Under the pieces are notes generated by a model. That model saw only the letters and a list, made by a program, of their open reading frames with translations, was not told the origin of the DNA and did no database searches. The translations under genes and the position numbers were made by a program. From the NCBI GenBank assembly GCA_965198225.1, contig CBDAOY010000006.1, positions 672,001-736,000 of the forward strand: a stretch of DNA of 64,000 bases, given 5' to 3'. Below are positions 1-64,000 of this stretch, piece after piece. This DNA is from Terriglobia bacterium (GTDB lineage Bacteria > Acidobacteriota > Terriglobia > 20CM-2-55-15). How positions within the stretch are numbered: position 1 is the first letter of the stretch; each line of letters opens with the position of its first letter.

Positions 1-2
1 CG

Positions 3-479
3 ATGGCAGAGAGACTGATCGGCAACTTGATTACGGGCGACCATCCACCGCCCGAAAAAGCCCGTCCGCTGAAGGATCAGCTGAAGGTGCCTGTCTCCAT
101 CGGTGCGGTTCTTCTCGTGATCGGTGGACTGCTCTGGGAGTTCGTCAACTACGGCGAAGAAACCCGTGTGCGGTCGTTCATGGAGGCGGTCGCAGATACC
201 CGGTATGAAGCCGCCTACAGCATGTGGGATAGTGACCAGCGCTACCAGATGGATGACTTCCTGCTCGATTGGGGCGAGGAAGGCTACTATGCAAGCGGCT
301 CGATGAACTTCGACGTCTGCGATTCCAACAGCAGCGGAACCGCCGTCATCGTCTACACGAGAATCGACGGTGGCCCGCCCGTGGCCATGATGGTCGACAA
401 GGAAACCGGCCTCCTCTCCTACTCTCCCGAAAACAAGTACCGCGGAGGCCGAATATCCCGTCTAGCAGGCTGTCTGTAG
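3..479 (+). CDS. hypothetical membrane-anchored protein (may be 5'-partial)
   Basis: 158-aa ORF with one hydrophobic segment (IGAVLLVIGGLLW); no recognisable family. Confidence 0.6.
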   Translation: MAERLIGNLITGDHPPPEKARPLKDQLKVPVSIGAVLLVIGGLLWEFVNYGEETRVRSFMEAVADTRYEAAYSMWDSDQRYQMDDFLLDWGEEGYYASGSMNFDVCDSNSSGTAVIVYTRIDGGPPVAMMVDKETGLLSYSPENKYRGGRISRLAGCL

Positions 480-516
480 CAGACCTTTCTGCTCAGCGCA
501 TACCTGAAACCGATCT

Positions 517-674
517 ATTGCAAATTGGTCAATGGACGAATCCGCATTGCAAGTTGGAGATTGGAAATTGCTCAATTGGTGATCGCTCGGAGCATCGAGC
601 GAAAAAATCTGAAATGAAGCAATTTCAAATGAGCAACCTGCAATGTGGATTGTTTAGATACCGCAATTTGCAAT
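517..674. repeat. AT-rich hairpin/MITE-like repeat, family A copy 1
   Basis: 11-bp terminal inverted repeat ATTGCAAATTG...CAATTTGCAAT with nested internal inverted repeats; related copies at 40080-40275, 49378-49528 and 49689-49839. Confidence 0.8.
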
Positions 675-722
675 TCGGATTTCAAAGACGAAGCGTCGGG
701 GAACGACGGATCTCCGATGGCG

Positions 723-1724
723 TCACTTCCCCACCAACTCACGATAAAACGCTTCGATCTTGGGAACCGTGTGCGATATGTCATATCGGTTTTGGACACG
801 TTCGAACGCTCTCTTTCGCAGTTCACTGCGAAGCGCTTCGTTGCCTGACAGTCGCCGGATCGCTGCCGCGAGCTCGGAGGGATTCCGCGGCGGAACCAGG
901 ATTCCCGCTTTCCCCCAATCCAGAATTTCTCGAGGGCCGCCTGCGTCGGTCGCGATGACGTTCACACCCGCAGCCATCGCCTCGACGACGACGATGCCGA
1001 AAGGCTCCTCCCACGAGGGAACGATCAGCATGTCCACCTGCTGGAGGAACTCCGCAGGCTTGACGAAACCGAGGAATTCCGCCGGCAGTTGCGCGGCCCG
1101 ACGTTTGAGAGAGTCGACGTAGGAACGCTCGCCGGAGCCACCGATCAAGAGCCGAAACTCCGACTCGAGAAGACGCAGCGCTTCGATCGCGTCGTCATGC
1201 CCCTTGTGGGGCGAGACCTGGCCGAGAAGTCCGACAACGACGGGATTTCGCACTGTCCGTTCTTCATAGTCCAGCTTGCTGCTGTCGACCCAATTCGGAA
1301 CGATGATGCTGGCACGTGGTTTGAGATGCTGGATGGAGTCGAGGATCTGCCCGGTAGTCACGATCCAGCCGTCCACCCTGGAATAGAAGGGATGCCTCCT
1401 GACCGCGAATATGAGCTGCCGCGTGAGAACCAGCCTGACAGAGCCCAGCCCCCACAGGGCCGCTGCGACGATCGAGTAATCGCGGGCGACGTGAGCGTGG
1501 ATGAGGTCGAACCCCGATCCCCGCACGATCCGCCGCAGCCGGAATGCTGTGTAGAGGTCGACAGAGTTCAGAAAGGGCAGATCGAAGTCGGTATCGAGGG
1601 GGCCGTTCCGGCGGCCCGCGATGGCCACGTCGTGACCCATTTCGCGGAGCTTTTCGGTGAGCTCGATGACATGGACTTCACCGCCGCCCAGGACCCGGGC
1701 CGAGCTAACCTGCAGGATGCGCAT
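723..1724 (-). CDS. glycosyltransferase family 4 (LPS/surface polysaccharide)
   Basis: MRILQV...GGGE N-terminus, IHAH, EPFGIVVVEAMAAG (EX7E) motif; start taken at ATG 1724. Confidence 0.9.
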   Translation of the reverse strand: MRILQVSSARVLGGGEVHVIELTEKLREMGHDVAIAGRRNGPLDTDFDLPFLNSVDLYTAFRLRRIVRGSGFDLIHAHVARDYSIVAAALWGLGSVRLVLTRQLIFAVRRHPFYSRVDGWIVTTGQILDSIQHLKPRASIIVPNWVDSSKLDYEERTVRNPVVVGLLGQVSPHKGHDDAIEALRLLESEFRLLIGGSGERSYVDSLKRRAAQLPAEFLGFVKPAEFLQQVDMLIVPSWEEPFGIVVVEAMAAGVNVIATDAGGPREILDWGKAGILVPPRNPSELAAAIRRLSGNEALRSELRKRAFERVQNRYDISHTVPKIEAFYRELVGK

Positions 1725-2706
1725 CGGCGTTGCCGAAATCGTCGAGCAGTTCCTCGCGGCTGACACTGGCTGTTCCCACCTTGCCGACCACCAGTCCGGC
1801 TGCATGATTGGCGAGCAGAGCCGCCTCATCCATGCTCGCCCCGCCAGCAGCGGCCATGGCCAGACAGGCGATCACGGTGTCTCCCGCCCCGGTCACGTCA
1901 AACACTTCGCGCGCCGCCGTCCGGAGGTGATGAACTTCATCTTTGCCGAACAGCGACATGCCGTCTTCACCTCGTGTGATGAGGATATAGGGGCAGCCGA
2001 AACGATCCAGCAGACGTTTTCCGGCTTCTTCAAGGCTCGCGCGATCCACGAGTGCAATACCCGTCAGAAGCTCCGCCTCCCGGTTGTTCGGTTTGATCAG
2101 TGTCGTCGGCCGGTAGTATTCGGCGTGATGGACTTTGGGGTCGAGAAACACCGGGACATCCGCCTTGCGGGCTTCGGGCAGGACGGATCCGAGCAACTCC
2201 GCCGTGACAACCCCCTTGTCATAGTCCGAGACCACGACCGCGTCCGCTTGCGGCAGCGTATCCATGAAGCGATCCCTCAGCGCGTCGTTCGTTTCAGTGG
2301 ACACAGCCGTGCAGTCTTCCCGGTCGGTGCGCACGACCTGCTGGCCGTGAGCGATGATGCGCGTCTTTAGCGTTGTTCGCCGATCGTCCGGCACGAGATG
2401 ACGGGAGTCGATTCCGAGTTCGTCGAGCAGGCTGATCAGGCGGTCGGCTGCCTGGTCTCGACCGATCACGCCGATCGTGATCGGCCGGCCGTCGAGTGAG
2501 CGAATGTTTGCGGCGGCATTGCCGCTACCTCCCAAACGGTCGGTTTCTTCGATCACCTCGACGACGGGCACTGGAGCCTCAGGAGAGATCCGTTGGACCC
2601 GACCCCAGGTAAACTGATCCAGGATGACGTCGCCGACGACCAGGACGGTCTTGCCGTCGAACCCTTCCATGATCTGCCCGATTCTTTGCCGATCGACCGG
2701 TGTCAT
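1705..2706 (-). CDS. rfaE1: D-glycero-beta-D-manno-heptose-7-phosphate kinase (HldE kinase domain, PfkB family)
   Basis: VVGDVILD...RISPEAPVPV, SDYDKG and DVTGAGDTV motifs. Confidence 0.93.
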   Translation of the reverse strand: MTPVDRQRIGQIMEGFDGKTVLVVGDVILDQFTWGRVQRISPEAPVPVVEVIEETDRLGGSGNAAANIRSLDGRPITIGVIGRDQAADRLISLLDELGIDSRHLVPDDRRTTLKTRIIAHGQQVVRTDREDCTAVSTETNDALRDRFMDTLPQADAVVVSDYDKGVVTAELLGSVLPEARKADVPVFLDPKVHHAEYYRPTTLIKPNNREAELLTGIALVDRASLEEAGKRLLDRFGCPYILITRGEDGMSLFGKDEVHHLRTAAREVFDVTGAGDTVIACLAMAAAGGASMDEAALLANHAAGLVVGKVGTASVSREELLDDFGNADAHPAG

Positions 2707-2714
2707 AGATCCCG

Positions 2715-3752
2715 TTAGACCGTCGCTGTCAGCCGTCTCTCAGCTCCGGTTTGCCACATCAGATCGTCGACCGCCTGCTCGGCCTGCTCGATCGAAATCG
2801 ACTCGATGCAGAGCGGGCTCTCTGCGACCAGACATTCGTAACCCGGGCACGGGTTGCATTCGAACGGGTTCTGGACAACTCGGTGCGGAACGCCCCAGGG
2901 ACGCCACCGAACCGAATCGGACGAACCCCAGAGGGCTACGGTGGGAGTACCCACCGCTGCTGCCAGATGCATGGGACCGGAGTCGTTACCGATGTAGAGT
3001 CCGGCTCCGCGGATCAACTCCGCCAGCTCCACGATCGAGAGACCTAACAAGATCACGCTGTTGGCCAGTTTCCTCGCAATGTCGCCGACGACGGACTCCT
3101 CGCCCGGCCCGCAGGTGAGGACGACACACCATCCACGGTAGGCAATCGTCCGACCCAACTCGGCGAAACCGTGGATGCTCCAGCGCTTCGTGTCCATCAA
3201 GGCGCCGGGATGAATTACGACGTAGGGTCGTCCGCGGAGGGCCTGGTGTACATGACTGTCCTTGTCCGGATGAGTCTCGTAGTACAGCGGCGGCGCGGTC
3301 TGGGCGCGCACACCGAGCCAGCGGAACCACTCCATTGTCGTTTCCACCGTATGCATCCGTGCTTTGGGCCGTGGCATCAACCCGCCGTACAGTCTCCGGT
3401 ATTGGTAGTCTTCGACGCCGATGCGGCTTCCCCAGGTGGCGAGGCAGTACACGAGGCTGGTCGGACCGCCGTGAAGGTTGATGATGGCGTTGAATCGGCG
3501 CAAGAACAGCCGGACGACCGTTGTGTATTTCTCTTTGCTGGTTGTCAAGATCTCCGAGACATCCCGGTTGCCGTCAAAGCAGTCGGCGAAACGGGGTTCG
3601 ACGAGGACGGAAATACGAAAGCCTGGGAATTCCTGTTTGAGCGCCCGGATCGGACCTGTCAACAGCAGGCAGTCGCCCATCGAGCGGAGTCGCACCAGCA
3701 GGATTCGGGCGTTAGATGGAAGCTTGTGGAAGAGGTCCTTGGTGGGCCGCAC
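2715..3752 (-). CDS. glycosyltransferase family 9 (LPS heptosyltransferase-like)
   Basis: ILLVRLRSMGD, HPGA...KRW and IGNDSGPMHLAAAVG motifs; adjacent to heptose kinase. Confidence 0.9.
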   Translation of the reverse strand: MRPTKDLFHKLPSNARILLVRLRSMGDCLLLTGPIRALKQEFPGFRISVLVEPRFADCFDGNRDVSEILTTSKEKYTTVVRLFLRRFNAIINLHGGPTSLVYCLATWGSRIGVEDYQYRRLYGGLMPRPKARMHTVETTMEWFRWLGVRAQTAPPLYYETHPDKDSHVHQALRGRPYVVIHPGALMDTKRWSIHGFAELGRTIAYRGWCVVLTCGPGEESVVGDIARKLANSVILLGLSIVELAELIRGAGLYIGNDSGPMHLAAAVGTPTVALWGSSDSVRWRPWGVPHRVVQNPFECNPCPGYECLVAESPLCIESISIEQAEQAVDDLMWQTGAERRLTATV

Positions 3753-3922
3753 TACTCCTCGATCGTTGCTTCGCTTACGAGCATCACCGGTATATCGTCA
3801 CGAATCGGGTAAACCCGGTTGCACTCGCTGCACTTCAAACCCTGGTCATCGTCGACCAGGGTCAGGGATGCCTTGCACAGTGGACATACCAGAATCTTCA
3901 GTAGCTCCGGATTCACTGCCAT
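3752..3922 (-). CDS. Trm112/YcaR-family small zinc-ribbon protein (56 aa, absent from the ORF track)
   Basis: Hand translation MAVNPELLKILVCPLCKASLTLVDDDQGLKCSECNRVYPIRDDIPVMLVSEATIEE; its stop overlaps the GT9 start. Confidence 0.9.
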   Translation of the reverse strand: MAVNPELLKILVCPLCKASLTLVDDDQGLKCSECNRVYPIRDDIPVMLVSEATIEE

Positions 3923-3979
3923 AACTCGTCGATGGTATCAGGGGAAGTAGTCAGTTGTCAGTAGTCAGTGGAGCCACCC

Positions 3980-4143
3980 AAGACTCCCCTCCTCAGATGA
4001 GGAGGGGTGGCGCGAAGCGCCGGGGTGGTGCTGATCAAGAAAATTCCGACAATCCTGGAGCAGCCAAGCAGGACCCATCAAACAAACCACCCCGTCTGCG
4101 CCTTCGGCGCATCCACCCCTCCTCAACCAAGGAGGGGAGTCTT
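3980..4143. repeat. palindromic intergenic repeat with 14-bp terminal inverted repeats
   Basis: AAGACTCCCCTCCT...AGGAGGGGAGTCTT, with internal CCCCTCCTCA..GAGGAGGGG hairpins at both ends. Confidence 0.7.
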
Positions 4144-4218
4144 AGGGTCCCGGGTTTAACTGACTACAGACGGCTGACTACTGCTAGCACGCCAAAGGGC
4201 GTGCTAGCATATCGCCCC

Positions 4219-5454
4219 ATGCCGAACGTGTCGCTCGCCTACGGTGATTCCGGCTTTTCCCTGCCTTTCGACTCAGATCACTTCAAGGTGATTGCGCCCG
4301 AAACTGAGTCCGCCCAATCCGTCGAAGAGCACCTGATCGATTCCCCCCCTCTATCGCAATGCGCGCGCGGGAAGCGTGTGCTCGTGATCGTGTCTGACCT
4401 GACCCGACCCACCGGGGCACGCGAGTTCCTGCCGGGCCTGTTGGCCCAACTCGATCGCGCTGCCAAGGTGCGTGTCCTCTTCGCGACCGGCCTGCATCGG
4501 CCTCTGAGCGACGAGGACAAGATGGCGATTGTGGGCAGCGACATCTTCGAATCGTACCCGATGCTCGATCATCACCCAGACGCCGGTAATGTCTACGTCG
4601 GAGACACGTCCCTGGGTAATCGGGTGGAGATCGATCGGCAGGTGTTGGAACACGAGTTCGTTGTTTTGACGGGGTCGATCGGGTTCCACTACTTTGCCGG
4701 CTTCTCGGGTGGCCGCAAGAGCCTGCTGCCGGGCGTGGCGTCGAAAGAGTCCATCCAGTTCAACCATCTGCTGGTGCTGAACCGGGAAGGTCCCGGACGC
4801 GATCCTGCCGTCGGCGTCGCGCGCCTCGACGGGAACCCTGTCCATGACGACATGGTCGAGGGAGCCGCACTGGCCGATCGGGAGCTGTTCCTCTACAACA
4901 CCATCCTGGATTCCGGGAAGGTGCGGAAGGCGTTCGCCGGACACTGGGTCGAGGCCCACCGGCGCGGTGCGGCCGACTACCTGGCCAACCACGGTGTGGA
5001 ACTCGAGCGGAAGCGGCAGCTGGCGATCGTCAGTTGCGGTGGATTCCCGCGGGACATCAACATGATCCAGGCCCACAAGGCACTCGAATTTGCCCAGTAT
5101 GCCGTCGAACCGGGCGGAACGATCGTATTGCTTGCCGAATGCAGGGAAGGTACGGGTCACCCGAGCTTCTATCCCTGGTTCAAGCACTCCGACCTCGAGG
5201 AGTTTGAGCGAACCTTGCGCGCGAACTACGAGGTGTACGGTCAGACGGCCTATTCTCTGCTGTCGAAAGCCCGGCGGTTTCGCGTCGTCTGCGTCTCGCA
5301 GCTTCCGGACGAAGAGATCCGCGCGATGGGCATGGAACCTGCTCCCAACCTGGATGATGCGATGTCGATGGTCGATCCTCACGTCCGGAGCGAACCCGGG
5401 TATGTCCTGCCGTTTGGCGCCGATGTGCTTCCCGTAACCGCCGGCGACCGATAA
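4219..5454 (+). CDS. nickel-pincer-dependent lactate racemase family protein (LarA homolog)
   Basis: SDLTRPT, ATGLHR, FHYFAGFSGGRKS and GGFPRDINMIQAHKAL motifs; start at ATG 4219. Confidence 0.88.
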   Translation: MPNVSLAYGDSGFSLPFDSDHFKVIAPETESAQSVEEHLIDSPPLSQCARGKRVLVIVSDLTRPTGAREFLPGLLAQLDRAAKVRVLFATGLHRPLSDEDKMAIVGSDIFESYPMLDHHPDAGNVYVGDTSLGNRVEIDRQVLEHEFVVLTGSIGFHYFAGFSGGRKSLLPGVASKESIQFNHLLVLNREGPGRDPAVGVARLDGNPVHDDMVEGAALADRELFLYNTILDSGKVRKAFAGHWVEAHRRGAADYLANHGVELERKRQLAIVSCGGFPRDINMIQAHKALEFAQYAVEPGGTIVLLAECREGTGHPSFYPWFKHSDLEEFERTLRANYEVYGQTAYSLLSKARRFRVVCVSQLPDEEIRAMGMEPAPNLDDAMSMVDPHVRSEPGYVLPFGADVLPVTAGDR

Positions 5455-5546
5455 CTTCCGCGACAGTTTTTACATCCCTACGATGACTCCCCTGTAAACT
5501 CTTGTTTCCGAATGGAGTCCAAAATGGAATGGGGAGGTATGCGCAC

Positions 5547-6075
5547 ATGCGAGCTGCCAGCGGCTTGGTCCTGATCATCCTTTTAAACCTACCGATTCAT
5601 GCGACCACGGTGAAGCGTCTCGATCTCGACGGATTGGTCGCGATCGCCGACACCATCGTCGTTGGAGAGGTCCGCCGTTCGGAGATCTATTGGAGTGTCG
5701 ACGGGAGATTGATACTCACACGCCACACGATTCAGGTGGACGAGACCCTGAAAGGCTTTCCCGCGGGCACGGTTGAGGTCACTACCGTTGGCGGCACTAT
5801 CGGTGACCGGACTCTGTACGTGGCCGGTATGCCGGCGTTTGCCGACCGGGAACGAACGATTCTGTTCCTCGAGGCGGCGGGTTCCTACCGAACCGTGCCG
5901 GAACCAAAGGCGCAACGGAACTGTCGGGCTGGGTCAGGGGAAGTTCTCGGTCGCCGACGGTGTTATCTCGAACGATGTCAGCGAACTCCAGTTTGCGGAC
6001 GGTGAGCGCGGGGTAGCCACGCGGATGCGGTTGAGCGAGTTCAAGGACGAGATCCGGCAACGAGTCAATCGCTAG
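5547..6075 (+). pseudogene. secreted hypothetical protein split by a 28-nt insertion
   Basis: Signal peptide plus GGTIGD...VAGMP.F...LFL; removing 5897-5924 joins the two frames to read YRTVGLGQGKF. Confidence 0.65.
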
Positions 6076-6085
6076 AGGGACGGAC

Positions 6086-9000
6086 TTGAAGAGATACTGC
6101 CAACTGTTCGGCGTGCTGGGCCTGCTTTTGTGGTCGCATCCCGGGGCCGGCCACACCCGAATCACGGGCCTAACCGGGGCGATGCCGCGATGGACGGTAT
6201 CTCCGATTCCTTATTCGATAAACGACCGTGGGCTGGCGGAAATCCCGAACGAAAGCGAACTCATCGCAATCCAGGCGGCGTTCGATGCCTGGGCGGCGGT
6301 CGCCAGCGCGGACGTTCAGTTTGATTTCCGCGGCGCGACCCCGGATCGCAGCGTCGGTCTGGACGGTACCAACCTGATCACGTTTGCAGACGACAGTGGC
6401 CTGTTGGGATCGGCGACGTTGGCCGCAACCTTCTCCTTCTTCAGACGGAGCGGAGGAGAGCTGGTTTTCGAAGAATCCGACATCGCTTTCAACCCGAACC
6501 ACGAGTTTACGACCAGCGGCGAGTCGGGGCGGTTCGACATTCAAAGCGTGGTGACCCATGAAGCCGGGCACCTGCTGGGTCTGGACCACTCCGGCCTGGT
6601 CTCATCGGTCATGGGGCCGTTTGCCGTTCCCAATCAGACACACCAGCGTGTGCTCATGTATGACGATGTCGCCGGTATTACTCAGATCTATCCCGCTTCG
6701 GGCGCGCAGGACGTCGGTACGATCGCGGGCCGGGTCCAGGTGAACGGCGTCGACATTTTCGGCGCGCATGTCGTTGCAATAGACAGCAACGGCACACCGC
6801 TCGTGGGGGTGGCTACCAATAGAGGCGGCTCCTACAGCATTCCGCTCCTTCCACCGGGTGACTACCGCGTTTACGCTGAACCGCTCGATCGACCGGTGTC
6901 GAGCGCACAGCTTCCGAGTTTCTTTGCCGGCGTCATGACGGGCTTCGGTACCACCTACTACGGCGACGTTCGGCACCTGAGTGAAGCCACCGCGGTGACG
7001 GTCGTCGCCGGGGAAGCGTCCGCGGGGATCGACATACGCGCTGTGCCGCGAAGCGCGAACTCCTTTAACCTGACGCGACCCGTGTTCGCCCGTCGAATCC
7101 CGCGCGGGACCACGGAGACCCTGCGTGTCGGCGGGAACAACGTCGTGTCGGGCGCGACCTTCGAACCTTCGAGTTCCGGGGTCTTCCTCGATCTTGTGAC
7201 CTTCGGTGGGCGTCTCTCCAGGACGGCTCCCACGAGCGCCTCGATCGAAGTCGGGGTGTCGACCGACACGCCCCTCGGGCCGAAGAACATCACCGGGTTC
7301 CTGGAGGATGCGACATCCATCGTGAGCGGGGCGGTCGTGATCACCGAACAGGCGCCGGATGGGATCGATGTCTCTCCGGTCACGGCCTCATTCGAAGGCG
7401 GCGGGATCGCGACTATCACGGGGAGTGGTTTCCGGGTTGGTGTTTCTGTTTTCTTCGGAGGACTTCCAGCCCCGGACGTTGTTTTCCTGAACTCCGGTAT
7501 GTTGCAGGTCGGGATTCCCGAAAACGCACCCGGGCCCGTCAACATTCAGGTATTCAACTCCGACGGCACCTCCGGACTTCTCCCGGATGGTTTCAGTTAC
7601 ACGGCTCCACCGCCGACGATCTCCCTCGCGACACCTCTCATGGGCCCGCCGTCGACGCTCGTGACGATCGAGGGGGAAAACTTCGACGTGCGTCCCCGAA
7701 ACATCGCTGTGAATTTCAACGGGCAGTCCGGACGGATCATCAGCACTACCCGAACGCGGATTGAAACAGTTGTGCCGTTCGGCGCCACGAGCGGAACGCT
7801 CTCCCTTTCGGTGTTCGGCGTTACGGTTGACGGTCCTCAGTTTACGGTTACGGAGTCGGGTACGAGCACCAACATCGCTCCGGCCGCATTTCAGTTCGTC
7901 GATGCGACTCCCGCCGGAGGCGGCACGAATATCGTTTTTACGAACGCGGACGACGCGGTGCGCTTCATGAACCTCCCGTTCACGTTCAGCCTGTTCCGGG
8001 ACACGTTCATCGCGGGGAGCCGCATTTCGATCGCCACGAACGGATGGTTGAGCCTGGATGCGGCGTCGACGCCGGAATTCCAGAATGCTTCTTTGCCCGC
8101 GCAGACCGTCGAACGGCCGAGTGGAGGCGATGGTGTGATTCCGGCCGCGCTCATTGCCCCATTCTTCGACGATCTGACGTTCGCAGGCGGGGGCAGGGTC
8201 AGTTCGCTCCTCACTGGAAGCGTGGGGAGTCGCCGGTTCGTCGTCCAGTGGTCGAACGCGTCCATCCTGGATTCGGTGGGGAACGATCTAGGGGCCGACA
8301 TGACCTTCGAATTGATCCTCTTTGAAGGAAGCAATGACATCCAGTTCGTGTATCAGTCCATGACGGGAGAGCGATCCGACGGGTCGAGTGCGACTATCGG
8401 ACTGCAGAATCTCCAGCGTAGCGACGCCGTACAGGCCGGCTTCAACCAGGCAATCGTCGGAAACGGTGTCGCCATCACGTATCGGTTTGGCGGAGGCACG
8501 TACATTGAAGACGTAGGCAATCAGACGACCCCGACGGCCCCGACAGTCTCGGACGGGGGGGAGCGGATTCCGAACCGCGGCGAGTTGTTCGCATCCTGGT
8601 CGACGGATCCCGAGGCCTCGATCCGGCATTACGAGTATACCATCGGGACGACGCCCGGTGGTGTGGATGTTCGGCCGTTTACCGTAACAGAGAACAACTC
8701 CGTCGTCGTAAACGGACTGGTTCTGGATGAAGCTCAGACTTACTACTTCGCCGTGAAGGCTACGAGCTTGTTTGGACTCGCCAGCGAGGTCGGTTTGTCG
8801 GACGGCATTCGAGTGGACGCTTCGTTTGAACCGACGGTGCATATTTTCCCCTCCGTGCCTCATGACGGCGGGACCTTCGGTGGAATTGCCCTCCAGGCGA
8901 CGGCTGCCACCGACGTCGTCTTGCGGGCTATAGACATCGATGGGGCGTTAGCGCTGGGTCCAGGCATCCAAAACCCTGCCACGGCTCGCCTGGGACCGGG

Positions 9001-10066
9001 CGAACAGTGGGCGCGTTTGATACCGGAGATCTTCGGTTCAGATTCCTTCACAGGATGGTTCGAACTGGAAGCGTCCGACACCGATCTGAGGACCTACATG
9101 GCCACAGGAAGGACCGGCCTGGTACGGTTTGACGGCGCAAGCTCGGCCAGCCCTTCGAAGGATTTTTTCCTTTTCCACGAAGGCGCAAATGCGATCCTGA
9201 TCAACCCCGGCGCGCAATCGGTCACCGCCACGATCACCCGGCTGGCAACGCGTACGAGCCAACCGTTAGAGATCCCTGCCCGCTCCCGGAGGACGACGCC
9301 GCTGACCGGACCTGTGCGGATTACTTCACCGGACTCGATCGCGGGGGTCGAACACTTCGGTGCCGATGAAGACCTGGGGATAGGAGACGCGGTTCCGGCC
9401 CTGGGGCGGTGTGCGACCGGACTCGATCGCGGGGGTCGAACACTTGACGTGGGGCGGTCGACCCTGACGTTCCCTCATGCGGTCGTGGGTGGCGGGTATA
9501 CGTCGTGGATCGACTTGGCGAACCTGGCGGCGCATCCACTAACCGTTCAGGTGAGCTTCGCCGGATCGAGTAAGACCCTGCAGCTTGCCGGCGGGAACTC
9601 TACCCGTCTTTCCCTTGCGTCGTTCCTGGGTATCGCGGACGGCCAGATTCGGACCGACGCGGTGCGTATCGCGGCGAGTTCCTTTTTTGGTTCGTCAGCG
9701 CTCGTCGGCGTCATCGACATCGAGAGTGCCGGTTCGGTGGTCACGCTTGGGCCGGTCGAAGCGGCGACGGACATCCTGTTCCCGCACGTCGCTCAAGGCA
9801 ATGGGTTCTTTACCGGGATCGCGCTGGCTGCGGGGACCTCAGAAACGACGGTTACGGTCGAAGTGTTTCCGGCATCCGGAGCAACGCCGAAGACGGGAAC
9901 CGTCGTGGTGCCGGCGAGCGGCCAGATCGCCCGGCTCGTCAGCGAGCTCGTCCCCGAAGTAACCGAACAGAGCGGCGGCTACATCCGGTTGACCGCAGAC
10001 CAACCCGTTTGGGCCTGGGAGATTTATGGCACCGCATCCGCCATGGCGTCAGGCCCCCCGTTGTGA
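6086..10066 (+). CDS. secreted matrixin (M10)-type metalloprotease with carboxypeptidase-regulatory-like, IPT/TIG and FN3-like domains
   Basis: HEAGHLLGLDH zinc motif with Met-turn SVM; repeated IPT-like segments (ITGSGF, IEGENF). Confidence 0.8.
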   Translation: MKRYCQLFGVLGLLLWSHPGAGHTRITGLTGAMPRWTVSPIPYSINDRGLAEIPNESELIAIQAAFDAWAAVASADVQFDFRGATPDRSVGLDGTNLITFADDSGLLGSATLAATFSFFRRSGGELVFEESDIAFNPNHEFTTSGESGRFDIQSVVTHEAGHLLGLDHSGLVSSVMGPFAVPNQTHQRVLMYDDVAGITQIYPASGAQDVGTIAGRVQVNGVDIFGAHVVAIDSNGTPLVGVATNRGGSYSIPLLPPGDYRVYAEPLDRPVSSAQLPSFFAGVMTGFGTTYYGDVRHLSEATAVTVVAGEASAGIDIRAVPRSANSFNLTRPVFARRIPRGTTETLRVGGNNVVSGATFEPSSSGVFLDLVTFGGRLSRTAPTSASIEVGVSTDTPLGPKNITGFLEDATSIVSGAVVITEQAPDGIDVSPVTASFEGGGIATITGSGFRVGVSVFFGGLPAPDVVFLNSGMLQVGIPENAPGPVNIQVFNSDGTSGLLPDGFSYTAPPPTISLATPLMGPPSTLVTIEGENFDVRPRNIAVNFNGQSGRIISTTRTRIETVVPFGATSGTLSLSVFGVTVDGPQFTVTESGTSTNIAPAAFQFVDATPAGGGTNIVFTNADDAVRFMNLPFTFSLFRDTFIAGSRISIATNGWLSLDAASTPEFQNASLPAQTVERPSGGDGVIPAALIAPFFDDLTFAGGGRVSSLLTGSVGSRRFVVQWSNASILDSVGNDLGADMTFELILFEGSNDIQFVYQSMTGERSDGSSATIGLQNLQRSDAVQAGFNQAIVGNGVAITYRFGGGTYIEDVGNQTTPTAPTVSDGGERIPNRGELFASWSTDPEASIRHYEYTIGTTPGGVDVRPFTVTENNSVVVNGLVLDEAQTYYFAVKATSLFGLASEVGLSDGIRVDASFEPTVHIFPSVPHDGGTFGGIALQATAATDVVLRAIDIDGALALGPGIQNPATARLGPGEQWARLIPEIFGSDSFTGWFELEASDTDLRTYMATGRTGLVRFDGASSASPSKDFFLFHEGANAILINPGAQSVTATITRLATRTSQPLEIPARSRRTTPLTGPVRITSPDSIAGVEHFGADEDLGIGDAVPALGRCATGLDRGGRTLDVGRSTLTFPHAVVGGGYTSWIDLANLAAHPLTVQVSFAGSSKTLQLAGGNSTRLSLASFLGIADGQIRTDAVRIAASSFFGSSALVGVIDIESAGSVVTLGPVEAATDILFPHVAQGNGFFTGIALAAGTSETTVTVEVFPASGATPKTGTVVVPASGQIARLVSELVPEVTEQSGGYIRLTADQPVWAWEIYGTASAMASGPPL

Positions 10067-10295
10067 GCGCCGCTGCGCGGCGCCGTAGGCCGTTGTCCGT
10101 TGTGGGGTCGCTTACGGAAGTTTCGTGGTGACTGGCGAGAAATGTTTTCGTAGGCCGTCGATCGCGGAACTGGGAAAGACTCCCCTCCTCATCGTGTGAG
10201 GAGAGAGTTTGGGTGTCGCGTTGCCTGTTCACAACCGGCCGCGGAGCGGCCCAACGGCCTACGGATAACGGCCTACGGGCTCCCGTCCGGGCGGC

Positions 10296-12395
10296 TCAAT
10301 CCTCCTCCTCCCCTTCCCCGGCAGCCTCCGCTTTCGCATGCGCGATCACCTTCTCGGCCAGGTTCGCCGGGATTTCTTCGTAATGAGCGAACGACATCGT
10401 GTAGTTGCCGTGACCGCCGGTCTTCGAGGTGAGGTCTGAGGCGTAGGTCAGCATCTCAGCCAGCGGTACCTGGGCCTTGATAACGGTGGTCTTGCCCTTC
10501 ATTTCCATGCCCTGCACGCGGCCGCGTCGGCCGTTCAGGTCGCCCATGAGGTCGCCCGCGTAATCTTCGGGCGTGTCGATGACGACGTCCATGACCGGTT
10601 CCAACAGCACCGGCTTGGCCTGCTCCATCGCCTTGCGGAATGCGAGACGGCCAGCTATCTTGAACGCCATTTCCGACGAATCCACGGTGTGGTATGAACC
10701 GTCGTACAGCGTGACTCTGAAATCGACCGTCGGGAAACCGGCCAGTGTTCCCTGCAGGCGGGCTTCCTGGATACCCTTCTCAACCGCCGGGATGTACTGT
10801 TTCGGGATTGCCCCGCCGAAGATCTCGACGACGAACTCGAAGTCCGCGCCACGGGCGAGCGGCTCAACCTTGATTTTGCAGTCTCCGAACTGTCCGTGCC
10901 CCCCCGTCTGTTTCTTGTGACGGCCCTGTACGTCGGCCCGACCACGGATCGTTTCCTGGTAGGGGACTTTCGGAGGCTTCAGGTTCACTCCGACTCCATA
11001 GCGTTTCCGCAGACGCGAAACGGCAACCTCCACGTGCATCTGACCCTGTCCCGAGATCAGGAATTGTTTCGTCTGCGGCTCCCGCTCGTAGCGCAGCCCG
11101 GGGTCTTCTTCGATGATTTTCTGGATCGCGGTCGAGATCTTTTCTTCGTCGCCACGGGACTTCGGTTCGATGGCGAACGAGATCATCGGTTCGGGCCACG
11201 TTACATCGGGATAGATGATGGGGCTGCCACCCTCCGCCAGCGTGTCTCCCGTGTGGGTGTCCTTGAACTTCGCGACCGCGGCGATGTCGCCGGTGTGAAT
11301 CTGCGGAACCTGGACGTGGTCCTTGCCTTGCATGAGCAGGACGTGTCCGATCCGTTCCGTCGACTCTCTCTTCACGTTGTAGGGATGCGTGTCCGAACTC
11401 ATCGTTCCCGAATACAACTTGAACAGAGATATCCGTCCGGTGAAGGGATCGGAGATCGTCTTGAAGACATATGCGGAAAACGGTTCGTCGTCGGACACGT
11501 TTCGCTCGACCTCGCCGCCACCTGGATCCGCTCCCTTCACCATGCCCACCTGCAGGGGATCTGGAGCGAAATCGATGAGGGAATCGAGCATTGAGGAGAC
11601 CCCTATGTTCCGTGTTCCGGACGAGTAGAATACCGGGTAGATCTCGTGCTTGAGGACCTGGGTCTTCAGCCCCGATATGAGCTCCTCGTCCGAGAGAGTT
11701 CCCTCGTCGAAGAACTTCTCCATCAACTCGTCACTGCTCTCGGCCACCAGTTCGATCAGCTTCTCCCGGTACTCCCGGCAACGGTCCGCATCGTCGTCAG
11801 GGATGTCAGTCACCGAGAATTTTCCGCTGCCGTCACCCTCGTAGATGTGGGCCTTCATGCGCGTCAGGTCCGCCACGCCCCTGAAGTTCTGTTCCGTCCC
11901 GATTGGGATCTGGACCGGGACACATGTTCTTCCGAAATCTTCCTGGATCGACGCCAGCGATTCGGCGAAGCTGGCCCGGTCCCGGTCGCACCGGTTGACG
12001 AGGACGAAGCGCGGCACCTCGAATTCATCGCAGAACTGCCATACCTTTTCCGATTGCACCTGTGCGCCGGAAACACAGTCGATGACGACGATAGCCGTGT
12101 CCGCAACACGCAGGGCTGCGCGGGCCTCCTGGATCATGTTCCCGAAGCCGGGCGTATCGAGCATGTTGATCTTGTGCTTCTTCCATTCGCAGAACGCCAG
12201 CTTGGTCGAAATCGTCATCTTGCGTTCGATTTCTTCCTCGTCGTAGTCCGTCGGCGCGTTCCCATCGTCGACGCTGCCGAGCCTGGTCGTCGCGCCGCTG
12301 GCGTAGAGGGCCGCCGAAACAAGCGACGTCTTCCCCGTACCTCCGTGTCCCACAAAACAGATGTTTCGGATCGAATGGCCATCGTAGACGTTCAC
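10296..12395 (-). CDS. fusA: elongation factor G-like protein (EF-G2)
   Basis: GHGGTGKTS, DTPG, HKKQTGGHGQFG, DGSYHTVDSSEMAF; stand-alone, not in the rpsL-rpsG operon. Confidence 0.92.
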   Translation of the reverse strand: MNVYDGHSIRNICFVGHGGTGKTSLVSAALYASGATTRLGSVDDGNAPTDYDEEEIERKMTISTKLAFCEWKKHKINMLDTPGFGNMIQEARAALRVADTAIVVIDCVSGAQVQSEKVWQFCDEFEVPRFVLVNRCDRDRASFAESLASIQEDFGRTCVPVQIPIGTEQNFRGVADLTRMKAHIYEGDGSGKFSVTDIPDDDADRCREYREKLIELVAESSDELMEKFFDEGTLSDEELISGLKTQVLKHEIYPVFYSSGTRNIGVSSMLDSLIDFAPDPLQVGMVKGADPGGGEVERNVSDDEPFSAYVFKTISDPFTGRISLFKLYSGTMSSDTHPYNVKRESTERIGHVLLMQGKDHVQVPQIHTGDIAAVAKFKDTHTGDTLAEGGSPIIYPDVTWPEPMISFAIEPKSRGDEEKISTAIQKIIEEDPGLRYEREPQTKQFLISGQGQMHVEVAVSRLRKRYGVGVNLKPPKVPYQETIRGRADVQGRHKKQTGGHGQFGDCKIKVEPLARGADFEFVVEIFGGAIPKQYIPAVEKGIQEARLQGTLAGFPTVDFRVTLYDGSYHTVDSSEMAFKIAGRLAFRKAMEQAKPVLLEPVMDVVIDTPEDYAGDLMGDLNGRRGRVQGMEMKGKTTVIKAQVPLAEMLTYASDLTSKTGGHGNYTMSFAHYEEIPANLAEKVIAHAKAEAAGEGEEED

Positions 12396-12585
12396 GAATT
12401 GCTCCTTGGATATTCGGCGTGCGGCGCTCGCAAATTCGGCGATGCCGTCAGTCTCCTACGCTCGATTTGTGCAGAAAGAGGCTTCTCTAACCGGGTAGGA
12501 ACAGCCCACGCAACGCTAAAGTCGAATTCGCAAATCTAGCACAATCATCCTTGAAAACACTACCTCCAAACAGTAGGCTCGACGC

Positions 12586-14643
12586 GTGTTGGCTCGCAGA
12601 TACCGTCTTGCCGCCCTCCTTGTCGTCGGCGTGCTGTTCGGGCCCGGCGGGCCGGCCTCGGCGGAAACTCAGGTCACGGAGTCGCAGGGGGAACCACCTT
12701 CGCCCGGGACCGTAAGACTGCCGAACGGAATCCGGCTCATTCAACTGCGACGAACGGCTCCGAGCCCGCTTGACGGATCCATCGATATCGCTTTCGGCTA
12801 CACGGTCGGCCTGCGAGATGAGGGCCCCTATACGACTGGAGTGTCGTCGATCCTGGACACCTACCTGGCAGTCTCCGTGCCGGCCAGGACCGTGGCGCTG
12901 GCAACGCACTTTGCCGGCGGACAAGTGGACTTCGTGGGTGAATTTGATCTGGTTGGGATGCGAGTGCGAGTTCCGTCGACGGCGGCTGAAGTCGTTCTGA
13001 TGGAAATCGCGGACTACTTCGCACAGGACCTGGAGGTCGACACGCTGGAGTACGCGCGCTCTCTGGCGCTGGAGAAGGCGCGGGTCGATCCTGAGGATTT
13101 TCGGAACGAAATCGGTGACGAGGTCCGCCGGACCCTGTTTGTCGACCATCCTTACCAACGCCGGCCGTTGGGGCTCGAAGACGACATCGATCGCGTGGAA
13201 GTGGCCCAGCTTCGTGCCCTGTACGCGGGCAGTTTCGGCACCGATCGTGCGTTCGTGATTTCTTCGGATCCTCTTCCGGGAGCAGCCGTGGAAGCGCTCG
13301 CCGCGGTCAAACCGCGGGCGTCGCGCAACACGGACGTCGCCGCGGCCGCTACGGTGCGTGATACTTCAGTGTTGGAGTTTCCCTCCCGACCGGTCGGAGG
13401 CGTAATACTGGCGACGGCGACCCCCAGCGTACACTTCCGCGACTGGTACGCGATGCTCCTGCTTGACGGCTTGATCCGGAGCGTCGTCTCGCCGGATGCG
13501 GTCCTCGATTTCGGTTTGGCCCTGGACCCCTTCTTTCATCAGGTAGCACTCGAGGTCGAGATCCCGCAGTACGTGGAAGACGTCCGGGACGATCTGCTGG
13601 AAAGCGTCGATCAGTTGCAGTATCGGCCGGCATCGCCGGACCTCTTGAACTCCCTCAAGAGCCGCGCACTTGGATTCCTGACTCGTCGTACGACTGAGGA
13701 GTGGTTTGCAGCCCACGACCTCTGGGACGCCCTGGATGAGGGTCGGACGGTGGTGCGGGATTTGATTGCCGACGAGCTGCGGTCTGCTGCCCGCGACTTT
13801 CTATCCGCGCGGCGCGTCATCGCGATCTGGGCGCCGGCGTTCACTGAACCGAGTGTGGAAGTCGAGAGTCTCAGCGACGTCCCCGAGATGGAACCCGTCT
13901 CCGATACCGCGATTCAGAGAGCCCCCGGCCGGGTCGACGCCCCGATGTTGGCTCCGACGGATTTGCCCGCGCCGAATCCGGTTCGGGTCGAGGGACTCGA
14001 GTCGGGAATCACGCTGGCTGCGGCGGAGCAGTACGGCGTGTTCGTTGCCGGAGGGTTCCACGAAGACTTGCCCGGGGGCAGAGCCAGTGTCGGCAGCAAC
14101 GGTGTGGCCTGGTCCTTTGACGGATCTCCAGCGGCGGATGTTTTCGAAACGCTGCGTGGAGTCCGGCCCGATCGGATACTCGTCTTCGTGCCTGAGACCG
14201 CGATGGGTTCAGAGCGCGGGCGGTTCGCAGGTTGGACGAGCGGTCAAAACGATTCCACCCGGAGTATGCCTGCCGGAAGCGTCGCGACCGGCGACATCCC
14301 CGGTCTGCTCACGTTGAAGATGTGGCTCGACGGCAAATTAATCGAAGCCGGGTGGTGGCAGCAGGTGCAGCTCCGGATCGATGGAGTCGAAGGGTCCCGC
14401 CTCTTGATCGAAACGGATGTGGAACGTGAGACGCAGGTGCGCGAATGGATTCGTGAAGTGGCGGAGGACGGAATCAGCGAGGCCGAGTTCGCGGGGGCCC
14501 GCACGGCCGCAATCGGTTACTTCGACCGCATCCGCTCCGACCTCCAGATCCTGCTCTGGCAGAGAGATCCCCGAGGGTCGATCCGTTCACCGGCCAGCGT
14601 CACATTGTCCCGTCTGAGAACGGTCGCCCGAATATACTTCTGA
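12586..14643 (+). CDS. secreted M16 peptidase-like protein (probably non-catalytic)
   Basis: RLPNGIRL, LF.DHPY.R.PLG...I..V....LR..Y; no HxxEH motif. Confidence 0.6.
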   Translation: MLARRYRLAALLVVGVLFGPGGPASAETQVTESQGEPPSPGTVRLPNGIRLIQLRRTAPSPLDGSIDIAFGYTVGLRDEGPYTTGVSSILDTYLAVSVPARTVALATHFAGGQVDFVGEFDLVGMRVRVPSTAAEVVLMEIADYFAQDLEVDTLEYARSLALEKARVDPEDFRNEIGDEVRRTLFVDHPYQRRPLGLEDDIDRVEVAQLRALYAGSFGTDRAFVISSDPLPGAAVEALAAVKPRASRNTDVAAAATVRDTSVLEFPSRPVGGVILATATPSVHFRDWYAMLLLDGLIRSVVSPDAVLDFGLALDPFFHQVALEVEIPQYVEDVRDDLLESVDQLQYRPASPDLLNSLKSRALGFLTRRTTEEWFAAHDLWDALDEGRTVVRDLIADELRSAARDFLSARRVIAIWAPAFTEPSVEVESLSDVPEMEPVSDTAIQRAPGRVDAPMLAPTDLPAPNPVRVEGLESGITLAAAEQYGVFVAGGFHEDLPGGRASVGSNGVAWSFDGSPAADVFETLRGVRPDRILVFVPETAMGSERGRFAGWTSGQNDSTRSMPAGSVATGDIPGLLTLKMWLDGKLIEAGWWQQVQLRIDGVEGSRLLIETDVERETQVREWIREVAEDGISEAEFAGARTAAIGYFDRIRSDLQILLWQRDPRGSIRSPASVTLSRLRTVARIYF

Positions 14644-14812
14644 GAAGAAGTGACAAGTGAAGAGTGAGTGGCAATTGTCGCGGTTTGGCCCCCCCCAACA
14701 GACTACTGATTGCTGACTACTCAGGCCGGAGGCCTGCCGTACCCGCGAAAGTTTTACTCGGCTATTGCGTTGCGTTATGCTGACGCCACGTTCGCCAACA
14801 TTCGGAGCACCC

Positions 14813-17053
14813 ATGATGAAGCTTCTGGCTCTTCCCGCGTTGAGCATCGTCATCCTCTTGACCGGCGTTCAGGCGCCGGCGCCCAACACACCTGCGGATG
14901 AGGCACTTATCGACGCCGCCCAGCGCAACGATCTGCCAGACCTCACCCGCGCGCTCGAGCAGGGCGCGAATGTCAACGCCGAGGCCCGCTACCGGAGGAC
15001 CGCGCTGCTGTTCGCCGCTCGCAACGCGAATCTCGATATGGTGAGGTTTCTTGTGGAGCGGGGCGCGGATGTAGCGGCTCGGGACACCTTCTACAGCAGG
15101 ACTTCTCTGAGCAGCGCGATCAGGAACGATAGCGTTCTAATGGCGCTCTACCTCGTCGAAAATGGAGTGCCGGTCGGGGCTGATGCATTGGCCTTCGCCA
15201 TGGATGCCGCAGACCCGTCATTGCTCCGGGAGGTGCTGACGCGGGGCGACATTTCCGATTCGATGCTCGCAGCCACCCGCCAGCTCCGCGGCGATGCCGC
15301 AGACACAGGGATCGCAACGATCCTGGCAGAGGCGATCGCCTCCCGCCCGGGCGCGGCCGATTCTCTGGTCACGCTTCCCGTGGTGGTGCTCCGAGGCTTC
15401 ACCGGCACATACCGCCAGGACAGCAACGCATATTTCCCGGACAGCCCCGCCCACACGGTCGTCATCGCGCTGGAAGACGATCAACTCACGGCGGCCCTGG
15501 GTCCGCGGCCAGTCCGTCTTTTCCCGACCTCGGAGCTGACCTTTGTAGCCCCGGAGATGCCCGAAGCCGATTTCCGATTCGAACTGGAAGGGAATGGTAT
15601 CGAGCGGATCTTCGTGACACGGCCGGTGCGGGCGCGGGAGGACACCACGTCTCCATACCTTCGCGTCTCAGACCGGACGATTGCGACGTCCTCGCCGTCG
15701 ACCGCGACGGCCTCCGTTGACGACCTGGCGCCGGAGCCGAGGGAAACTCCGCGTCCCTGGCCGTCATTCCGAGGACCCGGCGCTTCGGGGATCGGCGACG
15801 GGCAGGGAGCGGTCGCCGAATGGGATCTCGCCACCGGGCGGAACATCCGCTGGAAGACGCCGATACCCGGCATCGCCAATGCCAGTCCCGTCGTGTGGGG
15901 CGATCGGATCTTCGTCGCCACGGCAATCAGCGGCGCCGGCGACACGACGTTTCGTATCGGAGACTACGGGAACTCCGCGTCCGTTAACGACATGTCGGAG
16001 CACACGTTCAAACTCTATGCGCTGGACGCTCCGGACGGCCGGATCGTCTGGGAGCGGGAAGTGCATAAGGGCATCCCGAGAACGACACGCCATCCCAAGG
16101 GGAGTCACGCCGGCTCCACCCCGGTCACCGATGGCCGGCACGTGGTTGCGCTGTTCGGCACGGCCGGGTTGCTCGTCGCCTACGACATGAACGGGGAGCT
16201 GCTCTGGGAAAAGGACCTCGGACTGCTCGACAGCGGCCATTTTTACGCGCCTGCGGTGCAGTGGGGCCACAGCTCTTCACCGATCATCTACCTGGACTCC
16301 GTGATCTTACAGGTCGATCGGCAGAAGGAATCGTTCGTCGCTGCGTACGATATCCGAACGGGAACCGAGCGGTGGGGGACGAGCCGGGCTGACGAGATAC
16401 CGACGTGGGGCACACCGACGATCGCGACGGGAGCCGCGGGTGATGAACTGGTCACCAACGGTACAAAGATACGCGGATACGATCCGGAAACGGGCAAACT
16501 GCGCTGGACGCTTGCACCGAATTCCGAGGTCACGGTGGCGACGCCCGTTGCTGGACCAAATTTGGTGTACGTGACGGGCGGCTACGCCCCCACACGTCCG
16601 ATTTATGCCATCCGGCCGGGGGCGTCGGGCGACATCTCCCTGGACCGGGGCACCCGCGCCAACGAGGCTATCGCCTGGAGTTCCGATCGTGAGGGCACCT
16701 ACATACCGACACCGATCGTCTACCGGGGATTGCTCTACATGCTGAACAACAACGGCATCATCACTGTCTACGATGCTGCGACCGGTGAGAGGGTGTACCG
16801 CGCGCGCGTCGGGGAAGGCGGGTCGTTTGCTGCCTCGCTCGTCGCGGCAGACGGTCGTCTATACATCGCGAGTGAAGATGGCGATGTATATGTCGTGAAA
16901 GCAGGGCGCGAATACGTCGAAATCGCACGGAACGAGATGGACGAAGTGATCATGGCGACACCCGCCATCTCGAACGGACTCATCATCGTGCGAACGCTGG
17001 GCCACGTCTACGGAATCGCGGAGGCGCCGGGATCCGGCGATCCCCACCGATAG
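14813..17053 (+). CDS. ankyrin-repeat plus PQQ-like beta-propeller protein
   Basis: GANVNAE..Y.RTALLFAA ankyrin repeats; WPSFRGP, WKTPIPG..ASPVVWGDRIFV and STPVTDG propeller motifs. Confidence 0.85.
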   Translation: MMKLLALPALSIVILLTGVQAPAPNTPADEALIDAAQRNDLPDLTRALEQGANVNAEARYRRTALLFAARNANLDMVRFLVERGADVAARDTFYSRTSLSSAIRNDSVLMALYLVENGVPVGADALAFAMDAADPSLLREVLTRGDISDSMLAATRQLRGDAADTGIATILAEAIASRPGAADSLVTLPVVVLRGFTGTYRQDSNAYFPDSPAHTVVIALEDDQLTAALGPRPVRLFPTSELTFVAPEMPEADFRFELEGNGIERIFVTRPVRAREDTTSPYLRVSDRTIATSSPSTATASVDDLAPEPRETPRPWPSFRGPGASGIGDGQGAVAEWDLATGRNIRWKTPIPGIANASPVVWGDRIFVATAISGAGDTTFRIGDYGNSASVNDMSEHTFKLYALDAPDGRIVWEREVHKGIPRTTRHPKGSHAGSTPVTDGRHVVALFGTAGLLVAYDMNGELLWEKDLGLLDSGHFYAPAVQWGHSSSPIIYLDSVILQVDRQKESFVAAYDIRTGTERWGTSRADEIPTWGTPTIATGAAGDELVTNGTKIRGYDPETGKLRWTLAPNSEVTVATPVAGPNLVYVTGGYAPTRPIYAIRPGASGDISLDRGTRANEAIAWSSDREGTYIPTPIVYRGLLYMLNNNGIITVYDAATGERVYRARVGEGGSFAASLVAADGRLYIASEDGDVYVVKAGREYVEIARNEMDEVIMATPAISNGLIIVRTLGHVYGIAEAPGSGDPHR

Positions 17054-17115
17054 AAACTGTTCCGGCCATCGGTGGAGTTGATTCTTTGATAGCCCAACCA
17101 ATGGGAGGTGCATCC

Positions 17116-18099
17116 ATGTTTCGGCTTACGGTCCCGCTTCTCGCGTGTGTGTTCGCGTTCCAGACCCCGGCTCCCGCCCAGGACTTCGATCCCGATTACG
17201 CCGGGACCTACTCGATCGTCGCGCTCGATCCCGATACGGGCGAGCTCGGAATGGGCGTGCAAAGCAGAGCGTTCGCTGTGGGCAACCGAACGTGGACGGC
17301 CAGGGGGGGGCTGGCGGTCTTTGCGCACCAGGCGTCGTCGAATCCCTACTATGGGCGGATCGGAATGGAACTTCTGGCCGCGGGACTTTCCCCCGAGGAA
17401 GCGCTGGACAGGCTGGTGAAGAGTGACGATATGAGCGCCCGCCGCCAGGTGGCGCTCATCGACATACACGGCCGAACGGCCGCGCACACCGGTTCCGGCG
17501 CCAGCGACTGGAAGGGCCACAAATGCGGTGAAAACTATTGCGCGCAAGGCAACACGCTGGCCGGTCCCGAAGTGGTCGACGGTTTGGCGAGGACGTTCGA
17601 GGAAACCGCCGGGCAACCGCTTGCGGAGCGTCTGCTGGCGGCCCTGGATGCGGCCCAGGCCGCCGGCGGAGACGTCCGTGGGATGCAGGGCGCGTCCCTG
17701 ATCGTCGTGAAGCCGCTCGGCGGAGCAGGGCAGTATTCGGATCATGTCATCGACGTCCGGATCGACGACCATCCCGAGCCGCTGGTCGAACTCCGCCGGC
17801 TCCTGAAAATCGCCCGATCCCGCGACCGGCTGAGAACAGCCAACGAAACATTCAACGCCGGCGAACGAGCGAAGGCCCTTCAGACGGTGTTGGCGCTGCG
17901 GGACGAACTGCCGATGAAGGACAACATCTGGGTCGCGCTGGCCAGCATGTACCTCCGGATGGACCGCAAAGCCGACGCATTGGAGGCTATCCGGCGAGCT
18001 GTCGAGCTGAACCCGGCGAACAAGCGTCAACTACCGCGAAACACGAATTTCGAATCGATCAGGACCGATCCGGAATTCCTCCGCATCGTTGGTCAGTGA
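17116..18099 (+). CDS. DUF1028 Ntn-hydrolase-like protein with C-terminal TPR
   Basis: TYSIVALDP.TGELG.GVQS, RQV, AQGN.L, GGD.RG.Q and RIDDH.EP..EL.RL motifs. Confidence 0.87.
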   Translation: MFRLTVPLLACVFAFQTPAPAQDFDPDYAGTYSIVALDPDTGELGMGVQSRAFAVGNRTWTARGGLAVFAHQASSNPYYGRIGMELLAAGLSPEEALDRLVKSDDMSARRQVALIDIHGRTAAHTGSGASDWKGHKCGENYCAQGNTLAGPEVVDGLARTFEETAGQPLAERLLAALDAAQAAGGDVRGMQGASLIVVKPLGGAGQYSDHVIDVRIDDHPEPLVELRRLLKIARSRDRLRTANETFNAGERAKALQTVLALRDELPMKDNIWVALASMYLRMDRKADALEAIRRAVELNPANKRQLPRNTNFESIRTDPEFLRIVGQ

Positions 18100-18160
18100 T
18101 CAGTCTTTTCCAAGATAGCTTTTCGAGAGCGGGTTTTGGAGAAGCCTGCCTCCTAAGGAA

Positions 18161-18228
18161 GGTGTAGGTGCGGTCTATGACCGCACACTCTTCGAACCGA
18201 AACATGTGCGCTCAGAGCGCACCTACAC
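18161..18228. repeat. GTAG-type REP doublet (REPIN-like)
   Basis: GTAGGTGCGGTCTATGACCGCAC followed by an inverted variant copy. Confidence 0.8.
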
Positions 18229-18348
18229 TTCTTCGGGGACTTGACGCTGCGCCTGCTAATTCGAAGCGCTTGCTTACGGCTCCATCAGCCGTTTGACTCA
18301 ACCATGTCTTTCAGCGGTTCGAAAGACGGGCTCTCCGCGGCGTCCTGG

Positions 18349-19197
18349 CTACCGCCGGTTCGAAGCTCCCGTTCCCATCGCCTTCCTCATCGCGTTCACG
18401 GTCAGCTCGGTCCGGTATCCGATGATCTTCCGCGCGTTCGCCAGCGTCTTCTCGATGGGCAAGAGACTCACACCGTTGATCGAGAACTTGCCGGCGCGGA
18501 TGCGCTGATCGGTTCGCACGGAGTTCAGGTCGGCGGCCATCATGGTCACCGCGATGAAGTATTCGTCATGGAGGCCTTCCGATACTTCCTCGATGCCGAG
18601 TTCTTCCTGGATGAACGTCCGCATGGCTCTGTTCTGATAGTACTCGGGGATGAAGTGGATCTGGGCCGGACCGTTGCCCCACTTCGCAGTCAGTTCTTCG
18701 GCGACTTCCCCCATCGGGGTCTGATTGCCGCCGCTGTCGCCCATCACGAAAATATTGGTGAAGCCCTGGGACTTCAGGCTGTTGGCGATGTCCTTCAAGA
18801 CAGCCCGGTAGGTCTCGCCGGAGAGATACACGGTCCCTGGCGAAACGTTCTCACCTTCCGGATTGCCGGGTTCAAGCGTCACGATGGGCACGACCAGGGT
18901 GTTGCCCATTTCGCGCGCGATGGATTCGCCCATCGCACGAAGCACGTAGTTGTGCTTTCCCGTCACCAGGTACGGACCGTTCTGCTCGATACCGCCCGTG
19001 AGGATCAAAGCGTTGGTCTTTCCTTCCTTGATGTAGTCCCGGACTTCAACCATCGTCAGGTCTTCGATCCATACGGTGTCGAGGGCCTCGATCGGGTTCG
19101 GAAAGGTGTTCATATCGAGCCGCTGGGCCATTGCGGGAATCGACCCAACAACCAAAACAACGACCAGCGTCAAAGTGAGCCGCATCGTTCCTTTCAT
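18349..19197 (-). CDS. secreted creatininase-family protein
   Basis: TGGIEQNGPY..TGKHN, GDSGGNQ, EG.HD; signal peptide; CAGGAGGA RBS. Confidence 0.85.
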   Translation of the reverse strand: MKGTMRLTLTLVVVLVVGSIPAMAQRLDMNTFPNPIEALDTVWIEDLTMVEVRDYIKEGKTNALILTGGIEQNGPYLVTGKHNYVLRAMGESIAREMGNTLVVPIVTLEPGNPEGENVSPGTVYLSGETYRAVLKDIANSLKSQGFTNIFVMGDSGGNQTPMGEVAEELTAKWGNGPAQIHFIPEYYQNRAMRTFIQEELGIEEVSEGLHDEYFIAVTMMAADLNSVRTDQRIRAGKFSINGVSLLPIEKTLANARKIIGYRTELTVNAMRKAMGTGASNRR

Positions 19198-19246
19198 GGG
19201 ATCCTCCTGGAAGCTTTGGATTGGCCGCAATTGTATATTAGATGGA

Positions 19247-19867
19247 TTATTGCATCGACTTTCTCTCGGCTCCTGTCCTTATCAGCAGCTGCTCCAGCAC
19301 GTCGTAGGGCTGGGCCCCGACGACGCCCTGTCCTTCCGAAACGAAGGTCGGCACTCCGGTGACACCGTACTGGCGGGCTTTCTGCCAGTCGTCGTCTACC
19401 GCCTCCTTGAACAGCCGTTGCTCGAGCACCTCCCGAGCTTCTTCGGCGGGCAATCCGCCGGAGGTAGCCAGGTCGACGAGAACGTTCAGGTCACCAATGT
19501 TCTGTCCGCGGACAAAGTACGACCGATAAAGCCGGGTGTGGATCGCACCGAAATCTGGCTGGGAATCCGCCCATCTGGCGAGCTCCTGGGCCAACCGGGT
19601 GTTGTAGGTATGACTGCGGCGGCTGTAGGGCAGGCCTTCGGCGTCCATGAGACCCTTCATGCGCGTATGCATGGCTTCCAGGTCGTTGGCTCGCCCTCGA
19701 AACAGGTCCTCCAGCGTCTGCCCTTCGTCCGGGGTATCCGGATGCAACGGGAAGTACACCCATCGAACCTGGATATCGTAGTTTTCTTTCAGGCGTTCAA
19801 TACGCCCGGTACTGAGGTAGCACCACGGTCACACGAAATCCGTATAGACGTCCATTACAACGCTCAC
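19247..19867 (-). CDS. DsbA/FrnE-family thiol-disulfide oxidoreductase, probable selenoprotein (in-frame UGA at codon 13)
   Basis: GGAGG RBS and GTG start give MSVVMDVYTDFV-UGA-PWCYLSTGRIERL, in frame with the 19247-19759 ORF (F.LHP, GVTGVPTF, GAQP). Confidence 0.85.
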
Positions 19868-19966
19868 TCGAGGCCTCCAAACCACTCTCCCGTGACGGCG
19901 GATCTCTGCATGATCCAAAGTATATAACTGTTCAGAGCCCAAACCCGGGCCGGCGCCTGGAGACAT

Positions 19967-20153
19967 CTAGTGGCCTGTAACGGAGATATCGGTACCAGCG
20001 TTCCGCCGCAACCCTTCGGGCCGATGGGGGTTGCCGTCGATCTCTTTGTCGTTCGTCGTCATGATGAAACCGCATCAATTCCTCCTCTCTCCTCGACCTC
20101 GACTGGCAAGACCCATCGGCGATGGTGCCGATATCTCCGTTACAGGCCACTAG
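19967..20153. mobile_element. MITE / internally deleted IS remnant
   Basis: 31-bp terminal inverted repeats CTAGTGGCCTGTAACGGAGATATCGGTACCA (1 mismatch), bounded by CTAG. Confidence 0.75.
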
Positions 20154-20188
20154 CAGTTGCCACCCGTGAACGGGTGTGTGGGTGGCGA

Positions 20189-21253
20189 TCAAGGAACGGT
20201 GGGTGTGCCAGACCGCAGAGGGGAGCGTTCCAGCCAGTCGTGCGGCAGTTCGACGATCATCGCTGCACCCGGACCCGCCGGCGACTGCTCGCACACTACG
20301 ATCAGCGAGGTGGGATAGTCAAACCAGTCCAGCCCTTCCCAGTTGACCCCATTCAAGTAAGCCGGCGACAAGCGATCCAGATCGATAGGGTTTCCGACGG
20401 GTTGCCCTTCCCGGTCGAATCGCTGAAGCCAACGATGTTTGTAGTGCTTGGGGTAAGACGCATTTTCGGAAGAGAGCAACACGATGAACTCACTCTCATC
20501 CACACCTCTAGACGGGTCCGGAGCGTTCCACACCAGGTCGGGGGCGCGAAAACGCTGATCGTCCCCCTCGGCCGGTCCGGGATTCGGGACAGATAGATAA
20601 ACCGTTTCCACCGAATGGGAACTCAGTTTGACGCGTCGCTCCCCTTCGTCGAGATCGTGAATGAGAACCACCGGCAGGAACGCACCCTCCGGTCCCGGCG
20701 GCAGGAGGTAGTTCGCGGTTCCCTCATCTGCGGGATACCCTCCCTCCCAGAGCACTGCAAGCCGGGATCCTCGCCCCGGCAGGGCTGCGACCGCAAGCCC
20801 TTCCAGCCCCCGGTTTCCGAACTCCGAGAACGCCTTCGGATACTCGACCACGAGGCCTTCGCTGCCGACGAGTCCGCGTAATCTCTCCGACAGGACGACC
20901 GGCCGCCCGTCAGCCAGCACGGCGATGGATTCGGCATCGAGAACGAGACTGGCACCGGGCAGGTCGACTCGGGCCAGAGGCCACAACTCGAATACCGACG
21001 GAGCCTTCTCCGGTACGCGGAATCGGAAGTACGCCCCTGAAGCCTCGTCGTCGGCGATGAGCAGGTTGTTTTCCGTACGCGCGACTCCTGAGATGCCTTG
21101 CAGGACCTCCAGCGGCCGATCCGGCGCCTGGCAACCGAAGCAGCCGAGCGTTAGGAAGATGTTGGCCAGGAAGCTCCGCGTGAGTGCCCGGGACCCCACG
21201 CCGCACGTGAAGCTTGAAACACATCCGGTCGTATGCTGCTCATTCCGACACAT
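20189..21253 (-). CDS. hypothetical exported protein (possible beta-propeller, lipoprotein-like)
   Basis: Repeated D.E / EGL(A/D) motifs (ESIAV, GLEGLAV, NWEGLDW); start uncertain. Confidence 0.55.
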   Translation of the reverse strand: MCRNEQHTTGCVSSFTCGVGSRALTRSFLANIFLTLGCFGCQAPDRPLEVLQGISGVARTENNLLIADDEASGAYFRFRVPEKAPSVFELWPLARVDLPGASLVLDAESIAVLADGRPVVLSERLRGLVGSEGLVVEYPKAFSEFGNRGLEGLAVAALPGRGSRLAVLWEGGYPADEGTANYLLPPGPEGAFLPVVLIHDLDEGERRVKLSSHSVETVYLSVPNPGPAEGDDQRFRAPDLVWNAPDPSRGVDESEFIVLLSSENASYPKHYKHRWLQRFDREGQPVGNPIDLDRLSPAYLNGVNWEGLDWFDYPTSLIVVCEQSPAGPGAAMIVELPHDWLERSPLRSGTPTVP

Positions 21254-21394
21254 GGCTGTCTCCCTCAGCGGGTTTCGGCTTTGGATAGCTCTACGGTTAT
21301 TGCAGCAGGTGACTTTGAAGTTTCTCTGAAGAACCCCCGGCCGGATCTTCAGTAAACCTTCAGAATTCGCCCGGTACTATACTGGTCTGGAAAC

Positions 21395-22072
21395 ATGGAA
21401 ATCCTTATCGTTGAGGACGATCCTCGCATGGCGGCCCTGCTGGAACGCGGCTTGCAGGGCGAAGGACATCAGGCGTTTGTCGCGTCGGATGGCCGGGAAG
21501 GCCTGGAGTTCGCCGACCTTCGAGACTACGACGTGATCGTGCTCGATATACTGCTTCCGGTAATGGACGGGTTTGAGATGACGCGGCGCCTGCGTGAAGG
21601 CGGTAACCGGACCCCCGTCCTGATGCTGACCGCGAGGGACGCGGCCAAGGACATCGTCCTGGGGCTGGATTCGGGAGCCGACGACTACCTCACCAAGCCC
21701 TTTGCTTTCGAGGAGCTGCTCGCGCGCCTCCGTTCCCTGGCGAGGCGCGCCCCGATAGAACGGGGCGTGTCACTGGAGGTCGATGACCTGAAACTGAATC
21801 CCGCCTCGCACGAGGTTCATCGAGGAGACAGCCGGCTCGGGCTGACCCCTCGGGAGTTCCAGGTCCTCGAGCTGCTCATGCGCCGAGCCGGCCGGGTCGT
21901 CGATCGTAACGCCATCATTGAGGCGGTCTGGGGCGGCGATGCGGACGTCGGTCTCAACACGGTGGACGCTTTCGTCAGTTCCCTTCGACGTAAGGTGGAA
22001 GGCGACGGCCGGCCGAAATTGATCCACACGGTTCGAGGAGTGGGGTTCTCGATCGGGGAGCCGGAATCGTGA
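21395..22072 (+). CDS. OmpR-family response regulator
   Basis: ILIVEDD, LDILLP.MDG, GADDYLTKPF, LTPREF and IHTVRGVG motifs. Confidence 0.95.
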   Translation: MEILIVEDDPRMAALLERGLQGEGHQAFVASDGREGLEFADLRDYDVIVLDILLPVMDGFEMTRRLREGGNRTPVLMLTARDAAKDIVLGLDSGADDYLTKPFAFEELLARLRSLARRAPIERGVSLEVDDLKLNPASHEVHRGDSRLGLTPREFQVLELLMRRAGRVVDRNAIIEAVWGGDADVGLNTVDAFVSSLRRKVEGDGRPKLIHTVRGVGFSIGEPES

Positions 22073-23682
22073 TTTCGTGGCGCTCACTCGAATTCCGGCT
22101 CGCAGCCTGGTACTGCGTCCTGCTCATGGCGGGCGTGGGAGCGATCGGAATCGTGCTCTGGCTCGGGGTCAACTACGCCATGGTCGCGGCCGTCGACGAC
22201 CTGCTGGCAGCGCGCGTCGATCGTCTCGCTGACTTCATCGACTCGGAGTTTCCCAGCGAACTCTCCGATGCCGCAGAAGCCGGAGAACTCGTGGGTCTGA
22301 TCGAGGACGTGGATCCTGAAAAACGGTGGTTCGTGCTCCGCGGAACGAGAATCCAGATCGCGCCGACGACAGTTTTTGAGATTGATTCCTCCCGGGAGAT
22401 CGACTTTCAAATTGGCCAGTACGTCGAGGTCGAAACCGAGCCGGCTGCTGGCGTAGTAGTGGCCGCCGAAGTGTCTTTCGAAGCTGATTTCTTGGAAGAG
22501 TTCCGGGAAGAGCTCTACGAGTACTCGTTTGCCGTGCCCGATGGCAAGTTGATGCGAATCCGAACCGTGGACGACCACGGCGGCTTCTCGGAGGAAGACC
22601 TCGACAGTTCCCCGGACCTCCCGTGGCTGGGTGCGCCTGAGGGAGCCCGCAACTTCCACAATTTTGAGAATGTTGACGGAATGTTCCGGGTTCTGGTGGC
22701 CGAGGTGAGTCTTGCCGGGCTGGGGTCCGAGGTCCAGGTGGCGACGTCGCTGGCTCCCGTCATCGCGGCGCGGGAGCAGTTGGTTTCCTGGCTTCTATGG
22801 GCCATCCCCATCGCGGCGCTGCTGAGTCTCTCCGGCGGATATGCGATCGGTCGGGCGGCGCTGCGGCCGGTGGAAGAAGTCGCGGACGTTGCATCGCGGA
22901 TGGACATCTCCCGGCTGTCGGAACGCTTGAAGGTGCCTCCGACCGACGACGTATTGCAGCGACTCACCGAGACCTTCAACGACATGTTGCAGCGGCTGGA
23001 GGGATCTGTAACGCGCCTGGATCAGTTCACGGCGGACGCTTCCCACGAGCTTCGAAGCCCCGTGTCTGTCATCCGGACGACGGCGGAACTCGCGTTGCGC
23101 CAGGCAGAGACCGAACCTGAGCTGCGGAAGAGCCTGGAGGAGATCCAGGCCGAGGCGACGTCGCTCACGGAATTGCTTCAGGATCTTCTCAAACTCGCGC
23201 GTTCCAACGGTTCCGATGTCGCCACCGAGCCCGTCGACCTGCGTTCGGTCGCGGATGAGGTCTGCCGGCGGTATCGAGACCGGGCCGGCGCCCGCCGGCT
23301 CGATTTCGCCAGCGATCCGTCAGAGGCGATCGTGCGCGGGCATCCGCCCTCCCTGCGAAGGTTGTTGATGATTCTCCTCGACAACGCCATACAACACACC
23401 GCCGAAGCCGTCTCGATCGAGGTCGCCATCCGCACAGCGGACGAGCAGGTCGTACTGTCGGTTGCGGACACCGGCGAAGGCATACCCGAAGACGAGATTC
23501 ACCGTGTCTTCGACCGGTTCTACCGGGCGGATCCCTCGCGGAGCCGATCGAAGGGCGGTTTCGGACTCGGTCTCTCGATCGCGAAGTGGATTGCCGAATC
23601 GCACGGCGGCATCATCGCGGCCCGGAGCGAGAACGGCAAGGGTTCAACCTTCTCGGTTCGTTTCCCGCAAGCGCACGCGTAG
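22069..23682 (+). CDS. HAMP sensor histidine kinase (CusS/CzcS-like) with a DUF5666-like periplasmic insert
   Basis: Two TM helices; ADASHELRSP H-box, LLDNA, DTGEGI, FDRFYR and GFGLGLSI boxes. Confidence 0.92.
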   Translation: MISWRSLEFRLAAWYCVLLMAGVGAIGIVLWLGVNYAMVAAVDDLLAARVDRLADFIDSEFPSELSDAAEAGELVGLIEDVDPEKRWFVLRGTRIQIAPTTVFEIDSSREIDFQIGQYVEVETEPAAGVVVAAEVSFEADFLEEFREELYEYSFAVPDGKLMRIRTVDDHGGFSEEDLDSSPDLPWLGAPEGARNFHNFENVDGMFRVLVAEVSLAGLGSEVQVATSLAPVIAAREQLVSWLLWAIPIAALLSLSGGYAIGRAALRPVEEVADVASRMDISRLSERLKVPPTDDVLQRLTETFNDMLQRLEGSVTRLDQFTADASHELRSPVSVIRTTAELALRQAETEPELRKSLEEIQAEATSLTELLQDLLKLARSNGSDVATEPVDLRSVADEVCRRYRDRAGARRLDFASDPSEAIVRGHPPSLRRLLMILLDNAIQHTAEAVSIEVAIRTADEQVVLSVADTGEGIPEDEIHRVFDRFYRADPSRSRSKGGFGLGLSIAKWIAESHGGIIAARSENGKGSTFSVRFPQAHA

Positions 23683-23801
23683 CAGACGTCTTTCCGGCGC
23701 TGTCGCACTTCTTGTCCCATCCGTCAACCGGCTGTATGATCGCCCGGGCGGGCTTGCGCTTTGACATGACGGCAGCGGGAGACAGCGAGAATTGGGGATC
23801 G

Positions 23802-23873
23802 GGTGTAGGTGCGCTCTATGAGCGCACGTCGCTGCTGCCTGAGGAATGTGCGGTCATAGACCGCACCTACACC
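23802..23873. repeat. GTAG-type REP doublet
   Basis: GGTGTAGGTGCGCTCTATGAGCGCAC...GTGCGGTCATAGACCGCACCTACACC. Confidence 0.8.
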
Positions 23874-23904
23874 TAACCGACGAAATACCCCGGAGGACAA
23901 ACCA

Positions 23905-25521
23905 ATGAAACCTGGGAAAAACTCCGTTCCACCAGACCCGGTCAATCAATCCCGGCGCCGTTTGCTCAAGACGGCCGCGTGGGCGACGTCGCTCTCGGTG
24001 ACCGGCGGGGTGATGCAACTGCTCCAGGGATGCGCCCCCGAGTCCGTCGAGAGCGAGCCTGTTCAGGATGTCTTGGAGTTGGGCGCTCGCGCAGCCGTCG
24101 GCCACATTCAGCAAGGCGACATGACGGCGGAATCCTACGCCTCGCTGCTTCTCGAACAGTACAACGCCCACAAGGATCTCAACGCGGTCGTCACGATCGA
24201 TGAGGCGCGCGTGCTGGAGGCAGCCCGCGCCGTCGATCAAGCCCGGACCCGAGGAGACGAGCTGGGCCTGCTTTCCGGCCTGCCGTTCGTCGTGAAGGAT
24301 CAGATCGATGTTGCCGGCTATCCGACCACGGCGGGGAATGCGGCCCTCAAGGGCTACGTTCCGGTTCGGAGCGCGCCGGTCGTCGACGCGATGGTCAAGA
24401 ATGGCGGAATCGTGTTTGCAAAGACGAATCTGCCCGACATGGTCGTCGGGGGCAACCTGCTGGCCGCTGCTTCATCGGCCAATCCCTTCTTCGGAACTGT
24501 TCGCAATCCGTACGATCCCGGCCGTATTCCCGGCGGCTCCAGCGGTGGAACTGCCGCCGCGATAGCCGCCCGCATGGTACCGGCAGGACTGGGCGAGGAT
24601 ACGGGCGGCTCGGTACGCTTCCCGTCCGCCTTCTGCGGTCTGGCCGGCCTTCGGCCTTCGACCTTCACGGCGATGAACGTCGAGTCGAGAGACCGCGTGC
24701 CGAAGCGCTACTCGGGTGACGGTATCATCCCGCCGCCGGGTTTGCTCGAGACTATCGGCCCCATGGCGCGCACGGTCGCCGACGTGGCGTTCCTCGACAC
24801 GATAATCACCGGTGAACCGGTTCCCCCGACCGAGTTGAGCCAGGTGCGCCTCGGAATTCCGCGAGCCGACTACTGGGACAGTGAACTCATCGACCAGGGC
24901 CTCGCTGCTACGATGCAGGCGGCATTCTCCAAGCTCCGTGATGCCGGGCTCGAATTGGTAGAGATCGACTTCCAGTCGATCCTGCAGCTTGATGAAGGAG
25001 GCCGGTTGAGTGACGCCGCCAGGCTGCCCAGAAGCGACCTCGGCGAGTGGCTGGCCGAGAATCTTCCTGGGGTGACGATCGAGGACGTGTACGCGGGTCG
25101 TGACATGCCAACGAGGCGCGAAGCCCAGCTTTCAACGGAGGAAAGAGTCGAGATCCTTACGACGGCGGCGAGTTTCTACGAGGATGTTTTCGAGACGAAC
25201 GGCCTTGCCGCGATTGCGTTCCCGACGATACCGATTCCGGCGCCGCCGATCGACCCCGATACCGCTATGGCCGTAGAGGAAACCCTCGTGAACGGCAAGA
25301 TGGTCGACGTGATTGCCCCGATCGTCATGAACATCTTTTTCGGCCCCCGGTTAGGGGCCCCCGGCTTGGCGATCCCGGCCGGCCTGACGTCGGGGTTGCC
25401 GGTCGGCCTGGAGTTGGAAGGACTTCCCGGCGACGACAGCCGGCTGTTGGGATTGGGTATCGCCGTCGAGAACGTTCTCGGTCCGATTCCTCCTCCTCCG
25501 CTGGCTCAAGGAACCGGATAG
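23905..25521 (+). CDS. Tat-exported amidase-signature enzyme
   Basis: SRRRLLK Tat motif; VKD, GGSSGG and GEDTGGSVRFPS catalytic motifs. Confidence 0.92.
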   Translation: MKPGKNSVPPDPVNQSRRRLLKTAAWATSLSVTGGVMQLLQGCAPESVESEPVQDVLELGARAAVGHIQQGDMTAESYASLLLEQYNAHKDLNAVVTIDEARVLEAARAVDQARTRGDELGLLSGLPFVVKDQIDVAGYPTTAGNAALKGYVPVRSAPVVDAMVKNGGIVFAKTNLPDMVVGGNLLAAASSANPFFGTVRNPYDPGRIPGGSSGGTAAAIAARMVPAGLGEDTGGSVRFPSAFCGLAGLRPSTFTAMNVESRDRVPKRYSGDGIIPPPGLLETIGPMARTVADVAFLDTIITGEPVPPTELSQVRLGIPRADYWDSELIDQGLAATMQAAFSKLRDAGLELVEIDFQSILQLDEGGRLSDAARLPRSDLGEWLAENLPGVTIEDVYAGRDMPTRREAQLSTEERVEILTTAASFYEDVFETNGLAAIAFPTIPIPAPPIDPDTAMAVEETLVNGKMVDVIAPIVMNIFFGPRLGAPGLAIPAGLTSGLPVGLELEGLPGDDSRLLGLGIAVENVLGPIPPPPLAQGTG

Positions 25522-25531
25522 ATGCGTCAGA

Positions 25532-25602
25532 GGTGTAGGTGCGGTCTATGACCGCACGTGTTTCGGTTCGAAGAGTGTGCGGTCATAGACCGCACCTACA
25601 CC
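25532..25602. repeat. GTAG-type REP doublet
   Basis: Perfect inverted pair of GGTGTAGGTGCGGTCTATGACCGCAC between convergent genes. Confidence 0.85.
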
Positions 25603-25638
25603 CGGTCTAAAGTTGCGCTGACTCCGATCCCAGCGCGT

Positions 25639-27336
25639 CTACGCCTCGTAGACTGTTCTCCCACCGACGACCGTGCGCACCACCTGAATGTTCTTGATCT
25701 CGTCCGGCTCCACCTCATGAGGGTCGTCGGCCAGCATTACGAAGTCGGCGAGCTTGCCGGTCGTGATCGAGCCTTTCGTGTCTTCTTCGAAGGATGCGTA
25801 CGCGCCGTTGATCGTGCAGATCCGCATGGCGTCGTCGACGCTGATACGCTGGTTCGGCCCCCAGACGCGACCGTCGAAATCTTTCCTTGTAACCATGCTC
25901 TGGATCGCCATCAGCGGCTGATACGGTCCCGGCGTGTAGTCCGACGCCGGCGCGACCGGGATGCCGTAGTCCAGGAACGACTTGTGAGCGAACATCCATC
26001 GCATCTTCTCCGGTCCGTACTCCACCCACTTGTTCCCATGGTAGTGGACGTAGGTGTAGAACGGCGCGGGGATGACGCCCAGGTCCTTGATCCGTTGAAG
26101 CAGGTCCGGGTTGACGAGAGAACAGTGTTCGATCCGATGCCGCGGATCGTCGCGGGGCCACATGCGTTGCACGCGTTCGTAAGCGTTGAGCACCATGTCG
26201 ATCGTGACGTCCCCGTTGGCGTGGATTCCGATCTGCCACCCGTTGCGGTGCGCGTCCTCGACGACTTCGTGGATTTCTTCCTGCGACATCGTCAAGATGC
26301 CGTAGTCGTCCGGACGGCCGACGTAGGGTGTGCTCATCCGCATCGTCCGTTCCGATGCCGACCCGTCCGCGCCGTATTTGACCGCGCCAATCTTTAGCCA
26401 CTCGTCGCCAAAACCCGTCCGAATGCCCGAGTTCTTGAGGTTTTCATACAGGGCGCCCCGGGGGAACAGGTACATCCGGAAACGTAGCTCGCCTGCATCG
26501 TAGGCGTCCTGGTAGGCGATGAGGTCGTTGGTGCCGCCGCCGGTCTGATGCACGGATGTCAGACCGGAACGGGTCATGATCTCCGAGATCAGCCGTACGC
26601 CGGCCTGTCGCTGCTCGCGGGTCGAACCCGAGGGAATCAGGCCATTGAAGACGTTCCGCGCGCGTTCGGCAACCTTGCCGGTCAGCTCCCCGTTTTCGCG
26701 GTAGAACTTCCCGTCATCCGGGTCCGGGGTGTCGGCGGTAACGCCGGCCAGCTCGAAGGCCTGGCTGTTGTACACGGCCGTGTGCCCGCCGCGATGCCGG
26801 GCCATCGCCGGGTTTCGTGGAACCGCTTCGTCCAGGTCCAGACGGTTCAGCGGACGACCTTCGGCGAGCTTTGTGTCGTCGTACTTGAACCCGATCACCC
26901 ACTCGCCTTCGGGTGTGATCGAGGCGCGGTCCTTCATCGCTTCCTTGATTTCAGCGATGGAACGCAGGTCGACGTCGACGTTGATCAGTTCCGAGACGCC
27001 AGCTCCGGAGGGATGCGAATGTGCGTCGACGAAGCCAGGCGTCACCGTCATGCCCTCGGCATCGATGATCTCCGTGTTGCCCGTCGCCAGTGGACGGATC
27101 TCTGCAGTCGGCCCGACCGCGATAAAGCGGCCGTTCTTCACGGCGAACGCCTCGGCGCGTGGTTGGGTGTCATCGATCGTAAAGATGCGTCCGTTGATGA
27201 GAACTAGGTCGGGGCCGGCCCCGTCGTCGGGTCCCTGGACTTGGGATGCTCGAGCACTGCCGACAGGTAGCCCGAGACCGGCGGCGGCCGTCAGGGCCGC
27301 TCCCGACTTGATGAATTCACGTCGTGAATGCGCCAT
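25639..27336 (-). CDS. Tat-exported YtcJ-like amidohydrolase
   Basis: SRREFIK, PGFVDAHSH, IHANGD, RIEHC and GKLADFV motifs. Confidence 0.92.
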   Translation of the reverse strand: MAHSRREFIKSGAALTAAAGLGLPVGSARASQVQGPDDGAGPDLVLINGRIFTIDDTQPRAEAFAVKNGRFIAVGPTAEIRPLATGNTEIIDAEGMTVTPGFVDAHSHPSGAGVSELINVDVDLRSIAEIKEAMKDRASITPEGEWVIGFKYDDTKLAEGRPLNRLDLDEAVPRNPAMARHRGGHTAVYNSQAFELAGVTADTPDPDDGKFYRENGELTGKVAERARNVFNGLIPSGSTREQRQAGVRLISEIMTRSGLTSVHQTGGGTNDLIAYQDAYDAGELRFRMYLFPRGALYENLKNSGIRTGFGDEWLKIGAVKYGADGSASERTMRMSTPYVGRPDDYGILTMSQEEIHEVVEDAHRNGWQIGIHANGDVTIDMVLNAYERVQRMWPRDDPRHRIEHCSLVNPDLLQRIKDLGVIPAPFYTYVHYHGNKWVEYGPEKMRWMFAHKSFLDYGIPVAPASDYTPGPYQPLMAIQSMVTRKDFDGRVWGPNQRISVDDAMRICTINGAYASFEEDTKGSITTGKLADFVMLADDPHEVEPDEIKNIQVVRTVVGGRTVYEA

Positions 27337-27464
27337 CGCAACCTCCTTCAGAACCTGCAACCGCTCCCGGTCGAGGGGTGGTCTCCTGTTTTTGCGGCAC
27401 GCGTCTGGAAAGTGCGGACGATCTTATAGGAGACGCAGTTAGGGGTCAAATGAAGGGGCCGCCG

Positions 27465-30065
27465 CTATGGTTCGAGCCCGTGCGACCAACCGGTGACGAC
27501 GCTGATCGGGGGCACGCCGGTCCCGCCGGTTGCGGTAGGCATCAGGAACCGGTTGCCGTCGGCCGAGACTGCATAGCGATCCGTGGCGGAGCTGATCGGT
27601 GCGGGGAACAAACCCCGCGGTGCGCCGGATTCGACCCCCGTTCCGAGTGTCAGGTCAACGACCATCAAAGTGCGGTCCGGAGCCAGGTAGAACAGCGCCC
27701 GTCCGTCATTGCGCCACCGCGGCTGTTGGCCGCCGGCTGCCGAGATCTGGCGTTTGTTTCCGGCCGAAGGAAAGCTCTGGACGTAGACTTCGAACCGACC
27801 CGATTCGTCGGAAGCGTAGGCGACCCAGCGTCCGTCCGGAGAAAAGCGTCCGTGGCGTTCTTCGAAGACCGTGTGCAGGAACGGATAAGGCGCGGGTTCA
27901 CCGGATCGCGGCAGGACCCATATGTCTCTCGAGGTCGTCGAAGACAGGTTGGTGTACAGGACGAACTGCCCATCTCGCGACCAGTCGGTCGGCTGCTTGC
28001 TCTCGGTGGATTCCAGTAGAATGTCCCCATCGCCTGCTCCGTTGGCGGGCTTGACGTACAGATCGTCGTCGCCGCTACGGTTTGAGGCAAAGACGATCTC
28101 AGACCCGTCGGGAGAGGCAATCGGATAGCGGTCCGTCGCGTTGTCAAACGTGAAACGGGTGTTGGTGCCTGTATCCGGATCGATGAGGAACAAATCGACC
28201 TGGTCGCCCTGGGAGAGGTCCGTGCGTTCGGCGACCACTTGCGTGCCTCCAGGCATCACCCAGGGCGATCGACCGTCTCCGATGCGCTCCACCGTTCCCC
28301 CGTTCGAGTCGAGCCAGACCAGGTCTGAAACCGCAGCCGGACGGTACGCCAGCACCCCGGTCTGCGAGACCGAGAAGCCCGCGTTTCCGATTCGGGGGTT
28401 CGTCGCGATGCCCTGGGCTATCGAGACCGGAGCCCCACTCACCAGCGCCTGCCCGGCATCGAACCCTTGCGCCATCAGGTTGCCGTCTTCGACGCTGACC
28501 AGGTAACCGGGCGGAGCGTACTTGGCCGCGAACTCGCCGTGAGTCACACGCGAGAACTCCCCGGTGCCGAGCGACCCGACGTAAATACCCTCCCCGGCAC
28601 GCTGCCCGCTCGCAGCGAAGAACAGGAAGCGTTGTCCGTCGGGCAGAAACTCGGGATACGCGTGGTAGACATGTCCCCGCTCTCGATCGAGCGTCGTCAG
28701 GGGCGCCGCTGCGGAGCTGCCGTCCGCCGGTACTTGCCACAGCCCGCCAACGTCGGGCATGAACAGGATCGTGCCGTCTTCGCTCCAGTCTCCGCCGCCA
28801 CCCTCGAGGGGAGCGTCGGCCAGCGTCTGGGCCGGTCCGCCGGTCGCAGCGATTCTCTTCAAACGACCTTCGGCCAGGAAGCCGATGGCGGTACCGTCCG
28901 GAGACCAGAACGGAAAACCCGCGTCCGGGGTGTCCGCCAGCACGCGGGACTCGAGGGAATCCATCGAACGAATCCAAATGCGCTCCTGACCCTCGAACGT
29001 GGCGACATAGGCGATCTGTCGTCCATCGGGCGAAACGGAGAGGTGTAAGGGGGCGCCCGCCCCGGTCGGGAACTCGAAGCGTGTGGTCAGGCCGTCGATC
29101 CCCCCCGCTGGTCCGCGGCTGAGCAGAACCGCAACAAGAGCGACCGTCAGGATTGCAACAAGCGCCCACGGAGCGGCGGCGCGCCATCGGGTCGCGATGT
29201 CGGCCGGCGCGTCCTCTTCAAGTATCGTCACTCCTTCCAGCAGATCCTCGATATCGATCCTGGCGTCGGCGATGTCATGCAGACGTCGGTGCGAGTCCTT
29301 GCGGAGGCAGTGCTCGATCAGTGTCCGGATCTTCCTGGGAAGGCCCGAGGGAAGCAGATTCCAGTCGGGTCCGCCCTGGATGATTCTAGCGATGGCGTCC
29401 GGCACCGTTTCGTCGCCGAAAACCATGTGCCCGGAGATCATCTCGAACAGAACGGCGCCGAAAGCCCAGACGTCACTCCGCTTGTCAATCTCCCGTCCAC
29501 GCAACTGCTCCGGGCTCATGTAGGCAGGGGTGCCGACGATCAGTCCGCTGTCGGTCCCGAGCGTCGTGATACGGGATGCGGATCTTCCATTAGGGACGAC
29601 CGCTTTGGCCAGACCGAAGTCGAGCACCTTGACCTTACCGTCGGGAGTGACCTTGATGTTGGCGGGTTTGAGATCCCGGTGGACGATCCCTTTATGGTGC
29701 GCGGCTTCCAACGCGTCGGCGACCTGCGCGGCGATTCGGAGAGCGAACTCCAAGGGCAGGGCTCCCGCTTCCAGGAACTCCGCGAGGGTCTCACCCTCGA
29801 CGAGCTCCAGCACGAGAAACCGGACGTCCTGATCTTCCTCGAGTCCGTAGATCGACGCGATGTTGGGGTGATTCAGCGAAGCCAGCACCTTGGCCTCGCG
29901 CTCAAACCGGGCAAGCCGGTCCTGGTCGTTCGCGACAGCTTCAGGAAGTAACTTGATCGCGACGTCGCGCCCGAGTTTGGCGTCATTGGCCCGGTAGACT
30001 TCGCCCATGCCGCCAGCGCCGAGCTTTTCAGTGATGGTGTAGTGAGCGAATGTTTTTCCGAGCAT
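27465..30065 (-). CDS. Hanks-type Ser/Thr protein kinase with TM helix and TolB-like beta-propeller
   Basis: LGAGGMGEVY, VAIK, HRDLKPAN, DFGLAK, GTPAYMSPEQ; repeated SPDG motifs. Confidence 0.93.
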   Translation of the reverse strand: MLGKTFAHYTITEKLGAGGMGEVYRANDAKLGRDVAIKLLPEAVANDQDRLARFEREAKVLASLNHPNIASIYGLEEDQDVRFLVLELVEGETLAEFLEAGALPLEFALRIAAQVADALEAAHHKGIVHRDLKPANIKVTPDGKVKVLDFGLAKAVVPNGRSASRITTLGTDSGLIVGTPAYMSPEQLRGREIDKRSDVWAFGAVLFEMISGHMVFGDETVPDAIARIIQGGPDWNLLPSGLPRKIRTLIEHCLRKDSHRRLHDIADARIDIEDLLEGVTILEEDAPADIATRWRAAAPWALVAILTVALVAVLLSRGPAGGIDGLTTRFEFPTGAGAPLHLSVSPDGRQIAYVATFEGQERIWIRSMDSLESRVLADTPDAGFPFWSPDGTAIGFLAEGRLKRIAATGGPAQTLADAPLEGGGGDWSEDGTILFMPDVGGLWQVPADGSSAAAPLTTLDRERGHVYHAYPEFLPDGQRFLFFAASGQRAGEGIYVGSLGTGEFSRVTHGEFAAKYAPPGYLVSVEDGNLMAQGFDAGQALVSGAPVSIAQGIATNPRIGNAGFSVSQTGVLAYRPAAVSDLVWLDSNGGTVERIGDGRSPWVMPGGTQVVAERTDLSQGDQVDLFLIDPDTGTNTRFTFDNATDRYPIASPDGSEIVFASNRSGDDDLYVKPANGAGDGDILLESTESKQPTDWSRDGQFVLYTNLSSTTSRDIWVLPRSGEPAPYPFLHTVFEERHGRFSPDGRWVAYASDESGRFEVYVQSFPSAGNKRQISAAGGQQPRWRNDGRALFYLAPDRTLMVVDLTLGTGVESGAPRGLFPAPISSATDRYAVSADGNRFLMPTATGGTGVPPISVVTGWSHGLEP

Positions 30066-30309
30066 GTTCAGGTGACGAGTGACGAGTGACAAAGACAGAA
30101 GAAGTGACAAGTGACGAGTGACGAGTGAAGAGAAGTGGTCAGTGGCCAGTGGTCAGTGGCCAGAGTTCGGCTCGTCACGTCTTCGCTGAACATTCCGACA
30201 ACCTCGAATTTGTCGATTGTGAAACCTCTTAAAAGCCGTGAGAATCTTATCGGACGCGGGGACGGTGGTCAACGTGGTCAGAGCATAGTCCAGCCAAGGG
30301 GAGTAGCCG

Positions 30310-31396
30310 ATGAGCGACGAACGCAAGCGAATCGTGGGGCAGGTGGTTGCGGATGTGGGAGGCGCGTTTGCCGCCGGTCTCGGTTACATCGGCGACCGGT
30401 TGGGACTGTTCAAGTTGTTGGCTCAAACGGGCCCGGCCACCAGCGGGTCGCTCGCCGAGGCCGCAGGGCTGGATGAGCGGGTCGCTCGCCGAGGCCGCAG
30501 GGCTGGATGAACGTTACACACGGGAGTGGCTCAAGGCAATGGTCAGTTCCGGCTACGTGGAGCATCACGCGGTCGATGATCGGTATTCGATGACTCCCGA
30601 GCAACAATCCGTCCTCGCGGAGGAAGGCTCCGCGGCGTTCGCTGCCGGCGCGTTTCAATTTGCATTGCCGTCGCTGTTGATGACTCCCCGGTTGATGGAG
30701 TGTTTTAGCAATGGCGGCGGCATTCCTTATTCGGAGTTGAGTCCCGACATCGTCGAAGCCATCGACCGGATGCATCGACCCTGGTTCGACCACCTGCTCA
30801 CCGAGCATTGGCTCCCTTCGGTGCCTCAGCTTGACGATCGTTTGCGATCCGGCATCGACGTCCTCGACGTGGGGTGTGGGCTCGGCCGCGCAAGCGTGGC
30901 GATCGGGCGGGCCCATCCGGCCTCCCGCGTCGTGGGAATCGATCCGCACGCCGACAGCATCGTTCGTGCCGCAAGTCTCGGCACGGAGGCACAGGTGTCG
31001 AACGTTCGGTTCCGAGAGACGACTCTGGAGGATGTGGGAGCCGCGGAGCGCTTTGAACTTATACTGGCGATCGACTGCATACACGACATGCCAGATCCCG
31101 TGGGGGCGCTCCGGCAAATAGGGCGGCTGCTCAGCGAAGATAATGGAATATTGTTCTGGTCGGAACCGACCGGTTCCGACGACCCGATGGAAAACCGCAC
31201 CGCGACTGGCAAGATGCGGTCCACCCTGAGCCCCTACCATTGCCTGACGGTATCACTCGCGGAAGACGGCGCCGGCCTGGGCACTATCATCGGTGAGGCG
31301 GGGGCACGGGACCTGGCGCGCGAGGCCGGCTTCACGCACTTCGAGAAGCTTTCAATCGAGAGCTCAATGCAGCAGTTCTTTCTGGTGACGCGATGA
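30310..31396 (+). pseudogene. wHTH plus class I SAM methyltransferase (Rv2258c-like), frameshifted by a 34-bp tandem duplication
   Basis: IGDRLGLF, ERY.REWL, LDVGCGLG, DCIHDMPDP; exact duplication 30442-30475 / 30476-30509. Confidence 0.8.
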
Positions 31397-31506
31397 GGGT
31401 TTCGCAAGAAGGCCAGGGACGGATCGGCTGGCCGCGGTCGCAGGCCACCAGATAGTTCCGGTGCTACCCAGCAAAAGTTCCCTGGTGGCCCTCGGCGGGC
31501 TTCATT

Positions 31507-31662
31507 CTACAGCACACTCGGATCTTCCAGTCCATCGAGACCGGTGCCGTCACCTGGCGCCGAGGCGGCGCTTTCCAGGTCCTCATCAGAGAGTTCACCG
31601 ACGGGTGTGAGCAGATAGGCTTTTTCCTGCGTGCTTTCAAGCAGCTCCTTTAGTGTCGCCAT
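31507..31662 (-). CDS. 51-aa peptide with Nif11/NHLP-like leader motif (possible RiPP precursor)
   Basis: Strong AAGGAGG RBS; MATLKELLESTQEKAYLLTPVGELSDEDLESAASAPGDGTGLDGLEDPSVL. Confidence 0.55.
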   Translation of the reverse strand: MATLKELLESTQEKAYLLTPVGELSDEDLESAASAPGDGTGLDGLEDPSVL

Positions 31663-32160
31663 GTTGCCTCCTTGATCGAGAACCTTGTAAGGATCTCCTA
31701 TCCAACCCCAAGTCCACTCTGACAGGTAGCTGATGCCCAAAACGATTGGCTCGGAATGGATCCGCTACTCCGTTCTTGGTCGGTGGCTATCGAGCAACTC
31801 CGGCACCAAAACGAGTCCTCGAGCACGAGGCAATGTTTTCAACGGGGTATGCGACCAAGGCCGAAGCTGGGAGGCCGCATCTCTTATCAAGTTGGTGGAC
31901 GGTTTCACCGAGCGCGAGGGTTTGTGGCGTTTGTGGATGCCTCCAGAGTCGAGCCGCTTCCACAATGTCCAAACGTGGATCTGCAATCAAGGTGAGTTCC
32001 TTATTAAGCGGTCCTGGGAGCTCTACCAAATTTCGGTGGAGTTCGATGGCCAGACTGGAAACTCGACGAGTTGCCATTCCAGCTTCGCATGATCTGGTCG
32101 CCCGATGTGGTGATTAAGTGATGCACCAGTGATACACTTCGGCCTGGATTGAGAATAACC

Positions 32161-32388
32161 ATGCCGACGACGAAAAAGCGCATCAACATTACGATCGACG
32201 ATGAAACCTATGCTGCGCTCGAGGAGCTCTCGAAGCGTCGATCCCGATCGATCTCCAGCGTCAGCCTCAGTTTGATCGAGCAGTCATTGGAACTCCAGGA
32301 AGACAGCCACTTCTCGCGAATCGCTGATGAGCGCCTCGCCGAAAAGGAGGAACGGATCCCTCACGAGAAGGCCTGGAGTGACCTATAG
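32161..32388 (+). CDS. ribbon-helix-helix antitoxin
   Basis: KKRINITID.ETY..L..LS RHH motif; overlaps the toxin gene. Confidence 0.82.
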   Translation: MPTTKKRINITIDDETYAALEELSKRRSRSISSVSLSLIEQSLELQEDSHFSRIADERLAEKEERIPHEKAWSDL

Positions 32389-32638
32389 AGTTGAGTATCT
32401 CGAGAGCGTCGTGCGGCAAGACATCCCCGGGCTGTCGAGAGCTGCCCGGGGGCGAATCAAGAGAGCCATCGAAGGGAAGCTCGCCACCCGCCCAGTCGAA
32501 TTCGGAAAGCCTTTCCGACACAGTCTGAAAGGTGCTCGGGCGCTCCGGGTTGGGGACTACCGTGTCATCTATCGCCTGGAACCCCCTTCGACCGTTGTGG
32601 TCCTGAAGATCGGGCACAGAAGAGACGTCTACCGTTGA
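32378..32638 (+). CDS. RelE/ParE-family toxin
   Basis: GTG start; YRVEY...GKP...LKG...LRVGDYRVIY...IGHRRDVY. Confidence 0.88.
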   Translation: MTYRVEYLESVVRQDIPGLSRAARGRIKRAIEGKLATRPVEFGKPFRHSLKGARALRVGDYRVIYRLEPPSTVVVLKIGHRRDVYR

Positions 32639-32752
32639 CATCACACTGAATCCTCGGCCGAAGGCGATTCATGGAAGTTCGAGATTCGAAATTCGAGATC
32701 TCACATCGGGCGGAACCTGTGCCCACTCGTTTGGGCACCGACGCTCATTCCT

Positions 32753-33106
32753 TCACACCGCGACAAACAGCAGGTAGGCGGCGACAACCGATCCGGCGAG
32801 AGCCCCGCCATAGGTGCCGACCACGATCACCTCGTTCAGATGCTTGATCTGTGCGCCGTCGTACAGCGTGTAGCGAAATCGGTGGGCCCAGTGAAATAGC
32901 GACAGAACGCAGAGGACGAGCAGGTAGAGACGCGTTACGGGAGATTGGAGCAGGCCGAGGAGGCTCTCATAGCTGGGAGGTTCGATCCAGCCCAGGGGAA
33001 AAGCCAGTCCGAAGAGGAACACGTGGACGGGTAGCAGGAAAGCGGCCGTGACTCCTCCCGCGCTGAATAGCGCCCAGAAGAAAGCAACGTATGATCTCTT
33101 CCCCAT
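32753..33106 (-). CDS. frdD: fumarate reductase subunit D
   Basis: FWALFSAGG...LLPV, LFHWAHR.RY.L.D. Confidence 0.85.
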   Translation of the reverse strand: MGKRSYVAFFWALFSAGGVTAAFLLPVHVFLFGLAFPLGWIEPPSYESLLGLLQSPVTRLYLLVLCVLSLFHWAHRFRYTLYDGAQIKHLNEVIVVGTYGGALAGSVVAAYLLFVAV

Positions 33107-33107
33107 T

Positions 33108-33524
33108 CTAGCCTCTCAGGATGAACCAGGCGACGACGCCCGAGATCACGAGCCAAGCCACGTAGTTTGGCGCGATGACCAGAAAGTCGGGAACACGTTT
33201 GCCGCCCAATCGAAGGACGATCGCGCGGGGCGTGAGGTTGAACCAGGTGATGGTGTGCAGGAGCAGAAAGAGAAATGTGACAACATTCAGAAGAACGACG
33301 ACGGGATGCGTCATGAACTCCTGAAACGCCGCGTACGCCGCGGGACCCTGGCCCAATGCTTGAACCTGCATCAGGGTAATCACGATGAAGGAGGCCACGA
33401 ACACGCTGCTCAGTTCCCGCAGGATGAACTTCGTGTAAGACCACTGTGAAAGCCACCAGTAAGTCGATACACGCGTGCGGTACCACTTCGGTCGAAACTC
33501 CCGGTATGCAGGGTTGCGCGTCAT
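33108..33524 (-). CDS. frdC: fumarate reductase subunit C
   Basis: Y.T.V...WW....[20 protein letters not shown]; ATG 33524 overlaps the frdB stop. Confidence 0.85.
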
Positions 33525-34264
33525 TCCGCTCCCCGCGGCATGATGAAGGATTTGAACCAGTCCGTGGTCGCGGTCACCTTGTACTGTTGGATGGCTCCGG
33601 CCGGATCGACATTCTTCGGGCAAACCTTGGTGCACTCGCCGACGAAAGTGCAGCCCCAGACGCCTTCGTGGTCCGACAGCACTCCGAGGCGCTCCCGGGA
33701 GCCCTGGTCCCGTGAATCCATGTTGTAACGCTGAGCCAGGGCGATCGCAGCCGGCCCTGTGAAAGCCGAATCCAGTCCGTAGACCGGACAAGCCGCGTAG
33801 CACAGCATGCAGTTGATGCACATGCTGAACTGTTTGTATTGGTCCAGTTCCTCCGGGCTCTGCAGGTACTCTCCCTCCGAGAGAGGCTTTTCCTCTTCCC
33901 GGACGATCCACGGCTTGACGCTCTTGAGTTTTTCCATGAAATCCGTCATCTCGACTGTGAGATCGCGGACGATCGGGAAGTAACGCAGCGGCTCGATGCG
34001 GATAGGGCCTGGAGCGTAGTCGGAAACGAAGGTCGCACACGTCAGCTTGGGCTCCCCGTTTACCATCATGCCGCAACTGCCGCAGATTCCCATCCGACAG
34101 GACCATCGATACGACAGCGACCCGTCCACGTTGTCCTTGATGTAGTTGAGGGCGTCGAGGAGCACCCACTCATCGGTGAACGGCACCTCGTACTCTTGAA
34201 TCGTCGGTTCCGTTTCCTGCTCGGGCCGGTAACGTGTGACCTGAAGAACGACCTTCTCTGTCAT
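33521..34264 (-). CDS. frdB: fumarate reductase iron-sulfur subunit
   Basis: [23 protein letters not shown] and [13 protein letters not shown] clusters. Confidence 0.93.
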
Positions 34265-34270
34265 GTGCGC

Positions 34271-36013
34271 CTACTTTCCATAGACTCGTTCCCCCGGCGG
34301 CCAACGCGTGATCGTGACCGGAAGGTACTCGATTCGGGAAGAGCCATCTTCATTGCGGTGTATGAGCGAATGCGCCAGGAAATTGTCGTCGTCCCGGCTC
34401 GGGAAATCGATCCTCTGATGAGCTCCACGGGATTCGGTCCGCTTCAAACCGCACTGCACGATCGAAGCGGCCACGTCGAGCATGTAAGCAAGCTCGAGTG
34501 CTGAAGTCAATTCGGTATTGAAGGTCCGGCTATCGTCTTCGATGAGGATGTTTCGGAATCGATCCTGGAGTTCGTGGATCTTCTCTGTAGATTTCTGGAG
34601 CGACTGGCCGTTTCTGTAAATGCCCGCACCCTCCTCCATGGTGGCCTGCATCTCGTTCCGTATCGTCGCGATTCGTTCGCTGCCGCCCGTCTTCCGCAGA
34701 TACTGCTCTTCCAGGCGCCGACGTTCGTCGTTGGCCTGAGCCATGACGTGATTCGATGGCTCCTGCTGATCCGACGCGAATAACGCGGCCGCTTTCCCGG
34801 CGCGAGCTCCGAAAACAAGCAGCTCGGGCAGGGAATTCGATCCGAGGCGATTCGCTCCATTGATGCTGACGCACGCGACCTCGCCGGCGGCGAACAAGCC
34901 CGCGATCGGCGTTGCCCCGTCGTTGTCCGTGTGAACGCCTCCCATGACGTAATGAACGACAGGTCGGACGGGAACCAACTCGCGGACGGGATCGATGTTC
35001 TGGTACTTGAGGCAGAGCTCCCGGACGAACGGGATTCTGGCGTTGACCTTCTTTTCTCCCAGATGCCGCAGATCGAGGTTCACGACGTGACCGTGCGGGC
35101 CTTCGATCGTGCGTCCCCTTTCCTGTTCCTTGACGAAAGCCTGGGACAGCCGGTCGCGGGGACCGAGTTCCATCGAGCGCAGCACGGGTTCGGATTCGGG
35201 TTTGCCCAGGTCGTAATCCTGCAGGTAACGGTATCCGTCCTTATTGACCAGGTATCCGCCCTCAGCCCTCGCGGCTTCCGTGATCAGGATTCCGGTGAAA
35301 GGAAGACCGGTCGGGTGGTATTGAACGAACTCCATGTCCTTCAAAGGCGCACCGGCCCAGAAGGCCAACGCCATTCCGTCGCCGTTCTTGATGTTGGCGT
35401 TCGTGGTGAACGGAAACACCTTGCCGCAGCCGCCCGTGCAGAGGATGACCGATTTCGCGGTGATCGCCTGGATTTTTCCGGACATGAGTTCCAGGGCCAC
35501 CACTCCCTGCACTCGCCCGTCGTCGACGAGCAATTTGGTGACGAACCACTCGTCATAGCGGACGATGGGATCGTACTTGAGCGATGTCTGGAACAGGGTG
35601 TGGAGCATGTGAAAGCCGGTCTTGTCCGCGGCGAACCACGTCCGCTTTTTCTTCATGCCGCCAAACGGTCGTACCGCAACGCGTCCGTCCGGGGTCCGGC
35701 TCCAGGGACAGCCCCAGTGCTCCATCTGAAGCAGCTCCTTGGGAGCCTCGTCGACAAACAGTTCGACCGCATCCTGGTCGCACAGCCAATCGCCTCCGGA
35801 AACAGTGTCGTAGGCGTGCTCGTCGAGGCTGTCGTCGGGGGCTACGGCGCCTGCGGCACCACCCTCGGCCGAGACCGTGTGGCTCCGCATCGGGTAGACT
35901 TTCGAGACTACGGCAACGCTGAGTTTGGGGTCGAATTCCGCCACAGCGATCGCCGCGCGGAGACCGGCACCGCCACCGCCAACCAGAAGAACATCGTGAG
36001 AAGAGACGTCCAC
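34271..36013 (-). CDS. frdA: fumarate reductase flavoprotein subunit
   Basis: [47 protein letters not shown]; GTG start estimated. Confidence 0.93.
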
Positions 36014-36133
36014 TACCACCCCGAAAAGTGCCTTTAGGCGAAGATTTCGACGAAAAGCCGTCGAGAATTTACACGTTGATGATCGCGCTGTCAAGGAGGC
36101 GCGAGACGGACCCCCCGGTTTGCGCAGGGCCTT

Positions 36134-36892
36134 TCATCCAGTCTCGGGGCGGGAGAGAATAGTCGCCACTACATGGTCGCGGTTCATCCGAGCGACCCAC
36201 TCGAGGGAGATCTCCTTCGGGCAGGCGGCCTCGCATTCGCCGGTGTTCGTGCAGGCTCCGAACATCTCGTCGTCCATCGCCGTTACCATGTTCAGCACGC
36301 GCTCGTGGCGTTCGGGCTGTCCCTGCGGCAACAGCCCGAGGTGGGCCACTTTCGCCGCGGTGAACAGCGTTGCCGAGGCATTGGGACAGGCCGCCACGCA
36401 GGCGCCGCAACCGATGCAGGACGCGGCGTCCATCGCCATCTCGGCCGTCTCTTTCGCAATCGGTATGGCGTTGGCTTCCGGAGCACTGCCCGTCGAAACC
36501 GAAATGTAGCCGCCGGCCTCGACGATCCTGTCCAACGTTCGACGATCGACCACCAGGTCTTTGATGATCGGGAAAGCGCGGGCCCGCCAGGGCTCGATCG
36601 TGATCGTGTCGCCGTCGGCGAACAGTCGCATGTGCAGCTGGCAGGTCGTCGTCGCGGGTGACGGCCCGTGTGGATGCCCGTTGATCACCACTCCACACGT
36701 CCCGCAGATTCCCTCCCGGCAGTCGTGGTCGAAAGCGATCGGATCCTCTCCCTTGAGGATCAGGTCCTCGTTGACGACATCCAGCATTTCCAGGAACGAC
36801 ATGTCCGGGCTGACGTCCGCGGCCCTGTAAGTCTGGAAGCGTCCACGATCCCGTGCGTCCTTTTGCCGCCACACACGGAGTGTGAGATTCAC
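36134..36892 (-). CDS. sdhB: succinate dehydrogenase/fumarate reductase iron-sulfur subunit (three-subunit type)
   Basis: [39 protein letters not shown]. Confidence 0.92.
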
Positions 36893-38805
36893 TACCTGTA
36901 GCTCCTTTGTGTCGGAGTGACGAATTCGAACATGAGGGGCTCCTTGTGCTGCATCGGAGTCACGTCCTCGCCCTGGTACTCCCAGGCTGCCACGTAGGAG
37001 AAGTCTTCGTCATCGCGCAGGGCTTCGCCGTCAGGAGTCTGGTGCTCGACCCGGAAATGGGAGCCGCACGACTCGTCTCGTTCCAGCGCATCCCGGCACA
37101 TCAGTTCGGCCAGTTCGAGGAAGTCGGCTACCCGGCCCGCTTTTTCCAGCGAAGGGTTCAGCTCTTCGTTGGTGCCGACAACCCGGACGTCCTCCCAGAA
37201 TTCCTGTCGCAGCGCCGGTATCTTATCGAGCGCGTCTCTCAGACTCTGTCTGTCGCGGGACATCCCGCAGGAATCCCACATGAGCTTCCCGAGTTTGCGA
37301 TGAAATTCGTCGACGGTCCGTTTCCCCTCGATCGCAAGCAGTTTCCGGGTCCGCTCTCCCACTCCGCGCTCCACGCGCTTGAACTCTTCGTGGTCCGGGG
37401 GCACCGAGTCTCGGGCGGAGCCCGCCAGGTAGTGGCCGATCGTGTAGGGAATGATGAAGTAGCCATCTGCCAGACCCTGCATCAGGGCGCTGGCCCCGAG
37501 CCTGTTGGCGCCATGATCCGAGAAGTTCGCCTCTCCGAGGACGAACAGACCGGGTATGGTGCTCATCAGGTTGTAGTCCACCCAGAGCCCGCCCATCACG
37601 TAGTGTACGGCCGGGAAGATGCGCATCGGCACCCGGTAGGGATCTTCGTCCGTGATGCGGCTGTACATGTCGAAGAGGTTTCCGTAGCGCTCGCGGATCG
37701 TCGTGTCGCCGAGGCGTTCGATCGCGGCCGCAAAGTCGAGATAGACTCCCAACCCGGTCGGGCCGACTCCGCGGCCCTCGTCGCAGATGGCTTTGGCGGC
37801 CCGGGAAGCGACATCACGCGGGACGAGGTTTCCAAAGCTCGGGTACCTGCGTTCCAGGTAGTAGTCGCGTTCGGCTTCGGGAATGTCCTTCGGGCGTCTC
37901 CGGTCCCCCTTCTCCTGCGGGACCCATATTCGGCCGTCATTGCGCAGCGACTCGCTCATCAGGGTCAGCTTCGACTGGTGCTCACCGGACACGGGAATGC
38001 AAGTTGGATGGATCTGGGTAAAGGACGGATTGGCCAGCGCGGCGCCGCGCTTGTAGGCACGCCAGATGGCTGGGGTATTGCATCCTTTCGCGTTCGTCGA
38101 GAGATAGTAGACGTTTCCGTACCCCCCCGTGCACAGGGCCACGGCGTCCGCAGCGTGGGATTGGATTTCACCGGTGACCATATCCCGGGTGACGATACCG
38201 CGGGCGTGGCCGTCGACGACGACGAGATCCAGCATCTCGGCTCGGGAGTTCATGACGACCCGACCGGCTGCAATCTGACGGGACAGGGCCTGGTAGGCGC
38301 CCAGCAGCAGCTGCTGACCCGTCTGGCCCCTGGCATAGAAGGTCCGGGAGACCTGCGCCCCTCCGAAAGAGCGGTTTGCCAGCACGCCGCCATACTCGCG
38401 CGCAAAGGGCACGCCCTGCGCGACGCACTGGTCGATGATGTTCCGGCTGATCTGAGCCAGGCGATAGACGTTTGCTTCACGCGATCTGTAATCCCCACCC
38501 TTGATTGTGTCGTAGAAAAGCCGAAATACGCTGTCACCGTCGTTCTGGTAATTCTTGGCGGCGTTGATACCCCCCTGAGCTGCGATGCTGTGGGCGCGAC
38601 GTGGACTGTCCTGATAGCAGAAACACTGGATGTTGTAGCCCAGTTCCGCCAGGGACGCAGCCGCCGAAGCTCCGGCCAGACCCGAGCCGACGACGATCAC
38701 GTTGTACTTTCGCTTGTTAGCGGGGTTGACCAGCTTCAGCCGTGATCGACGGCTGTCCCACTTTCTCTCGATCGGGCCGGACGGGGAGTTTGCACGAAGG
38801 TTCAT
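36892..38805 (-). CDS. sdhA: succinate dehydrogenase/fumarate reductase flavoprotein (three-subunit type)
   Basis: [34 protein letters not shown]. Confidence 0.93.
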
Positions 38806-39471
38806 TTAGCTGACGACTCCCATCAGTACGGCTAGAGGGATTGAAACGTAGCCCGCGACGATCAGGGAGCTGAGGATCAAGGCGCTGCGCTGAATCATTA
38901 GCTCATACTTCGGGTGATTCAGACCGACAGACTGGAACATGCTCCAGACGCCGTGCGCGATGTGGAGCCCCAGGCTCGAGACCGCCACGATGTAGAACAG
39001 TGCGACGGGCCATTGCTGGAATCCGCTCACGACGTTCGCGTACACGGCTTCGGCACGGAAATCCGGTTGCGACGGATGGACGGTTCCCAACGTCAAGTGC
39101 AGCAGGTGGTATATGACGAACAGACCGATTATCGGTCCGCTCCAGACCATCGTGCGGGAAGCGTAGCTGGCCTCCTCGTACTTGTGGAGTCGGTAGCCGA
39201 TCGGCCGCGCAGAGCGATTCCGAATAGCCAACTGCGTCGCAGCAAAGATATGCAGACCGAGGGCCGCGAGCAAGATGACTCGGGTGGTCCAGAGCACTTC
39301 CGGCTTTTCCTTCAGGAATCTGGCGTAGGAGTCCAGCACTTCCGGACCCGCGAATATCTGGAGGTTCCCGATGAGATGGCCGATGATGAACCCGAAAAGG
39401 ATCACGCCGGACACGGCCATGACGATCTTCTTGCCGACCGACGAGCTGTAAGGGCGCAGCATCCAGTGCAT
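38806..39471 (-). CDS. sdhC: succinate dehydrogenase cytochrome b subunit
   Basis: SSVGKKIVMAVSG...HLIGNL; five TM helices with conserved His residues. Confidence 0.9.
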   Translation of the reverse strand: MHWMLRPYSSSVGKKIVMAVSGVILFGFIIGHLIGNLQIFAGPEVLDSYARFLKEKPEVLWTTRVILLAALGLHIFAATQLAIRNRSARPIGYRLHKYEEASYASRTMVWSGPIIGLFVIYHLLHLTLGTVHPSQPDFRAEAVYANVVSGFQQWPVALFYIVAVSSLGLHIAHGVWSMFQSVGLNHPKYELMIQRSALILSSLIVAGYVSIPLAVLMGVVS

Positions 39472-39476
39472 CGTGC

Positions 39477-39977
39477 CTATTCCAGGAAGGAGGGCGATGT
39501 GTCTTCGGCGGTGGGTTCGAGATCGTGCTCCACAATGGTCCGAGCGCACGCATTCCAGCGCAGCACGGCGTCGTCGTTACCCGACGGCCGAATCTGTTCG
39601 GACTTCTCATACCAGTCCATGGCCTGTCGAAGCCAGTCGTAAGCGACGTAACCGGACCCTTCCGAGCCCTGCTTCAGGTGAGCCCTGCCGCGCCTCTCAT
39701 AGATGATGCCCGTGTAGTAGGTCCTCTGGTAGGGGTCTTGAAGCCGGGGCAGCAACTCTCGAGCCCGAGTGTAGGTGGCTCGTTCCATGTGCGTGAACTC
39801 ATCCGTAAGCGCGAGGATGAGTACGACGATCGCTTCCTGGTCGTCGGGATCGATACGCAGAATGTCGAGGCAGATACTCTCCGCCTGCTCGGGCTCGTTC
39901 AGGAGTCGGTAGTTCTTCGCGCGTTCGAGTGCGCGGGGAATGGTCTCGGAGGAGAGCGGCTTGAATTGGAACTCCAT
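39477..39977 (-). CDS. conserved hypothetical TPR-like protein
   Basis: ALERA..YRLLNEP..AESIC.DIL...DDAVLRWNAC; start at ATG 39977. Confidence 0.7.
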   Translation of the reverse strand: MEFQFKPLSSETIPRALERAKNYRLLNEPEQAESICLDILRIDPDDQEAIVVLILALTDEFTHMERATYTRARELLPRLQDPYQRTYYTGIIYERRGRAHLKQGSEGSGYVAYDWLRQAMDWYEKSEQIRPSGNDDAVLRWNACARTIVEHDLEPTAEDTSPSFLE

Positions 39978-40079
39978 GATCTCTGCCAACACGCATTTCA
40001 CACGCGGCGCGTGGGGTTTGTCAACAAACCATGTGAGGGGGGCGCTGTAAGGCGCTGTCCCAACAGTAATCCCCCCGGA

Positions 40080-40275
40080 TTTGCAAATTGAGATGACAAA
40101 TCGAGCAATTTCGAATCTCCAGCTTCCCGTATTTGAACAATCCACATTGCCAGTTGCTCATTGGAAATTGGTTCATTTCAGATCTTTCCTGCTCGAAGCC
40201 CGGACCGATGACAAATCGAGCAATTTCGAATCTCCAGCTTCCCGATGCGGATTTGTCCACTAACCAATTTGCGAT
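40080..40275. repeat. AT-rich hairpin/MITE-like repeat, family A copy 2 (reverse, with internal 38-bp duplication)
   Basis: Reverse-complement similarity to 517-674; GATGACAAATCGAGCAATTTCGAATCTCCAGCTTCCCG at 40092 and 40207. Confidence 0.75.
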
Positions 40276-40391
40276 ACATTCATCTTGCTCTCCCCTCTTA
40301 CTTGTCACTCGTCACTTGTCACCTCTTTCTAGCTGGCCACTGACAACTGACCAGTTCTCTATTACTATTTACTGCTTCCGGGCACACGCGT

Positions 40392-42359
40392 ATGAACAAG
40401 CTGCGAATCGGTATCGACACGGGCGGAACCTTTACGGACTTCGTCCTCATCCGTGACGGACGGATCGAGATCTTCAAAGAGCTGTCCACGCCGGAGCATC
40501 CCGATCGGGCCATCCTGACCGGTGTCGAGCGCGCGGACGCCACGACGCTTGGCGAGATCATCCATGGATCGACGGTGGCGACCAACGCGCTGCTCGAGCG
40601 GAAGGGCGCCCGCACCGCCCTGGTGACGACCGCCGGTTTTGAAGACGTTCTCGTCATCGGTCGGCAGACCCGTCGGGAACTCTACGATATCTTCACGACC
40701 CGGCCCGAACCCCTGGTTGACAACGACCTGCGAATCGGTGTGGGAGAACGCACGCTGCATGACGGATCGATCGAGAAAGCTCTCGATCCCCGGGAGTTGG
40801 AGAAGCTTTGTGGATTTCTGCGCTCGGCAGGCGTGGAGTCGATCGCCGTGTCGCTGCTCTACTCCTTCGCGAACCCGCAACACGAGAAGCAGATCGGCGC
40901 CGTGCTCGGGAGCCTCGGCGTACCCCTCTCGCTCTCGTCTGAAATCCTGCCGGAGTACCGGGAATACGAGAGGACTTCGACGACTTCCATCAATGCCTAT
41001 CTGGCGCCGGTGATGAGCCGGTACCTCGGTCGTCTGGAGTCCAGCCTTTCCGTTCCGCTGCGCGTAATGCAGTCCAACGGGGGTGCCGTGAAGGCGCGCA
41101 CGTCGATGGCCGCACCCGTTAAAACCATACTGTCGGGACCGGCCGGCGGCGTGGTCGGCGCTTTCCTTCTCGCCCAGGAGAGCGGCTATCCCAGGATCGT
41201 CACGTTCGACATGGGAGGAACGTCGACCGACGTGGCCCTCTGTGACGGCGAAGTCCGCGTGACGCACGAGAGCCAAGTCGACGGCTTGCCCATCGGGATT
41301 CCCATGATGGACATCCACACGGTCGGCGCGGGAGGTGGTTCCATCGCCGAGGTCGACGCCGGAGGCGCGCTGCGCGTCGGGCCGGAAAGCGCAGGCGCAG
41401 ATCCCGGCCCGATCTGCTACGGGACGGGCGACGCCCTGACGGTCACCGATGCCAACGTGATCCTCGGACGTCTGTTGCCCAGGTTCTTTCTGGGTGGAAC
41501 GATGGCTCTTCGAGCAGAGCGGGTACCAGAGGCTGTCGGACGCCTGGGCTGGGCAAGCGCATGGCGAAGTGGGGAGGATCTGGCCCAGGGTGTCATCGAT
41601 GTCGTCAACAACAACATGGAACAAGCCATCCGGCTGATTTCCGTGGAGCGGGGACACGATCCTCGAGATTTCACGCTCATGTGCTTCGGAGGCGCCGGAG
41701 CGCTGCATGCGGCAACGCTGGCCCGGGGACTCGGAATTCCGCGTATTGTCGTGCCCCCCCATCCCGGCGCCCTTTCGGCTCTCGGACTGCTGCTGGCCGA
41801 CGCGAGGAAGGACTATTCCCAGACGCTGCTTGGAACGGCGACTCTCTCCCAGTCGAAGATCAAGAAGAGTCTCCGAGAATTGCATCGTGTCGGTATCGCC
41901 GAGTTGCGGGCGGAAGGGTTTAAGCGGGGGGACATCACGATCGTAGACGCCGTGGATGTCCGCTACCGGGGGCAGTCTTACGAACTGACCATACCCTTGT
42001 CGAAGGAATGGCGGGCAGGGTTCCATCAGATGCACGAACGGCGTTATGGGTACGCCAACCCGGACAGCCCCGTCGAAGTCGTCAGCGCGCGGACGACCCT
42101 GTTCGGGAGAACGGACAAGCCGGCGATCCAGAAGGCAAAACGCAAGGCACGCAAGGTGAAGCCCGTCGAAGTTCGACGCGTCTGGTTTGGCGACGGCTGG
42201 GCGAAGACAGGCGTGTATGACAGAGGGTTCCTGCGCTACGGCCACGTCGTTCCGGGCCCGGCAATCGTCGGAGAATACAGTTCGACCACCCTCGTACCGC
42301 CGGACTACCGGTGTGAGGTGGATCGGTTTGGAAACCTGGTGCTGACGAGGAAGAAGTGA
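40392..42359 (+). CDS. hydantoinase/oxoprolinase A subunit
   Basis: IGIDTGGTFTD, HGSTVATNALLE, SGPAGG, DMGGTSTD, GAGGGSIA. Confidence 0.92.
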   Translation: MNKLRIGIDTGGTFTDFVLIRDGRIEIFKELSTPEHPDRAILTGVERADATTLGEIIHGSTVATNALLERKGARTALVTTAGFEDVLVIGRQTRRELYDIFTTRPEPLVDNDLRIGVGERTLHDGSIEKALDPRELEKLCGFLRSAGVESIAVSLLYSFANPQHEKQIGAVLGSLGVPLSLSSEILPEYREYERTSTTSINAYLAPVMSRYLGRLESSLSVPLRVMQSNGGAVKARTSMAAPVKTILSGPAGGVVGAFLLAQESGYPRIVTFDMGGTSTDVALCDGEVRVTHESQVDGLPIGIPMMDIHTVGAGGGSIAEVDAGGALRVGPESAGADPGPICYGTGDALTVTDANVILGRLLPRFFLGGTMALRAERVPEAVGRLGWASAWRSGEDLAQGVIDVVNNNMEQAIRLISVERGHDPRDFTLMCFGGAGALHAATLARGLGIPRIVVPPHPGALSALGLLLADARKDYSQTLLGTATLSQSKIKKSLRELHRVGIAELRAEGFKRGDITIVDAVDVRYRGQSYELTIPLSKEWRAGFHQMHERRYGYANPDSPVEVVSARTTLFGRTDKPAIQKAKRKARKVKPVEVRRVWFGDGWAKTGVYDRGFLRYGHVVPGPAIVGEYSSTTLVPPDYRCEVDRFGNLVLTRKK

Positions 42360-42391
42360 TCTAGATGCGGTCTATGACGTGTCCAAACAGA

Positions 42392-42417
42392 GGTGTAGGT
42401 GCGGTCTATGACCGCAC
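42392..42417 (+). repeat. single GTAG-type REP unit
   Basis: GGTGTAGGTGCGGTCTATGACCGCAC; degenerate partial copy at 42362-42378. Confidence 0.7.
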
Positions 42418-42527
42418 ATTCTTCGAACAGAAAAAACGTTTCTGCTTAGTCAACACCCGGGGACAGGGCCAGGCCCCTGTCCCCCTCACAGTGGCTCTCT
42501 CGCGGGCCGTTTCGGGAAACTAAAGCC

Positions 42528-44102
42528 ATGGCATTCGACCCTGTAAAACTTGAAATCTTCAAGAGCCTCTTCCACTCCATAGCGGAGGAGATGGGCGCCA
42601 CACTGAAGCGTACGGCCTACTCTCCCAACATCAAGGAGCGCCGCGACTATTCGTGCGCCATCTTCGACGAATCCGGCCGGATGGTGGCCCAGGGCGACCA
42701 CATGCCGGTCCACCTGGGGTCAATGCCCCTGTCGGTCGAAGCCGCGATTGCCAACCGCTCCATCGGCCCCGGTGACATGATCGCGCTCAACGATCCTTAC
42801 AAGGGAGGGACCCATCTGCCTGATATCACGCTTGTTTCGGGTGTTTTCGTGAAGCGCCGCCTCCTGTTCTTCGTCGCGTCGCGAGCCCACCATTCCGACG
42901 TCGGCGGCATGACCCCCGGTTCGATGCCGCTGGCCCAAGAGATTTACCAGGAAGGGCTCCGAATCCCTCCGGTGAAGCTGCTCAAGGCCGGAGAGATCAA
43001 CCGGGATGTCTGGGACCTGGTCCTGCACAACGTTCGGACCCCTGAGGAACGCGACGGGGACCTTGCCGCGATGCTCGGCGCGAACCGCACCGGCGAGCGC
43101 CGGCTGGTGGAGATTCTGCGGAAGTACGGCAGAAGAGAGGTGAACCTCTACATCACCGAGTTGCTCGACTACACCGAACGCATGACCCGGCACGTCATCT
43201 CTGCGATTCCAAACGGCGCGTACGAGGCGGAGGATGTTCTCGACGACGACGGCATCGGCGACCAGCCCATAAAGATCCGAGTCCGTATCACGATTCGAGG
43301 AAGTAACGCCCGCGTCGACTTTTCCGACTCCGATCCACAGGTAGCCGGGAGCGTCAACGCCGTCTATGCCATCACGGCGTCGGTTGTCTCTTACGTCTTC
43401 CGGACGCTGGTGGGGGTTCCGATACCGGCCACCGCCGGCGGGATGAGACCGCTGGAGATCATCGCTCCCGAGGGAACGGTCGTAAACGCCCGGCCTCCGG
43501 CGGCCGTCTGCGGAGGAAACGTCGAAACCTCGCAGCGCATCGTCGACGTGCTGTACCGGTGCCTGGCTCCGGCGCTGCCGGACACCATCCCGGCTGCCAG
43601 CCAGGGAACGATGAACAACGTCACGTTCGGGGGAACTGACGATCGTACGGGAGGTGCCTTCGCCTACTACGAAACGATCGCGGGCGGTATGGGTGCCCGC
43701 CCGACCATGGATGGCATCTCGGGAGTGCATACCCACATGACCAACTCCATGAACACGCCCATCGAGGCTCTCGAGTATGCGTATCCCGTCCGAATCGAGC
43801 GTTACGGGTTGCGTCCCGGATCGGGCGGGGCGGGCCGGCATCAAGGCGGAGATGGAATCGTTCGCCATATCCGCTTTCTGACACCGGCTCAGGTGACGGT
43901 CCTGTCGGAAAGACGCCGCGTCGAACCCTACGGCCTGAGGGGAGGTCGGCCCGGGGAGTCCGGCCGCAACAGGGTCCTACGGACAGGTGGCGGCGTTGAT
44001 CGGTTCCCCTCCAAGTTCACGACCGCAGTTGAGGCCGGCGACGTTTTGTCCGTTGAAACTCCAGGTGGCGGCGGTTGGGGCCGGCCACGGAAGAAGAAAT
44101 GA
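42528..44102 (+). CDS. hydantoinase/oxoprolinase B subunit
   Basis: EEMG..L.RTAYSPNIKERRDYSC, NDPY.GGTHLPD, HHSDVGG, ETPGGGGWG. Confidence 0.93.
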   Translation: MAFDPVKLEIFKSLFHSIAEEMGATLKRTAYSPNIKERRDYSCAIFDESGRMVAQGDHMPVHLGSMPLSVEAAIANRSIGPGDMIALNDPYKGGTHLPDITLVSGVFVKRRLLFFVASRAHHSDVGGMTPGSMPLAQEIYQEGLRIPPVKLLKAGEINRDVWDLVLHNVRTPEERDGDLAAMLGANRTGERRLVEILRKYGRREVNLYITELLDYTERMTRHVISAIPNGAYEAEDVLDDDGIGDQPIKIRVRITIRGSNARVDFSDSDPQVAGSVNAVYAITASVVSYVFRTLVGVPIPATAGGMRPLEIIAPEGTVVNARPPAAVCGGNVETSQRIVDVLYRCLAPALPDTIPAASQGTMNNVTFGGTDDRTGGAFAYYETIAGGMGARPTMDGISGVHTHMTNSMNTPIEALEYAYPVRIERYGLRPGSGGAGRHQGGDGIVRHIRFLTPAQVTVLSERRRVEPYGLRGGRPGESGRNRVLRTGGGVDRFPSKFTTAVEAGDVLSVETPGGGGWGRPRKKK

Positions 44103-44203
44103 ATCTACTCTACCGCTAGGACGGGACAGACCCGTTGGACAGGAGCCCCAGCTTCAAGTCGCCACCAAGGCTTCGGCGCCTGAGAAGCGAAACTTTGGGT
44201 TCG

Positions 44204-44275
44204 GGTGTAGGTGCGCTCTATGAGCGCACAGTGTTTCGGTTCGAAGAATGTGCGGTCATAGACCGCACCTACACC
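44204..44275. repeat. GTAG-type REP doublet
   Basis: Same family as 18161, 23802 and 25532. Confidence 0.8.
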
Positions 44276-44426
44276 TCCTCAGGAGATGCGCCTCTCCAAA
44301 TCTCCTCCCCTCGAAAGACTGTCTTGGACAAGGATGGCTGCACCTCAAACCCCTACGAGCGGCCGAGCCCTTCTGACAAAAATTGGCTCCAACACGACTA
44401 TTTTCTTTATACTTTCCCCATCGTTC

Positions 44427-44771
44427 ATGAGCCGTCTTGTGACATCCGGGATCGCCTTCTTTCTGCTGCCGGCCCTACTGGTTTTCAGCTTCCAGTCGGC
44501 GCTCGAGGTCTTGCATCCGATCGAGGAGGAGAGTTCTTCCCATCCTGATTTCGCCGGTGAGGGGGATATCCTTCACGATCCGTCCGAAGGCGATCACGGC
44601 GACCACGATCCGCATTTCTGTCCCCATTCGCATGCGTTCGCCCCTCTCGTACATTTAGCGGTTGCTTTCAACGACGATGCCTTCGGCGAGACCAGCGCCT
44701 CATTGTCCGATGCGCCTGTCGTGGGTTCCACCTCACGCGCTTCAGAACGCGGCCCCCCAGTCCTCCGGTAG
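44427..44771 (+). CDS. His-rich leader protein with C-terminal RGPP motif (DUF2946-like uORF)
   Basis: N-terminal hydrophobic segment, HDPSEGDHGDHDPHFCPHSH, ends RASERGPPVLR; directly upstream of the TonB receptor. Confidence 0.65.
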   Translation: MSRLVTSGIAFFLLPALLVFSFQSALEVLHPIEEESSSHPDFAGEGDILHDPSEGDHGDHDPHFCPHSHAFAPLVHLAVAFNDDAFGETSASLSDAPVVGSTSRASERGPPVLR

Positions 44772-44832
44772 AAGCCCTGTTTCCTGTCCCGGGCGACGCC
44801 CGCCCGCCGCCTTCTCTATTCCGGAGGACTGA

Positions 44833-47108
44833 TTGAAGCGTTTTTCCGTTTTTCCCCTTTTAGCCTTGCTGGCGCTGCCGGTGATGCTGTCCGCCGAGGC
44901 GGGGGGCCTGTCCGCGCAGGCGGGAGGGGTCGTCGAGGGCGTTGTCTCGCTCCCCACCGAAGCCCCGGCTCACCGAGCAACCGTCATGCTGGTTCAGCTC
45001 AGTCGCATCGTCGAGACCGACGAAGAAGGGCGATACCGCTTCGAGAACGTTCCAGGAGGCACGTACGAAGTCGTCGCCATCATGTCGGCAATGAGTGCGC
45101 CGAGCCAGGTCGTCGAGGTGTCGGCCGGAGTCACAGTTTCGCTCGACATCCAGCTGGCTGTCTCGCGCCTGAGGCAGCAGATCACGGTAACTGCAACCGG
45201 CCGTGAAGAGCTGACGTTCGAGGCCGTCCCGTCGGTCACGACCTTGGATTCTTTCGAATTGTCCGAGGCCATGGCGACGTCCATCGGCGAAGTCCTGAAT
45301 GGACAGTTGGGCGTCGCGAAGCGCAGCTTCGGCGCAGGCAATGCCCGGCCGGTGGTGCGCGGTTTTGACGGCGACCGGGTTCTCGTGATGCAGGACGGGA
45401 TCCGCGTCGGTTCGCTCGGCGCTCAATCAGGCGATCATGCGGAGCCGATCGACACCAGCAGTGTGGAGCGGGTGGAAGTCGTCAAGGGACCGGCTACGCT
45501 TCTCTACGGCAGCAACGCCGTCGGCGGCGTCGTGAACGCGGTGAGCAGTCACCAGAAATTCACCAGCGGCCCCACCAGGGTCTGCGGGGCCAGGTTTCGA
45601 CTTCCTTCGGAACGGGTAATGAACAGGCGGGCGGCAGCTTCAGTTCCGAGTACGGCTTCGAGAACTGGCTCGTTTGGGTGGGTGGCGGCGGACAGCGAAC
45701 CGATGACTACTCGACGCCAATCGGAAAGATCGAAAACTCGAAGAGCCGAATAAGCAACGGGTCCGCCGGAATCGGCTGGTACTCGGACGGTGGCTTCGTA
45801 AGCGCCGGCTACAAGGCCAACGATGGACGCTCCGGCATTCCGTTCGCCGGAAGTTTGCTCGGGCGCCATGAGCCAGGAGGCGAAGAAGCGGCAGCGGGAG
45901 AGGAAGAGGTCGAAGCCATCGACGTTGCCTTCCGCCGGCACAACGTGCACTTCACCGGCGGTCTCCGAGACCTCGGATCCACCATTGAGGGTTTCGAGCT
46001 CTCGCTGAACTACACGGACTGGAACCAGGACGAAGTCGAAACGCTGCGAGGCGGGATCCAGGAAGTCGGAACGACGTTCGAAAACAAGCAGTTCGTGTAC
46101 CGCGGGGTGTTCGAACAGGCGCGCCGCGGGGTGCTCGGCGGAAGCTTTGGTTTCTGGGGCATGACCCGGGACTACGAGCCCAAGGGCGAGGAGGCGCTGT
46201 CGCCTCCCGTCGACAAGAGAGCGTTCGCGGCTTTTGCGCTGGAGGAACTGGTGTACGACCGCGTAAAAGTTCATCTCGGAGGACGACTCGAACACACCCG
46301 GTACGAGCCAAAGGCGCCGGGCGCCGAGCGGACGGAGTTTTCGAGCCAGGCTTTCACCGGGCTCTCCGCCGGCATCGGCGCCCGCTTCGACCTGTGGTCG
46401 GGCGGGGCGTTCGTCGCCAACTACACGAGCTCGTTTCGCGCTCCAGCGTTGGAAGAGCTTTACAACTTCGGTCCGCACGTCGGCAATCTCACCTTTGAAA
46501 TCGGTAACCCGGACCTTGAACGCGAGCGTTCCAACGGCCTCGACTTCTCCCTCCGGCATCAACAGAGCCGCATCAGCGGTGAGGCCAATTTTTTTTACTA
46601 CGACCTCGACAACTTTGTATTCCTGGCGCCGACGGGTGAAATCGAAAGCGGTCTGACGGAGGCCGTATACGATCAGGGCGACAGCCGGTTCCTGGGAGCG
46701 GAAGTCAAACTCGACGTCGGGATCAACGACAGCATCTGGTTGACCCTGGTCCTGGATACGGTGGACACGCGACTCGAGGCAACCGATGGTGCGCTGCCCC
46801 GGATACCACCACTGCGGGGCACAGTCGGGCTTGACCTCCGGTCCAACGATTTCAGCGTGAGACCGGAAGTGGTCATGGCCGATTCACGGGACGACGTGTT
46901 TTCGACCGAGACGTCGACACCGGGCTACACCGTCTTCAACCTCAGGGCTTCCTACACGATTCCGCAGCAACATCTCGCCCACCACTTGTCGGTCAACTTC
47001 TTCAACATCGGCGACCGGCTCTACCGGAACCACGTGAGCTTCATAAAGGATCTCGCTCCCGAGATCGGGCGCGGGATTCGGTTCTCCTATGCGGTCAAGT
47101 ACTTCTAG
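44833..47108 (+). pseudogene. TonB-dependent receptor (ZnuD/metal-uptake-like) with a 1-nt frameshift near 45554
   Basis: Plug RPVVRG..GDRVLV.QDG...VEVVKGPATLLYGSNAVGGVVN; barrel ending in YF; frames join at CACCA^GAAATT. Confidence 0.82.
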
Positions 47109-47356
47109 GTGAGTGGGAAGTGACGAGTGATGAGTGACAAGTGACGGGTCGGAGCCTTGTCTCTCGTCACCATCCCTTGCCCCCAACTGACTACTGACAA
47201 CTGACTACTCGCTGGTGTATAAGGGTCGCCAAATCTCAGATTAGGAATCTTGCGGAGGCGACCAGCTCGATGCTGATCGCCCACAGCACGCTGGATCTTC
47301 TCTGCGCCCGGAGGGCAAACGCTTCAGACATGGGGATCCGGCGTCCAGGAGGACAC

Positions 47357-49231
47357 ATGCAGTCCACCAGGTACGATTTGTACACAAAGTGTTGGCTTCT
47401 CTTGCTCACGACTGTTCTGGTGCTGGCAGGCGACGCCAGAGCGCAGAGAACGGTTAAACCCACCCTGCACGGCAAGCACTGGGTCGCCATCACTGGTAAG
47501 CCTCTGGGCGCGACCGCCGGCGCGATGATGTTTCAGAAAGGAGGCAATGCCGTCGACGCGGCCTGCGCCATGCTGGGTGCGACCGCGACCATGTTTGATG
47601 CACTGAGCTGGGGAGGCGAGACCCAGGCGCTGATATTCAATCCTCACACCGGCAGAGTCCACGGAATCAACGCTCTCGGTGTGGCCCCGACCGGAGCAAC
47701 CCCCGAATTCTTCCGCAAAGAAGGCATGCCCTACCCGCCGGCCTACGGCCCTCTGGCCGCCGTGACCCCGGGAACACCGGGGGGCCTGCTCGTGATGCTG
47801 GCGGAGTACGGCACACTGAGCCTCAAGGAGGTTCTGGAACCCTCGATGCAGATGGCGGAAGGCTATCCGATAGAGCAGCAGGCCGCCGACAGCATCGAGG
47901 AGCAAAAGGATCGGATCAAGCAGTGGCCATACTCCCGAAAGGTGTTTCTGCCCCACATCGGTGAGGACCGCGAAGCGCCCTACGCGGGCGAGATCTTCCG
48001 ACAACCGGAACTTCTGGAGACTCTGCGCAAGCTGATCGAGGCCGAGGAGCGTGCACTGGCGGAAGGCAAGACCCGAAAAGAAGCCATCTACGCGGCATAC
48101 GAGCGATTCTACAAGGGCGACATCGCCATGGAATTCGTGCGAGGGTCTCGAGAGCAGGGTGGCCTGCACACGCTTGAAGACCTTGCGAACTGGGAGGTGT
48201 ACATCGAAGACCCGGTCGTGACGAGCTACCGGGATATCGACGTGTACAAGCTGACCACCTGGGTCCAGGGGCCGGTCCTGCTGCAGACCCTGAACATACT
48301 GGAGAATGCCGACCTCCGATCGATGGAATACAACAGCACACGGTACATCCACACGCTGTACCAGGCGATGAACCTCGCCTTCGCCGACCGCGACTTCTAC
48401 TACGGCGACCCGTACTTTCCTCCCGAGGAGCCGATCCGGGGGCTGCTGTCCAAGGACTATGCCAGGCAGCGCTATGCCGAGATCGATTGGGAACGGAACG
48501 ATCCCAACACCAAGCCCGGAGATCCATATCCATTCCAGAGGGAAGAGAATCCGTACCTCGATCTTCTGGAGCGATGGAACAAACCCGGGACCGAGTCCGA
48601 GGCGGCAGTAGCGTCTTCAGGAGAGCGTTCGTTCGAGGAAGGTTTCTTTGCCGGAACCACGTCGATTCAGGCCGCGGACGAGGAAGGGTGGGTGGTCTCG
48701 ATCACTCCAAGCGGCGGGTGGATTCTGGCGACCCTGGCGGGTCGGACGGGAATCGGGATGAGCCAGCGCATGCAGAGCTTCGTCCTCGACGAAACCCAGA
48801 ACCCGTTCAACGTCGTCGAGCCGGGCAAGCGGCCGCGCGCAACTTTGACACCGAGCCTGGCTCTGAAGGATGGCCGGCCGTTCCTGTCTTTCGCGGTTCA
48901 GGGGGGAGACAGTCAAGACCAGAATCTTCTACAGTTTTTCCTGAACGTCGTCGAGTTCGGAATGAACGTGCAGCAGGCGGTCGAAGCATCGAACATCAAC
49001 AGCTTCCAGATGAGGAGCTCGTTCGATGCGCACGAGTCTCAGCCCGGGCGGCTGACCCTGAACGATTCCGTTCCACCGTGGGTCCGGGCCGAACTGCAGA
49101 GGATGGGCTACAGCCTCGCTTTCAGTCCACGGACCTCCGGTCCCATCACCGCCATTTTCTTCGACCGCGTGCATGGAACGATGTGGGGAGGAGCCAGCCA
49201 CCATGGGGAGGACTACGGCATAGCGTGGTAG
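47357..49231 (+). CDS. ggt: gamma-glutamyltransferase family protein
   Basis: GGNAVDAA, GTTSI nucleophile Thr, PGKRPRATLTP, GGDSQDQ. Confidence 0.9.
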   Translation: MQSTRYDLYTKCWLLLLTTVLVLAGDARAQRTVKPTLHGKHWVAITGKPLGATAGAMMFQKGGNAVDAACAMLGATATMFDALSWGGETQALIFNPHTGRVHGINALGVAPTGATPEFFRKEGMPYPPAYGPLAAVTPGTPGGLLVMLAEYGTLSLKEVLEPSMQMAEGYPIEQQAADSIEEQKDRIKQWPYSRKVFLPHIGEDREAPYAGEIFRQPELLETLRKLIEAEERALAEGKTRKEAIYAAYERFYKGDIAMEFVRGSREQGGLHTLEDLANWEVYIEDPVVTSYRDIDVYKLTTWVQGPVLLQTLNILENADLRSMEYNSTRYIHTLYQAMNLAFADRDFYYGDPYFPPEEPIRGLLSKDYARQRYAEIDWERNDPNTKPGDPYPFQREENPYLDLLERWNKPGTESEAAVASSGERSFEEGFFAGTTSIQAADEEGWVVSITPSGGWILATLAGRTGIGMSQRMQSFVLDETQNPFNVVEPGKRPRATLTPSLALKDGRPFLSFAVQGGDSQDQNLLQFFLNVVEFGMNVQQAVEASNINSFQMRSSFDAHESQPGRLTLNDSVPPWVRAELQRMGYSLAFSPRTSGPITAIFFDRVHGTMWGGASHHGEDYGIAW

Positions 49232-49298
49232 TCGCGGTTGTTTAGGCGAGTCCGAAATCATCGAGCGGCGACTTACCGACGCTCCTGCTTGCCGGACA

Positions 49299-49957
49299 CC
49301 CGGGGCCAGGGCCAGGCCCCTGTCCCCCCCTCACATTGGCTCTCTCGGGGTTCGTATCGCGAAACGTAGACGCCCGGATTGCAAATTGCGGTATTAAAAA
49401 CAATCCGCATTGCACGTTGCTCATTGGAAATTGCTTCATTTCAGATTTTTCTGCTCGACCGATCACCAATTGAGCAATTTCCAATCTCCAAGCTGCAATG
49501 CGGATTTGTCCATTAATCAATTTGCGATAGATCGATTTCATCCCTGACACGGGAAAAGGTCGGTCGCTTCGCGACCCTTCGTCCTAAGCGAAGACCCGGA
49601 GACAAGGCCAGGCCGCCTGTCCCCCTCACATCGGCTCTCTGGGGTTTCGTGTCGCGAAACGTAGACGCCTGCAAAGACCGGTGTCTGGATTGCAAATTGC
49701 GGTATTGAAAACAATCCGCATTTCACGTTGCTCATTGGAAATTGCTTCATTTCAGATTTTTCTGCTCGACCGATCACCAATTGAGCAATTTCCAATCTCC
49801 AAGCTGCAATGCGGATTTGTCCATTAATCAATTTGCGATAGATCGGTTTCATCCCTGACACGGGAAAAGGTCGGTCGCTTCGCGACCCTTCGTCCTAAGC
49901 GAAGACCCGGAAACAGGGCCAGGCCGCGAGTCCCCCTCACACTGACTCTCTCGCGGT
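49299..49957. repeat. composite tandem repeat (about 311-bp period) containing family A copies 3 and 4
   Basis: Near-identical units starting 49378 and 49689, interleaved with a GGCCAGGCC..GTCCCCCTCACA motif also found near 42456. Confidence 0.8.
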
Positions 49958-50131
49958 TCCTTATGGTTCTAACTGACTACTGACTACTCGCCGCGCCAGC
50001 GGCGTGTCACTCATCACTCGTCACCAATCGCCTCCCAACTGACTACTGACAACTGACTACTCGCGCCGCGCCAGCGGCGCGCCCCCTTTTGTCCTTGATT
50101 GCTTCTTCGACTCTGCATTAGCGTCTTGGGC

Positions 50132-50563
50132 ATGCAATCCGTACGAATCGCGATGCTTGTCACCACTCTCACGATGCCTGTAGTCCATGCGGAGGCTCAG
50201 TCGTTGGTCCAGTTGCGGGATGTGCTCGAAGACCTCGTGGAAGTTCCGGCGGTCTCGGGCCACGAGGGTCCGCTCGCCGGGTTCATCGCGGATCGATTGC
50301 GGGAGAGTGGATTCGAGGTGGACATCGACCGGATGTCCAATGTGACAGTCACGATCGGCTCGGGGAGCCCGCACCGGTTGCTGGTTGCGAACATCGACGA
50401 GCGCGGTTGCGTTGTGTCCGGTTGGACCGACGACGGGTATCTGCGAATGGCCCGCATCGGCCTCAGTCCGTCTCACCACTCTCACTCACCCGTCGAGGTG
50501 CTCGCGAAGAATGACCTGGAAGCCCTGGCCGAGATCATCCGTTATCTCGTCGTCGAGTTCTGA
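50132..50563 (+). pseudogene. M42-like aminopeptidase remnant with large internal deletion
   Basis: N-terminal L.EVPAVSGHE, D.MSNV, .DE.G.VV....DDGYLR joined directly to a C-terminal HSPVE....DL motif in about 143 aa. Confidence 0.6.
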
Positions 50564-50584
50564 CGTCTCTCCGGACCATAAGCG

Positions 50585-51274
50585 ATGCCCGTAACGACAC
50601 GCATCCCGGAAGGCTGGTTTTGGATGGGTTCCGACGATTACCACCAGTCCGAGGCGCCCCGCCACCGGGTGTGGCTCGATTCCTTCGAATTGGCTCGGAC
50701 GACGGTCACGCACCGCGATTACGCGCAGTTCCTCGCGGCCACCGATCATGAACCGCCGAAGGGTTGGGGTGATGAGAATTTTTCCCTTCCGGAGCAACCC
50801 GTGGTGGGCGCGAGTTGGTTCGACGCCGTTGTCTACTGCGAGTGGTTGAGCGACTTGATGGGCAGGACTTATCGGTTGCCAACCGAGGCCGAATGGGAGA
50901 AAGCCTGTCGGGGCTCCGAGGAGGGCGGTCTCTACTACTGGGGAAACGAACCGCCCGAGACCCTCGACTACTTCCAGGGTAACTGGGACGGGCCGCGCTC
51001 GGTCGCGGAGTGGCGACCGAATAACTACGGCCTGTGGAACATGGGCGACAACGTCCACGAATGGTGCCAGGACTGGTATTCCGCCGATTACTATGCGATT
51101 TCACTCGGCCACAACCCGACCGGGCCCGTGAAGGGAACGCGTCGTGTTTCGCGGGGGGGATCGTGGCGTCACGAAATCAAGGCTTCCCGCATCACCCAGC
51201 GAAGCAGCATCCCGCCTTCCTACCGGTACACCGACTACGGTTTCCGGGTGGCCGCGAGCGTTGAGGCCCAGTAG
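50585..51274 (+). CDS. FGE-sulfatase (SUMF1/EgtB-like) domain protein
   Basis: F.MGS, P.H.V, RLPTEAEWEKACRG, N.YGL..MGDNV.EW, RGGSW, GFR. Confidence 0.9.
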   Translation: MPVTTRIPEGWFWMGSDDYHQSEAPRHRVWLDSFELARTTVTHRDYAQFLAATDHEPPKGWGDENFSLPEQPVVGASWFDAVVYCEWLSDLMGRTYRLPTEAEWEKACRGSEEGGLYYWGNEPPETLDYFQGNWDGPRSVAEWRPNNYGLWNMGDNVHEWCQDWYSADYYAISLGHNPTGPVKGTRRVSRGGSWRHEIKASRITQRSSIPPSYRYTDYGFRVAASVEAQ

Positions 51275-51297
51275 CCGTTGCCTGCCCAACTTACCGT

Positions 51298-52281
51298 CTA
51301 TGGTGCGAAGTAGCCGTTGCGGGTCCGAACCGTGGACCCATCGCGGGTTCGAACGCGGATGTCGTGCCACCCGCGCCGCTCGACGTTGGAGGGGTAGTAA
51401 CCGAGCGTGTACTGGCTTCGAAGCTCGGCGGAGACCTCATCGAGGACCACGTCGATTTCGGTGGCGCTCCCACCCGTCCAAGTGCTCGAGACCAGGTATG
51501 CCTTGCCCCCGCTCGCCTCACCGAATGACCGCAGTACTTCCATGTCGACCGGTTCGTCGACGATGTTGGACGGCACTCCCCGCACACCCGGTACCGGAGA
51601 CAACGGCCAGTCGAAGGAGACGTGCTCGGTAGGGTCGGCGAACCGGGTTGGGTCGATCCCCAGGCCGTAGATCAGCATTTCTGACTTACGGACCGCCTCG
51701 AGGGTTTCCTCAAACTCCAGGGAACTGCTCGTGTCGTCTCCGTCGGTGAGCAGCAGTACGGCCCGCTTGTCGTGACGTCCATCCACGACTTTGTCGAGCC
51801 CCGCCGAAAGCGCATCGTAGAGGGCCGTCCCCCCGACGGCGCGAACTCTTCTCAGGGATCGCGACAGCTTCTCTCGGTCGCTGGTGATGTCTTGAATCAG
51901 CGAAACGCCTCCCGAGAAAGTCATGATGAACACGTCGTCATCCTCGTGCAATGTCCCGATGAATCGGTCTACCGCTCCCAGCGCCGTCCGCATTCGACGT
52001 TGCATGCTGCCGCTGGTGTCGATGACGATGCCCACGCTGGCCGGGATGTTCCGGTCCTGGGTGAAATGCACGATCTCCTGGGGGATCCCCCCGTCCTCGA
52101 TGATGAAGTCGTCTGCCGTGAGGTCGTCGACGTAACGCCCGTCTTGGTCCGTGACCGTCGCGACTACACTGACGAGCTGGATGTCGACCTGGAGAGTGTC
52201 CTGCTGTTGGCCGAACGATGGCAGGATTGCGACGACAAACGCCACGGCGAGTCCGGCAGCTGTTGGTACTCGTTTGCTCAT
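51298..52281 (-). CDS. secreted VWA-domain protein (Acidobacterial VWFA type)
   Basis: DTSGS MIDAS motif, GGTALYDA, LLTDGDDTSS, ELRSQYTLGYYP. Confidence 0.88.
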   Translation of the reverse strand: MSKRVPTAAGLAVAFVVAILPSFGQQQDTLQVDIQLVSVVATVTDQDGRYVDDLTADDFIIEDGGIPQEIVHFTQDRNIPASVGIVIDTSGSMQRRMRTALGAVDRFIGTLHEDDDVFIMTFSGGVSLIQDITSDREKLSRSLRRVRAVGGTALYDALSAGLDKVVDGRHDKRAVLLLTDGDDTSSSLEFEETLEAVRKSEMLIYGLGIDPTRFADPTEHVSFDWPLSPVPGVRGVPSNIVDEPVDMEVLRSFGEASGGKAYLVSSTWTGGSATEIDVVLDEVSAELRSQYTLGYYPSNVERRGWHDIRVRTRDGSTVRTRNGYFAP

Positions 52282-52418
52282 GGCTTCAGCCTGATAGGGC
52301 CCACCGCCCGGTGGTCAGGGAGTTCGAACGCCCCTTGAATTGCTCCACCGGGCGGCTTACCCATGCGCTATGAACTAAGACGGTGATTGCCCATGATCGT
52401 TAACATGAGACTGCGATT

Positions 52419-53795
52419 TCATACTTCGCGGGCTACCTGGATTCGTCGATCGATTTCCGGGACGCGGGCCTGTTGGGAGAGCCACCAGTTTTCGTCCAAC
52501 TGCCGGTCGAGTTCGTCGAGGGTCCGGCCCTGCTGTTCAACCCAGGTGTAGTACTTCAGGTTGTGCCACTGGCGTCGCTGTCCCGGCGTGCCGTCCTTGA
52601 TCCACTGCGTCCCCTGTCCCCGGAAGATGTCAATTCGCTTGATCGCTTCGCCCTCATCCATGGGGCCGAAACGATCCGGCATGGCGGCCATCACCGAGCC
52701 GTACCGGTCGATCGCATCGGTGCAGATCGTCACAATCGTGTCGGCCTGTCCAAGCCGGTAATGCCTGGCGGTCTTGATCGCACCCAGGACGTTACAGACG
52801 CCGCTGATGCCGAAGATGGCGGCCAGCAGATCCACCCTCTGTCTGTCGATCTCGAAGTTCTCTTCCAGGACCTTGCGGCCGACCTCGTCCGTCAGCAGCT
52901 GCAACCCCTTCAAACACTCGGTATCGTCGACGCACATGATAGCGTCCATGTTCGTCACATGGTGGATCCATGTGACGTGTTTGTCTCCGATTCCCTGGAT
53001 CTCGTGAGATCCGTAGCCGTTGTCGTAGAGAGTGGAGCATTGGACTGGCTCCAGCCCGACGATCTTTGCGTCGGACCACTCCTGCTTGATCCTGTCGCCG
53101 GCCGCAATCGTTCCGGCCGAACCCATCGCGCTGCAAAAGGCGGCGATCCTCCCGTTTCCGATTCCCACCGCGGCCAGCTCCGCAGCCAGTTCGACGATCG
53201 TGTTGCCGGTGACGTAGTAGTGAAACCGGTAGTTGCCCATCACCTCGAACTGGTTCATGACTCGAACCTGGGGATCGTCTTCGAGCTCCCGCACCTTCTC
53301 ATAGATCTCCCGGACGTTGCTCTCGCTGCCGGGGGTCTTGATGATTCGAGCGCCGTAGCCTTCGATCTGCTCGAAGCGTTCCCGGCTCATGCCTTCCGGC
53401 AGGACCACCAGGCTGTCGAACCCCATCCGGCAACCGACCCAGGCGCCACCGATTCCGTAGTTGCCCGTCGATGGCCAGACCAGGGTGTGGATCGCCGGAT
53501 CGACTTCACCGACCGTCTCCATCTCGACGGCAACGGCGTATGCGGCCCCGACTTTGTGGGAGCCGGTCGGGAAATCGACCGAGTAGAGGACCACAACGGT
53601 CGCATCGACACCCGTAAGCTCGGACGGCAGGACGATATGTCGGACCCGGTTCGTGCCATCCCGCCAACTGATGTTGTACAGGTTGATCGGATCGAGCGGA
53701 TCAGCGACGAGAGCTTCCAGAGCCGCCGCGCGTGTTCCGGTAGCGATCGTATCCGGATGGAGCATCTCCTCGAACGTGGGTCCGGCGAACTTCAC
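52419..53795 (-). CDS. fold-type II PLP-dependent enzyme (cysteine synthase-like)
   Basis: PTGSHKVG PLP lysine, STGNYG, GSAGTI, IQGIG. Confidence 0.85.
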   Translation of the reverse strand: MKFAGPTFEEMLHPDTIATGTRAAALEALVADPLDPINLYNISWRDGTNRVRHIVLPSELTGVDATVVVLYSVDFPTGSHKVGAAYAVAVEMETVGEVDPAIHTLVWPSTGNYGIGGAWVGCRMGFDSLVVLPEGMSRERFEQIEGYGARIIKTPGSESNVREIYEKVRELEDDPQVRVMNQFEVMGNYRFHYYVTGNTIVELAAELAAVGIGNGRIAAFCSAMGSAGTIAAGDRIKQEWSDAKIVGLEPVQCSTLYDNGYGSHEIQGIGDKHVTWIHHVTNMDAIMCVDDTECLKGLQLLTDEVGRKVLEENFEIDRQRVDLLAAIFGISGVCNVLGAIKTARHYRLGQADTIVTICTDAIDRYGSVMAAMPDRFGPMDEGEAIKRIDIFRGQGTQWIKDGTPGQRRQWHNLKYYTWVEQQGRTLDELDRQLDENWWLSQQARVPEIDRRIQVAREV

Positions 53796-53838
53796 GGAAC
53801 CTTTATAACGCAGGCGGAGTCGTGTAGAGAAAGATCAA

Positions 53839-53900
53839 ACCACGGAGGCGCAGAGACTCGGAATTTCTGTTCTTCCTCCGTGACTCCGAGCCTCCGTGGT
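53839..53900. repeat. ACCACGGAG palindromic repeat, copy 1
   Basis: ACCACGGAGGC...GCCTCCGTGGT; related copies at 54722-54772 and 56600-56666. Confidence 0.7.
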
Positions 53901-53925
53901 AGTTTCTTCCTTCTACTCGTTAGAT

Positions 53926-54339
53926 TCAGGCCGCAAGCAGGGTCTCGAGTTCTCCAAGCTCCGAGTCCCAGCCGCCGGTGTTGTCCTTGAAATGCTCCTC
54001 AGTTTTGAAACCCGACTCTCGCAGCTCGAGCAGCGTGCCCCCGTTTTCGAGCGGAGTGAGGAACCACTCGACAAGTGTCGAGCCGGCTTCGGAGAACCCC
54101 TTGCCGGGTGAGTGGGCCATCCAGCGCCAGGAGATGCGACGGGGAGCCTCGACGTTCTCGATACGCATGGCGAAGCGCCCATGCTTCTCCCAGCCGAACC
54201 ATCCTTCGCTTCCCGGTGTCAGGCTGAATTCCGCGCTGTCACCGAACCATTGTGCGACTTCCGTCGGGTCGGTGATCGCCCTCCAGACACGATCGGCCGG
54301 CGCCTTCAGTTCCAGCTTCTTCTCAATCGTCATCGTCAT
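53926..54339 (-). CDS. SRPBCC/AHSA1-like protein
   Basis: AP.DRVWRAITDP...QWF...GT.L.L.ESGF...GGW...L. Confidence 0.88.
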   Translation of the reverse strand: MTMTIEKKLELKAPADRVWRAITDPTEVAQWFGDSAEFSLTPGSEGWFGWEKHGRFAMRIENVEAPRRISWRWMAHSPGKGFSEAGSTLVEWFLTPLENGGTLLELRESGFKTEEHFKDNTGGWDSELGELETLLAA

Positions 54340-54649
54340 CAGTCCGCTCCCTGTCGAGGTATTCACGTAGGTTCTCCAGACGCCGATCCCATTCCGCCGC
54401 GTACGGTGCGAGCCAGGTATCGAGCTTTTGAAGGGGTTCGGTTTTCAATCGGTGGAGCCTTTCCCGTCCGCGCCATTCCTGTTCGATCAAACCCGCCTCA
54501 GAAAGCAGGTTCAGGTGTTTGGTCACCGCCTGGCGGCTCATCGGTAGCGGTCCCGCTAGCTCGTTGACCGATTGCGAGCCGCTCCGACGCAACCGTTCGA
54601 GAATCTGCCTGCGGGTCGGATCGGCCACGGCCGCAAAGACATCCAGCAT
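54323..54649 (-). CDS. ArsR/SmtB-family transcriptional regulator
   Basis: VFAAVADPTRRQIL...SRQAVTKHL..L.EAGLI. Confidence 0.9.
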   Translation of the reverse strand: MLDVFAAVADPTRRQILERLRRSGSQSVNELAGPLPMSRQAVTKHLNLLSEAGLIEQEWRGRERLHRLKTEPLQKLDTWLAPYAAEWDRRLENLREYLDRERTDDDDD

Positions 54650-54770
54650 TGAGAATCATGATATGCAACCATATAGTTGCATGTCAAGCGGCTGAAGTAG
54701 AAGGCGTCATAGGAAAAGATGAACCACGGAGACACAGAGCTTCCATTTCATGTCCTCCGAGTCTCCGTGG

Positions 54771-56045
54771 TTATATCCGATTCGCGACCTGCTCGATCAG
54801 TTGCACCGCCTTCGAGACACCGTCTTCGTTCCGCATCCGCTGCCCGAGCAGATCCGCCTTCGACCGCATCTCGGGTTTGTCCAGAACCGTGCGGAGTCGC
54901 GCCGCAAGTCGATGGGCGGTCAGCTTCTTGATGGGCAAGGGCTTGGGAGCGACGCCCAGTCGCTTGAGCTCCTCTGCCCAGAAGAACTGATCCGCGACGT
55001 GCGGTATGACGACGGAAGGTACGCCGGCCTGCAGGGTGGACTGGGTGGTTCCGGCCCCACCGTGGTGAACGACCAGTGCGCAGCGAGGGAGCACCAGGCG
55101 GTGGTCGACGAACGAAGCGTGGTGGATTGCGTCGTTTGCCGGCAGGTGAGGTATCGCATCTTCCCGAACCTGCACGACGGCCCGGCCCCCTGCAAGCCGG
55201 ATCGCCTCGTGGAATACCCTCACCAGAGGGAGCAAGTGCTCCATCTGGCGGGGCGTCATGCTGCCGAGGGAGATGAAGGCCGGTCGGTCGCCAGCTTCGA
55301 GGAACTCGTTCAGTTCAGCCGGCAAATCACCCGCATCGGTCTCAGGCAGATTGAAGAAGCCCACGACATGGTGGCGGTCGTCCCAGTCATCGGGTCGTTC
55401 GCTGATCGTCGGGCTGACGGCGACCAGATTCAAATCCCGTCCCACCCACGCCTCCCGAAGAAGATCTTCTAGCGGCGCCAGGCCTTCTCGCTCTCGCGTG
55501 GCGTTCACGGCCGCCAGGAAATTCCGATTCAACATCCATCGCACGATCCACCACGCTACCCGGTTCGAAAATCGACCGAGGTTGGGAAAACCGGCGGGGC
55601 AGATCTCAGGAGACGGGATCGTGTTATGGACCAGCGACACCGTGATTTCCGGGACACCGAGTTTCGCGGCGGCTGTCTGCATGGGATGCAGGAAGAAATG
55701 ACGAATGACGAGATCGCTCGTGCGACACAGTGCGAGGGAAGCTTCCAACATCTCCGGAACCTTCAGTTCGAACAGGTCGTTGATGATGATCTTCGCCTGC
55801 TTGAGCGGGTTGGGTGCTTTGAGGAAGGCCATCCCGACTCGATCCATTTCCTCCGGCGGGAGAACCGGAGTCGCAACCGGCGTCAGCCGGAACCCCGATT
55901 CACGGGCAATCTTGCTGTAGTCCAGATCCAGGAGGTCGGTCGCACAGAGATGGACCTCGTGACCAGCCTTGCTCAGGCCAGCCCCCAGCGCGATGAAGGG
56001 GTTGATGTCACCACGACTTCCCCAGGTCTGAATCCCAATACGCAT
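54771..56045 (-). CDS. GT1/GT28-like glycosyltransferase (sterol/antibiotic glucosyltransferase-like)
   Basis: GSRGDINP, SLGSM, VHHGGAGTT, DQ.FWA. Confidence 0.88.
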   Translation of the reverse strand: MRIGIQTWGSRGDINPFIALGAGLSKAGHEVHLCATDLLDLDYSKIARESGFRLTPVATPVLPPEEMDRVGMAFLKAPNPLKQAKIIINDLFELKVPEMLEASLALCRTSDLVIRHFFLHPMQTAAAKLGVPEITVSLVHNTIPSPEICPAGFPNLGRFSNRVAWWIVRWMLNRNFLAAVNATREREGLAPLEDLLREAWVGRDLNLVAVSPTISERPDDWDDRHHVVGFFNLPETDAGDLPAELNEFLEAGDRPAFISLGSMTPRQMEHLLPLVRVFHEAIRLAGGRAVVQVREDAIPHLPANDAIHHASFVDHRLVLPRCALVVHHGGAGTTQSTLQAGVPSVVIPHVADQFFWAEELKRLGVAPKPLPIKKLTAHRLAARLRTVLDKPEMRSKADLLGQRMRNEDGVSKAVQLIEQVANRI

Positions 56046-56051
56046 GCCGGT

Positions 56052-56414
56052 TCAGGATTCCAAGGGGAGGTTGGCGATCTCCTTCTGCACTTTCTTGGGG
56101 AGTTTCGAAACGACGAGGTCGTAGGATTGCTGTATCAGCCGTTCGATTTCGGCGCGATCGAGGCCACACTCATCGGGCTGGATCTGGACCCATTTTGCTC
56201 GAGCCAGGTAAGGGGCCGGGCGGATGCCGGGCATTTCGGTCAGCTCGTGGAAATTCTCGTCGCTGCATTTGAATGAGTAGCCCAGACCGGGCTCGAGTCC
56301 GGGGACAAGAAACATCTTCTTGGCCACCTTGAACACGAGGTCGTCGTCCCATTGGACCTGCTCGGTGGTTCCCGGCAGGGACAGGCAGATTCCCCGGATC
56401 TGATCGATGTTCAT
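56052..56414 (-). CDS. MmcQ/YjbR-family protein
   Basis: CLSLPG..E..W...VFKV..KMF...KC...PAPYLAR.KWV...SY.LV. Confidence 0.88.
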   Translation of the reverse strand: MNIDQIRGICLSLPGTTEQVQWDDDLVFKVAKKMFLVPGLEPGLGYSFKCSDENFHELTEMPGIRPAPYLARAKWVQIQPDECGLDRAEIERLIQQSYDLVVSKLPKKVQKEIANLPLES

Positions 56415-56692
56415 CGAAACCGTTTCCCGCCCAGAGGGGTATTGATCATCTGCAGATTGTGCACGCATTCGAGGCGACCGTGAAGCAGATTGTCGCCGGG
56501 ACCGGACACCCCGTTTGACCTCTGCCGTTGCTTGACTTCAAGACCGAGGTCCGTGGGATACTTTCGTGCCAATCCTAGGAGATGTCTGAAGAGAAGATGA
56601 ACCACGGAGGCACAGAGGCACGGAGGTTTCTATTTTCATCCTCCGCGTCTCCGCGACTCCGTGGTTAAGGACAGACTGTCGGGAGGGTCAGA

Positions 56693-59062
56693 ATGCTACC
56701 GCGCATGAATCGAATCCGTCATCGAATGCTCGCGATCTTGCTGGTGAGCTCTTTTGTCTCGGTTCCAGGCTTTGCCCAACAGGTAGGCGCGCTCAGCGGG
56801 GCCGACTACGAGCGTGCCGAGCAGTTCCTCGGGTACAACACCAACCCGCTGGTGTTGCGTTCCGGCGTGCGCCCAAGCTGGCTCGAAGACGAGCGCTTCT
56901 GGTACCGCATCACGACAGGGCGCGGAGACGAGTTCATACTCATCGATCCGGCGGATGGAACGCGCGGACCCGCCTTCGATCATGCGCGCCTCGCGTCGGC
57001 CCTCTCCGAGGCCGCAGGCGAGAGCTATGAGGCCTTCGACCTTCCGTTTACCACGTTCGAATTCTCCGAAGCCGGCGGATCCGTCTCGTTTCGCGCCGCT
57101 GAGCGGAACTGGGAATGCGACCTCGAAGCGGGTCGTTGCGTCGAAGACGAAGCGGCCGGACGTTCCCGCGGGGGAAGCCGTGGAGGACGTGGCGGACGCG
57201 GAGGCGGGCCGCCTCCAAGCGTCGCCTCTCCGGACGGCAAGCGTGCAGTGTTCATTCGAGACTGGAATCTCTGGGTCCGGGAAGTTGAGGGCGGGGAAGA
57301 GACCCAACTGACCACCGATGGCATCGAAGACTACGGTTACGCTACCGACAACGCCGGATGGCGGAAGAGCGACCGACCGATCGTGGTGTGGTCCCCGGAT
57401 TCGAAGAAGGTCGCAACTTTTCAGCAGGACCAGCGCAACACGGGCGAGATGTACCTTGTCGACACCTCGGTAGGGCATCCTACCCTCCAGGCGTGGAAGT
57501 ACCCACTGCCTGGGGATGAGGAGATCACGATGATCGAACGGGTCGTCGTCGACGTCGAGAACCCGCGCGTGATCCGCTTCTTGATGGAACGCGATCAGCA
57601 CCGGTCCACGTTGTGTGACGACCTCCCGTGTCGCGGCAGTTGGCGCGATGTGCAGTGGAGCCCGGACAGTTCGGAAGTCGCCTTCGCTTCGACCTCGAGA
57701 GATCACAAGATCACCCGCCTTCGGGTCGCGGGTTCGTCGAGCGGCGAGGTGCGCGACGTTCTCGTCGAGACGGTCGAGACGTTCTTCGAGTCCGGAGACG
57801 GTGCCGTGAACTGGCACTTCCTGCCGGAGTCGAACGAAGTGATCTGGTTCTCTGAGCGCGACAACTGGGGTCACCTCTACCTCTATGATCTCGCGACCGG
57901 ACGCCTGAAGACCCCGATCACGCGCGGCGACGGCAACGTTACACAGGTGTTACGCGTCGACGAAGAAAACCGGATGATCTACTTCGTCGGCGTCGGCCGC
58001 GAAAGCGGACGCAATCCCTATTACCGCCATCTTTACCGCACGGGGTTTGACGGCGGCGACGCAGAGCTGCTTACAGAGGAGGATGCGGATCACAGCATCG
58101 CGGTCTCCCCTTCAGGACGGTTCTTCGTCGACAGCTTTTCGAAACCGGATGTCCCGGCGATCGCCGTGTTACGCGACGCCGATGGCGAACGGCTCATGAC
58201 CCTGGAGGAGGCAGACACAACCCGCCTGACGGCGACGGGTTGGAAGCCTCCGATTCCGTTTGTGGTCAAGGCACGTGACGGCGAGACCGATATCTACGGG
58301 ATGATGTTTCGGCCGACGAACTTCGACCCCAATCGAAAATACCCAATCATCAACAACATCTACCCGGGGCCCCAGTCGGGAAGCATCCGGGGCTGGAGCT
58401 TCTCCCCCGCGCGTGGGGACACCCAGGCGATCGCCGAGCTGGGTTTCATCGTGGTCCAGATCGATGGCATGGGAACTCCGGGTCGCTCGAAAGAGTTCCA
58501 CGAGGCCTACTACGGCGACATGGGCGACAACACGCTGCCCGACCAGGTGACCGGAATGCAACAGCTCGGAGAACGGTATTCCTGGATCGACATCGATCGT
58601 GCCGGAATCTACGGGCATTCCGGCGGCGGCTTCGCGACGAGCGGCGCCATGTTCCACTACCCCGACTTCTTCAAAGTCGGCGTGTCCCAGGCGGGGAACC
58701 ATGACAACCGCGTCTACGAGGACGACTGGGGGGAGAAGTGGCAGGGTCTCCTGACCCGCAACGAAGACGGTACCGACAGCTACGATAACCAGGCGAACCA
58801 GAACTTCGCGAAGAACCTCAAAGGCAAACTGCTGCTCGCCCACGGCACCCTCGACGACAACGTGCCCTACTACAGCACCCTGCTCGTCGTGGACGCGCTG
58901 ATCGAGGCCAACAAGGATTTCGATCTGATCCTGCTGCCGAACCGGCGGCACGGTTTCGGGAACGAGCCCTACATGATGCGACGCCGTTGGGACTACTTCG
59001 TCGAGCACCTCATGGGTGCCCAACCGCCCGACGACTACGAGTTCAGCCCCCCGGTGAATTGA
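56693..59062 (+). CDS. S9 family dipeptidyl-peptidase IV-like protein
   Basis: DPP-IV N-terminal propeller, YPGP, GHSGGG nucleophile, HGTLDDNV, catalytic His. Confidence 0.92.
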   Translation: MLPRMNRIRHRMLAILLVSSFVSVPGFAQQVGALSGADYERAEQFLGYNTNPLVLRSGVRPSWLEDERFWYRITTGRGDEFILIDPADGTRGPAFDHARLASALSEAAGESYEAFDLPFTTFEFSEAGGSVSFRAAERNWECDLEAGRCVEDEAAGRSRGGSRGGRGGRGGGPPPSVASPDGKRAVFIRDWNLWVREVEGGEETQLTTDGIEDYGYATDNAGWRKSDRPIVVWSPDSKKVATFQQDQRNTGEMYLVDTSVGHPTLQAWKYPLPGDEEITMIERVVVDVENPRVIRFLMERDQHRSTLCDDLPCRGSWRDVQWSPDSSEVAFASTSRDHKITRLRVAGSSSGEVRDVLVETVETFFESGDGAVNWHFLPESNEVIWFSERDNWGHLYLYDLATGRLKTPITRGDGNVTQVLRVDEENRMIYFVGVGRESGRNPYYRHLYRTGFDGGDAELLTEEDADHSIAVSPSGRFFVDSFSKPDVPAIAVLRDADGERLMTLEEADTTRLTATGWKPPIPFVVKARDGETDIYGMMFRPTNFDPNRKYPIINNIYPGPQSGSIRGWSFSPARGDTQAIAELGFIVVQIDGMGTPGRSKEFHEAYYGDMGDNTLPDQVTGMQQLGERYSWIDIDRAGIYGHSGGGFATSGAMFHYPDFFKVGVSQAGNHDNRVYEDDWGEKWQGLLTRNEDGTDSYDNQANQNFAKNLKGKLLLAHGTLDDNVPYYSTLLVVDALIEANKDFDLILLPNRRHGFGNEPYMMRRRWDYFVEHLMGAQPPDDYEFSPPVN

Positions 59063-59267
59063 GTCCAGATTCTCAACGATAGGACTGGCAGGCTGCTGAA
59101 AAACTCAGTCTTTCGGCAGTCTGCGGCGATGCTGAGAAAAGCCATGGAAGGCTTTTTCAGCATCCTAACTAGTCGCCTGATGAGAGTCATTAGTGGCAAA
59201 CACGGGTGAAGGCCCGTGATAAATTTTAGCTGCTAAAGGGGATTCCGCTTCTAATCTAAGTTAAGCC

Positions 59268-60629
59268 ATGCCCTACGTACCCGGATTCGACTACGACATC
59301 TTCGTCAGCTATGCGGCGGGCGACAACGATCAGGGAGTCGTGGAGCAGTTTGTCGCCACGTTAGAAAAGCAGATCTCCGACAATCTGGTAAACGCTTTCT
59401 CGAAGGAGAAAGTCCGGATCTACTTTGACCGCCAGCGGTTGGGCACTCCAGCCGGCGTCAATTGGGAGGAGCACCTGAAGGCGGCGGCGTCTTCTTCGGC
59501 CATTCTGGTTCCGTTGCTGTCGCCGAACTACCTGAGCTCCCATTACTGCAGCAAGGAGCGGGCCTGGTTCGGCACGCAACCGCATGTGGCCCAGGGTTGT
59601 CCATACGCGGTGGCGGGCTGGGTCCCCATTGGCGAGCATCCGCAACCCCGGGAGCTTGAAAAGGCCCAGCGGCATCCGGCCGGGGATTCGTGGCTGGCTC
59701 TGGCGCCGCCCGAAGATCGGCTCGAAAGCTGCAACGAATTTGCCCTCAAGTTGCGCGACGCCCTCGTGGAGATGCGGGCATCGGTAAGCGCCGTGTTCCT
59801 GGGCCCGGCCGCCGAGGGCCGCGGGGCGGCAGTGCGCAGCCGCCTCCGGGATGAGCTCGAGGTATCCGGTCACCGTGTCGTGCCGGTCCCCGACTTCGTG
59901 TACGAAAACGCCGAGGCAGTGCGAGCCGACCTGAATTCGTCGTTGCTTGCGATCCATTTCCCGGGCGATGGCCTGGATCTGGAAGGACTGATGGCCATCG
60001 AAGAGTCCTTCACGTCGGCGCCGAAGACGCTGCTCGTTCAACCCATCGGTTCCGCCCTATCCGACGACGAAGCCGCTCTGCTCGAAGAGATCGATGCCGG
60101 GTTGGTCCGTGGCGGACGCTTCGCTGGAGCGGCGTATTCCAGGTTCGCCGGCAAGAGCGACGATCAGATCTGGGAAGTGGTTCGCCGGGAGGTGCGGGCG
60201 GCCCGGTTCCAGAAAAACAAGAGCGAGTTTGCCGTGGGTATCGCGTGCGAGGCGGGCGATCTTTCCGGTGCGAAGGCCTTGGCGGCGCTCATCGGTGAAT
60301 TGGGCGTGCCGACACGGTATCCGTCGTTTGAAACCGCCACAAGCATCACCGAGAAGTTGAAGGCGCTGCGTGACACCATCACGGAGAGCCCGGCGCTGAT
60401 CTGTTACTGGGCGGCGTCGGCCGGGACCGGTCTCGAAAAGCGGCTGGCGCAGGATGCCCGCCGCCGGTACAAGGCCAGGGCCTGGTATCTGGGTCCGCCC
60501 CTGGATGCTCCGGCCAAAACGAATTTCACCCGGACGAACGAATTGGTCCTCCGCCAGGCGGCGGACACCGCGGATCTGACCGTGCTGGAACCATTCCTCC
60601 GGGAGTTGGGTTGGGAGCCCAAGGCATGA
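59268..60629 (+). CDS. TIR-domain protein
   Basis: YDIFVSYA, IYFD, SAILVPLLSPNYLSS.YC.KE (TIR catalytic Glu position); stop overlaps the next start (ATGA). Confidence 0.85.
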   Translation: MPYVPGFDYDIFVSYAAGDNDQGVVEQFVATLEKQISDNLVNAFSKEKVRIYFDRQRLGTPAGVNWEEHLKAAASSSAILVPLLSPNYLSSHYCSKERAWFGTQPHVAQGCPYAVAGWVPIGEHPQPRELEKAQRHPAGDSWLALAPPEDRLESCNEFALKLRDALVEMRASVSAVFLGPAAEGRGAAVRSRLRDELEVSGHRVVPVPDFVYENAEAVRADLNSSLLAIHFPGDGLDLEGLMAIEESFTSAPKTLLVQPIGSALSDDEAALLEEIDAGLVRGGRFAGAAYSRFAGKSDDQIWEVVRREVRAARFQKNKSEFAVGIACEAGDLSGAKALAALIGELGVPTRYPSFETATSITEKLKALRDTITESPALICYWAASAGTGLEKRLAQDARRRYKARAWYLGPPLDAPAKTNFTRTNELVLRQAADTADLTVLEPFLRELGWEPKA

Positions 60630-62507
60630 CGCCGAGCGCGATCCCACATAATCCTTACCCGGGCCTTCGTCCGTTCAAGCCGGAAGAGTCGACCCTCTTT
60701 TTTGGCCGCGACGAGCAGATCGGCGAAGCGCTGGACCGGCTGATGCGGCAGAAGCTGCTGGCCGTGGTGGGTGTGTCGGGCTGTGGCAAGAGCTCGCTGG
60801 TCACCGCGGGTATGGTGCCGGCGCTCGAGATGGGTCTGGCGGGCGACCCGGCTCAGCAGTGGCGGATCGAGATCATGCGGCCCGGCGACGGTCCGTTACG
60901 CGAACTGGAACGCTGTCTGGGCTTTGACAGCGGGCCGCTGGTCGAGCGGACCTATGGCCTCCGGGAGGCTGTGAAAGCGAATCTGCCGGAGGCCCAGAAC
61001 CTGCTGCTGGTTGTGGATCAGTTCGAGGAGATCTTCCCCTTTCGCGATCGTATGCGGGAAGGCGGAGGCACCGAGGCCGATCTCTTCGTCAGTTACATGC
61101 TGAGCGCCGCGCAACAGCCGGCCGCCCGGATCTACATCATTCTCACCATGCGGTCGGACTACCTGGGTGAATGCGCCAGGTTCCATGGACTCCCAGAGGC
61201 CCTGAACGACGGCCAGTATCTGGTGCCGCGCATGACGCGTTCGCAGTTGCAGGAGGCGATCGAGAACCCGCTGGGGGGGGATCGAGAGCGCCGACGGCGA
61301 GTCGGTCGAGTTCCATCCGGGTCTGGTCCAGAAGCTGCTGAACGACTGCGACGAAGAACCCGACAACCTTCCGCTGCTGCAGCATCTGCTGCGCCGGTTG
61401 TTTGAACAGTGGCAGGATGCGGGCGCCCGAGGGCAGATCACGCCGGCGATGGCCAGGGACGTCGGAGAACTCGCCGACGCCCTCAACCAGGATGCGGACA
61501 CGGTTTTCAAGGCGCTTTCGACCGAGCGGCAGGGGATCGCGGAAGTGCTCTTCCGCCGGATTACGGAATCGCGCCAGCAGGCAGGCGGCGCCGAGGACGA
61601 ACGGCCCGTGCGGCGTCCGCAAACCGTCGCCCGTCTGGCAGAACTGGCGCAAGTACCCGTGTCCGAGCTGCGCGCCGTGGTGGATCCCTTCGACGAGCGG
61701 GGGCTGCTGGTATTGCGGGCGACGGACGAAGGCGACAAGGTCGACCTCCCCCACGAGTGCCTATGCCCGAAGTGGAACCGGCTGCGGCAGTGGATCGAAG
61801 ACGAAGCGCAGGATGCCAAGGCTCTGCGCTTTCTTCGAGACTCGGTCGGCAAGAGCCACCTCACCGGCTCCGCCCTGGCGGAAGCGGTCGGCTGGCAGGA
61901 CGCGGGCCGGCTGAAGGCCGCCTGGGGCGAGCGCTACTTGAGCCGCGAAAGCGTCCGCGAGGTGGGTGCCTGGGTCACCGGGAGTCGGCGCAGGGCCCGG
62001 GCGACTCAAATCATCCTCGCCGTCGCAGCCGTCGCGGCCATCGTAGGCCTGGGAGGGATGGCCTACTACCAGACAGTGATCGCACAGCAACAGGAAGACC
62101 AACTGATCGCTCAGCAACAGCAGTTGTTCGATGCCGCGATCGTCGTCGACGACCAAACGACCCGGGAGGACCAAAAACATCTGTGGTGGATACGCTTTGA
62201 TAACAGTCGAGACCCTGACTACGGCTCGGACATCAACTGGGATGAAGCAATGGCGTACTGCGATCAGCTATCGCTGCTTGACTATCGAGGTTGGCGACTC
62301 CCGACGATCGACGAACTGGTAGCGATCTGGAACCCAGCCACTAGGTCCAGCCGCTTGCCAATGGCGACTCCCGTGTATGCGTGGAGTTCTGATTTGGAAG
62401 GGTCGGGCTCCGCGTGGCTCTTCTTCTTCCACGACGGCTACCGGCTCTCGAGCTCGGTCGTCTCCCCCTACTTCCGCGCCTTGTGCGTGCGCGTTCCGGA
62501 TGAATGA
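60626..62507 (+). CDS. DGR target: nSTAND1-like NTPase + TM helix + DUF1566/CLec-fold variable domain; +1 frameshift in G8 tract 61273-61280
   Basis: NPYPGLRPF..FFGRD, GVSGCGKSS, LLVVDQFEE, TMRSDY, PLLQH (restored with G7), HE.L...W.RL..W, TM IILAVAAVAAIVGLGG, NWDEA..YC..L....WRLPTI.EL, WSS, ALCVR. Confidence 0.88.
62398..62507 (+). repeat. DGR variable region (VR)
   Basis: Aligns to 63078-63191 with 18 substitutions at TR adenines, one non-A substitution and one 3-nt gap. Confidence 0.95.
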
Positions 62508-62568
62508 TGTGGGTGATTGGGTGATTTGATTATTTCTTTTGTGCAGTCGAACTGAAAAGGTTATCGCG

Positions 62569-62958
62569 ATGGCGCGCTACGAGCACCTGCCGATCTACAA
62601 ACGGACGCTGGACTTGCTGCTCTATTTCGAGAAGATCGTCCCGAAGTTCTCCCGCTACGACAAGTACACCATCGGTACCGACCTGAGAAACACGACGCGA
62701 TCCGTCCTGAAGTTGATTGTTCGCGCCAACAGCAGCCGGGACAAGCGGCCGGTGCTTGAGGAAATCCGCACCGAATTGGAGGAGCTGATGATTCTGGTGC
62801 GCGTGGCCAAAGAGGTCCGGGCGTTCGAGAATCTGAACTCCTATCAGTATTCTGCCGGCGAGATCATAGAGATCAGCCGGCAGAATGAGGGGTGGCTGAG
62901 AAGTCTGGAACGGAAACAACCAGAATCATCCTCTCGATCACAACCGGTAGAGAGATGA
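62569..62958 (+). CDS. avd: DGR accessory variability determinant (Avd, four-helix bundle)
   Basis: LPIYK...DL......F.R..KYTIG..LR...EI.RQ..GW; lies between VR and TR. Confidence 0.88.
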   Translation: MARYEHLPIYKRTLDLLLYFEKIVPKFSRYDKYTIGTDLRNTTRSVLKLIVRANSSRDKRPVLEEIRTELEELMILVRVAKEVRAFENLNSYQYSAGEIIEISRQNEGWLRSLERKQPESSSRSQPVER

Positions 62959-63077
62959 GCGTGTTGACTTCATCATTCTGAGTCCTTCCCGCCCATGTGG
63001 CATATGCATTCAGGGCGTCCTACCTTCGGGCTGGGCGCCCGGTGGCCGGTCTTCGGATCGGACGAAGTGGAAGGATC

Positions 63078-63191
63078 AAGGGTCGGGCTCCGCGTGGAAC
63101 TTCAACTTCAACAACGGCAACCGGAACTCGAACCCGGTCGACAACCGCAACAACAACCGCGCCTTGTGCGTGCGCGTTCCGGAGAATGATG
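63078..63191 (+). ncRNA. DGR template region (TR)
   Basis: Copy of the VR with 11 AAC codons and one GAC at the variable positions; sits between avd and RT. Confidence 0.95.
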
Positions 63192-63599
63192 CGTTCCCTG
63201 TTTTCATTCGAAAAGATTCACGAAGCGTACCTGAGCTGCCGCAAAGGCAAGCGCCGGAGCCGCAATGCCCTTCTTTTCGAGGAGCGCCTGGAGGAGAATC
63301 TGTTTCGACTCTCGGGCGAGCTTCAGGCCCGGACTTATCAGCCATCCCCTTCGACCTGCTTCGTGACCGCGAAACCGAAACACCGGGAGATCTTCGCGGC
63401 CGAGTTTCGCGACCGCGTGGTGCACCACCTGATCGTCACCCACCTCGAACCCATCTGGGAACGGATCTTCATCCACGATTCCTACGCGTGCCGGCCCGGT
63501 AAGGAAACGCATCGGGCGGTGTTCCGACTGCAGGAATTCATGCGGCGTGCGACATCGAACGGGACAAGGACTGCGTATTTTCTCCAGGTCGATGTCCGA
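63186..63599 (+). pseudogene. DGR-type reverse transcriptase, N-terminal about 138 codons only
   Basis: Hand translation MMRSLFSFEKIHEAYLSCRKGKR...LEENL..L..EL..RTYQP...KPKHREIFAAEFRDRVVHH...IFIHDSYACRPGKETH.A...YFLQVDV; homology stops there and no YxDD motif follows. Confidence 0.85.
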
Positions 63600-63719
63600 C
63601 CCGGCTCGGCGCCACAGTGGTTCGTATCCGGATTCCGAACTTCGAGGTACTCGAAGGGCGTGAGAACGATGTCGCGGGTCAGAGACCGCGATGGCGGACA
63701 ATGCGCTGGACCCGACCGT

Positions 63720-64000
63720 TCATGGGCACCCGACGTCGATGCCCAAGTCAGCGAGTTCGGCCAACGAATCCGCGAGAGACAGCGGGGCCCCGTGAGTTGG
63801 GATGATCGTCAGCGGGACCGCGGAATTGCAGCTTGTATCGATGATGTCAAGGTCACGCAGGCCAGCAAAGAGCGACTCCGGGCCACCGAGGACCAGCGTC
63901 AGCCCAAACGCCGCGTTGTAAAGATCCGCCTCGTACACAAACACTTCCCCGCCGGTCTCGACAACAGTAATCAGCATGTCGTCGGCGTGTGGGTTGGCGC
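63720..64000 (-). CDS. 3' end of a probable metallo-beta-lactamase-fold protein (partial)
   Basis: NPHADDML...YEADLY...IIPTHG pattern; runs off the window edge. Confidence 0.55.
   Translation of the reverse strand, partial: ANPHADDMLITVVETGGEVFVYEADLYNAAFGLTLVLGGPESLFAGLRDLDIIDTSCNSAVPLTIIPTHGAPLSLADSLAELADLGIDVGCP

Follow-up and report, generated by a model that had tools for sequence, protein, structure and literature searches.

A conserved TIR and STAND gene pair with a formerly DGR-rewritten lectin ectodomain, most likely a relic, in a Terriglobia genome

Within a 64,000-nucleotide stretch of DNA from a Terriglobia bacterium (hereafter the window), we find a conserved two-gene module that pairs a TIR protein with a STAND protein carrying a transmembrane (TM) segment. 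The ectodomain of the latter was once rewritten by a DGR, and the locus is most likely a relic in the present genome; we put the probability of this overall reading at about two in three. It draws on the domains of the two proteins, their topology signals, the linkage of their genes, an adenine-specific pattern between a template repeat (TR) and a variable region (VR), and two lesions: a frameshift at a run of eight guanines (G8) and a reverse transcriptase (RT) that lacks its catalytic two-thirds. Given these lesions, the receptor is frozen and probably not made at full length in this genome, and the locus appears to have lost its function.

The usual view of STAND/NLR-type immune switches is that their ligands are intracellular. 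Here, a TM helix between the NTPase and the variable sensor, present in 36 of 36 homologous partners, suggests a STAND switch that is wired to sensors outside the cell. In the intact system, the first gene would provide a cytoplasmic protein in which a single canonical TIR, with its Glu, precedes two more TIR-like domains, and the second an nSTAND1 NTPase with a single membrane crossing and a variable C-terminal domain on the outside. This DUF1566/C-type-lectin (CLec) ectodomain would be rewritten at adenine-templated positions by the adjoining DGR (Avd, TR and RT). Its diversified tip would bind a ligand outside the cell, and the signal would pass via the TM helix and the linker to the NTPase, which would oligomerise at the membrane and assemble the multi-TIR partner. 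The TIR might then use up NAD+ or make a nucleotide signal, leading to cell arrest or death. The binding between the two proteins, the NADase activity and the role in defence are thus proposed parts of this model. If the outside wiring is true, the DGR-linked members would come closer than any other bacterial system to a hypervariable surface antigen receptor with a coupled TIR executioner.

A triple-TIR protein and a membrane-spanning STAND receptor

The TIR protein is encoded by an intact open reading frame of 453 aa (59268..60629; coordinates refer to the window, and all features lie on the + strand, save a rearrangement scar of mixed orientation). Residues 11-98 match Pfam TIR_2 (E 1e-9, 39.4 bits against a cut-off of 28) and include the motif S91-x-x-C94-x-x-E97 (SSHYCSKE), whose three named residues are invariant in 27 of 27 aligned members of a family of 71 matches. 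The AF2 model (pLDDT 82.5) comprises three tandem TIR/flavodoxin-like domains (residues 6-168, 172-313 and 317-453), the first being the canonical TIR with S91, C94 and E97. In comparisons with VIA-align, this domain resembles the TIR of RPP1 (5teb; Z 12.6, rmsd 3.2 Å over 138 residues), while on the AF2 model domain 2 resembles the TIR of IL-1RAcPb (Z 11.6) and domain 3 that of TIR-STING (Z 10.3); domains 2 and 3 have no TIR match in Pfam. DUF4062 matches at domain 2 in 3 of 10 distant partners, and the family profile finds no PDB sequence at E up to 0.1.

In NAD+-cleaving TIRs, the catalytic Glu lies in an S-x-W-C-x-x-E motif, which marks this type. In a weak alignment (E 0.2), E97 stands opposite the Q of the non-enzymatic MAL TIR, after a shared C; judging from the motif and its invariance in the family, E97 is the putative equivalent of the catalytic Glu. 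Domains 2 and 3 appear to form a module, found at about residues 170-450, after ~170 N-terminal residues, in every full-length match; a form with a swapped effector was not seen in a single-sequence search (37 representatives of 1.84 billion).

The stop codon of the TIR gene and the start codon of the STAND gene overlap in an ATGA (60626..60629; GGC ATG ACG / GCA TGA), and the same start, at an MTP.. position, is used in the relative P0073 and in the L020 partner. The STAND gene falls into two pieces. The 5' piece, in frame A (60626..61405), encodes the Walker A (GVSGCGKSS) and Walker B (LLVVDQFEE) motifs, runs out of frame past about 61280 and ends at a stop codon (61403-61405). The 3' piece, in frame B (61281..62507), holds 408 open codons and encodes, in this order, the C-terminal half of nSTAND1, the TM helix, a Gln-rich linker and the CLec domain; the intact relatives aligned to it have 643 and 638 aa. 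Pfam nSTAND1 (PF20703) matches frame A at profile positions 1-200 (E 4.2e-53, 181.8 bits), with position 1 at residue 10 of the STAND protein, and frame B at positions 235-367 (E 2.1e-18, 67.6 bits), the second piece spanning positions 200-367 in a profile search of genomes. GVSGCGKSS, LLVVDQFEE and TMRSDY all fall on columns that are invariant among 36 homologs. The gene thus has the profile and the Walker motifs of an nSTAND1 protein, without a single uninterrupted reading frame.

A single TM segment (62010..62066) is predicted by a hydrophobicity and flank-charge script. This hydrophobic 19-mer (IILAVAAVAAIVGLGGMAY) has a mean Kyte-Doolittle value of 2.31 and is preceded by four K/R within 15 residues and followed by none within 15. 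One strong hydrophobic segment likewise follows the NTPase in each of the 36 partners, and K+R before it outnumber those after it in 35, with a tie in the remaining one. This bias fits the positive-inside rule and points to an N-in/C-out topology that would place the lectin outside. The ectodomain itself (62157..62492) matches Pfam Lcl_C/DUF1566 (E 3.1e-13), and its AF2 model (pLDDT 87) finds the C-terminal domain of Legionella Lcl (8q4e, E 7.6e-5) as the best Foldseek match, followed by C-type lectins; searched alone against PDB sequences, it has no match at E up to 1.

These results bear out the anatomy given in the initial annotation, which had been made from the sequence alone. The TIR gene that it proposed scores above the TIR_2 cut-off and has the YCSKE motif, the ATGA overlap can be read directly, the P-loop NTPase with its three motifs is recovered as nSTAND1 in both frames, and the TM helix and Gln-rich stalk are found as a 19-mer and a Gln-rich linker. 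Its cytoplasmic STAND and outward binding surface agree with the charge bias here and in 35 of 36 homologs, and its VR-bearing C-terminal DUF1566/CLec-fold domain agrees with the Lcl_C profile, the fold match and the TR/VR pattern described below.

The frame break and the remnant of the DGR

The break in the STAND gene coincides with the G8 homopolymer (61273..61280), past which the gene goes on in the +1 frame. Removal of one G joins 218 and 408 residues into the 626-aa protein that had been postulated for a G7 repair, and the repaired junction aligns without a gap to the intact relatives P0073 and P0074. The same G8 is present in gap-free contigs from four runs, three samples and three studies (X1, record 1; X2, record 9; X4, record 13; X6, record 19), at a contig k-mer depth of about 5-13; contigs lose rare variants, such that a minority population with G7 or a variant VR may exist, and the three samples may represent one strain, one of them possibly being the source of the assembly.

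The VR (62398..62502) lies at the C-terminus of the lectin-fold target, and the AAC-rich TR (63078..63185) ends at the RT start codon. They differ by 18 substitutions, 17 of which occur at TR adenines, all at codon positions 1 or 2; with adenines at 27 of the 108 TR bases, the binomial chance of at least 17 in 18 is about 8e-10. Compared with the TR, the VR further lacks 3 nt and carries a single mismatch at a non-A position (C>T). Relatives vary at the same VR columns. The A-specific TR/VR pair and the position of the VR are those of a DGR.

Between VR and TR lies an intact Avd accessory gene (62569..62958; Pfam bAvd, 50.3 bits against a cut-off of 40), which also matches NCBIfam DivGenRetAVD (E 2.3e-15, 56.8 bits, under the cut-off of 80) and of which a 75%-identical copy adjoins the target gene of the relative in L097. 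What remains of the RT gene (63186..63596) is RT-like over its N-terminal ~137 residues only, covering positions 8-76 of 205 in Pfam RVT_1 and 30-126 of 263 in the PADLOC RT profile; the sequence past 63596 is unrelated to RT. There follows a rearrangement scar (63602..63715) of three short, differently oriented pieces, which match an amidase gene from a related genome at 91-98% identity. No repeat or mobile element is apparent at the break, as 63560-63760 has no second copy in the genome. Promoter and terminator counts in 58900-63800 are not above those of shuffled sequence.

The locus had been described as hypermutable, a view that we do not share for its present state: of the RT only a stump of 137 aa is left, a search of the genome found no other DGR-type RT (the next-best hits, at 34% identity, belong to multi-copy RVT_1 loci), and contigs from the four runs and three studies all have one and the same VR. 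The RT truncation, the 3-nt deletion and non-A mismatch of the VR, and the recurrence of the frameshift across runs are all features on which the initial annotation is silent.

The window copy thereby illustrates decay, with RT loss followed by a frozen VR and a frameshift. As a separate observation that speaks against decay, the TIR gene and Avd are intact. Furthermore, the 408 open codons downstream of the break keep all invariant STAND and CLec residues, and the lesion is therefore recent, or slippage may rescue the gene. The latter would be the case if the system were still functional, with G8 serving as an on/off switch: slipped-strand mispairing from G8 to G7, or transcriptional or ribosomal slippage, would restore the 626-aa receptor in some cells, while the VR would have been fixed as a useful specificity and the RT become dispensable. 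The break does fall exactly in a homopolymer, where one base less gives a gap-free match to intact relatives; the downstream codons are open and conserved, and neither the TIR gene nor the ATGA coupling nor Avd is damaged. We nevertheless consider such a switch unlikely. All contigs of the four runs and three studies carry G8, with no indel listed. The genome contains 97 G/C runs of at least eight, hence this one is not special, and relatives have no G run at the site (PLEAI../PLKTI..), hence it is not a conserved switch. Lastly, the loss of the RT was not a clean deletion but an untidy rearrangement.

Relatives of the pair and known systems

The TIR-STAND linkage on which the proposed two-gene system depends is found among homologs. 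An nSTAND1 domain follows 1.27-2.4 kb after the TIR start in 37 of 62 informative loci, and in 26 of the 28 best-matching ones, and the pair is kept across several phyla. The flanks of 32 loci share no further conserved gene; the largest group of common neighbours covers four of these loci. A metagenome contig (L098) even encodes a fused TIR_2-nSTAND1-Lcl_C protein of 792 aa. Homologous operons with swapped C-terminal sensors, which the initial annotation had suggested looking for, exist as well: WD40 occurs in 16 of 36 partners and an FGE-sulfatase domain in that of L020. Paralogous pairs or partners stand in tandem, two or three at a time, in L021, L064, L078, L093 and L095. For the L017 pair, a complex prediction with nSTAND1 residues 1-460 and the TIR protein, both given as alignments, scored 0.29 and 0.07 (mark, 0.32), without controls. 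The window copy is a poor experimental subject, and the intact orthologous pairs of L017, L020 and P0073 as well as the fused L098 protein are directly testable.

Avs and other bacterial NLR-like STAND proteins follow the same tripartite logic of a sensor, a STAND switch and a killing or arresting effector. Unlike in the present pair, the Avs effector is fused in cis, and the sensors are cytoplasmic repeat domains. PADLOC-DB 2.0 (library of 2023) gives only chance-level matches for the TIR and STAND proteins (E 0.005-0.006) and no named system. An assignment to EACC1, a small single-TM domain paired with caspases, was rejected.

The suggestion that the arrangement may be undescribed goes too far, since STAND-lectin DGR targets with TIR effectors (Wu 2018; Kaur 2021; Doré 2024) and upstream-TIR dyads (bioRxiv 10.64898/2026.10.19.760177) have been published. 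One close resemblance is to the STAND(nSTAND1)-FGS systems with TIR effectors and DGR described by Kaur, Iyer, Burroughs and Aravind (eLife 2021, PMC8195603). As described there, a central nSTAND1 is combined with a C-terminal lectin that is diversified by a neighbouring RT and a four-helix accessory protein, TIR is among the effectors, and a two-gene form separates STAND-FGS from TIR. Likewise, the present locus has a STAND protein, a C-terminal lectin with a VR and a neighbouring accessory gene, with the RT as a remnant only; no effector or adaptor is fused N-terminally to the STAND, the TIR residing in a separate gene. Whereas the published pair is tied by a common bDLD3/EAD adaptor, no adaptor domain is detected here, and the STAND protein begins at nSTAND1 profile position 1. 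Moreover, the published lectin is treated as an intracellular sensor, whereas here a TM helix separates NTPase and lectin, the lectin is of the DUF1566/Lcl_C type instead of FGE-sulfatase, and the TIR protein has two extra TIR-like domains.

Doré et al. (PNAS 2024, PMC10907252) describe DGR targets of the nSTAND1/NACHT-CLec kind, of which some have a TM or periplasmic location. Like the present receptor, targets of their 'clade 5D' have a CLec with VR and a central nSTAND1 or NACHT; some carry N-terminal TIR or peptidase effectors, some have predicted TM segments with the CLec in the periplasm, and they are read as hypermutated antigen sensors. These loci commonly comprise two targets, cis-fused effectors and intact RTs in multicellular Chromatiales and cyanobacteria, in contrast to the single target, separate TIR gene, Acidobacteriota-like host and dead RT found here.

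The preprint (10.64898/2026.10.19.760177) reports dyads with the TIR gene upstream, in which additional, inactive TIR domains and type-II TM sensors resembling receptors occur. In its TIR-ParA/FxsC dyads, an active upstream TIR is often followed by an inactive one (FxsC-C), and the downstream NTPase is fused to nSTAND1/NACHT or to ligand binders (FGS, pYEATS), or is a type-II single-TM receptor. The present TIR protein gives a sub-threshold FxsC_Nterm match (NCBIfam, 41.3 bits, under the cut-off of 130), and the L019 partner a weak pYEATS match. Unlike in TIR-ParA dyads, neither window protein matches a ParA/CbiA-type Pfam family at E up to 0.1, nor do ten upstream partners match a ParA-type family at E up to 0.01, and the ParA-less forms described there are direct TIR-STAND fusions only. 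The main text of the preprint does not mention DGRs. The idea of a ParA hidden in domains 2-3 of the TIR protein was rejected, with no Pfam match and no ParA/MinD-type chain among the best 50 matches of either fold search.

Finally, the exposed DUF1566-type VR domain is shared with Legionella LdtA and the DUF1566-class ('category d', CLec2) targets of Wu 2018 (NAR, PMC5758913), and the best fold match of the ectodomain is the C-terminal domain of Legionella Lcl. As presented there, however, these targets are lipoproteins or adhesin-like, without a cytoplasmic NTPase or TIR partner. The combinations of P-loop NTPase, Toll-like and FGE-sulfatase domains that the paper also lists (b7-b11) go with FGE-sulfatase VRs and not with DUF1566.

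The module might also be a surface-sensing signalling device, for kin, self/non-self or the envelope state, in which the TIRs are scaffolds or signal generators that do not kill, instead of an anti-invader suicide system. Such a role would suit sensors whose predicted place is outside the cell, away from phage nucleic acids and from most phage proteins, as well as the two of three TIR-like domains without a TIR match in Pfam and the other DUF1566 DGR targets, which are surface or adhesion proteins (Wu 2018, PMC5758913). We find it quite unlikely, with the Glu motif of the first TIR invariant in 27 of 27 members, with tandem paralogous pairs and C-terminal domain swaps being the usual signs of conflict systems, and with nSTAND1-lectin systems having been assigned to immunity (Kaur 2021, PMC8195603; Doré 2024, PMC10907252).

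Beyond the conserved module and its relic in the window, it is possible, at well below even odds, that the triple-TIR and nSTAND1-TM-ectodomain pairs constitute a widespread, unnamed class of transmembrane NLR-like receptors. In these, an outside sensor would switch a STAND oligomer that engages a multi-TIR executioner; the sensor would be DGR-hypermutated in a small Acidobacteriota clade, of which the window holds a recently inactivated copy. If so, a variable ectodomain joined by one TM helix to a cytoplasmic death-signalling module would be a bacterial counterpart of surface antigen receptors.

The locus in other genomes and metagenomes

The recurrence of G8 also bears on whether the receptor gene is intact in the organism, with only the DGR RT lost and the frameshift a sequencing or assembly artefact; such an artefact would fit with homopolymer indels being the commonest long-read assembly error, with an assembly of few long contigs (nine) and with a related metagenome contig (P0018) that has several frame errors in the same genes. 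It is nevertheless very unlikely, for the eight G recur without gaps in independent contigs of four runs (three samples, three studies; the platform is not on record, which leaves room for a systematic platform error), and a separate 352-aa protein entry (P0072), from a 2.78-Mb contig, begins past the break.

Metagenomes were scanned twice. With the C-terminal piece as a single query, none of 72 pattern matches was confirmed; with an alignment as query, 31 loci were found, mostly bare DUF1566, and the contigs of P0073, P0074 and P0084 were not among them. The covered parts of L020, L098 and L097 contain no TR/VR-like direct repeats of at least 40 nt, and the ORF that follows the L098 target does not resemble Avd. 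For the orthologous locus, five of 59 other genomes (six of 60 with G000) gave matches, as short fragments only, and none of three same-genus genomes did. The gene on the right flank was not found; the S9 peptidase gene on the left flank is kept in the same-genus genomes at 72-73%.

Architecture of the locus

Five elements follow one another on the plus strand of the window: a TIR gene, an nSTAND1 NTPase gene, and the Avd gene, template repeat (TR) and start of a reverse transcriptase (RT) gene of a diversity-generating retroelement (DGR). The TIR gene (59268–60629) encodes a protein of 453 amino acids, in which Pfam TIR_2 matches residues 11–98 only (E 1e-9), and the nSTAND1 gene starts inside its stop codon, where the sequence reads ATGA (60626–60629). 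On the same strand, the nSTAND1 gene is split over two frames, with a 5′ piece in frame A that matches positions 1–200 of the Pfam nSTAND1 profile (E 4.2e-53) and a 3′ piece in frame B that matches positions 235–367 (E 2.1e-18); the C-terminus of its product is an Lcl_C domain (formerly DUF1566; Pfam, E 3.1e-13). The Avd gene follows at 62569–62958 (Pfam bAvd, E 3.9e-13), the TR at 63078–63185, and the RT gene from 63186 (Pfam RVT_1, E 0.0028, profile positions 8–76 of 205).

Downstream of its NTPase module, the STAND protein has a single strongly hydrophobic 19-mer with four lysines or arginines in the preceding 15 residues and none in the following 15, a charge bias that indicates an N-in/C-out orientation. 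Past a Gln-rich linker, the predicted ectodomain is modeled with confidence (pLDDT 87, 22-row alignment), and its best structural match is the C-terminal domain of Legionella Lcl, followed by C-type lectins. Pfam, the sequence and the model thus bear out the features named in the initial annotation, namely a TIR gene overlapping, through ATGA, a gene for an nSTAND1-TM-Gln-rich-DUF1566 protein with a variable region (VR).

Paired TIR and nSTAND1 genes

A search of 5.8 billion proteins (E up to 0.001) yielded a compact TIR protein family of 71 members, mostly of about 450 residues and 48–87% identical. In 27 of these, full-length and spanning the identity range, conservation extends over the whole length, and S91, C94 and E97 are invariant. 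By the TIR motif and this invariance, E97 is the putative catalytic glutamate; when aligned, weakly, with the TIR domain of MAL, which is not an enzyme, it lies opposite a glutamine. The AF2 model of the protein (pLDDT 82.5, pTM 0.74) shows three tandem α/β domains. The first (residues 6–168) is a canonical TIR domain, which matches the RPP1 TIR (Z 12.6, rmsd 3.2 Å over 138 residues) as well as SARM1, MyD88, SpbK and ThsB. The second (residues 172–313) resembles the TIR domain of IL-1RAcPb (Z 11.6) and nucleoside deoxyribosyltransferase-type folds, and the third (residues 317–453) the TIR domain of TIR-STING (Z 10.3) and related folds. Pfam DUF4062 matches domain 2 in three of ten more distant TIR partners. 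Searched alone against 1.84 billion representatives, domains 2 and 3 gave 37 matches; in the full-length ones, the two domains always follow an N-terminal part of about 170 residues.

To judge linkage, we scanned for TIR relatives in one genome per species and kept the best 80 of 241 confirmed loci, 18 of which end too early past the TIR gene to be informative. Among the remaining 62, an nSTAND1 gene starts 1.27–2.4 kb after the TIR start in 37, while the 25 loci without one are mostly from Bacteroidota, largely Cytophagales and Cyclobacteriaceae, with a match limited to the first 90–100 or so TIR residues. The 28 best loci comprise 26 linked ones, one unlinked (L029) and one too short to judge (L040), so that the linkage proposed earlier is indeed conserved. 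According to their record titles, linked loci occur in Acidobacteriota, Bacteroidota, Gemmatimonadetes, Proteobacteria (Thauera, Hyphomicrobiaceae, Thiosymbion), Planctomycetes, Calditrichia and Peregrinibacteria; no conserved third gene was found around 32 of them.

We aligned 36 of the 37 nSTAND1 partners, dropping that of locus L083, with an ORF of just 257 amino acids. All 36 have an nSTAND1 match, and their C-termini vary: 16 carry WD40 propellers, the L020 partner ends in an FGE-sulfatase domain, and that of L019 matches pYEATS weakly. Homologous operons with swapped C-terminal sensor domains, which the initial annotation had suggested looking for, therefore exist, at least in WD40 (16 of 36) and FGE-sulfatase (L020) form. 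What stays constant is a strongly hydrophobic segment right behind the NTPase module (36 of 36), the sole such segment in 31 partners. In 35 of 36 partners, lysine and arginine are commoner on the N-terminal side of this segment than on the C-terminal side; in L024 the two sides are equal. The proposed topology, with the NTPase in the cytoplasm and the VR domain outside, accordingly agrees with charge signals in the window and in 35 of 36 partners, and stands as a prediction. On the metagenome contig L098, TIR_2, nSTAND1 and Lcl_C are joined in a single chain of 792 amino acids.

Some loci hold more than one copy. In L021 (3387–9348), the module is duplicated in tandem, giving two successive TIR-nSTAND1 pairs; L064, L078, L093 and L095 also show tandem duplication, and several Cyclobacteriaceae or Cytophagales loci carry two or three consecutive nSTAND1 paralogs.

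Lesions in the receptor gene and the retroelement

Frame A of the STAND gene gives way to frame B at eight consecutive G (61273–61280). Removal of one G yields a protein of 626 amino acids (218 + 408 residues), whose junction aligns gap-free to the intact relatives P0073 (643 aa) and P0074 (638 aa). The stretch is present in six public sequencing runs from three studies, and in the four whose contigs we compared, the G run is crossed without gaps (X1 record 1, X2 record 9, X4 record 13, X6 record 19). Over 3.4 kb, these contigs differ from the window at zero or one position, with no indels listed and with identical VR and RT break throughout; rare variants are lost in contigs, the assembly itself may derive from one of the samples, and the sequencing platforms are unrecorded. 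Protein records include, in addition, P0072, a 352-residue gene call that begins past the frame break, on a 2.78-Mb contig. We consider the frameshift real, with a probability of roughly 85–90%. It is probably recent, judging from the 408 codons that are still open behind it and retain every family-invariant residue. That the run might serve as a dedicated phase switch is possible, but not indicated, since the genome contains 97 G/C runs of at least eight and no G run was found at this site in relatives.

A relative of about 86% identity, represented by P0018 and P0084 from one 9563-bp ENA contig, has its TIR and STAND genes called as a single protein of 712 amino acids, which is out of frame in stretches where the TIR part ends and past ‘PLL’ in the STAND part; these breaks are either assembly errors or independent decay at the same locus.

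Of the 18 substitutions between the VR (62398–62502) and the TR, 17 fall on TR adenines, each at codon position 1 or 2; the remaining one is C>T, and the VR also has one codon deleted relative to the TR. As adenines make up 27 of the 108 bases of the TR, a string of AAC codons, the chance of at least 17 in 18 substitutions falling on them is about 8e-10 (hand calculation). Relatives differ among themselves at the same C-terminal columns, and in L097, an Avd gene 75% identical to that of the window lies directly 3′ of the target gene.

While this DGR signature is real, the element itself is most likely dead. Its RT frame is RT-like over only about 137 residues (positions 30–126 of 263 in the PADLOC RT model). 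Directly after this stump, three short pieces in differing orientations, one of them inverted, match an amidase gene (537 aa) of the related genome G020 at 91–98% identity (63602–63715); beyond them starts an unrelated minus-strand gene of 570 amino acids. From the sequence, we read the end of the stump and the amidase pieces as a rearrangement scar. The assembly, which is 97% complete, yielded no DGR RT that could stand in for the truncated one: tblastn of the stump against the genome gave nothing closer than 34% identity, at multi-copy RVT_1 loci. In all, RVT_1 matches the genome 34 times, and many of these matches are copies of one another. Several groups share a single score and lie in open frames of 412–565 amino acids; these multi-copy sets look like RTs of the group II intron type.

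Published relatives, possible mechanism and genomic setting

Systems of this general kind have been published. Wu 2018 (PMC5758913) describes DGR targets in which Toll-like, NTPase and FGE-sulfatase domains occur together, and places DUF1566 targets among surface proteins. The text of Kaur 2021 (PMC8195603) presents STAND-FGS systems, nSTAND1 included, whose effectors include TIR and which are accompanied by an RT and a four-helix protein; in one form split over two genes, bDLD3 provides the coupling, and the lectins are taken as intracellular sensors. Doré 2024 (PMC10907252) reports DGR targets with CLec and nSTAND1/NACHT domains, some with TIR domains and some predicted to be periplasmic. 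Finally, a 2026 preprint (bioRxiv 10.64898/2026.10.19.760177), whose main text does not mention DGRs, describes dyads of an upstream TIR protein, often with an extra inactive TIR domain, and, encoded downstream of it, either an NTPase that bears ParA or a protein resembling a receptor. Compared with what the text of these four sources describes, the window has a separate triple-TIR gene, no adaptor domain and no ParA, its VR is of the DUF1566 type, and its family has a constant TM helix. We found no description of the exact combination (triple-TIR gene, nSTAND1-TM, DUF1566 VR) in the papers searched, whose figures and supplements may contain it. Of the earlier interpretation, the domain calls, the N-in/C-out signals and the TIR-STAND linkage hold, whereas the element is most likely not alive and the arrangement, given these publications, is not undescribed in kind.

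Parts, order, linkage, topology signals, past adenine mutagenesis and lesions are direct observations; the established behavior of STAND NTPases and enzymatic TIR domains suggests how such a system might work. A ligand would bind the outer lectin tip and thereby license NTP-dependent oligomerization of the membrane-anchored NTPase; the oligomer would gather the multi-TIR partner, whose first TIR domain would then cleave NAD+ or make a signal nucleotide. The extra TIR-like domains may serve assembly, a role proposed in the preprint for the inactive TIR domains of related dyads. In this genome, the receptor link of the chain is broken and the diversifier has been lost: the window copy is a decaying member of a published general kind. 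The more interesting lead is the wider family, with its STAND switch, sensor outside the membrane and multi-TIR partner, which intact orthologs make testable.

No DNA match to 59268–65432, the TIR-STAND-DGR block with the 570-aa minus-strand gene, was found in three same-genus genomes (G001–G003), but the upstream S9 peptidase gene (56693–59062) is conserved in them at 72–73%, so that the block lies within a variable region.

Proteins combining nSTAND1 and Lcl_C are rare, accounting for five of the 29 matches to the C-terminal piece, the window's own included. Eleven others (P0083, P0086–P0095) join TIR_2/TIR to Lcl_C/DUF1566 without any STAND domain. In P0083, an N-terminal TIR domain appears to be followed by a charged coiled stretch, a single hydrophobic helix and two DUF1566 domains whose C-termini resemble VRs, a predicted layout that reads as Toll-like-receptor-style, in bacteria. 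The nSTAND1-Lcl_C protein P0085 (L099, 6725–8098) matches profile positions 150–377 only and so is without the N-terminal P-loop half; its gene is flanked by unrelated metabolic genes, neither Avd nor RT lies within 7 kb of it, and it may be a further relic of this kind. On the contig of the window itself, two minus-strand frames of 651 and 734 amino acids (959394–964380) with weak nSTAND1-like matches (E 6e-7 and 8e-6) may be further STAND-type genes.

Follow-up and report, generated by a model that had tools for sequence, protein, structure and literature searches.

Receptors that join a STAND NTPase to a C-type-lectin-fold (CLec) domain and are diversified by a diversity-generating retroelement (DGR) have already been described as "antigen sensors" (Kaur 2021, PMC8195603; Doré 2024, PMC10907252), with DGR 3 and DGR 6 of Thiohalocapsa PB-PSB1, whose reverse transcriptase (RT) belongs to clade 5D, as examples in the excerpts of Doré 2024 used here. 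Judged against the excerpts of both papers, the locus analysed here, which lies in the window (the whole 64-kb stretch of DNA under study), shares with these sensors a central nSTAND1 NTPase followed by a C-terminal C-type-lectin-fold domain that carries the VR, an adjoining DGR RT and four-helix accessory gene, an associated TIR effector and a chromosomal, non-phage setting. The nature of its target, an nSTAND1 NTPase partnered by a TIR protein, leads us to place it in this published class. It differs from the sensors of these excerpts in its lectin, which is of the DUF1566/Lcl_C rather than the FGE/FGS type; in its TIR domain, which sits unfused on a separate, translationally coupled protein whose ~320-residue C-terminus falls in no known family; in a predicted transmembrane (TM) helix that would put the lectin outside the cytoplasm, where the excerpts of Kaur 2021 describe intracellular sensing and those of Doré 2024 one periplasmic case; and in the damage it carries, a truncated RT and a frameshifted target. 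The locus is a genuine DGR, as its adenine-specific TR/VR pair, its Avd, the order target-avd-TR-RT and its DGR-like RT N-terminus establish. With moderate confidence, we read it as a chromosomal DGR of the DUF1566/CLec class that formerly rewrote the lectin of a TIR-partnered receptor and is now a probable relic.

TR and VR differ almost exclusively at TR adenines

All features lie on the forward strand unless stated otherwise. MAFFT and a pairwise aligner both aligned TR (63078-63183) with VR (62398-62500), which bears out, as a 103/106-nt repeat, the TR/VR pair reported by an earlier, sequence-only reading of this DNA. An identical block opens the two copies (20 nt, AAGGGTCGGGCTCCGCGTGG) and another closes them (27 nt, CCGCGCCTTGTGCGTGCGCGTTCCGGA); between these lie the variable part of VR (62418-62473) and the adenine-rich core of TR (63098-63156). 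Recounting this core gave the same 23 adenines and, in the target frame, the same 11 AAC codons and one GAC as before, and the derived figure of 4^23 = 7.0×10^13 possible variants is arithmetically correct. With the gap placed by the aligner, 17 of the 18 substitutions between the identical blocks hit adenines of TR, ten of them as A>T, five as A>C and two as A>G, the sole exception being a C>T change at TR 63134/VR 62454, and all 18 occupy the first or second position of a codon when read in the target frame. VR carries a single in-frame 3-nt gap relative to TR whose position is ambiguous; deleting a CGC codon, the option taken by the sequence-only reading, reproduces its count of 19 substitutions with 18 at adenines. 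Absence of an adenine bias on formal alignment had been named beforehand as an outcome that would speak against a DGR; the bias held under either placement (adenines versus other bases, Fisher p = 1.6×10−12 with the aligner's gap and 4.9×10−13 with the reader's). The lone non-adenine change and the 3-nt indel beside AAC repeats are no argument for decay, because, of the 372 DGRs counted in the part of Wu 2018 used here, 86 also show changes at bases other than A and 25 show length differences, most of them next to AAC.

The GC-rich, IMH-like block of VR spans 62474-62500 with an imperfect continuation to ~62509, and the IMH*-like end of TR runs into the RT start codon, the end of TR and the start of RT overlapping. 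No further TR-like copy was found on either strand of the window at ≤20% non-A mismatches, and the region 3′ of VR contains no significant GC-rich hairpin (z = −0.55; 63 of 200 shuffles fold equally well).

An intact avd precedes a truncated reverse transcriptase

Between VR and TR lies avd (accessory variability determinant, 62569..62958), whose 129 codons form an open frame with a GC3 typical of coding sequence. An HMM search, as the sequence-only reading had proposed, confirmed the identity of its 129-aa product, which matched Pfam bAvd above the cutoff (3.3×10−13, 50.5 bits versus 40); NCBIfam DivGenRetAVD matched at 2.3×10−15, yet its 56.8 bits are under the cutoff of 80, and a PDB sequence search with avd returned no match at E≤1. 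The order target-avd-TR-RT is, as claimed, that of canonical DGRs.

The RT gene (63189..63599) codes for residues 1-137 only, ending in AYFLQVDV. In the PDB, this stump matched the DGR-type RT chain 8ub7_A (E = 5.6×10−19, over residues 13-135 of the chain), also the top match of the complete RT of L069, a DGR described below, whereas retron and group II RTs matched at 8×10−6 or weaker. The assignment to the DGR type therefore stands by 13 orders of magnitude over retron and group II RTs, the alternative that had been named as contradicting it, although only 137 of some 500 residues are present. Relatives of this RT are ~500 aa long with a C-terminal extension; P0048 (518 aa) is 75% identical to the stump, and the similarity collapses past residue 137. 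Homology to the ~500-aa DGR RTs thus ends at 63599, ahead of the [I/V/L]GxxxSQ and YxDD motifs; every catalytic motif from motif A on is missing, and the cut after residue 137 leaves no catalytic centre. Searches with full-length relatives (4/4) found no remaining RT segment anywhere in the window. Among the best 120 of 1512 relatives together with the L069 RT, 119 of 121 carry [LIVM]GxxxSQ, an SQ-type motif that the excerpt of PMC7826257 used here gives as a DGR signature, and 0 of 121 carry the group II motif QGxxxSP. The sole NCBIfam match of the stump was a group II intron RT/maturase model (8.1×10−14, 51.5 bits versus a cutoff of 300). The point at which the cassette is cut off is marked by the 3′ end of a convergent MBL-fold metallo-hydrolase gene outside the DGR (63720..63998, reverse strand), which matches the C-terminus of P0030 (535 aa) at 100%; its relatives (63-80% identity) carry PF12706/PF00753 (Pfam), and some, from Myxococcota/Myxococcales MAGs, are named MBL fold metallo-hydrolase.

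The target is a frameshifted nSTAND1-lectin gene

The DGR target gene (60626..62507) codes for an nSTAND1 NTPase, one predicted TM helix and an Lcl_C/DUF1566 lectin that contains VR. It had been taken for one gene frame, which did not hold: the sequence and comparison with relatives show the frame broken at a G8 homopolymer (61273..61280), the protein resuming in another frame from 61281 (IESADGESVEFHPGLVQKLLNDC...). Positions 1-200 of the Pfam nSTAND1 profile match in the frame of 60626 and positions 235-367 in that of 61398, and P0002 and P0003 (48-49% identity) cover both halves unbroken; intact relatives measure 638-643 aa. The split belongs to the assembly itself, for it recurs in the deposited 352-aa protein P0001, which is 100% identical and comes from a 2,784,501-bp contig. 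The G8 frameshift might have arisen in assembly, and a gene for a TonB-dependent receptor elsewhere in the window is split as well; on the other hand, several other runs of at least 7 nt, one of them a G8 at 17303, fall within ORFs that stay open across them.

The single TM helix is predicted at 62010..62066 (IILAVAAVAAIVGLGGMAY), the only 19-mer region with a Kyte-Doolittle mean above 1.6 (peak 2.31). It is preceded by SRRRARA, and aligned relatives have a hydrophobic stretch after an Arg-rich stretch at the equivalent place. By the positive-inside rule, this arrangement suggests a cytoplasmic NTPase and an extracytoplasmic lectin. The Lcl_C (DUF1566) C-type-lectin-fold domain (62157..62492; Pfam 3.1×10−13, 50.5 bits versus 34.9) is closed by VR; its AlphaFold2 model (mean pLDDT 88.7) best matched the C-terminal domain of Legionella Lcl in the PDB (8q4e_A, TM 0.62, E = 1.1×10−4), followed by C-type lectin-like chains.

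A TIR-domain protein is coupled to the target

The TIR-domain partner protein (59268..60629, 453 aa) bears its TIR domain at the N-terminus (Pfam TIR_2, 1×10−9, 39.4 bits versus 28; the NCBIfam FxsC_Nterm TIR-like match is under its cutoff), and its C-terminal ~320 aa matched no family. Its Atlas leads were only TIR proteins of ~450 aa at a score of ~0.91, and none of the PADLOC models fitted the TIR protein, the NTPase or Avd. The stop codon of the TIR partner overlaps the target start (ATGA at 60626-60629), and its orthologues in L001 (68% identity) and L002 (30%), MAGs of Bryobacteraceae and Ca. Angelobacter respectively, are each followed immediately by an nSTAND1 gene, again with an ATGA overlap; 46 of 80 reference nSTAND1 ORFs have a fused TIR. 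A predicted complex of the L001 pair, modelled on these orthologues instead of the broken gene of the window, reached an ipSAE of 0.72 against 0.00 for the best of three controls, a value that 58 out of 80 solved complexes attain, compared with 2 out of 110 mismatched pairs; because the alignments used here were our own, these counts hold only roughly. The runs had at least 66% of contacts in common, with a partner pLDDT of at least 78. Together, the overlap and the model suggest that the TIR protein is co-translated with the target and probably binds it.

We thus hypothesize that the target was the receptor of a conflict system, in which a single TM helix joined an nSTAND1 NTPase in the cytoplasm to a hypervariable lectin outside it, and that the separate TIR-domain protein was its effector. 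RT and Avd would copy the avd-TR-RT transcript with random bases opposite template adenines, and the cDNA, guided by IMH, would take the place of VR; by adenine-mutagenic retrohoming of this kind, the cassette in the past rewrote ~19 codons at the end of the lectin domain. Binding of an invader or foreign surface molecule by a lectin variant could then switch the NTPase and release TIR activity.

The DGR is probably inactive in cis

The sequence-only reading had implied a complete DGR of the canonical kind, which is true of its TR/VR pair, its avd and its gene order, and not of its RT stump, its frameshifted target and the region after VR, where a GC-rich hairpin is missing. Given the RT truncation and the target frameshift, we take the locus in all likelihood for a relic, or at most for a receptor that could be diversified in trans alone, and the DGR is probably inactive in cis. 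That it functions in the organism, either because the lesions are assembly artefacts or because an intact RT and Avd elsewhere act in trans, is a tentative alternative, which we find rather doubtful. It is favoured by the position of the frameshift in a homopolymer, by the other split gene and by the intact state of TR, avd, the IMH-like block and the VR frame. Moreover, the window extends only 400 nt past the stump within a 2.78-Mb contig, elsewhere on which a second RT may act in trans; remote targets and trans-acting avd, TR and RT are documented in the part of Wu 2018 used here, and that of Doré 2024 reports genomes of such bacteria with several DGR loci each. However, an indel error would not typically remove ~380 RT codons and leave another conserved gene 120 nt further on, and L004, a related locus, has a cassette of this type that decayed independently, indicating that decay occurs in this lineage; that none of the best 120 of 1512 RT relatives lies on a contig as long as that of the window speaks weakly in the same direction.

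The two other explanations that we considered concern what the element is and what it served. If there were no DGR, the 106-nt repeat would be an ordinary 3′-end duplication and the RT fragment a group II intron or retron remnant, as the lone NCBIfam match, far under its cutoff, and the automatic naming of some RT relatives as "retron-type" or "group II intron" RTs might suggest. Yet an adenine bias of 17/18 confined to codon positions 1 and 2 is unexpected under drift, an Avd gene lies between the repeats, and Rfam detected no intron or retron RNA in 59000-64000; with the PDB match and the motif counts, these observations effectively refute the remnant, and we regard this explanation as extremely improbable. 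It is improbable, if less so, that the DGR served a non-defence target, the lectin being a surface adhesin or signalling receptor comparable to the Legionella LdtA-type DUF1566 proteins and the TIR gene merely adjacent. DUF1566-class DGR targets are typically surface-exposed according to the part of Wu 2018 used here, the lectin is predicted to be extracytoplasmic, PADLOC gave no defence-system match, and, according to the excerpts of Doré 2024, no STAND-CLec system has been studied by experiment. In contrast, the TIR/nSTAND1 stop/start overlap is kept across three genomes, even with a WD40 sensor, more than half of the reference nSTAND1 ORFs have a fused TIR, and the predicted L001 complex passes its controls, all of which argues against a non-defence target.

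Comparison with known systems

Bordetella phage BPP-1 (mtd-avd-TR-brt) has the same order target-avd-TR-RT, and, as far as the sources used here describe them, the DGRs of BPP-1 and Legionella LdtA share with the locus an AAC-rich TR, a GC-rich IMH-like block and a CLec-fold target with a C-terminal VR, LdtA also belonging to the DUF1566 class (Wu 2018). Unlike these two, the locus has a target other than a phage tail fibre or a lipoprotein, lacks a GC-rich inverted repeat after IMH and has a TR that abuts the RT start with no spacer; its RT relatives are ~500 aa long with a C-terminal extension, compared to 328 aa for the solved RT. L004 (Acidobacteriota MAG contig CAWHCF010000036.1) is a decayed sister cassette with an nSTAND1-Lcl_C target, a damaged RT and the same IMH/RT-start sequence (…CCGGAGAATGATG…). 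There, nothing separates the end of VR from the RT start, and avd and a separate TR, both intact in the window, are gone; RT residues 95-407 are missing, whereas the RT of the window lacks everything past 137.

L069 (Chloroflexota MAG contig JANRJX010000139.1) is a complete DGR acting on a TIR-nSTAND1-FGE protein. It resembles the locus in its nSTAND1 target with TIR and a C-terminal lectin VR, its Avd, its A-biased TR/VR pair, in which 24 of the 26 substitutions affect A, and its RT, 45% identical over the stump. It differs in that TIR is fused to the NTPase, the lectin is of the FGE-sulfatase type, the order is target-RT-avd-TR and the RT is complete (352 aa, with IGNQTSQ and YVDD). For the TIR partner and the NTPase alike, the nearest reference-genome relatives are found in L001 and L002 (NTPase identities of 76/63% and 55/39%), but their sensor is a WD40 beta-propeller, and the DNA around these genes contains no TM-lectin, Avd, RT or TR/VR, showing that the lectin and its DGR are a swapped-in module. 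The architecture of the locus is thus already known, and we add to it one more case, seen here as a probable relic.

An adenine-biased repeat pair at the 3' end of the target gene

Alignment of TR (63078-63183) with VR (62398-62500), by MAFFT and by a pairwise aligner, revealed a repeat that opens with a 20-nt identical block and closes with a 27-nt identical GC-rich block. Between these blocks lie 18 substitutions, 17 of which fall at TR adenines (10 A>T, 5 A>C and 2 A>G), the sole non-adenine change in the aligner's alignment being a C>T at TR 63134. VR also has a 3-nt in-frame gap relative to TR, for which two placements are equally good; placing it as the loss of a CGC codon gives 19 substitutions, 18 of them at adenines. 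The adenine enrichment is found with both (Fisher p = 1.6e-12 or 4.9e-13, depending on gap placement), and 18/18 substitutions occupy codon positions 1 or 2 of the target frame. The TR core holds 23 adenines, with 11 AAC codons and one GAC in that frame, and the theoretical repertoire is 4^23 = 7e13 at the DNA level and 15^11 x 4, about 3.5e13, at the protein level. An earlier sequence-only reading of this DNA had reported such a repeat pair: alignment, adenine enrichment and codon positions all confirm the observation, its count of 18 adenine sites among 19 substitutions is reproduced with its own gap placement, and we obtained the same 23 core adenines and the same 4^23, about 7e13, DNA variants.

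VR lies at the 3' end of the target ORF and ends 7 nt upstream of its stop codon. At the sequence level, the arrangement is IMH/IMH*-like: the 27-nt identical GC-rich block is followed by TGAATGATG in VR and by GAATGATG in TR, after which the copies diverge. The block CGCGCCTTGTGCGTGCGCGTTCCGGA would mark further TR or VR copies of this DGR, and neither further TR copies nor other targets of TR were found on either strand of the window. After VR, no hairpin or cruciform was detected: folding of the DNA at 62490-62575 gave z = -0.55, with an equally good fold in 63 of 200 shuffled sequences. No structure better than shuffles was found in the avd-TR spacer (z = -1.31) or at the TR/RT junction (z = +0.70). 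By the counts in the part of Wu 2018 (PMC5758913) available to us, a GC-rich inverted repeat downstream of IMH occurs in only 127 of 372 DGRs and is therefore not obligatory. The same source gives non-A changes in 86/372 and length differences in 25/372 of the catalogued DGRs, and places 74% of the indels beside AAC. The lone non-A change of the window and its 3-nt indel by AAC repeats are within this catalogued range, and by themselves are no sign of decay.

Avd and the RT

The avd ORF (62569-62958, 129 aa) is located between VR and TR. An HMM search of its product, proposed along with the sequence-only reading, gave a Pfam bAvd match above cutoff (50.5 bits vs 40) and an NCBIfam DivGenRetAVD equivalog match below cutoff (56.8 vs 80 bits); a PDB sequence search with Avd gave no match. 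The 3' end of TR overlaps the start of an RT-like ORF (63189-63599), referred to below as the RT stump. Its residues 1-137 match PDB 8ub7_A, a 328-aa 'Reverse transcriptase', with an E-value of 5.6e-19, and retron and group II RTs in PDB match at 8e-6 or weaker. We take PDB 8ub7 to be the Bordetella bRT. Chain 8ub7_A can serve as a DGR-type reference because the complete, bona fide DGR RT of L069, a Chloroflexota locus related to the target, has it as by far the best PDB match (1.2e-48 vs 7.4e-19).

A search for longer relatives of the RT stump gave 1512 hits among 1595 candidates, the best 120 of which are 58-75% identical to it and mostly 490-520 aa long. Across these best 120 of 1512 relatives and the L069 RT, [LIVM]GxxxSQ is present in 119/121, YxDD in 94/121 and QGxxxSP in 0/121. 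According to the part of Handa 2021 (PMC7826257) available to us, DGR RTs have [I/V/L]GxxxSQ as their signature motif, and the form found in group II/retroviral RTs is QGxxxSP. A group II intron or retron was rejected on the RT scores and motif counts, and a Rfam search of 59000-64000 at E<=1 returned 0 families, hence no structured RNA match that could represent a cognate RNA. The sole contrary signals are the NCBIfam group II RT model, which remains far below its cutoff on the stump (51.5 vs 300 bits), and names such as 'retron-type', assigned automatically to some relatives among the matches listed. Judged by its sequence, the N-terminus of the stump is of DGR type. Clustering with group II or retron RTs, which the sequence-only reading had named as an argument against a DGR, was not found, given the 8ub7_A match and the distribution of the two motifs. 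The relatives of about 490-520 aa (P0048-P0167) are about 150 aa longer than the DGR RTs of 328-352 aa, and many of them have a weak precomputed PF01624 (MutS_I) match in their C-terminal extension, as does the RT remnant at L004, an Acidobacteriota locus described below.

Truncation of the RT

In a BLASTP comparison, the RT stump and the 518-aa relative P0048 are densely identical as far as ...AYFLQVDV (residue 137, nt 63599), past which the alignment is noise. By tblastn with four full-length relatives, RT residues 138 onward were found nowhere in the window (4/4), and three of the four alignments ended exactly at 63599. The signature and catalytic motifs sit at about 212 and 244 in the relatives; since residues beyond 137 are missing, both [I/V/L]GxxxSQ and YxDD are absent from the RT of the window. 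Continuation of the RT in another frame or place was ruled out by tblastn and a Pfam search. Downstream, on the minus strand, the ORF 63720-63998 codes for the C-terminal end of an MBL-fold hydrolase of 535 aa, whose relatives (18 hits among 679 candidates) show 63-80% identity and include some named from Myxococcota/Myxococcales MAGs. An IS insertion was ruled out as the cause of the truncation, this ORF being a conserved hydrolase and no transposase. The cassette was therefore cut off either by a deletion or by misassembly.

Architecture and frameshift of the target gene

If intact, the target (60626-62507, plus strand) would code for an nSTAND1 NTPase (Pfam, 60653-61844), one strongly hydrophobic helix (62010-62066, Kyte-Doolittle 2.31) with SRRRARA ahead of it, and an Lcl_C/DUF1566 domain (62157-62492, above the Pfam cutoff). 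The STAND NTPase is N-terminal to the lectin, as in DGR conflict systems, and is interrupted by a frameshift. From the positive-inside rule, the NTPase would face the cytoplasm and the lectin would lie outside it. The last 131 residues of the target were modelled with AlphaFold2 (mean pLDDT 88.7); the model has the Legionella Lcl C-terminal domain 8q4e_A as its best PDB match (TM 0.62), followed by C-type-lectin-like chains, and VR maps to residues ~103-121 of this model, in its last strands. Many short proteins (P0012 and P0015-P0024, 264-593 aa) have TIR fused directly to a DUF1566 lectin that is 41-48% identical to that of the window, without an NTPase, and could represent the same kind of sensor reduced to TIR and lectin.

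The target is divided between two frames: that of 60626 holds the match to Pfam nSTAND1 positions 1-200 (4.2e-53), and that of 61398 the match to positions 235-367 (2.1e-18). Both halves are spanned without a break by two relatives whose genes are intact, P0002 (643 aa) and P0003 (638 aa). The shift is sited at a G8 run (61273-61280) inside the nSTAND1 domain, and reading from 61281 in the second frame restores the missing segment. The deposited protein P0001 (352 aa, from a 2,784,501-bp contig) has the same split as the target. Of the 12 homopolymers of at least 7 nt in the window, several besides this one, among them a G8 at 17303, are located within ORFs whose frame stays unbroken. The frame shift may be a sequencing error or a real lesion.

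A TIR protein predicted to dock on the NTPase

Directly upstream of the target, the gene at 59268-60629 codes for a protein of 453 aa whose N-terminal TIR_2 domain scores above the Pfam cutoff, and the stop of this gene overlaps the target start (ATGA, 60626-60629). An invariant Glu at 97, inside a ...SSHYCSKE... stretch, is presumably the catalytic Glu of NADase TIRs. The C-terminal ~320 residues match no family in Pfam, NCBIfam, PADLOC, PDB or the Atlas: a PDB sequence search with the whole protein returned only matches with E>0.5, and an Atlas search with the C-terminal part gave only leads at ~0.91, to TIR-domain clusters.

Because the NTPase gene of the window is broken, we predicted the complex with intact orthologues from a Bryobacteraceae locus (L001), taking residues 1-445 of nSTAND1 together with the TIR protein of 455 aa and supplying small alignments that we had made ourselves. 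The complex scored 0.72 (median of three runs) and the best of 3 controls 0.00; at least 66% of the contacts were common to the runs, and partner pLDDT was at least 78. In calibration, the mark for this score was reached by 58/80 solved complexes and 2/110 mismatched pairs, counts that hold only roughly here because own alignments were used. The confident predicted interface pairs TIR-protein residues ~328-400, within the family-less C-terminal region, with NTPase residues ~19-79 and 215-221. This prediction supports, short of proving, binding of the TIR protein to the NTPase.

Related loci and the origin of the lectin cassette

Genome contigs were searched with a profile of aligned target homologues, which gave 174 matching stretches, 109 of them confirmed and the best 80 kept; the features of these loci were determined by tblastn and local profile searches, with an Lcl_C profile made from trimmed alignment columns. 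Among these best 80 of the 109 confirmed loci, the NTPase N-half is present in 76/80 and the C-half in 80/80, a fused TIR of the L069 type in 46/80 NTPase ORFs, WD40 repeats in 35/80 and an FGE-type lectin in 19/80. Within the same set, an Lcl_C-type lectin occurs in 2/80 (L003 and L004), a homologue of the TIR partner in 2/80 (L001 and L002) and a stump-like RT in 2/80 (L069 and L004), with a window-type Avd in 1/80 and an A-biased repeat pair in 1/80, both at L069.

L001 and L002 (Ca. Angelobacter) are the two closest loci of this set. Identity to the window is 68% and 30%, respectively, for the TIR partner, and 76/63% and 55/39% for the NTPase, and the TIR/NTPase ATGA overlap is kept in all three genomes. 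At L001 (7878-11560) and L002 (7861-11851), WD40 repeats stand in place of the TM helix and lectin of the window, and the homology between the window and L001 stops just before the TM helix. GC content is 55-59% over 62000-63600 (lectin-avd-TR-RT) vs 63-70% over the TIR and NTPase genes. These observations fit a lectin-avd-TR-RT block that was joined as a module to an older TIR/NTPase chassis. The NTPase-WD40 gene of L002 is itself split into two ORFs at 9956.

The L069 locus is complete: it codes for a TIR-nSTAND1-FGE protein of 972 aa, an RT of 352 aa and Avd, and 24/26 substitutions in its TR/VR pair are at A. At L004 (Acidobacteriota MAG, 10961-12648), the VR end of an nSTAND1-Lcl_C gene runs directly into the RT start, through a junction, …CCGGAGAATGATG…, that is the same sequence as the TR/RT junction of the window; avd and a separate TR are both lacking, and the RT has lost its residues 95-407. 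L004 is a second decayed example, with a decay route unlike that of the window. As the RT is broken in both the window and L004, an A-biased TR/VR pair alone is no proof of a working DGR. L004 also has an inverted VR-like copy (11969-11807, 76% over 164 nt). It lies downstream of a TIR ORF on the minus strand (12139-12648), and this ORF could be a second target in convergent orientation.

Genomic surroundings

The surrounding 59 kb code for ordinary chromosomal functions such as EF-G, succinate dehydrogenase and hydantoinases, and no phage genes were seen there. Counts of sigma-70-type promoters and intrinsic terminators equalled those of shuffles. The window has one more gene that is broken or mis-assembled, coding for a TonB-dependent receptor (44833-47108, plus strand) and split into CarboxypepD_reg and Plug (44833-45753) and a beta-barrel (45678-47108) in overlapping frames, with no homopolymer of at least 6 nt in the overlap. 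On the plus strand at 50585-51274, a stand-alone 229-aa FGE-sulfatase-fold protein adjoins a vWA-domain protein (51298-52281, minus strand); it is not a target of this DGR, since it has no TR match. A ParE-toxin-like ORF (32327-32638, plus strand; PF05016, 8e-09) and a small upstream ORF of no family (31733-32092) may form a toxin-antitoxin pair. Two adjacent succinate dehydrogenase/fumarate reductase sets (33108-39549, minus strand) have the flavoprotein and Fe-S subunit twice and differ in their membrane subunits.

Mechanism and present status of the locus

The adenine specificity of the changes from TR to VR records past mutagenic retrohoming into the last strands of the lectin. Following the parts of Wu 2018 (PMC5758913) and Handa 2021 (PMC7826257) available to us, an avd-TR-RT RNA would have been copied by RT-Avd with misincorporation opposite adenines, and IMH would have directed the replacement of VR. 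Following the parts of PMC8195603 and PMC10907252 available to us, a lectin variant that binds an invader would switch the STAND NTPase, and the TIR effector would then be activated. The sequence-only reading had claimed a DGR at 60626-63599; its identity as a DGR holds, and its completeness and function were overstated.

As assembled, with the RT reduced to a stump and the target frameshifted, the locus can neither be diversified in cis nor yield a full-length receptor, and for this reason we regard it as probably a relic, or dependent on functions in trans at best. For this DGR to be functional, the same two lesions would have to be artefacts, or an RT would have to be supplied in trans, which we consider conceivable but doubtful. 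Speaking weakly against a second RT on the same contig, none of the best 120 of 1512 relatives of the RT stump comes from a contig of that length. We also hold it improbable that a bacterial NLR-like receptor here exchanged one sensor module for another and that the new sensor was then 'frozen'. Such a swap would have given the TIR-partner/nSTAND1 chassis, which has a germline WD40 sensor in its nearest relatives, a TM helix and an extracytoplasmic, DGR-hypermutated lectin, and loss of the RT would then have hard-wired one selected lectin variant. If so, the receptor of the window would be outside-in, somatically diversified and wired to a cytoplasmic TIR effector.

Comparison with published systems

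PADLOC 2.0, which covers Avs, Thoeris, DRT and other systems, assigned 0 families to the TIR protein, both NTPase parts and Avd; on the RT stump it returned only a generic RT model, with weaker Cas1_IIIb and Drt9 model matches. Kaur 2021 (PMC8195603) defined nSTAND1 and, in the part available to us, describes STAND-FGS proteins that have TIR or another effector and are associated with an RT and a four-helix protein. The available part of Doré 2024 (PMC10907252) describes, in multicellular bacteria, DGR targets of the nSTAND1/NACHT-CLec type whose effectors are TIR or a peptidase, and regards them as putative antigen sensors, the protective function of the published STAND/TIR DGR examples being experimentally untested according to that part. 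DUF1566 is a standard DGR target class (category d, 51/372, in the available part of Wu 2018, PMC5758913). DGR-diversified STAND/TIR systems are a proposed bacterial analogue of adaptive antigen receptors.

Here too an effector accompanies the STAND NTPase, as the upstream TIR_2 gene is paired with it in three genomes and in the predicted L001 complex. The locus belongs to this already published class, and its architecture may already stand in the supplements of Doré 2024, Kaur 2020/2021 or Wu 2018. Its differences are of variant grade. The cassette is crippled, and the nearest relatives have WD40 sensors, so that the same chassis with a WD40 sensor in close relatives provides a natural comparison pair. 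In contrast to the published class, the lectin is of the DUF1566 type and stands behind a TM helix, which by the inferred topology suggests that a hypervariable lectin can sit outside the membrane, and TIR is carried by a separate protein, showing that the effector can be encoded apart from the receptor, with a conserved family-less C-terminal region predicted to dock on the NTPase.

Follow-up and report, generated by a model that had tools for sequence, protein, structure and literature searches.

A chromosomal island in the window (the whole stretch of 64 000 nucleotides that was analysed) appears to carry a two-gene, NLR-like defence module together with a diversity-generating retroelement (DGR) that would have served it. 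At the left edge of the island lies a shortened MITE copy (59084..59167) with ends like those of a 1.33-kb IS-like element; these ends matched copies of about 175 bp on C2, C7, C8 and C9 and the ends of 1.33-kb elements on C3, C7 and C8. On the forward strand follow a gene for a protein with three TIR-like domains, the receptor gene that is the DGR target, avd, the template repeat (TR) and the reverse transcriptase (RT) gene. The order target-avd-TR-RT, claimed in the first-pass annotation, was confirmed and is that of BPP-1 type cassettes. A scan for promoters and terminators gave matches at chance level only. Outside the element lies the 3' end of a convergent, reverse-strand gene (63720..64000) for a metallo-beta-lactamase-fold protein of 535 aa, with all NCBIfam matches under cut-off. 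The flanking genes are housekeeping genes and do not form a defence island. Three genomes of the same genus (G001–G003) have different genes after the S9 peptidase and only 26–28 % matches to the metallo-beta-lactamase-fold gene; the island was not found by DNA comparison in 39 other relatives, where short pieces alone matched.

The first gene of the island (59268..60629) is intact and encodes 453 aa in three tandem TIR-like alpha/beta domains (structure model pLDDT 82.9), of which domain 1 matched Pfam TIR_2 with 39.4 bits (cut-off 28). Domain 1 contains E97, invariant across 56 sequences, which we take from TIR biochemistry to be the putative NADase glutamate. VIA gave Z scores of 11.8 to the L6 TIR for residues 7–167, 11.7 to the IL-1RAcPb TIR and 11.8 to a CMP N-glycosidase for residues 172–313, and 10.3 to TIR-STING for residues 317–453, while Foldseek with the whole protein gave no informative match (TM at most 0.29). 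In the ESM Atlas, residues 170–453 fell into unnamed clusters at 0.91 with a minority of DUF4062/TIR_2 labels, a lead only. The protein had two matches, at 33–34 %, among 399 other genomes of the class. Of 22 metagenome loci with at least 62 % TIR identity, 15 have nSTAND1 immediately after the TIR gene; six of the other seven end inside or just past the TIR gene, and one has just 39 residues of it.

The ATG of the target overlaps the TIR stop codon (ATGA). The 5' part of the target (60626..61272, forward strand) encodes an nSTAND1 NTPase whose Walker motifs read GVSGCGKSS (A) and VVDQFEE (B) (Pfam nSTAND1 positions 1–200, 181.7 bits), beginning 10 residues past the ATG with no preceding Pfam domain. 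A run of eight G residues (G8, 61273..61280) is the site of a +1 frameshift, and the first frame terminates at 61405. The frameshift was recognized by comparison with nine homologs that share the longer linker and in which the 13-residue spacer from EAIE.P to the F of FH.GLV is 1 nt shorter than here; a 19-nt insertion as its cause had been deduced from WD40-type homologs, whose linker is shorter, and was dropped. The second frame, also on the forward strand, encodes the remaining nSTAND1 (positions 235–367, 67.6 bits) and a helical linker (61281..62009), a predicted single transmembrane helix (62010..62066; Kyte–Doolittle 2.31) after the basic patch RRRARATQ-IILAVAAVAAIVGLGGMAY, and a C-terminal Lcl_C (DUF1566) C-type-lectin-fold domain with the stop codon (62157..62507; Pfam Lcl_C 50.5 bits, cut-off 34.9). 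A comparable hydrophobic helix (score 2.06–3.03) was present in 19 of 19 proteins examined. The positive-inside rule is a basis for inferring membrane topology, and taken with hydropathy it predicts that the NTPase is inside and the lectin outside. Foldseek with the Lcl_C domain model (pLDDT 89.0) retrieved C-type lectin folds, including the Legionella Lcl CTD (8q4e, TM 0.61); the FGE-sulfatase profile scored 18.6 bits on the target, under its cut-off of 23.3. The nSTAND1 and C-terminal lectin-fold parts occupy two frames here and one frame in P0073 and P0074 (a third intact nSTAND1–Lcl_C homolog is P0100), and the same nSTAND1–transmembrane core bears WD40, FGE, Lcl_C or GH19 tails in relatives.

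The variable repeat (VR; 62398..62500, forward strand), with codons that correspond to residues 97–115 of the Lcl_C model, consists of a variable core (62418–62474) and a constant, GC-rich 3' segment (62475–62500), the putative IMH. The TR (63078..63191, forward strand) contains 11 AAC codons and one GAC codon, and its IMH* extends into the RT start codon; IMH and IMH* align as 26 identical, GC-rich nt with divergence beyond. The adenine-biased divergence claimed in the first-pass annotation was borne out by formal alignment of TR 63078–63183 with VR 62398–62500 (106 columns, a single 3-nt gap), in which, with the gap over GCA, 17 of 18 substitutions were at TR adenines and 17 of 22 core adenines were altered. 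Counted along the entire repeat, differences fell at 17 of 25 A positions and at 1 of 78 non-A positions (Fisher P=1.5e-12). The earlier counts, 18 of 19 substitutions and 18 of 23 core adenines, were reproduced by hand when the gap was placed over the CGC codon instead, and gap placement is the sole difference between the alignments. The altered-adenine fraction of the VR (0.77) was the highest among 27 TR/VR pairs compared (others 0.39–0.72). The single non-A change and the 3-nt indel beside an AAC codon are within described variation, the figures given by Wu et al. (2018; PMC5758913) being 23 % for a non-A change and about 7 % for a 3-nt indel among 372 DGRs. When recomputed, the coding capacity of the TR was as claimed, 4^23 or 7.0e13 DNA variants with stops absent, corresponding to 3.5e13 protein variants. 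No remote VRs were found by blastn, and ungapped non-A scoring of the rest of the genome gave at best 32/48 and 22/29, versus 47 and 28 at the VR. A 35-nt look-alike at 46988 was rejected as a remote VR.

The avd gene (62572..62958, forward strand) is intact and encodes 128 aa (Pfam bAvd 50.5 bits, cut-off 40; NCBIfam DivGenRetAVD 56.8 bits, under the cut-off of 80). Between avd and TR, a conserved non-coding stretch (62950..63077, forward strand) aligns with the equivalent region of L177, L040, L041, L042 and L047 and is presumably the 5' part of the DGR RNA. After the VR come the T-rich short repeats GGGTGATTG GGTGATTT GATTATTT and a hairpin (62508..62561, forward strand); T-rich repeats of similar kind lie 3' of several related VRs (L177, L047, L044 and L041). 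The hairpin is a weak, bulged stem, with 62500–62575 folding at only −6.0 kcal/mol. A strong inverted repeat rich in GC does not follow the VR; according to Wu et al. (2018, PMC5758913), only 34 % of DGRs have one. With the Legionella CLec2/DUF1566 DGR, as presented in PMC5758913, the element has in common an AAC-rich TR, adenine-specific changes, a C-terminal VR, DUF1566 (Lcl_C) and the GC-rich constant 3' segment. An intact sister DGR in the same phylum (L177, in G427; avd 58 % and RT 61 % identical) resembles it in the avd–TR spacer, TR, post-VR repeats and Lcl_C targets, but differs in having a complete RT (492 aa, YVDD), three VRs and Ser/Thr kinase–Lcl_C targets, two of which were found.

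Of the RT, the first 137 codons are present (63189..63599, forward strand), ending at LQVDVR and lacking YxDD. Homology stops at residues 137–139, the complete sister RT aligning via residues 2–139 only, and RTs of relatives have Y[VCM]DD about 230–250 residues from the equivalent start. A 'CIDD' string in the read-through frame was discarded, since it is antisense to the gene that follows and has no RT homology. The fragment is followed by a deletion scar (63602..63715) of three amidase-gene pieces, forward (gene nt 1027–1071), inverted (1110–1075) and forward (1311–1342), which are 98, 97 and 91 % identical to the G020 amidase (L012); further copies of these pieces were not found in the host genome (G000). 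An RT tree (137 columns, 34 sequences, with named reference RTs and retron RTs outside the set) placed the fragment with DGR RTs, a branch with 100 % bootstrap support parting DGR-like RTs from nine group II intron-type RTs of the host, as the clustering check proposed in the first-pass annotation had asked; branches within the DGR group had weak support. Among loci recovered with the RT fragment, 19 of 26 had a TR/VR pair. The element is thus a DGR by origin, on adenine bias, bAvd and RT tree, but it is not a working one, with an RT that lacks YxDD and a frameshifted target, and in both respects it departs from the BPP-1 and Legionella DGRs.

The element cannot work as assembled because the RT ends at codon 137, before YxDD, and no other DGR RT, nor another avd, Lcl_C or VR, was found in the 97 %-complete host genome. 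The diversifying capacity implied by 7e13 variants is consequently unavailable now, and no VR difference was among those listed for the contigs of four runs. It is extremely improbable that TR and avd still function with an RT acting in trans: avd, TR and the conserved stretch upstream of it are intact, the host genome has 34 RVT_1 matches and a related DGR (about 82 % identical) occurs in runs X4 and X6, but the nine host RTs in the tree are outside the DGR group, all 27 other matches to the sister RT are at most 32 % identical, no VR variation appears among the run differences listed, and the related DGR sits on a separate contig, probably of another organism.

Assembly errors in an intact, active DGR could on paper have produced both lesions, since homopolymers, such as the one at the frameshift, are frequent sites of error in long reads; the assembly consists of nine long contigs, and avd, TR and the TIR gene are intact. 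However, contigs assembled separately in three studies share G8, the RT junction and the VR, in a comparison in which some runs are possibly the source of the present assembly. Contigs of runs X3 and X4 cover 59000–64000 without gaps and with a single other letter, and a contig of run X1 covers 61001–64000 with no other letters; no indel at G8 was among the differences listed for these three runs, all of which cover the site. No VR differences were listed in four runs, the data being contigs, which drop rare variants. Short-sided joints in the run comparison were treated as repeats of other organisms. Moreover, the remaining RT was not found anywhere in the genome, and the scar derives from an amidase gene without an intact close copy in the host (best 70 % DNA identity). 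Assembly error is therefore largely refuted and very improbable.

The G8 run could instead be a phase-variable ON/OFF switch, with RT loss having fixed a useful, selected VR, so that the receptor would be domesticated and not dying. Homologs lack a G run at the site (LEAI, LKTI and VESI), which marks the run as new, and a slip of one base can be reversed; the altered-adenine fraction is higher in this VR than in any other compared, and the TIR gene is intact. Against this, the out-of-frame form alone was seen in the three runs with listed contigs across the site, G8 could occur by chance in a gene of 64 % G+C, and two independent lesions within a 4.4-kb island better fit lost selection. We regard a phase switch as improbable. 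The intact state of TIR, avd and TR suggests that decay of the element was recent.

How the two proteins of the module might interact was modelled on the WD40-tailed pair of L073, and not on the split protein of the window, with analyst-made alignments. The TIR–nSTAND1 complex scored 0.65, versus 0.00 for the best of three controls, a mark attained by 116 of 157 solved pairs and 2 of 215 mismatched pairs; runs had at least 68 % of contacts in common and partner pLDDT was at least 79. The predicted interface sets TIR residues 328–400 against nSTAND1 residues 19–78 and 218–221, making TIR domain 3 the predicted nSTAND1-docking domain. The window proteins share 18 of 24 and 22 of 29 interface residues with those of L073, and the interface is not better conserved than the remainder (0.76 vs 0.76 and 0.78 vs 0.80). 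Pairs of TIR and nSTAND1–transmembrane–WD40 genes (metagenome L072, L073, L075, L080, L084 and L143; class-level relative G313, L146) have the same TIR (64–69 % in metagenome loci), nSTAND1 (72–77 %) and stop/start overlap as the window, but their tail is a WD40 propeller array, unlike Lcl_C, and these loci yielded neither avd nor RT nor TR/VR.

A surface receptor for ligand binding or signalling without an immune role, such as adhesion or nutrient sensing, is an unlikely account of the target. Most cellular DGR targets are membrane-anchored and have been read as binding extracellular substrates in the survey of Roux et al. (bioRxiv 10.1101/2020.04.01.020958), the sister DGR targets kinase–Lcl_C proteins, and PADLOC gave no convincing hit on the TIR, nSTAND1 and Lcl_C parts. 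Adhesion, however, needs neither a cytoplasmic STAND NTPase nor a coupled TIR with an invariant E97, and WD40 tails occur on the same core, as in other NLR-type proteins. An NTPase-bearing receptor also differs from the phage tail protein or lipoprotein targeted by the BPP-1 and Legionella DGRs. The kind of system is already described: the STAND NTPase-FGS conflict systems, as set out by Kaur et al. (2021; PMC8195603) and Dore et al. (2024; PMC10907252), share with the locus an nSTAND1 NTPase that ends in a lectin fold varied by a DGR, as well as a TIR effector. Here, in contrast, the sensor is Lcl_C/DUF1566 and not FGE/FGS, the NTPase bears neither an effector nor an EAD at its N-terminus, a separate TIR protein of three domains is predicted to dock directly, there is one target instead of two, and the system is dead in this genome. 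As Lcl_C is over its cut-off and FGE-sulfatase under, the locus, with its separate tri-TIR partner, is a variant and not a strict STAND-FGS member. Dore et al. (2024, PMC10907252) predict one NACHT-CLec target to be periplasmic, describe CLec-STAND proteins as experimentally uncharacterised, and propose, as an untested idea, outside-facing immune sensing by DGR-varied lectins.

Taken together, the locus is probably a decayed DGR that, in a probable acidobacterium, diversified the outer sensor of an NLR-like defence receptor spanning the membrane, with module and DGR both decayed. As the sequence shows, RT and Avd copied the TR transcript with adenine errors and the cDNA replaced the VR, altering 12 of the ~20 C-terminal codons of the Lcl_C domain. 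The single transmembrane helix would leave the lectin on the outer side of the inner membrane and the nSTAND1 NTPase on the cytoplasmic side, where, in the model, the translationally coupled tri-TIR protein may dock via its third TIR-like domain on the N-terminal region of the NTPase. By analogy with the family, an outside ligand would cluster the NTPase and so join the catalytic TIR domain 1 (E97), leading to NAD+ cleavage or a nucleotide signal and then to growth arrest or death. A deletion took some two thirds of the RT together with the greater part of the neighbouring amidase gene, leaving the scrambled scar, and a +1 slip in the G run split the receptor; the VR is frozen.

The DGR is an ordinary one and dead, and the locus is a clear case of DGR loss, backed across studies; its value lies in a small, testable two-gene module. 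With the intact relatives P0073 and P0074 (Lcl_C) and L073 (WD40), and a predicted interface, the role of DGR-varied lectins as outside-facing immune sensors becomes testable. More tentatively, there may be a plug-in receptor family in which nSTAND1 and a membrane helix accept WD40, FGE, Lcl_C, GH19 or NUDIX-like tails, signal across the inner membrane and recruit the tri-TIR protein via domain 3 for the NADase of domain 1, the Lcl_C branch being the DGR-diversified one. If so, this branch would be laid out like Toll but with an ectodomain that is adaptive, placing antibody-like diversity outside the cell by means of a DGR, and the present genome would illustrate how such a receptor is switched off.

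The repeat pair of the diversity-generating retroelement (DGR) was recovered by formal alignment where the first-pass annotation had placed it, with the template repeat (TR) at 63078–63183 and the variable repeat (VR) at 62398–62500. The two copies differ by 18 substitutions, 17 of them at TR adenines and one a C>T change, and by one 3-nt gap; the initial count of 18 of 19 substitutions at adenines is reproduced by hand if the gap is shifted to the CGC codon. Across the whole repeat, 17 of 25 A positions were changed as against 1 of 78 other positions (P=1.5e-12). The proportion of core adenines changed (0.77) was larger than in any other of the 27 TR/VR pairs compared by the same method, which ranged from 0.39 to 0.72. 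The TR core, with 11 AAC codons and one GAC, permits 3.5e13 protein variants with zero stops. According to the accessible text of a survey of 372 DGRs, 23 % carry non-A changes and ~7 % carry indels, mostly beside AAC (Wu et al., PMC5758913), and by these frequencies both the C>T change and the gap lie inside known DGR variation. The sequence pattern shows that the lectin tip of the target underwent mutagenic retrohoming in the past.

The avd gene (62572–62958) scored above the Pfam bAvd cut-off and below the stricter NCBIfam Avd cut-off. The reverse transcriptase (RT) starts at 63189, within the TR end. A search of the genome collection with the 137-residue RT fragment matched 26 loci (37–60 % identity), 19 of which contain an adenine-biased repeat pair. 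An RT tree of 137 columns was reconstructed from the window RT, 23 of these 26 loci (L056, L061 and L063 omitted), a different DGR (L148) and nine of 34 RVT_1 matches in the host genome. The window fragment fell among the DGR-like RTs, which a branch with 100 % bootstrap support divides from the nine host RTs in this tree without named reference RTs, in keeping with the first-pass assignment; branches within the DGR group were weakly supported. The 34 host RVT_1 matches fall into several families of near-identical members, which look like expanded group II introns.

RT homology stops at LQVDVR (63599), and the YxDD motif of relatives lies ~100 residues beyond. When the intact RT of a sister DGR (L177) was compared with the host genome, only its residues 2–139 matched the window RT, and the rest of the 28 matches were at most 32 % identical. 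The host genome (97 % complete, nine contigs) yielded no further avd, Lcl_C or VR. The 114 bases after the break (63602–63715) form a scar of three amidase-gene pieces, 91–98 % identical to the intact amidase of a genome of the same family (G020). A forward piece is followed by the adjoining 36 bases, inverted, and then by a forward piece from 200 bases beyond; the first junction falls on a 7-base repeat, CTTCGAG, which forms a fold-back. Because the host encodes Ku (one gene, C8:899583), end-joining repair is a possible cause of the scar.

The target gene (60626–62507) is also interrupted. Its nSTAND1 profile is split, with positions 1–200 in the ORF from 60626 and positions 235–367 in the ORF ending at 62507, and nine homologs whose linker is of the same longer type have one base fewer across the G8 run (61273–61280). 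C-terminal of the NTPase are a basic patch, one hydrophobic helix and then the Lcl_C domain. The model of this domain (pLDDT 89) resembles C-type lectin folds, that of Legionella Lcl among them.

The stretch is present in six public sequencing runs from three studies, and four runs were compared; one run may be the source of the assembly itself. In runs X3 and X4 one contig each covers 59000–64000, with one differing letter and zero gaps; an X1 contig covers 61001–64000 with zero differences, and X6 contigs cover the VR and the RT junction piecewise. Among the differences listed for the contigs of these four runs none fell in the VR, and none was an indel at the G run, which X1, X3 and X4 cover; contigs drop rare variants. 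The RT break and the target frameshift are real at the consensus level and, as read from the sequence, the RT and the target reading frame are now lost. Two records from X4 and X6 (21 and 29, aligned to 62647–63127 and 63329–63544) represent a distinct, related avd-TR-RT cassette, ~82 % identical, on a 3.2-kb contig from the same community as the host.

A lectin-domain search of 401 genomes of the phylum matched seven, including the host, and led to L177 in genome G427. Its avd is 58 % and its RT, over the shared part, 61 % identical to those of the window, and the avd-TR spacer and the T-rich repeats behind the VR are common to both. L177 (G427:C18, 1–8758) is an intact, three-target element; its RT is complete (492 aa, YVDD), it has three VRs, and two of its targets are kinase-Lcl_C proteins. 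Between the first VR and avd lies a gene for a REP-associated tyrosine transposase. The different DGR of the tree (L148, G006:C1:4936000–4952000) has two VRs and belongs to a genome of the same family. Further DGR RTs in public assemblies look broken too: the L040 frame (7998–10553, 850 aa) continues into an unrelated gene, and those of L042 and L050 end early. In genome G015, no RT match was seen in the vicinity of two avd-like genes (L149, L150).

The upstream TIR gene (59268–60629, 453 aa) overlaps the target start (ATGA). Its protein family is conserved (71 matches, full-length ones 48–87 % identical; two named from Acidobacteriota), and acidobacterial ADOP permease and VWFA families scored above cut-offs nearby, so that the host probably belongs to the Acidobacteriota. 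The predicted structure has three alpha/beta domains, each matching TIR folds (Z 10–12), with domain 2 matching nucleotide N-glycosidases equally well. E97, which we take to be the putative NADase glutamate of TIR domain 1, was invariant in the homolog alignment. Of 22 metagenome loci whose TIR identity is at least 62 %, 15 have nSTAND1 directly after the TIR gene. WD40 arrays are encoded in all six complete TIR-nSTAND1 loci tested, and the search around these loci turned up no DGR parts. For one metagenomic pair (L073, TIR with nSTAND1-TM-WD40), complex prediction placed TIR domain 3 on the NTPase N-terminal region (0.65 versus 0.00 for the best control), with contacts agreeing between runs by at least 68 % and partner pLDDT of at least 79. 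Of 157 solved pairs, 116 reached this mark, as did 2 of 215 mismatched pairs; with author-built alignments these counts are approximate. Most residues of the modelled interface are retained in the window proteins, with conservation no higher than elsewhere, and the nSTAND1 contacts lie almost all upstream of the frameshift. Docking of TIR domain 3 on the nSTAND1 N-terminal region is supported by the modelling and, like the lectin fold and the tri-TIR fold, is a modelled feature.

A 1.33-kb IS-like element with CTAG-flanked inverted ends is present in the host at C7:431780–433109, C8:315667–316997 and C3:126990–128320, along with several related ~175-bp MITE copies; a shortened copy (59084–59167) lies upstream of the TIR gene. 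The window also contains several dispersed REP-like palindromic repeat families and a 273-nt tandem duplication with a period of 311 (sites 49279–50064, 18160–18217, 23784–23874, 25531–25618, 42391–42529, 44186–44291, 505–666 and 40092–40325).

Protein-only homologs sharing the nSTAND1 core carry different tails by Pfam domain: Lcl_C (P0073, P0074, P0100), FGE-sulfatase (P0075, P0091, P0098), GH19 (P0090), NUDIX-like (P0095) or WD40 (clear in seven, weak in one); P0077, P0094 and P0099 end without any Pfam domain. A hydrophobic helix was present in all 19 proteins checked. The nearest nSTAND1 homolog, P0090 (77 %), has its GH19 chitinase/lysozyme-like domain beyond the membrane helix. In P0083–P0087, P0132, P0101 and P0089 the same Lcl_C subfamily (SAW.F.F..G...RALCVR) is fused to various N-terminal parts, TIR and kinase among them, and the tails differ at positions that are AAC in the window TR. 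Genes of the same subfamily were seen in L152 (8247–8565), L153 (5339–5662), L178, L179 and L180, with no avd or RT found within the 14-kb stretches.

In the proposed mechanism, Lcl_C would be an outside-facing sensor, ligand would drive receptor clustering, TIR NADase activity would be the output and the module would serve defence. PADLOC gave no support for a defence role, and the neighbours are housekeeping genes, which counts against it. As far as their accessible text goes, earlier studies describe STAND systems, including nSTAND1, with FGS domains and TIR or other effectors, frequently linked to DGRs (Kaur et al. 2021, PMC8195603); DGR-varied nSTAND1/NACHT-CLec targets, one predicted to be periplasmic, stated there as untested (Dore et al. 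2024, PMC10907252); and cellular DGR targets that are mostly membrane-anchored, with 50–75 % of DGRs appearing active (Roux et al., bioRxiv 2020.04.01.020958). In the literature searched, no account was found of an nSTAND1-TM-Lcl_C target paired with a separate TIR protein of three domains, although published supplements may contain one. The diversifying capacity implied by the first-pass annotation does not hold, since the RT is cut and the target frameshifted, but origin as a genuine DGR is borne out by the adenine bias, avd and the RT tree. The locus is a genuine DGR relic, no longer a working DGR, on a variant of an already described sensor system.
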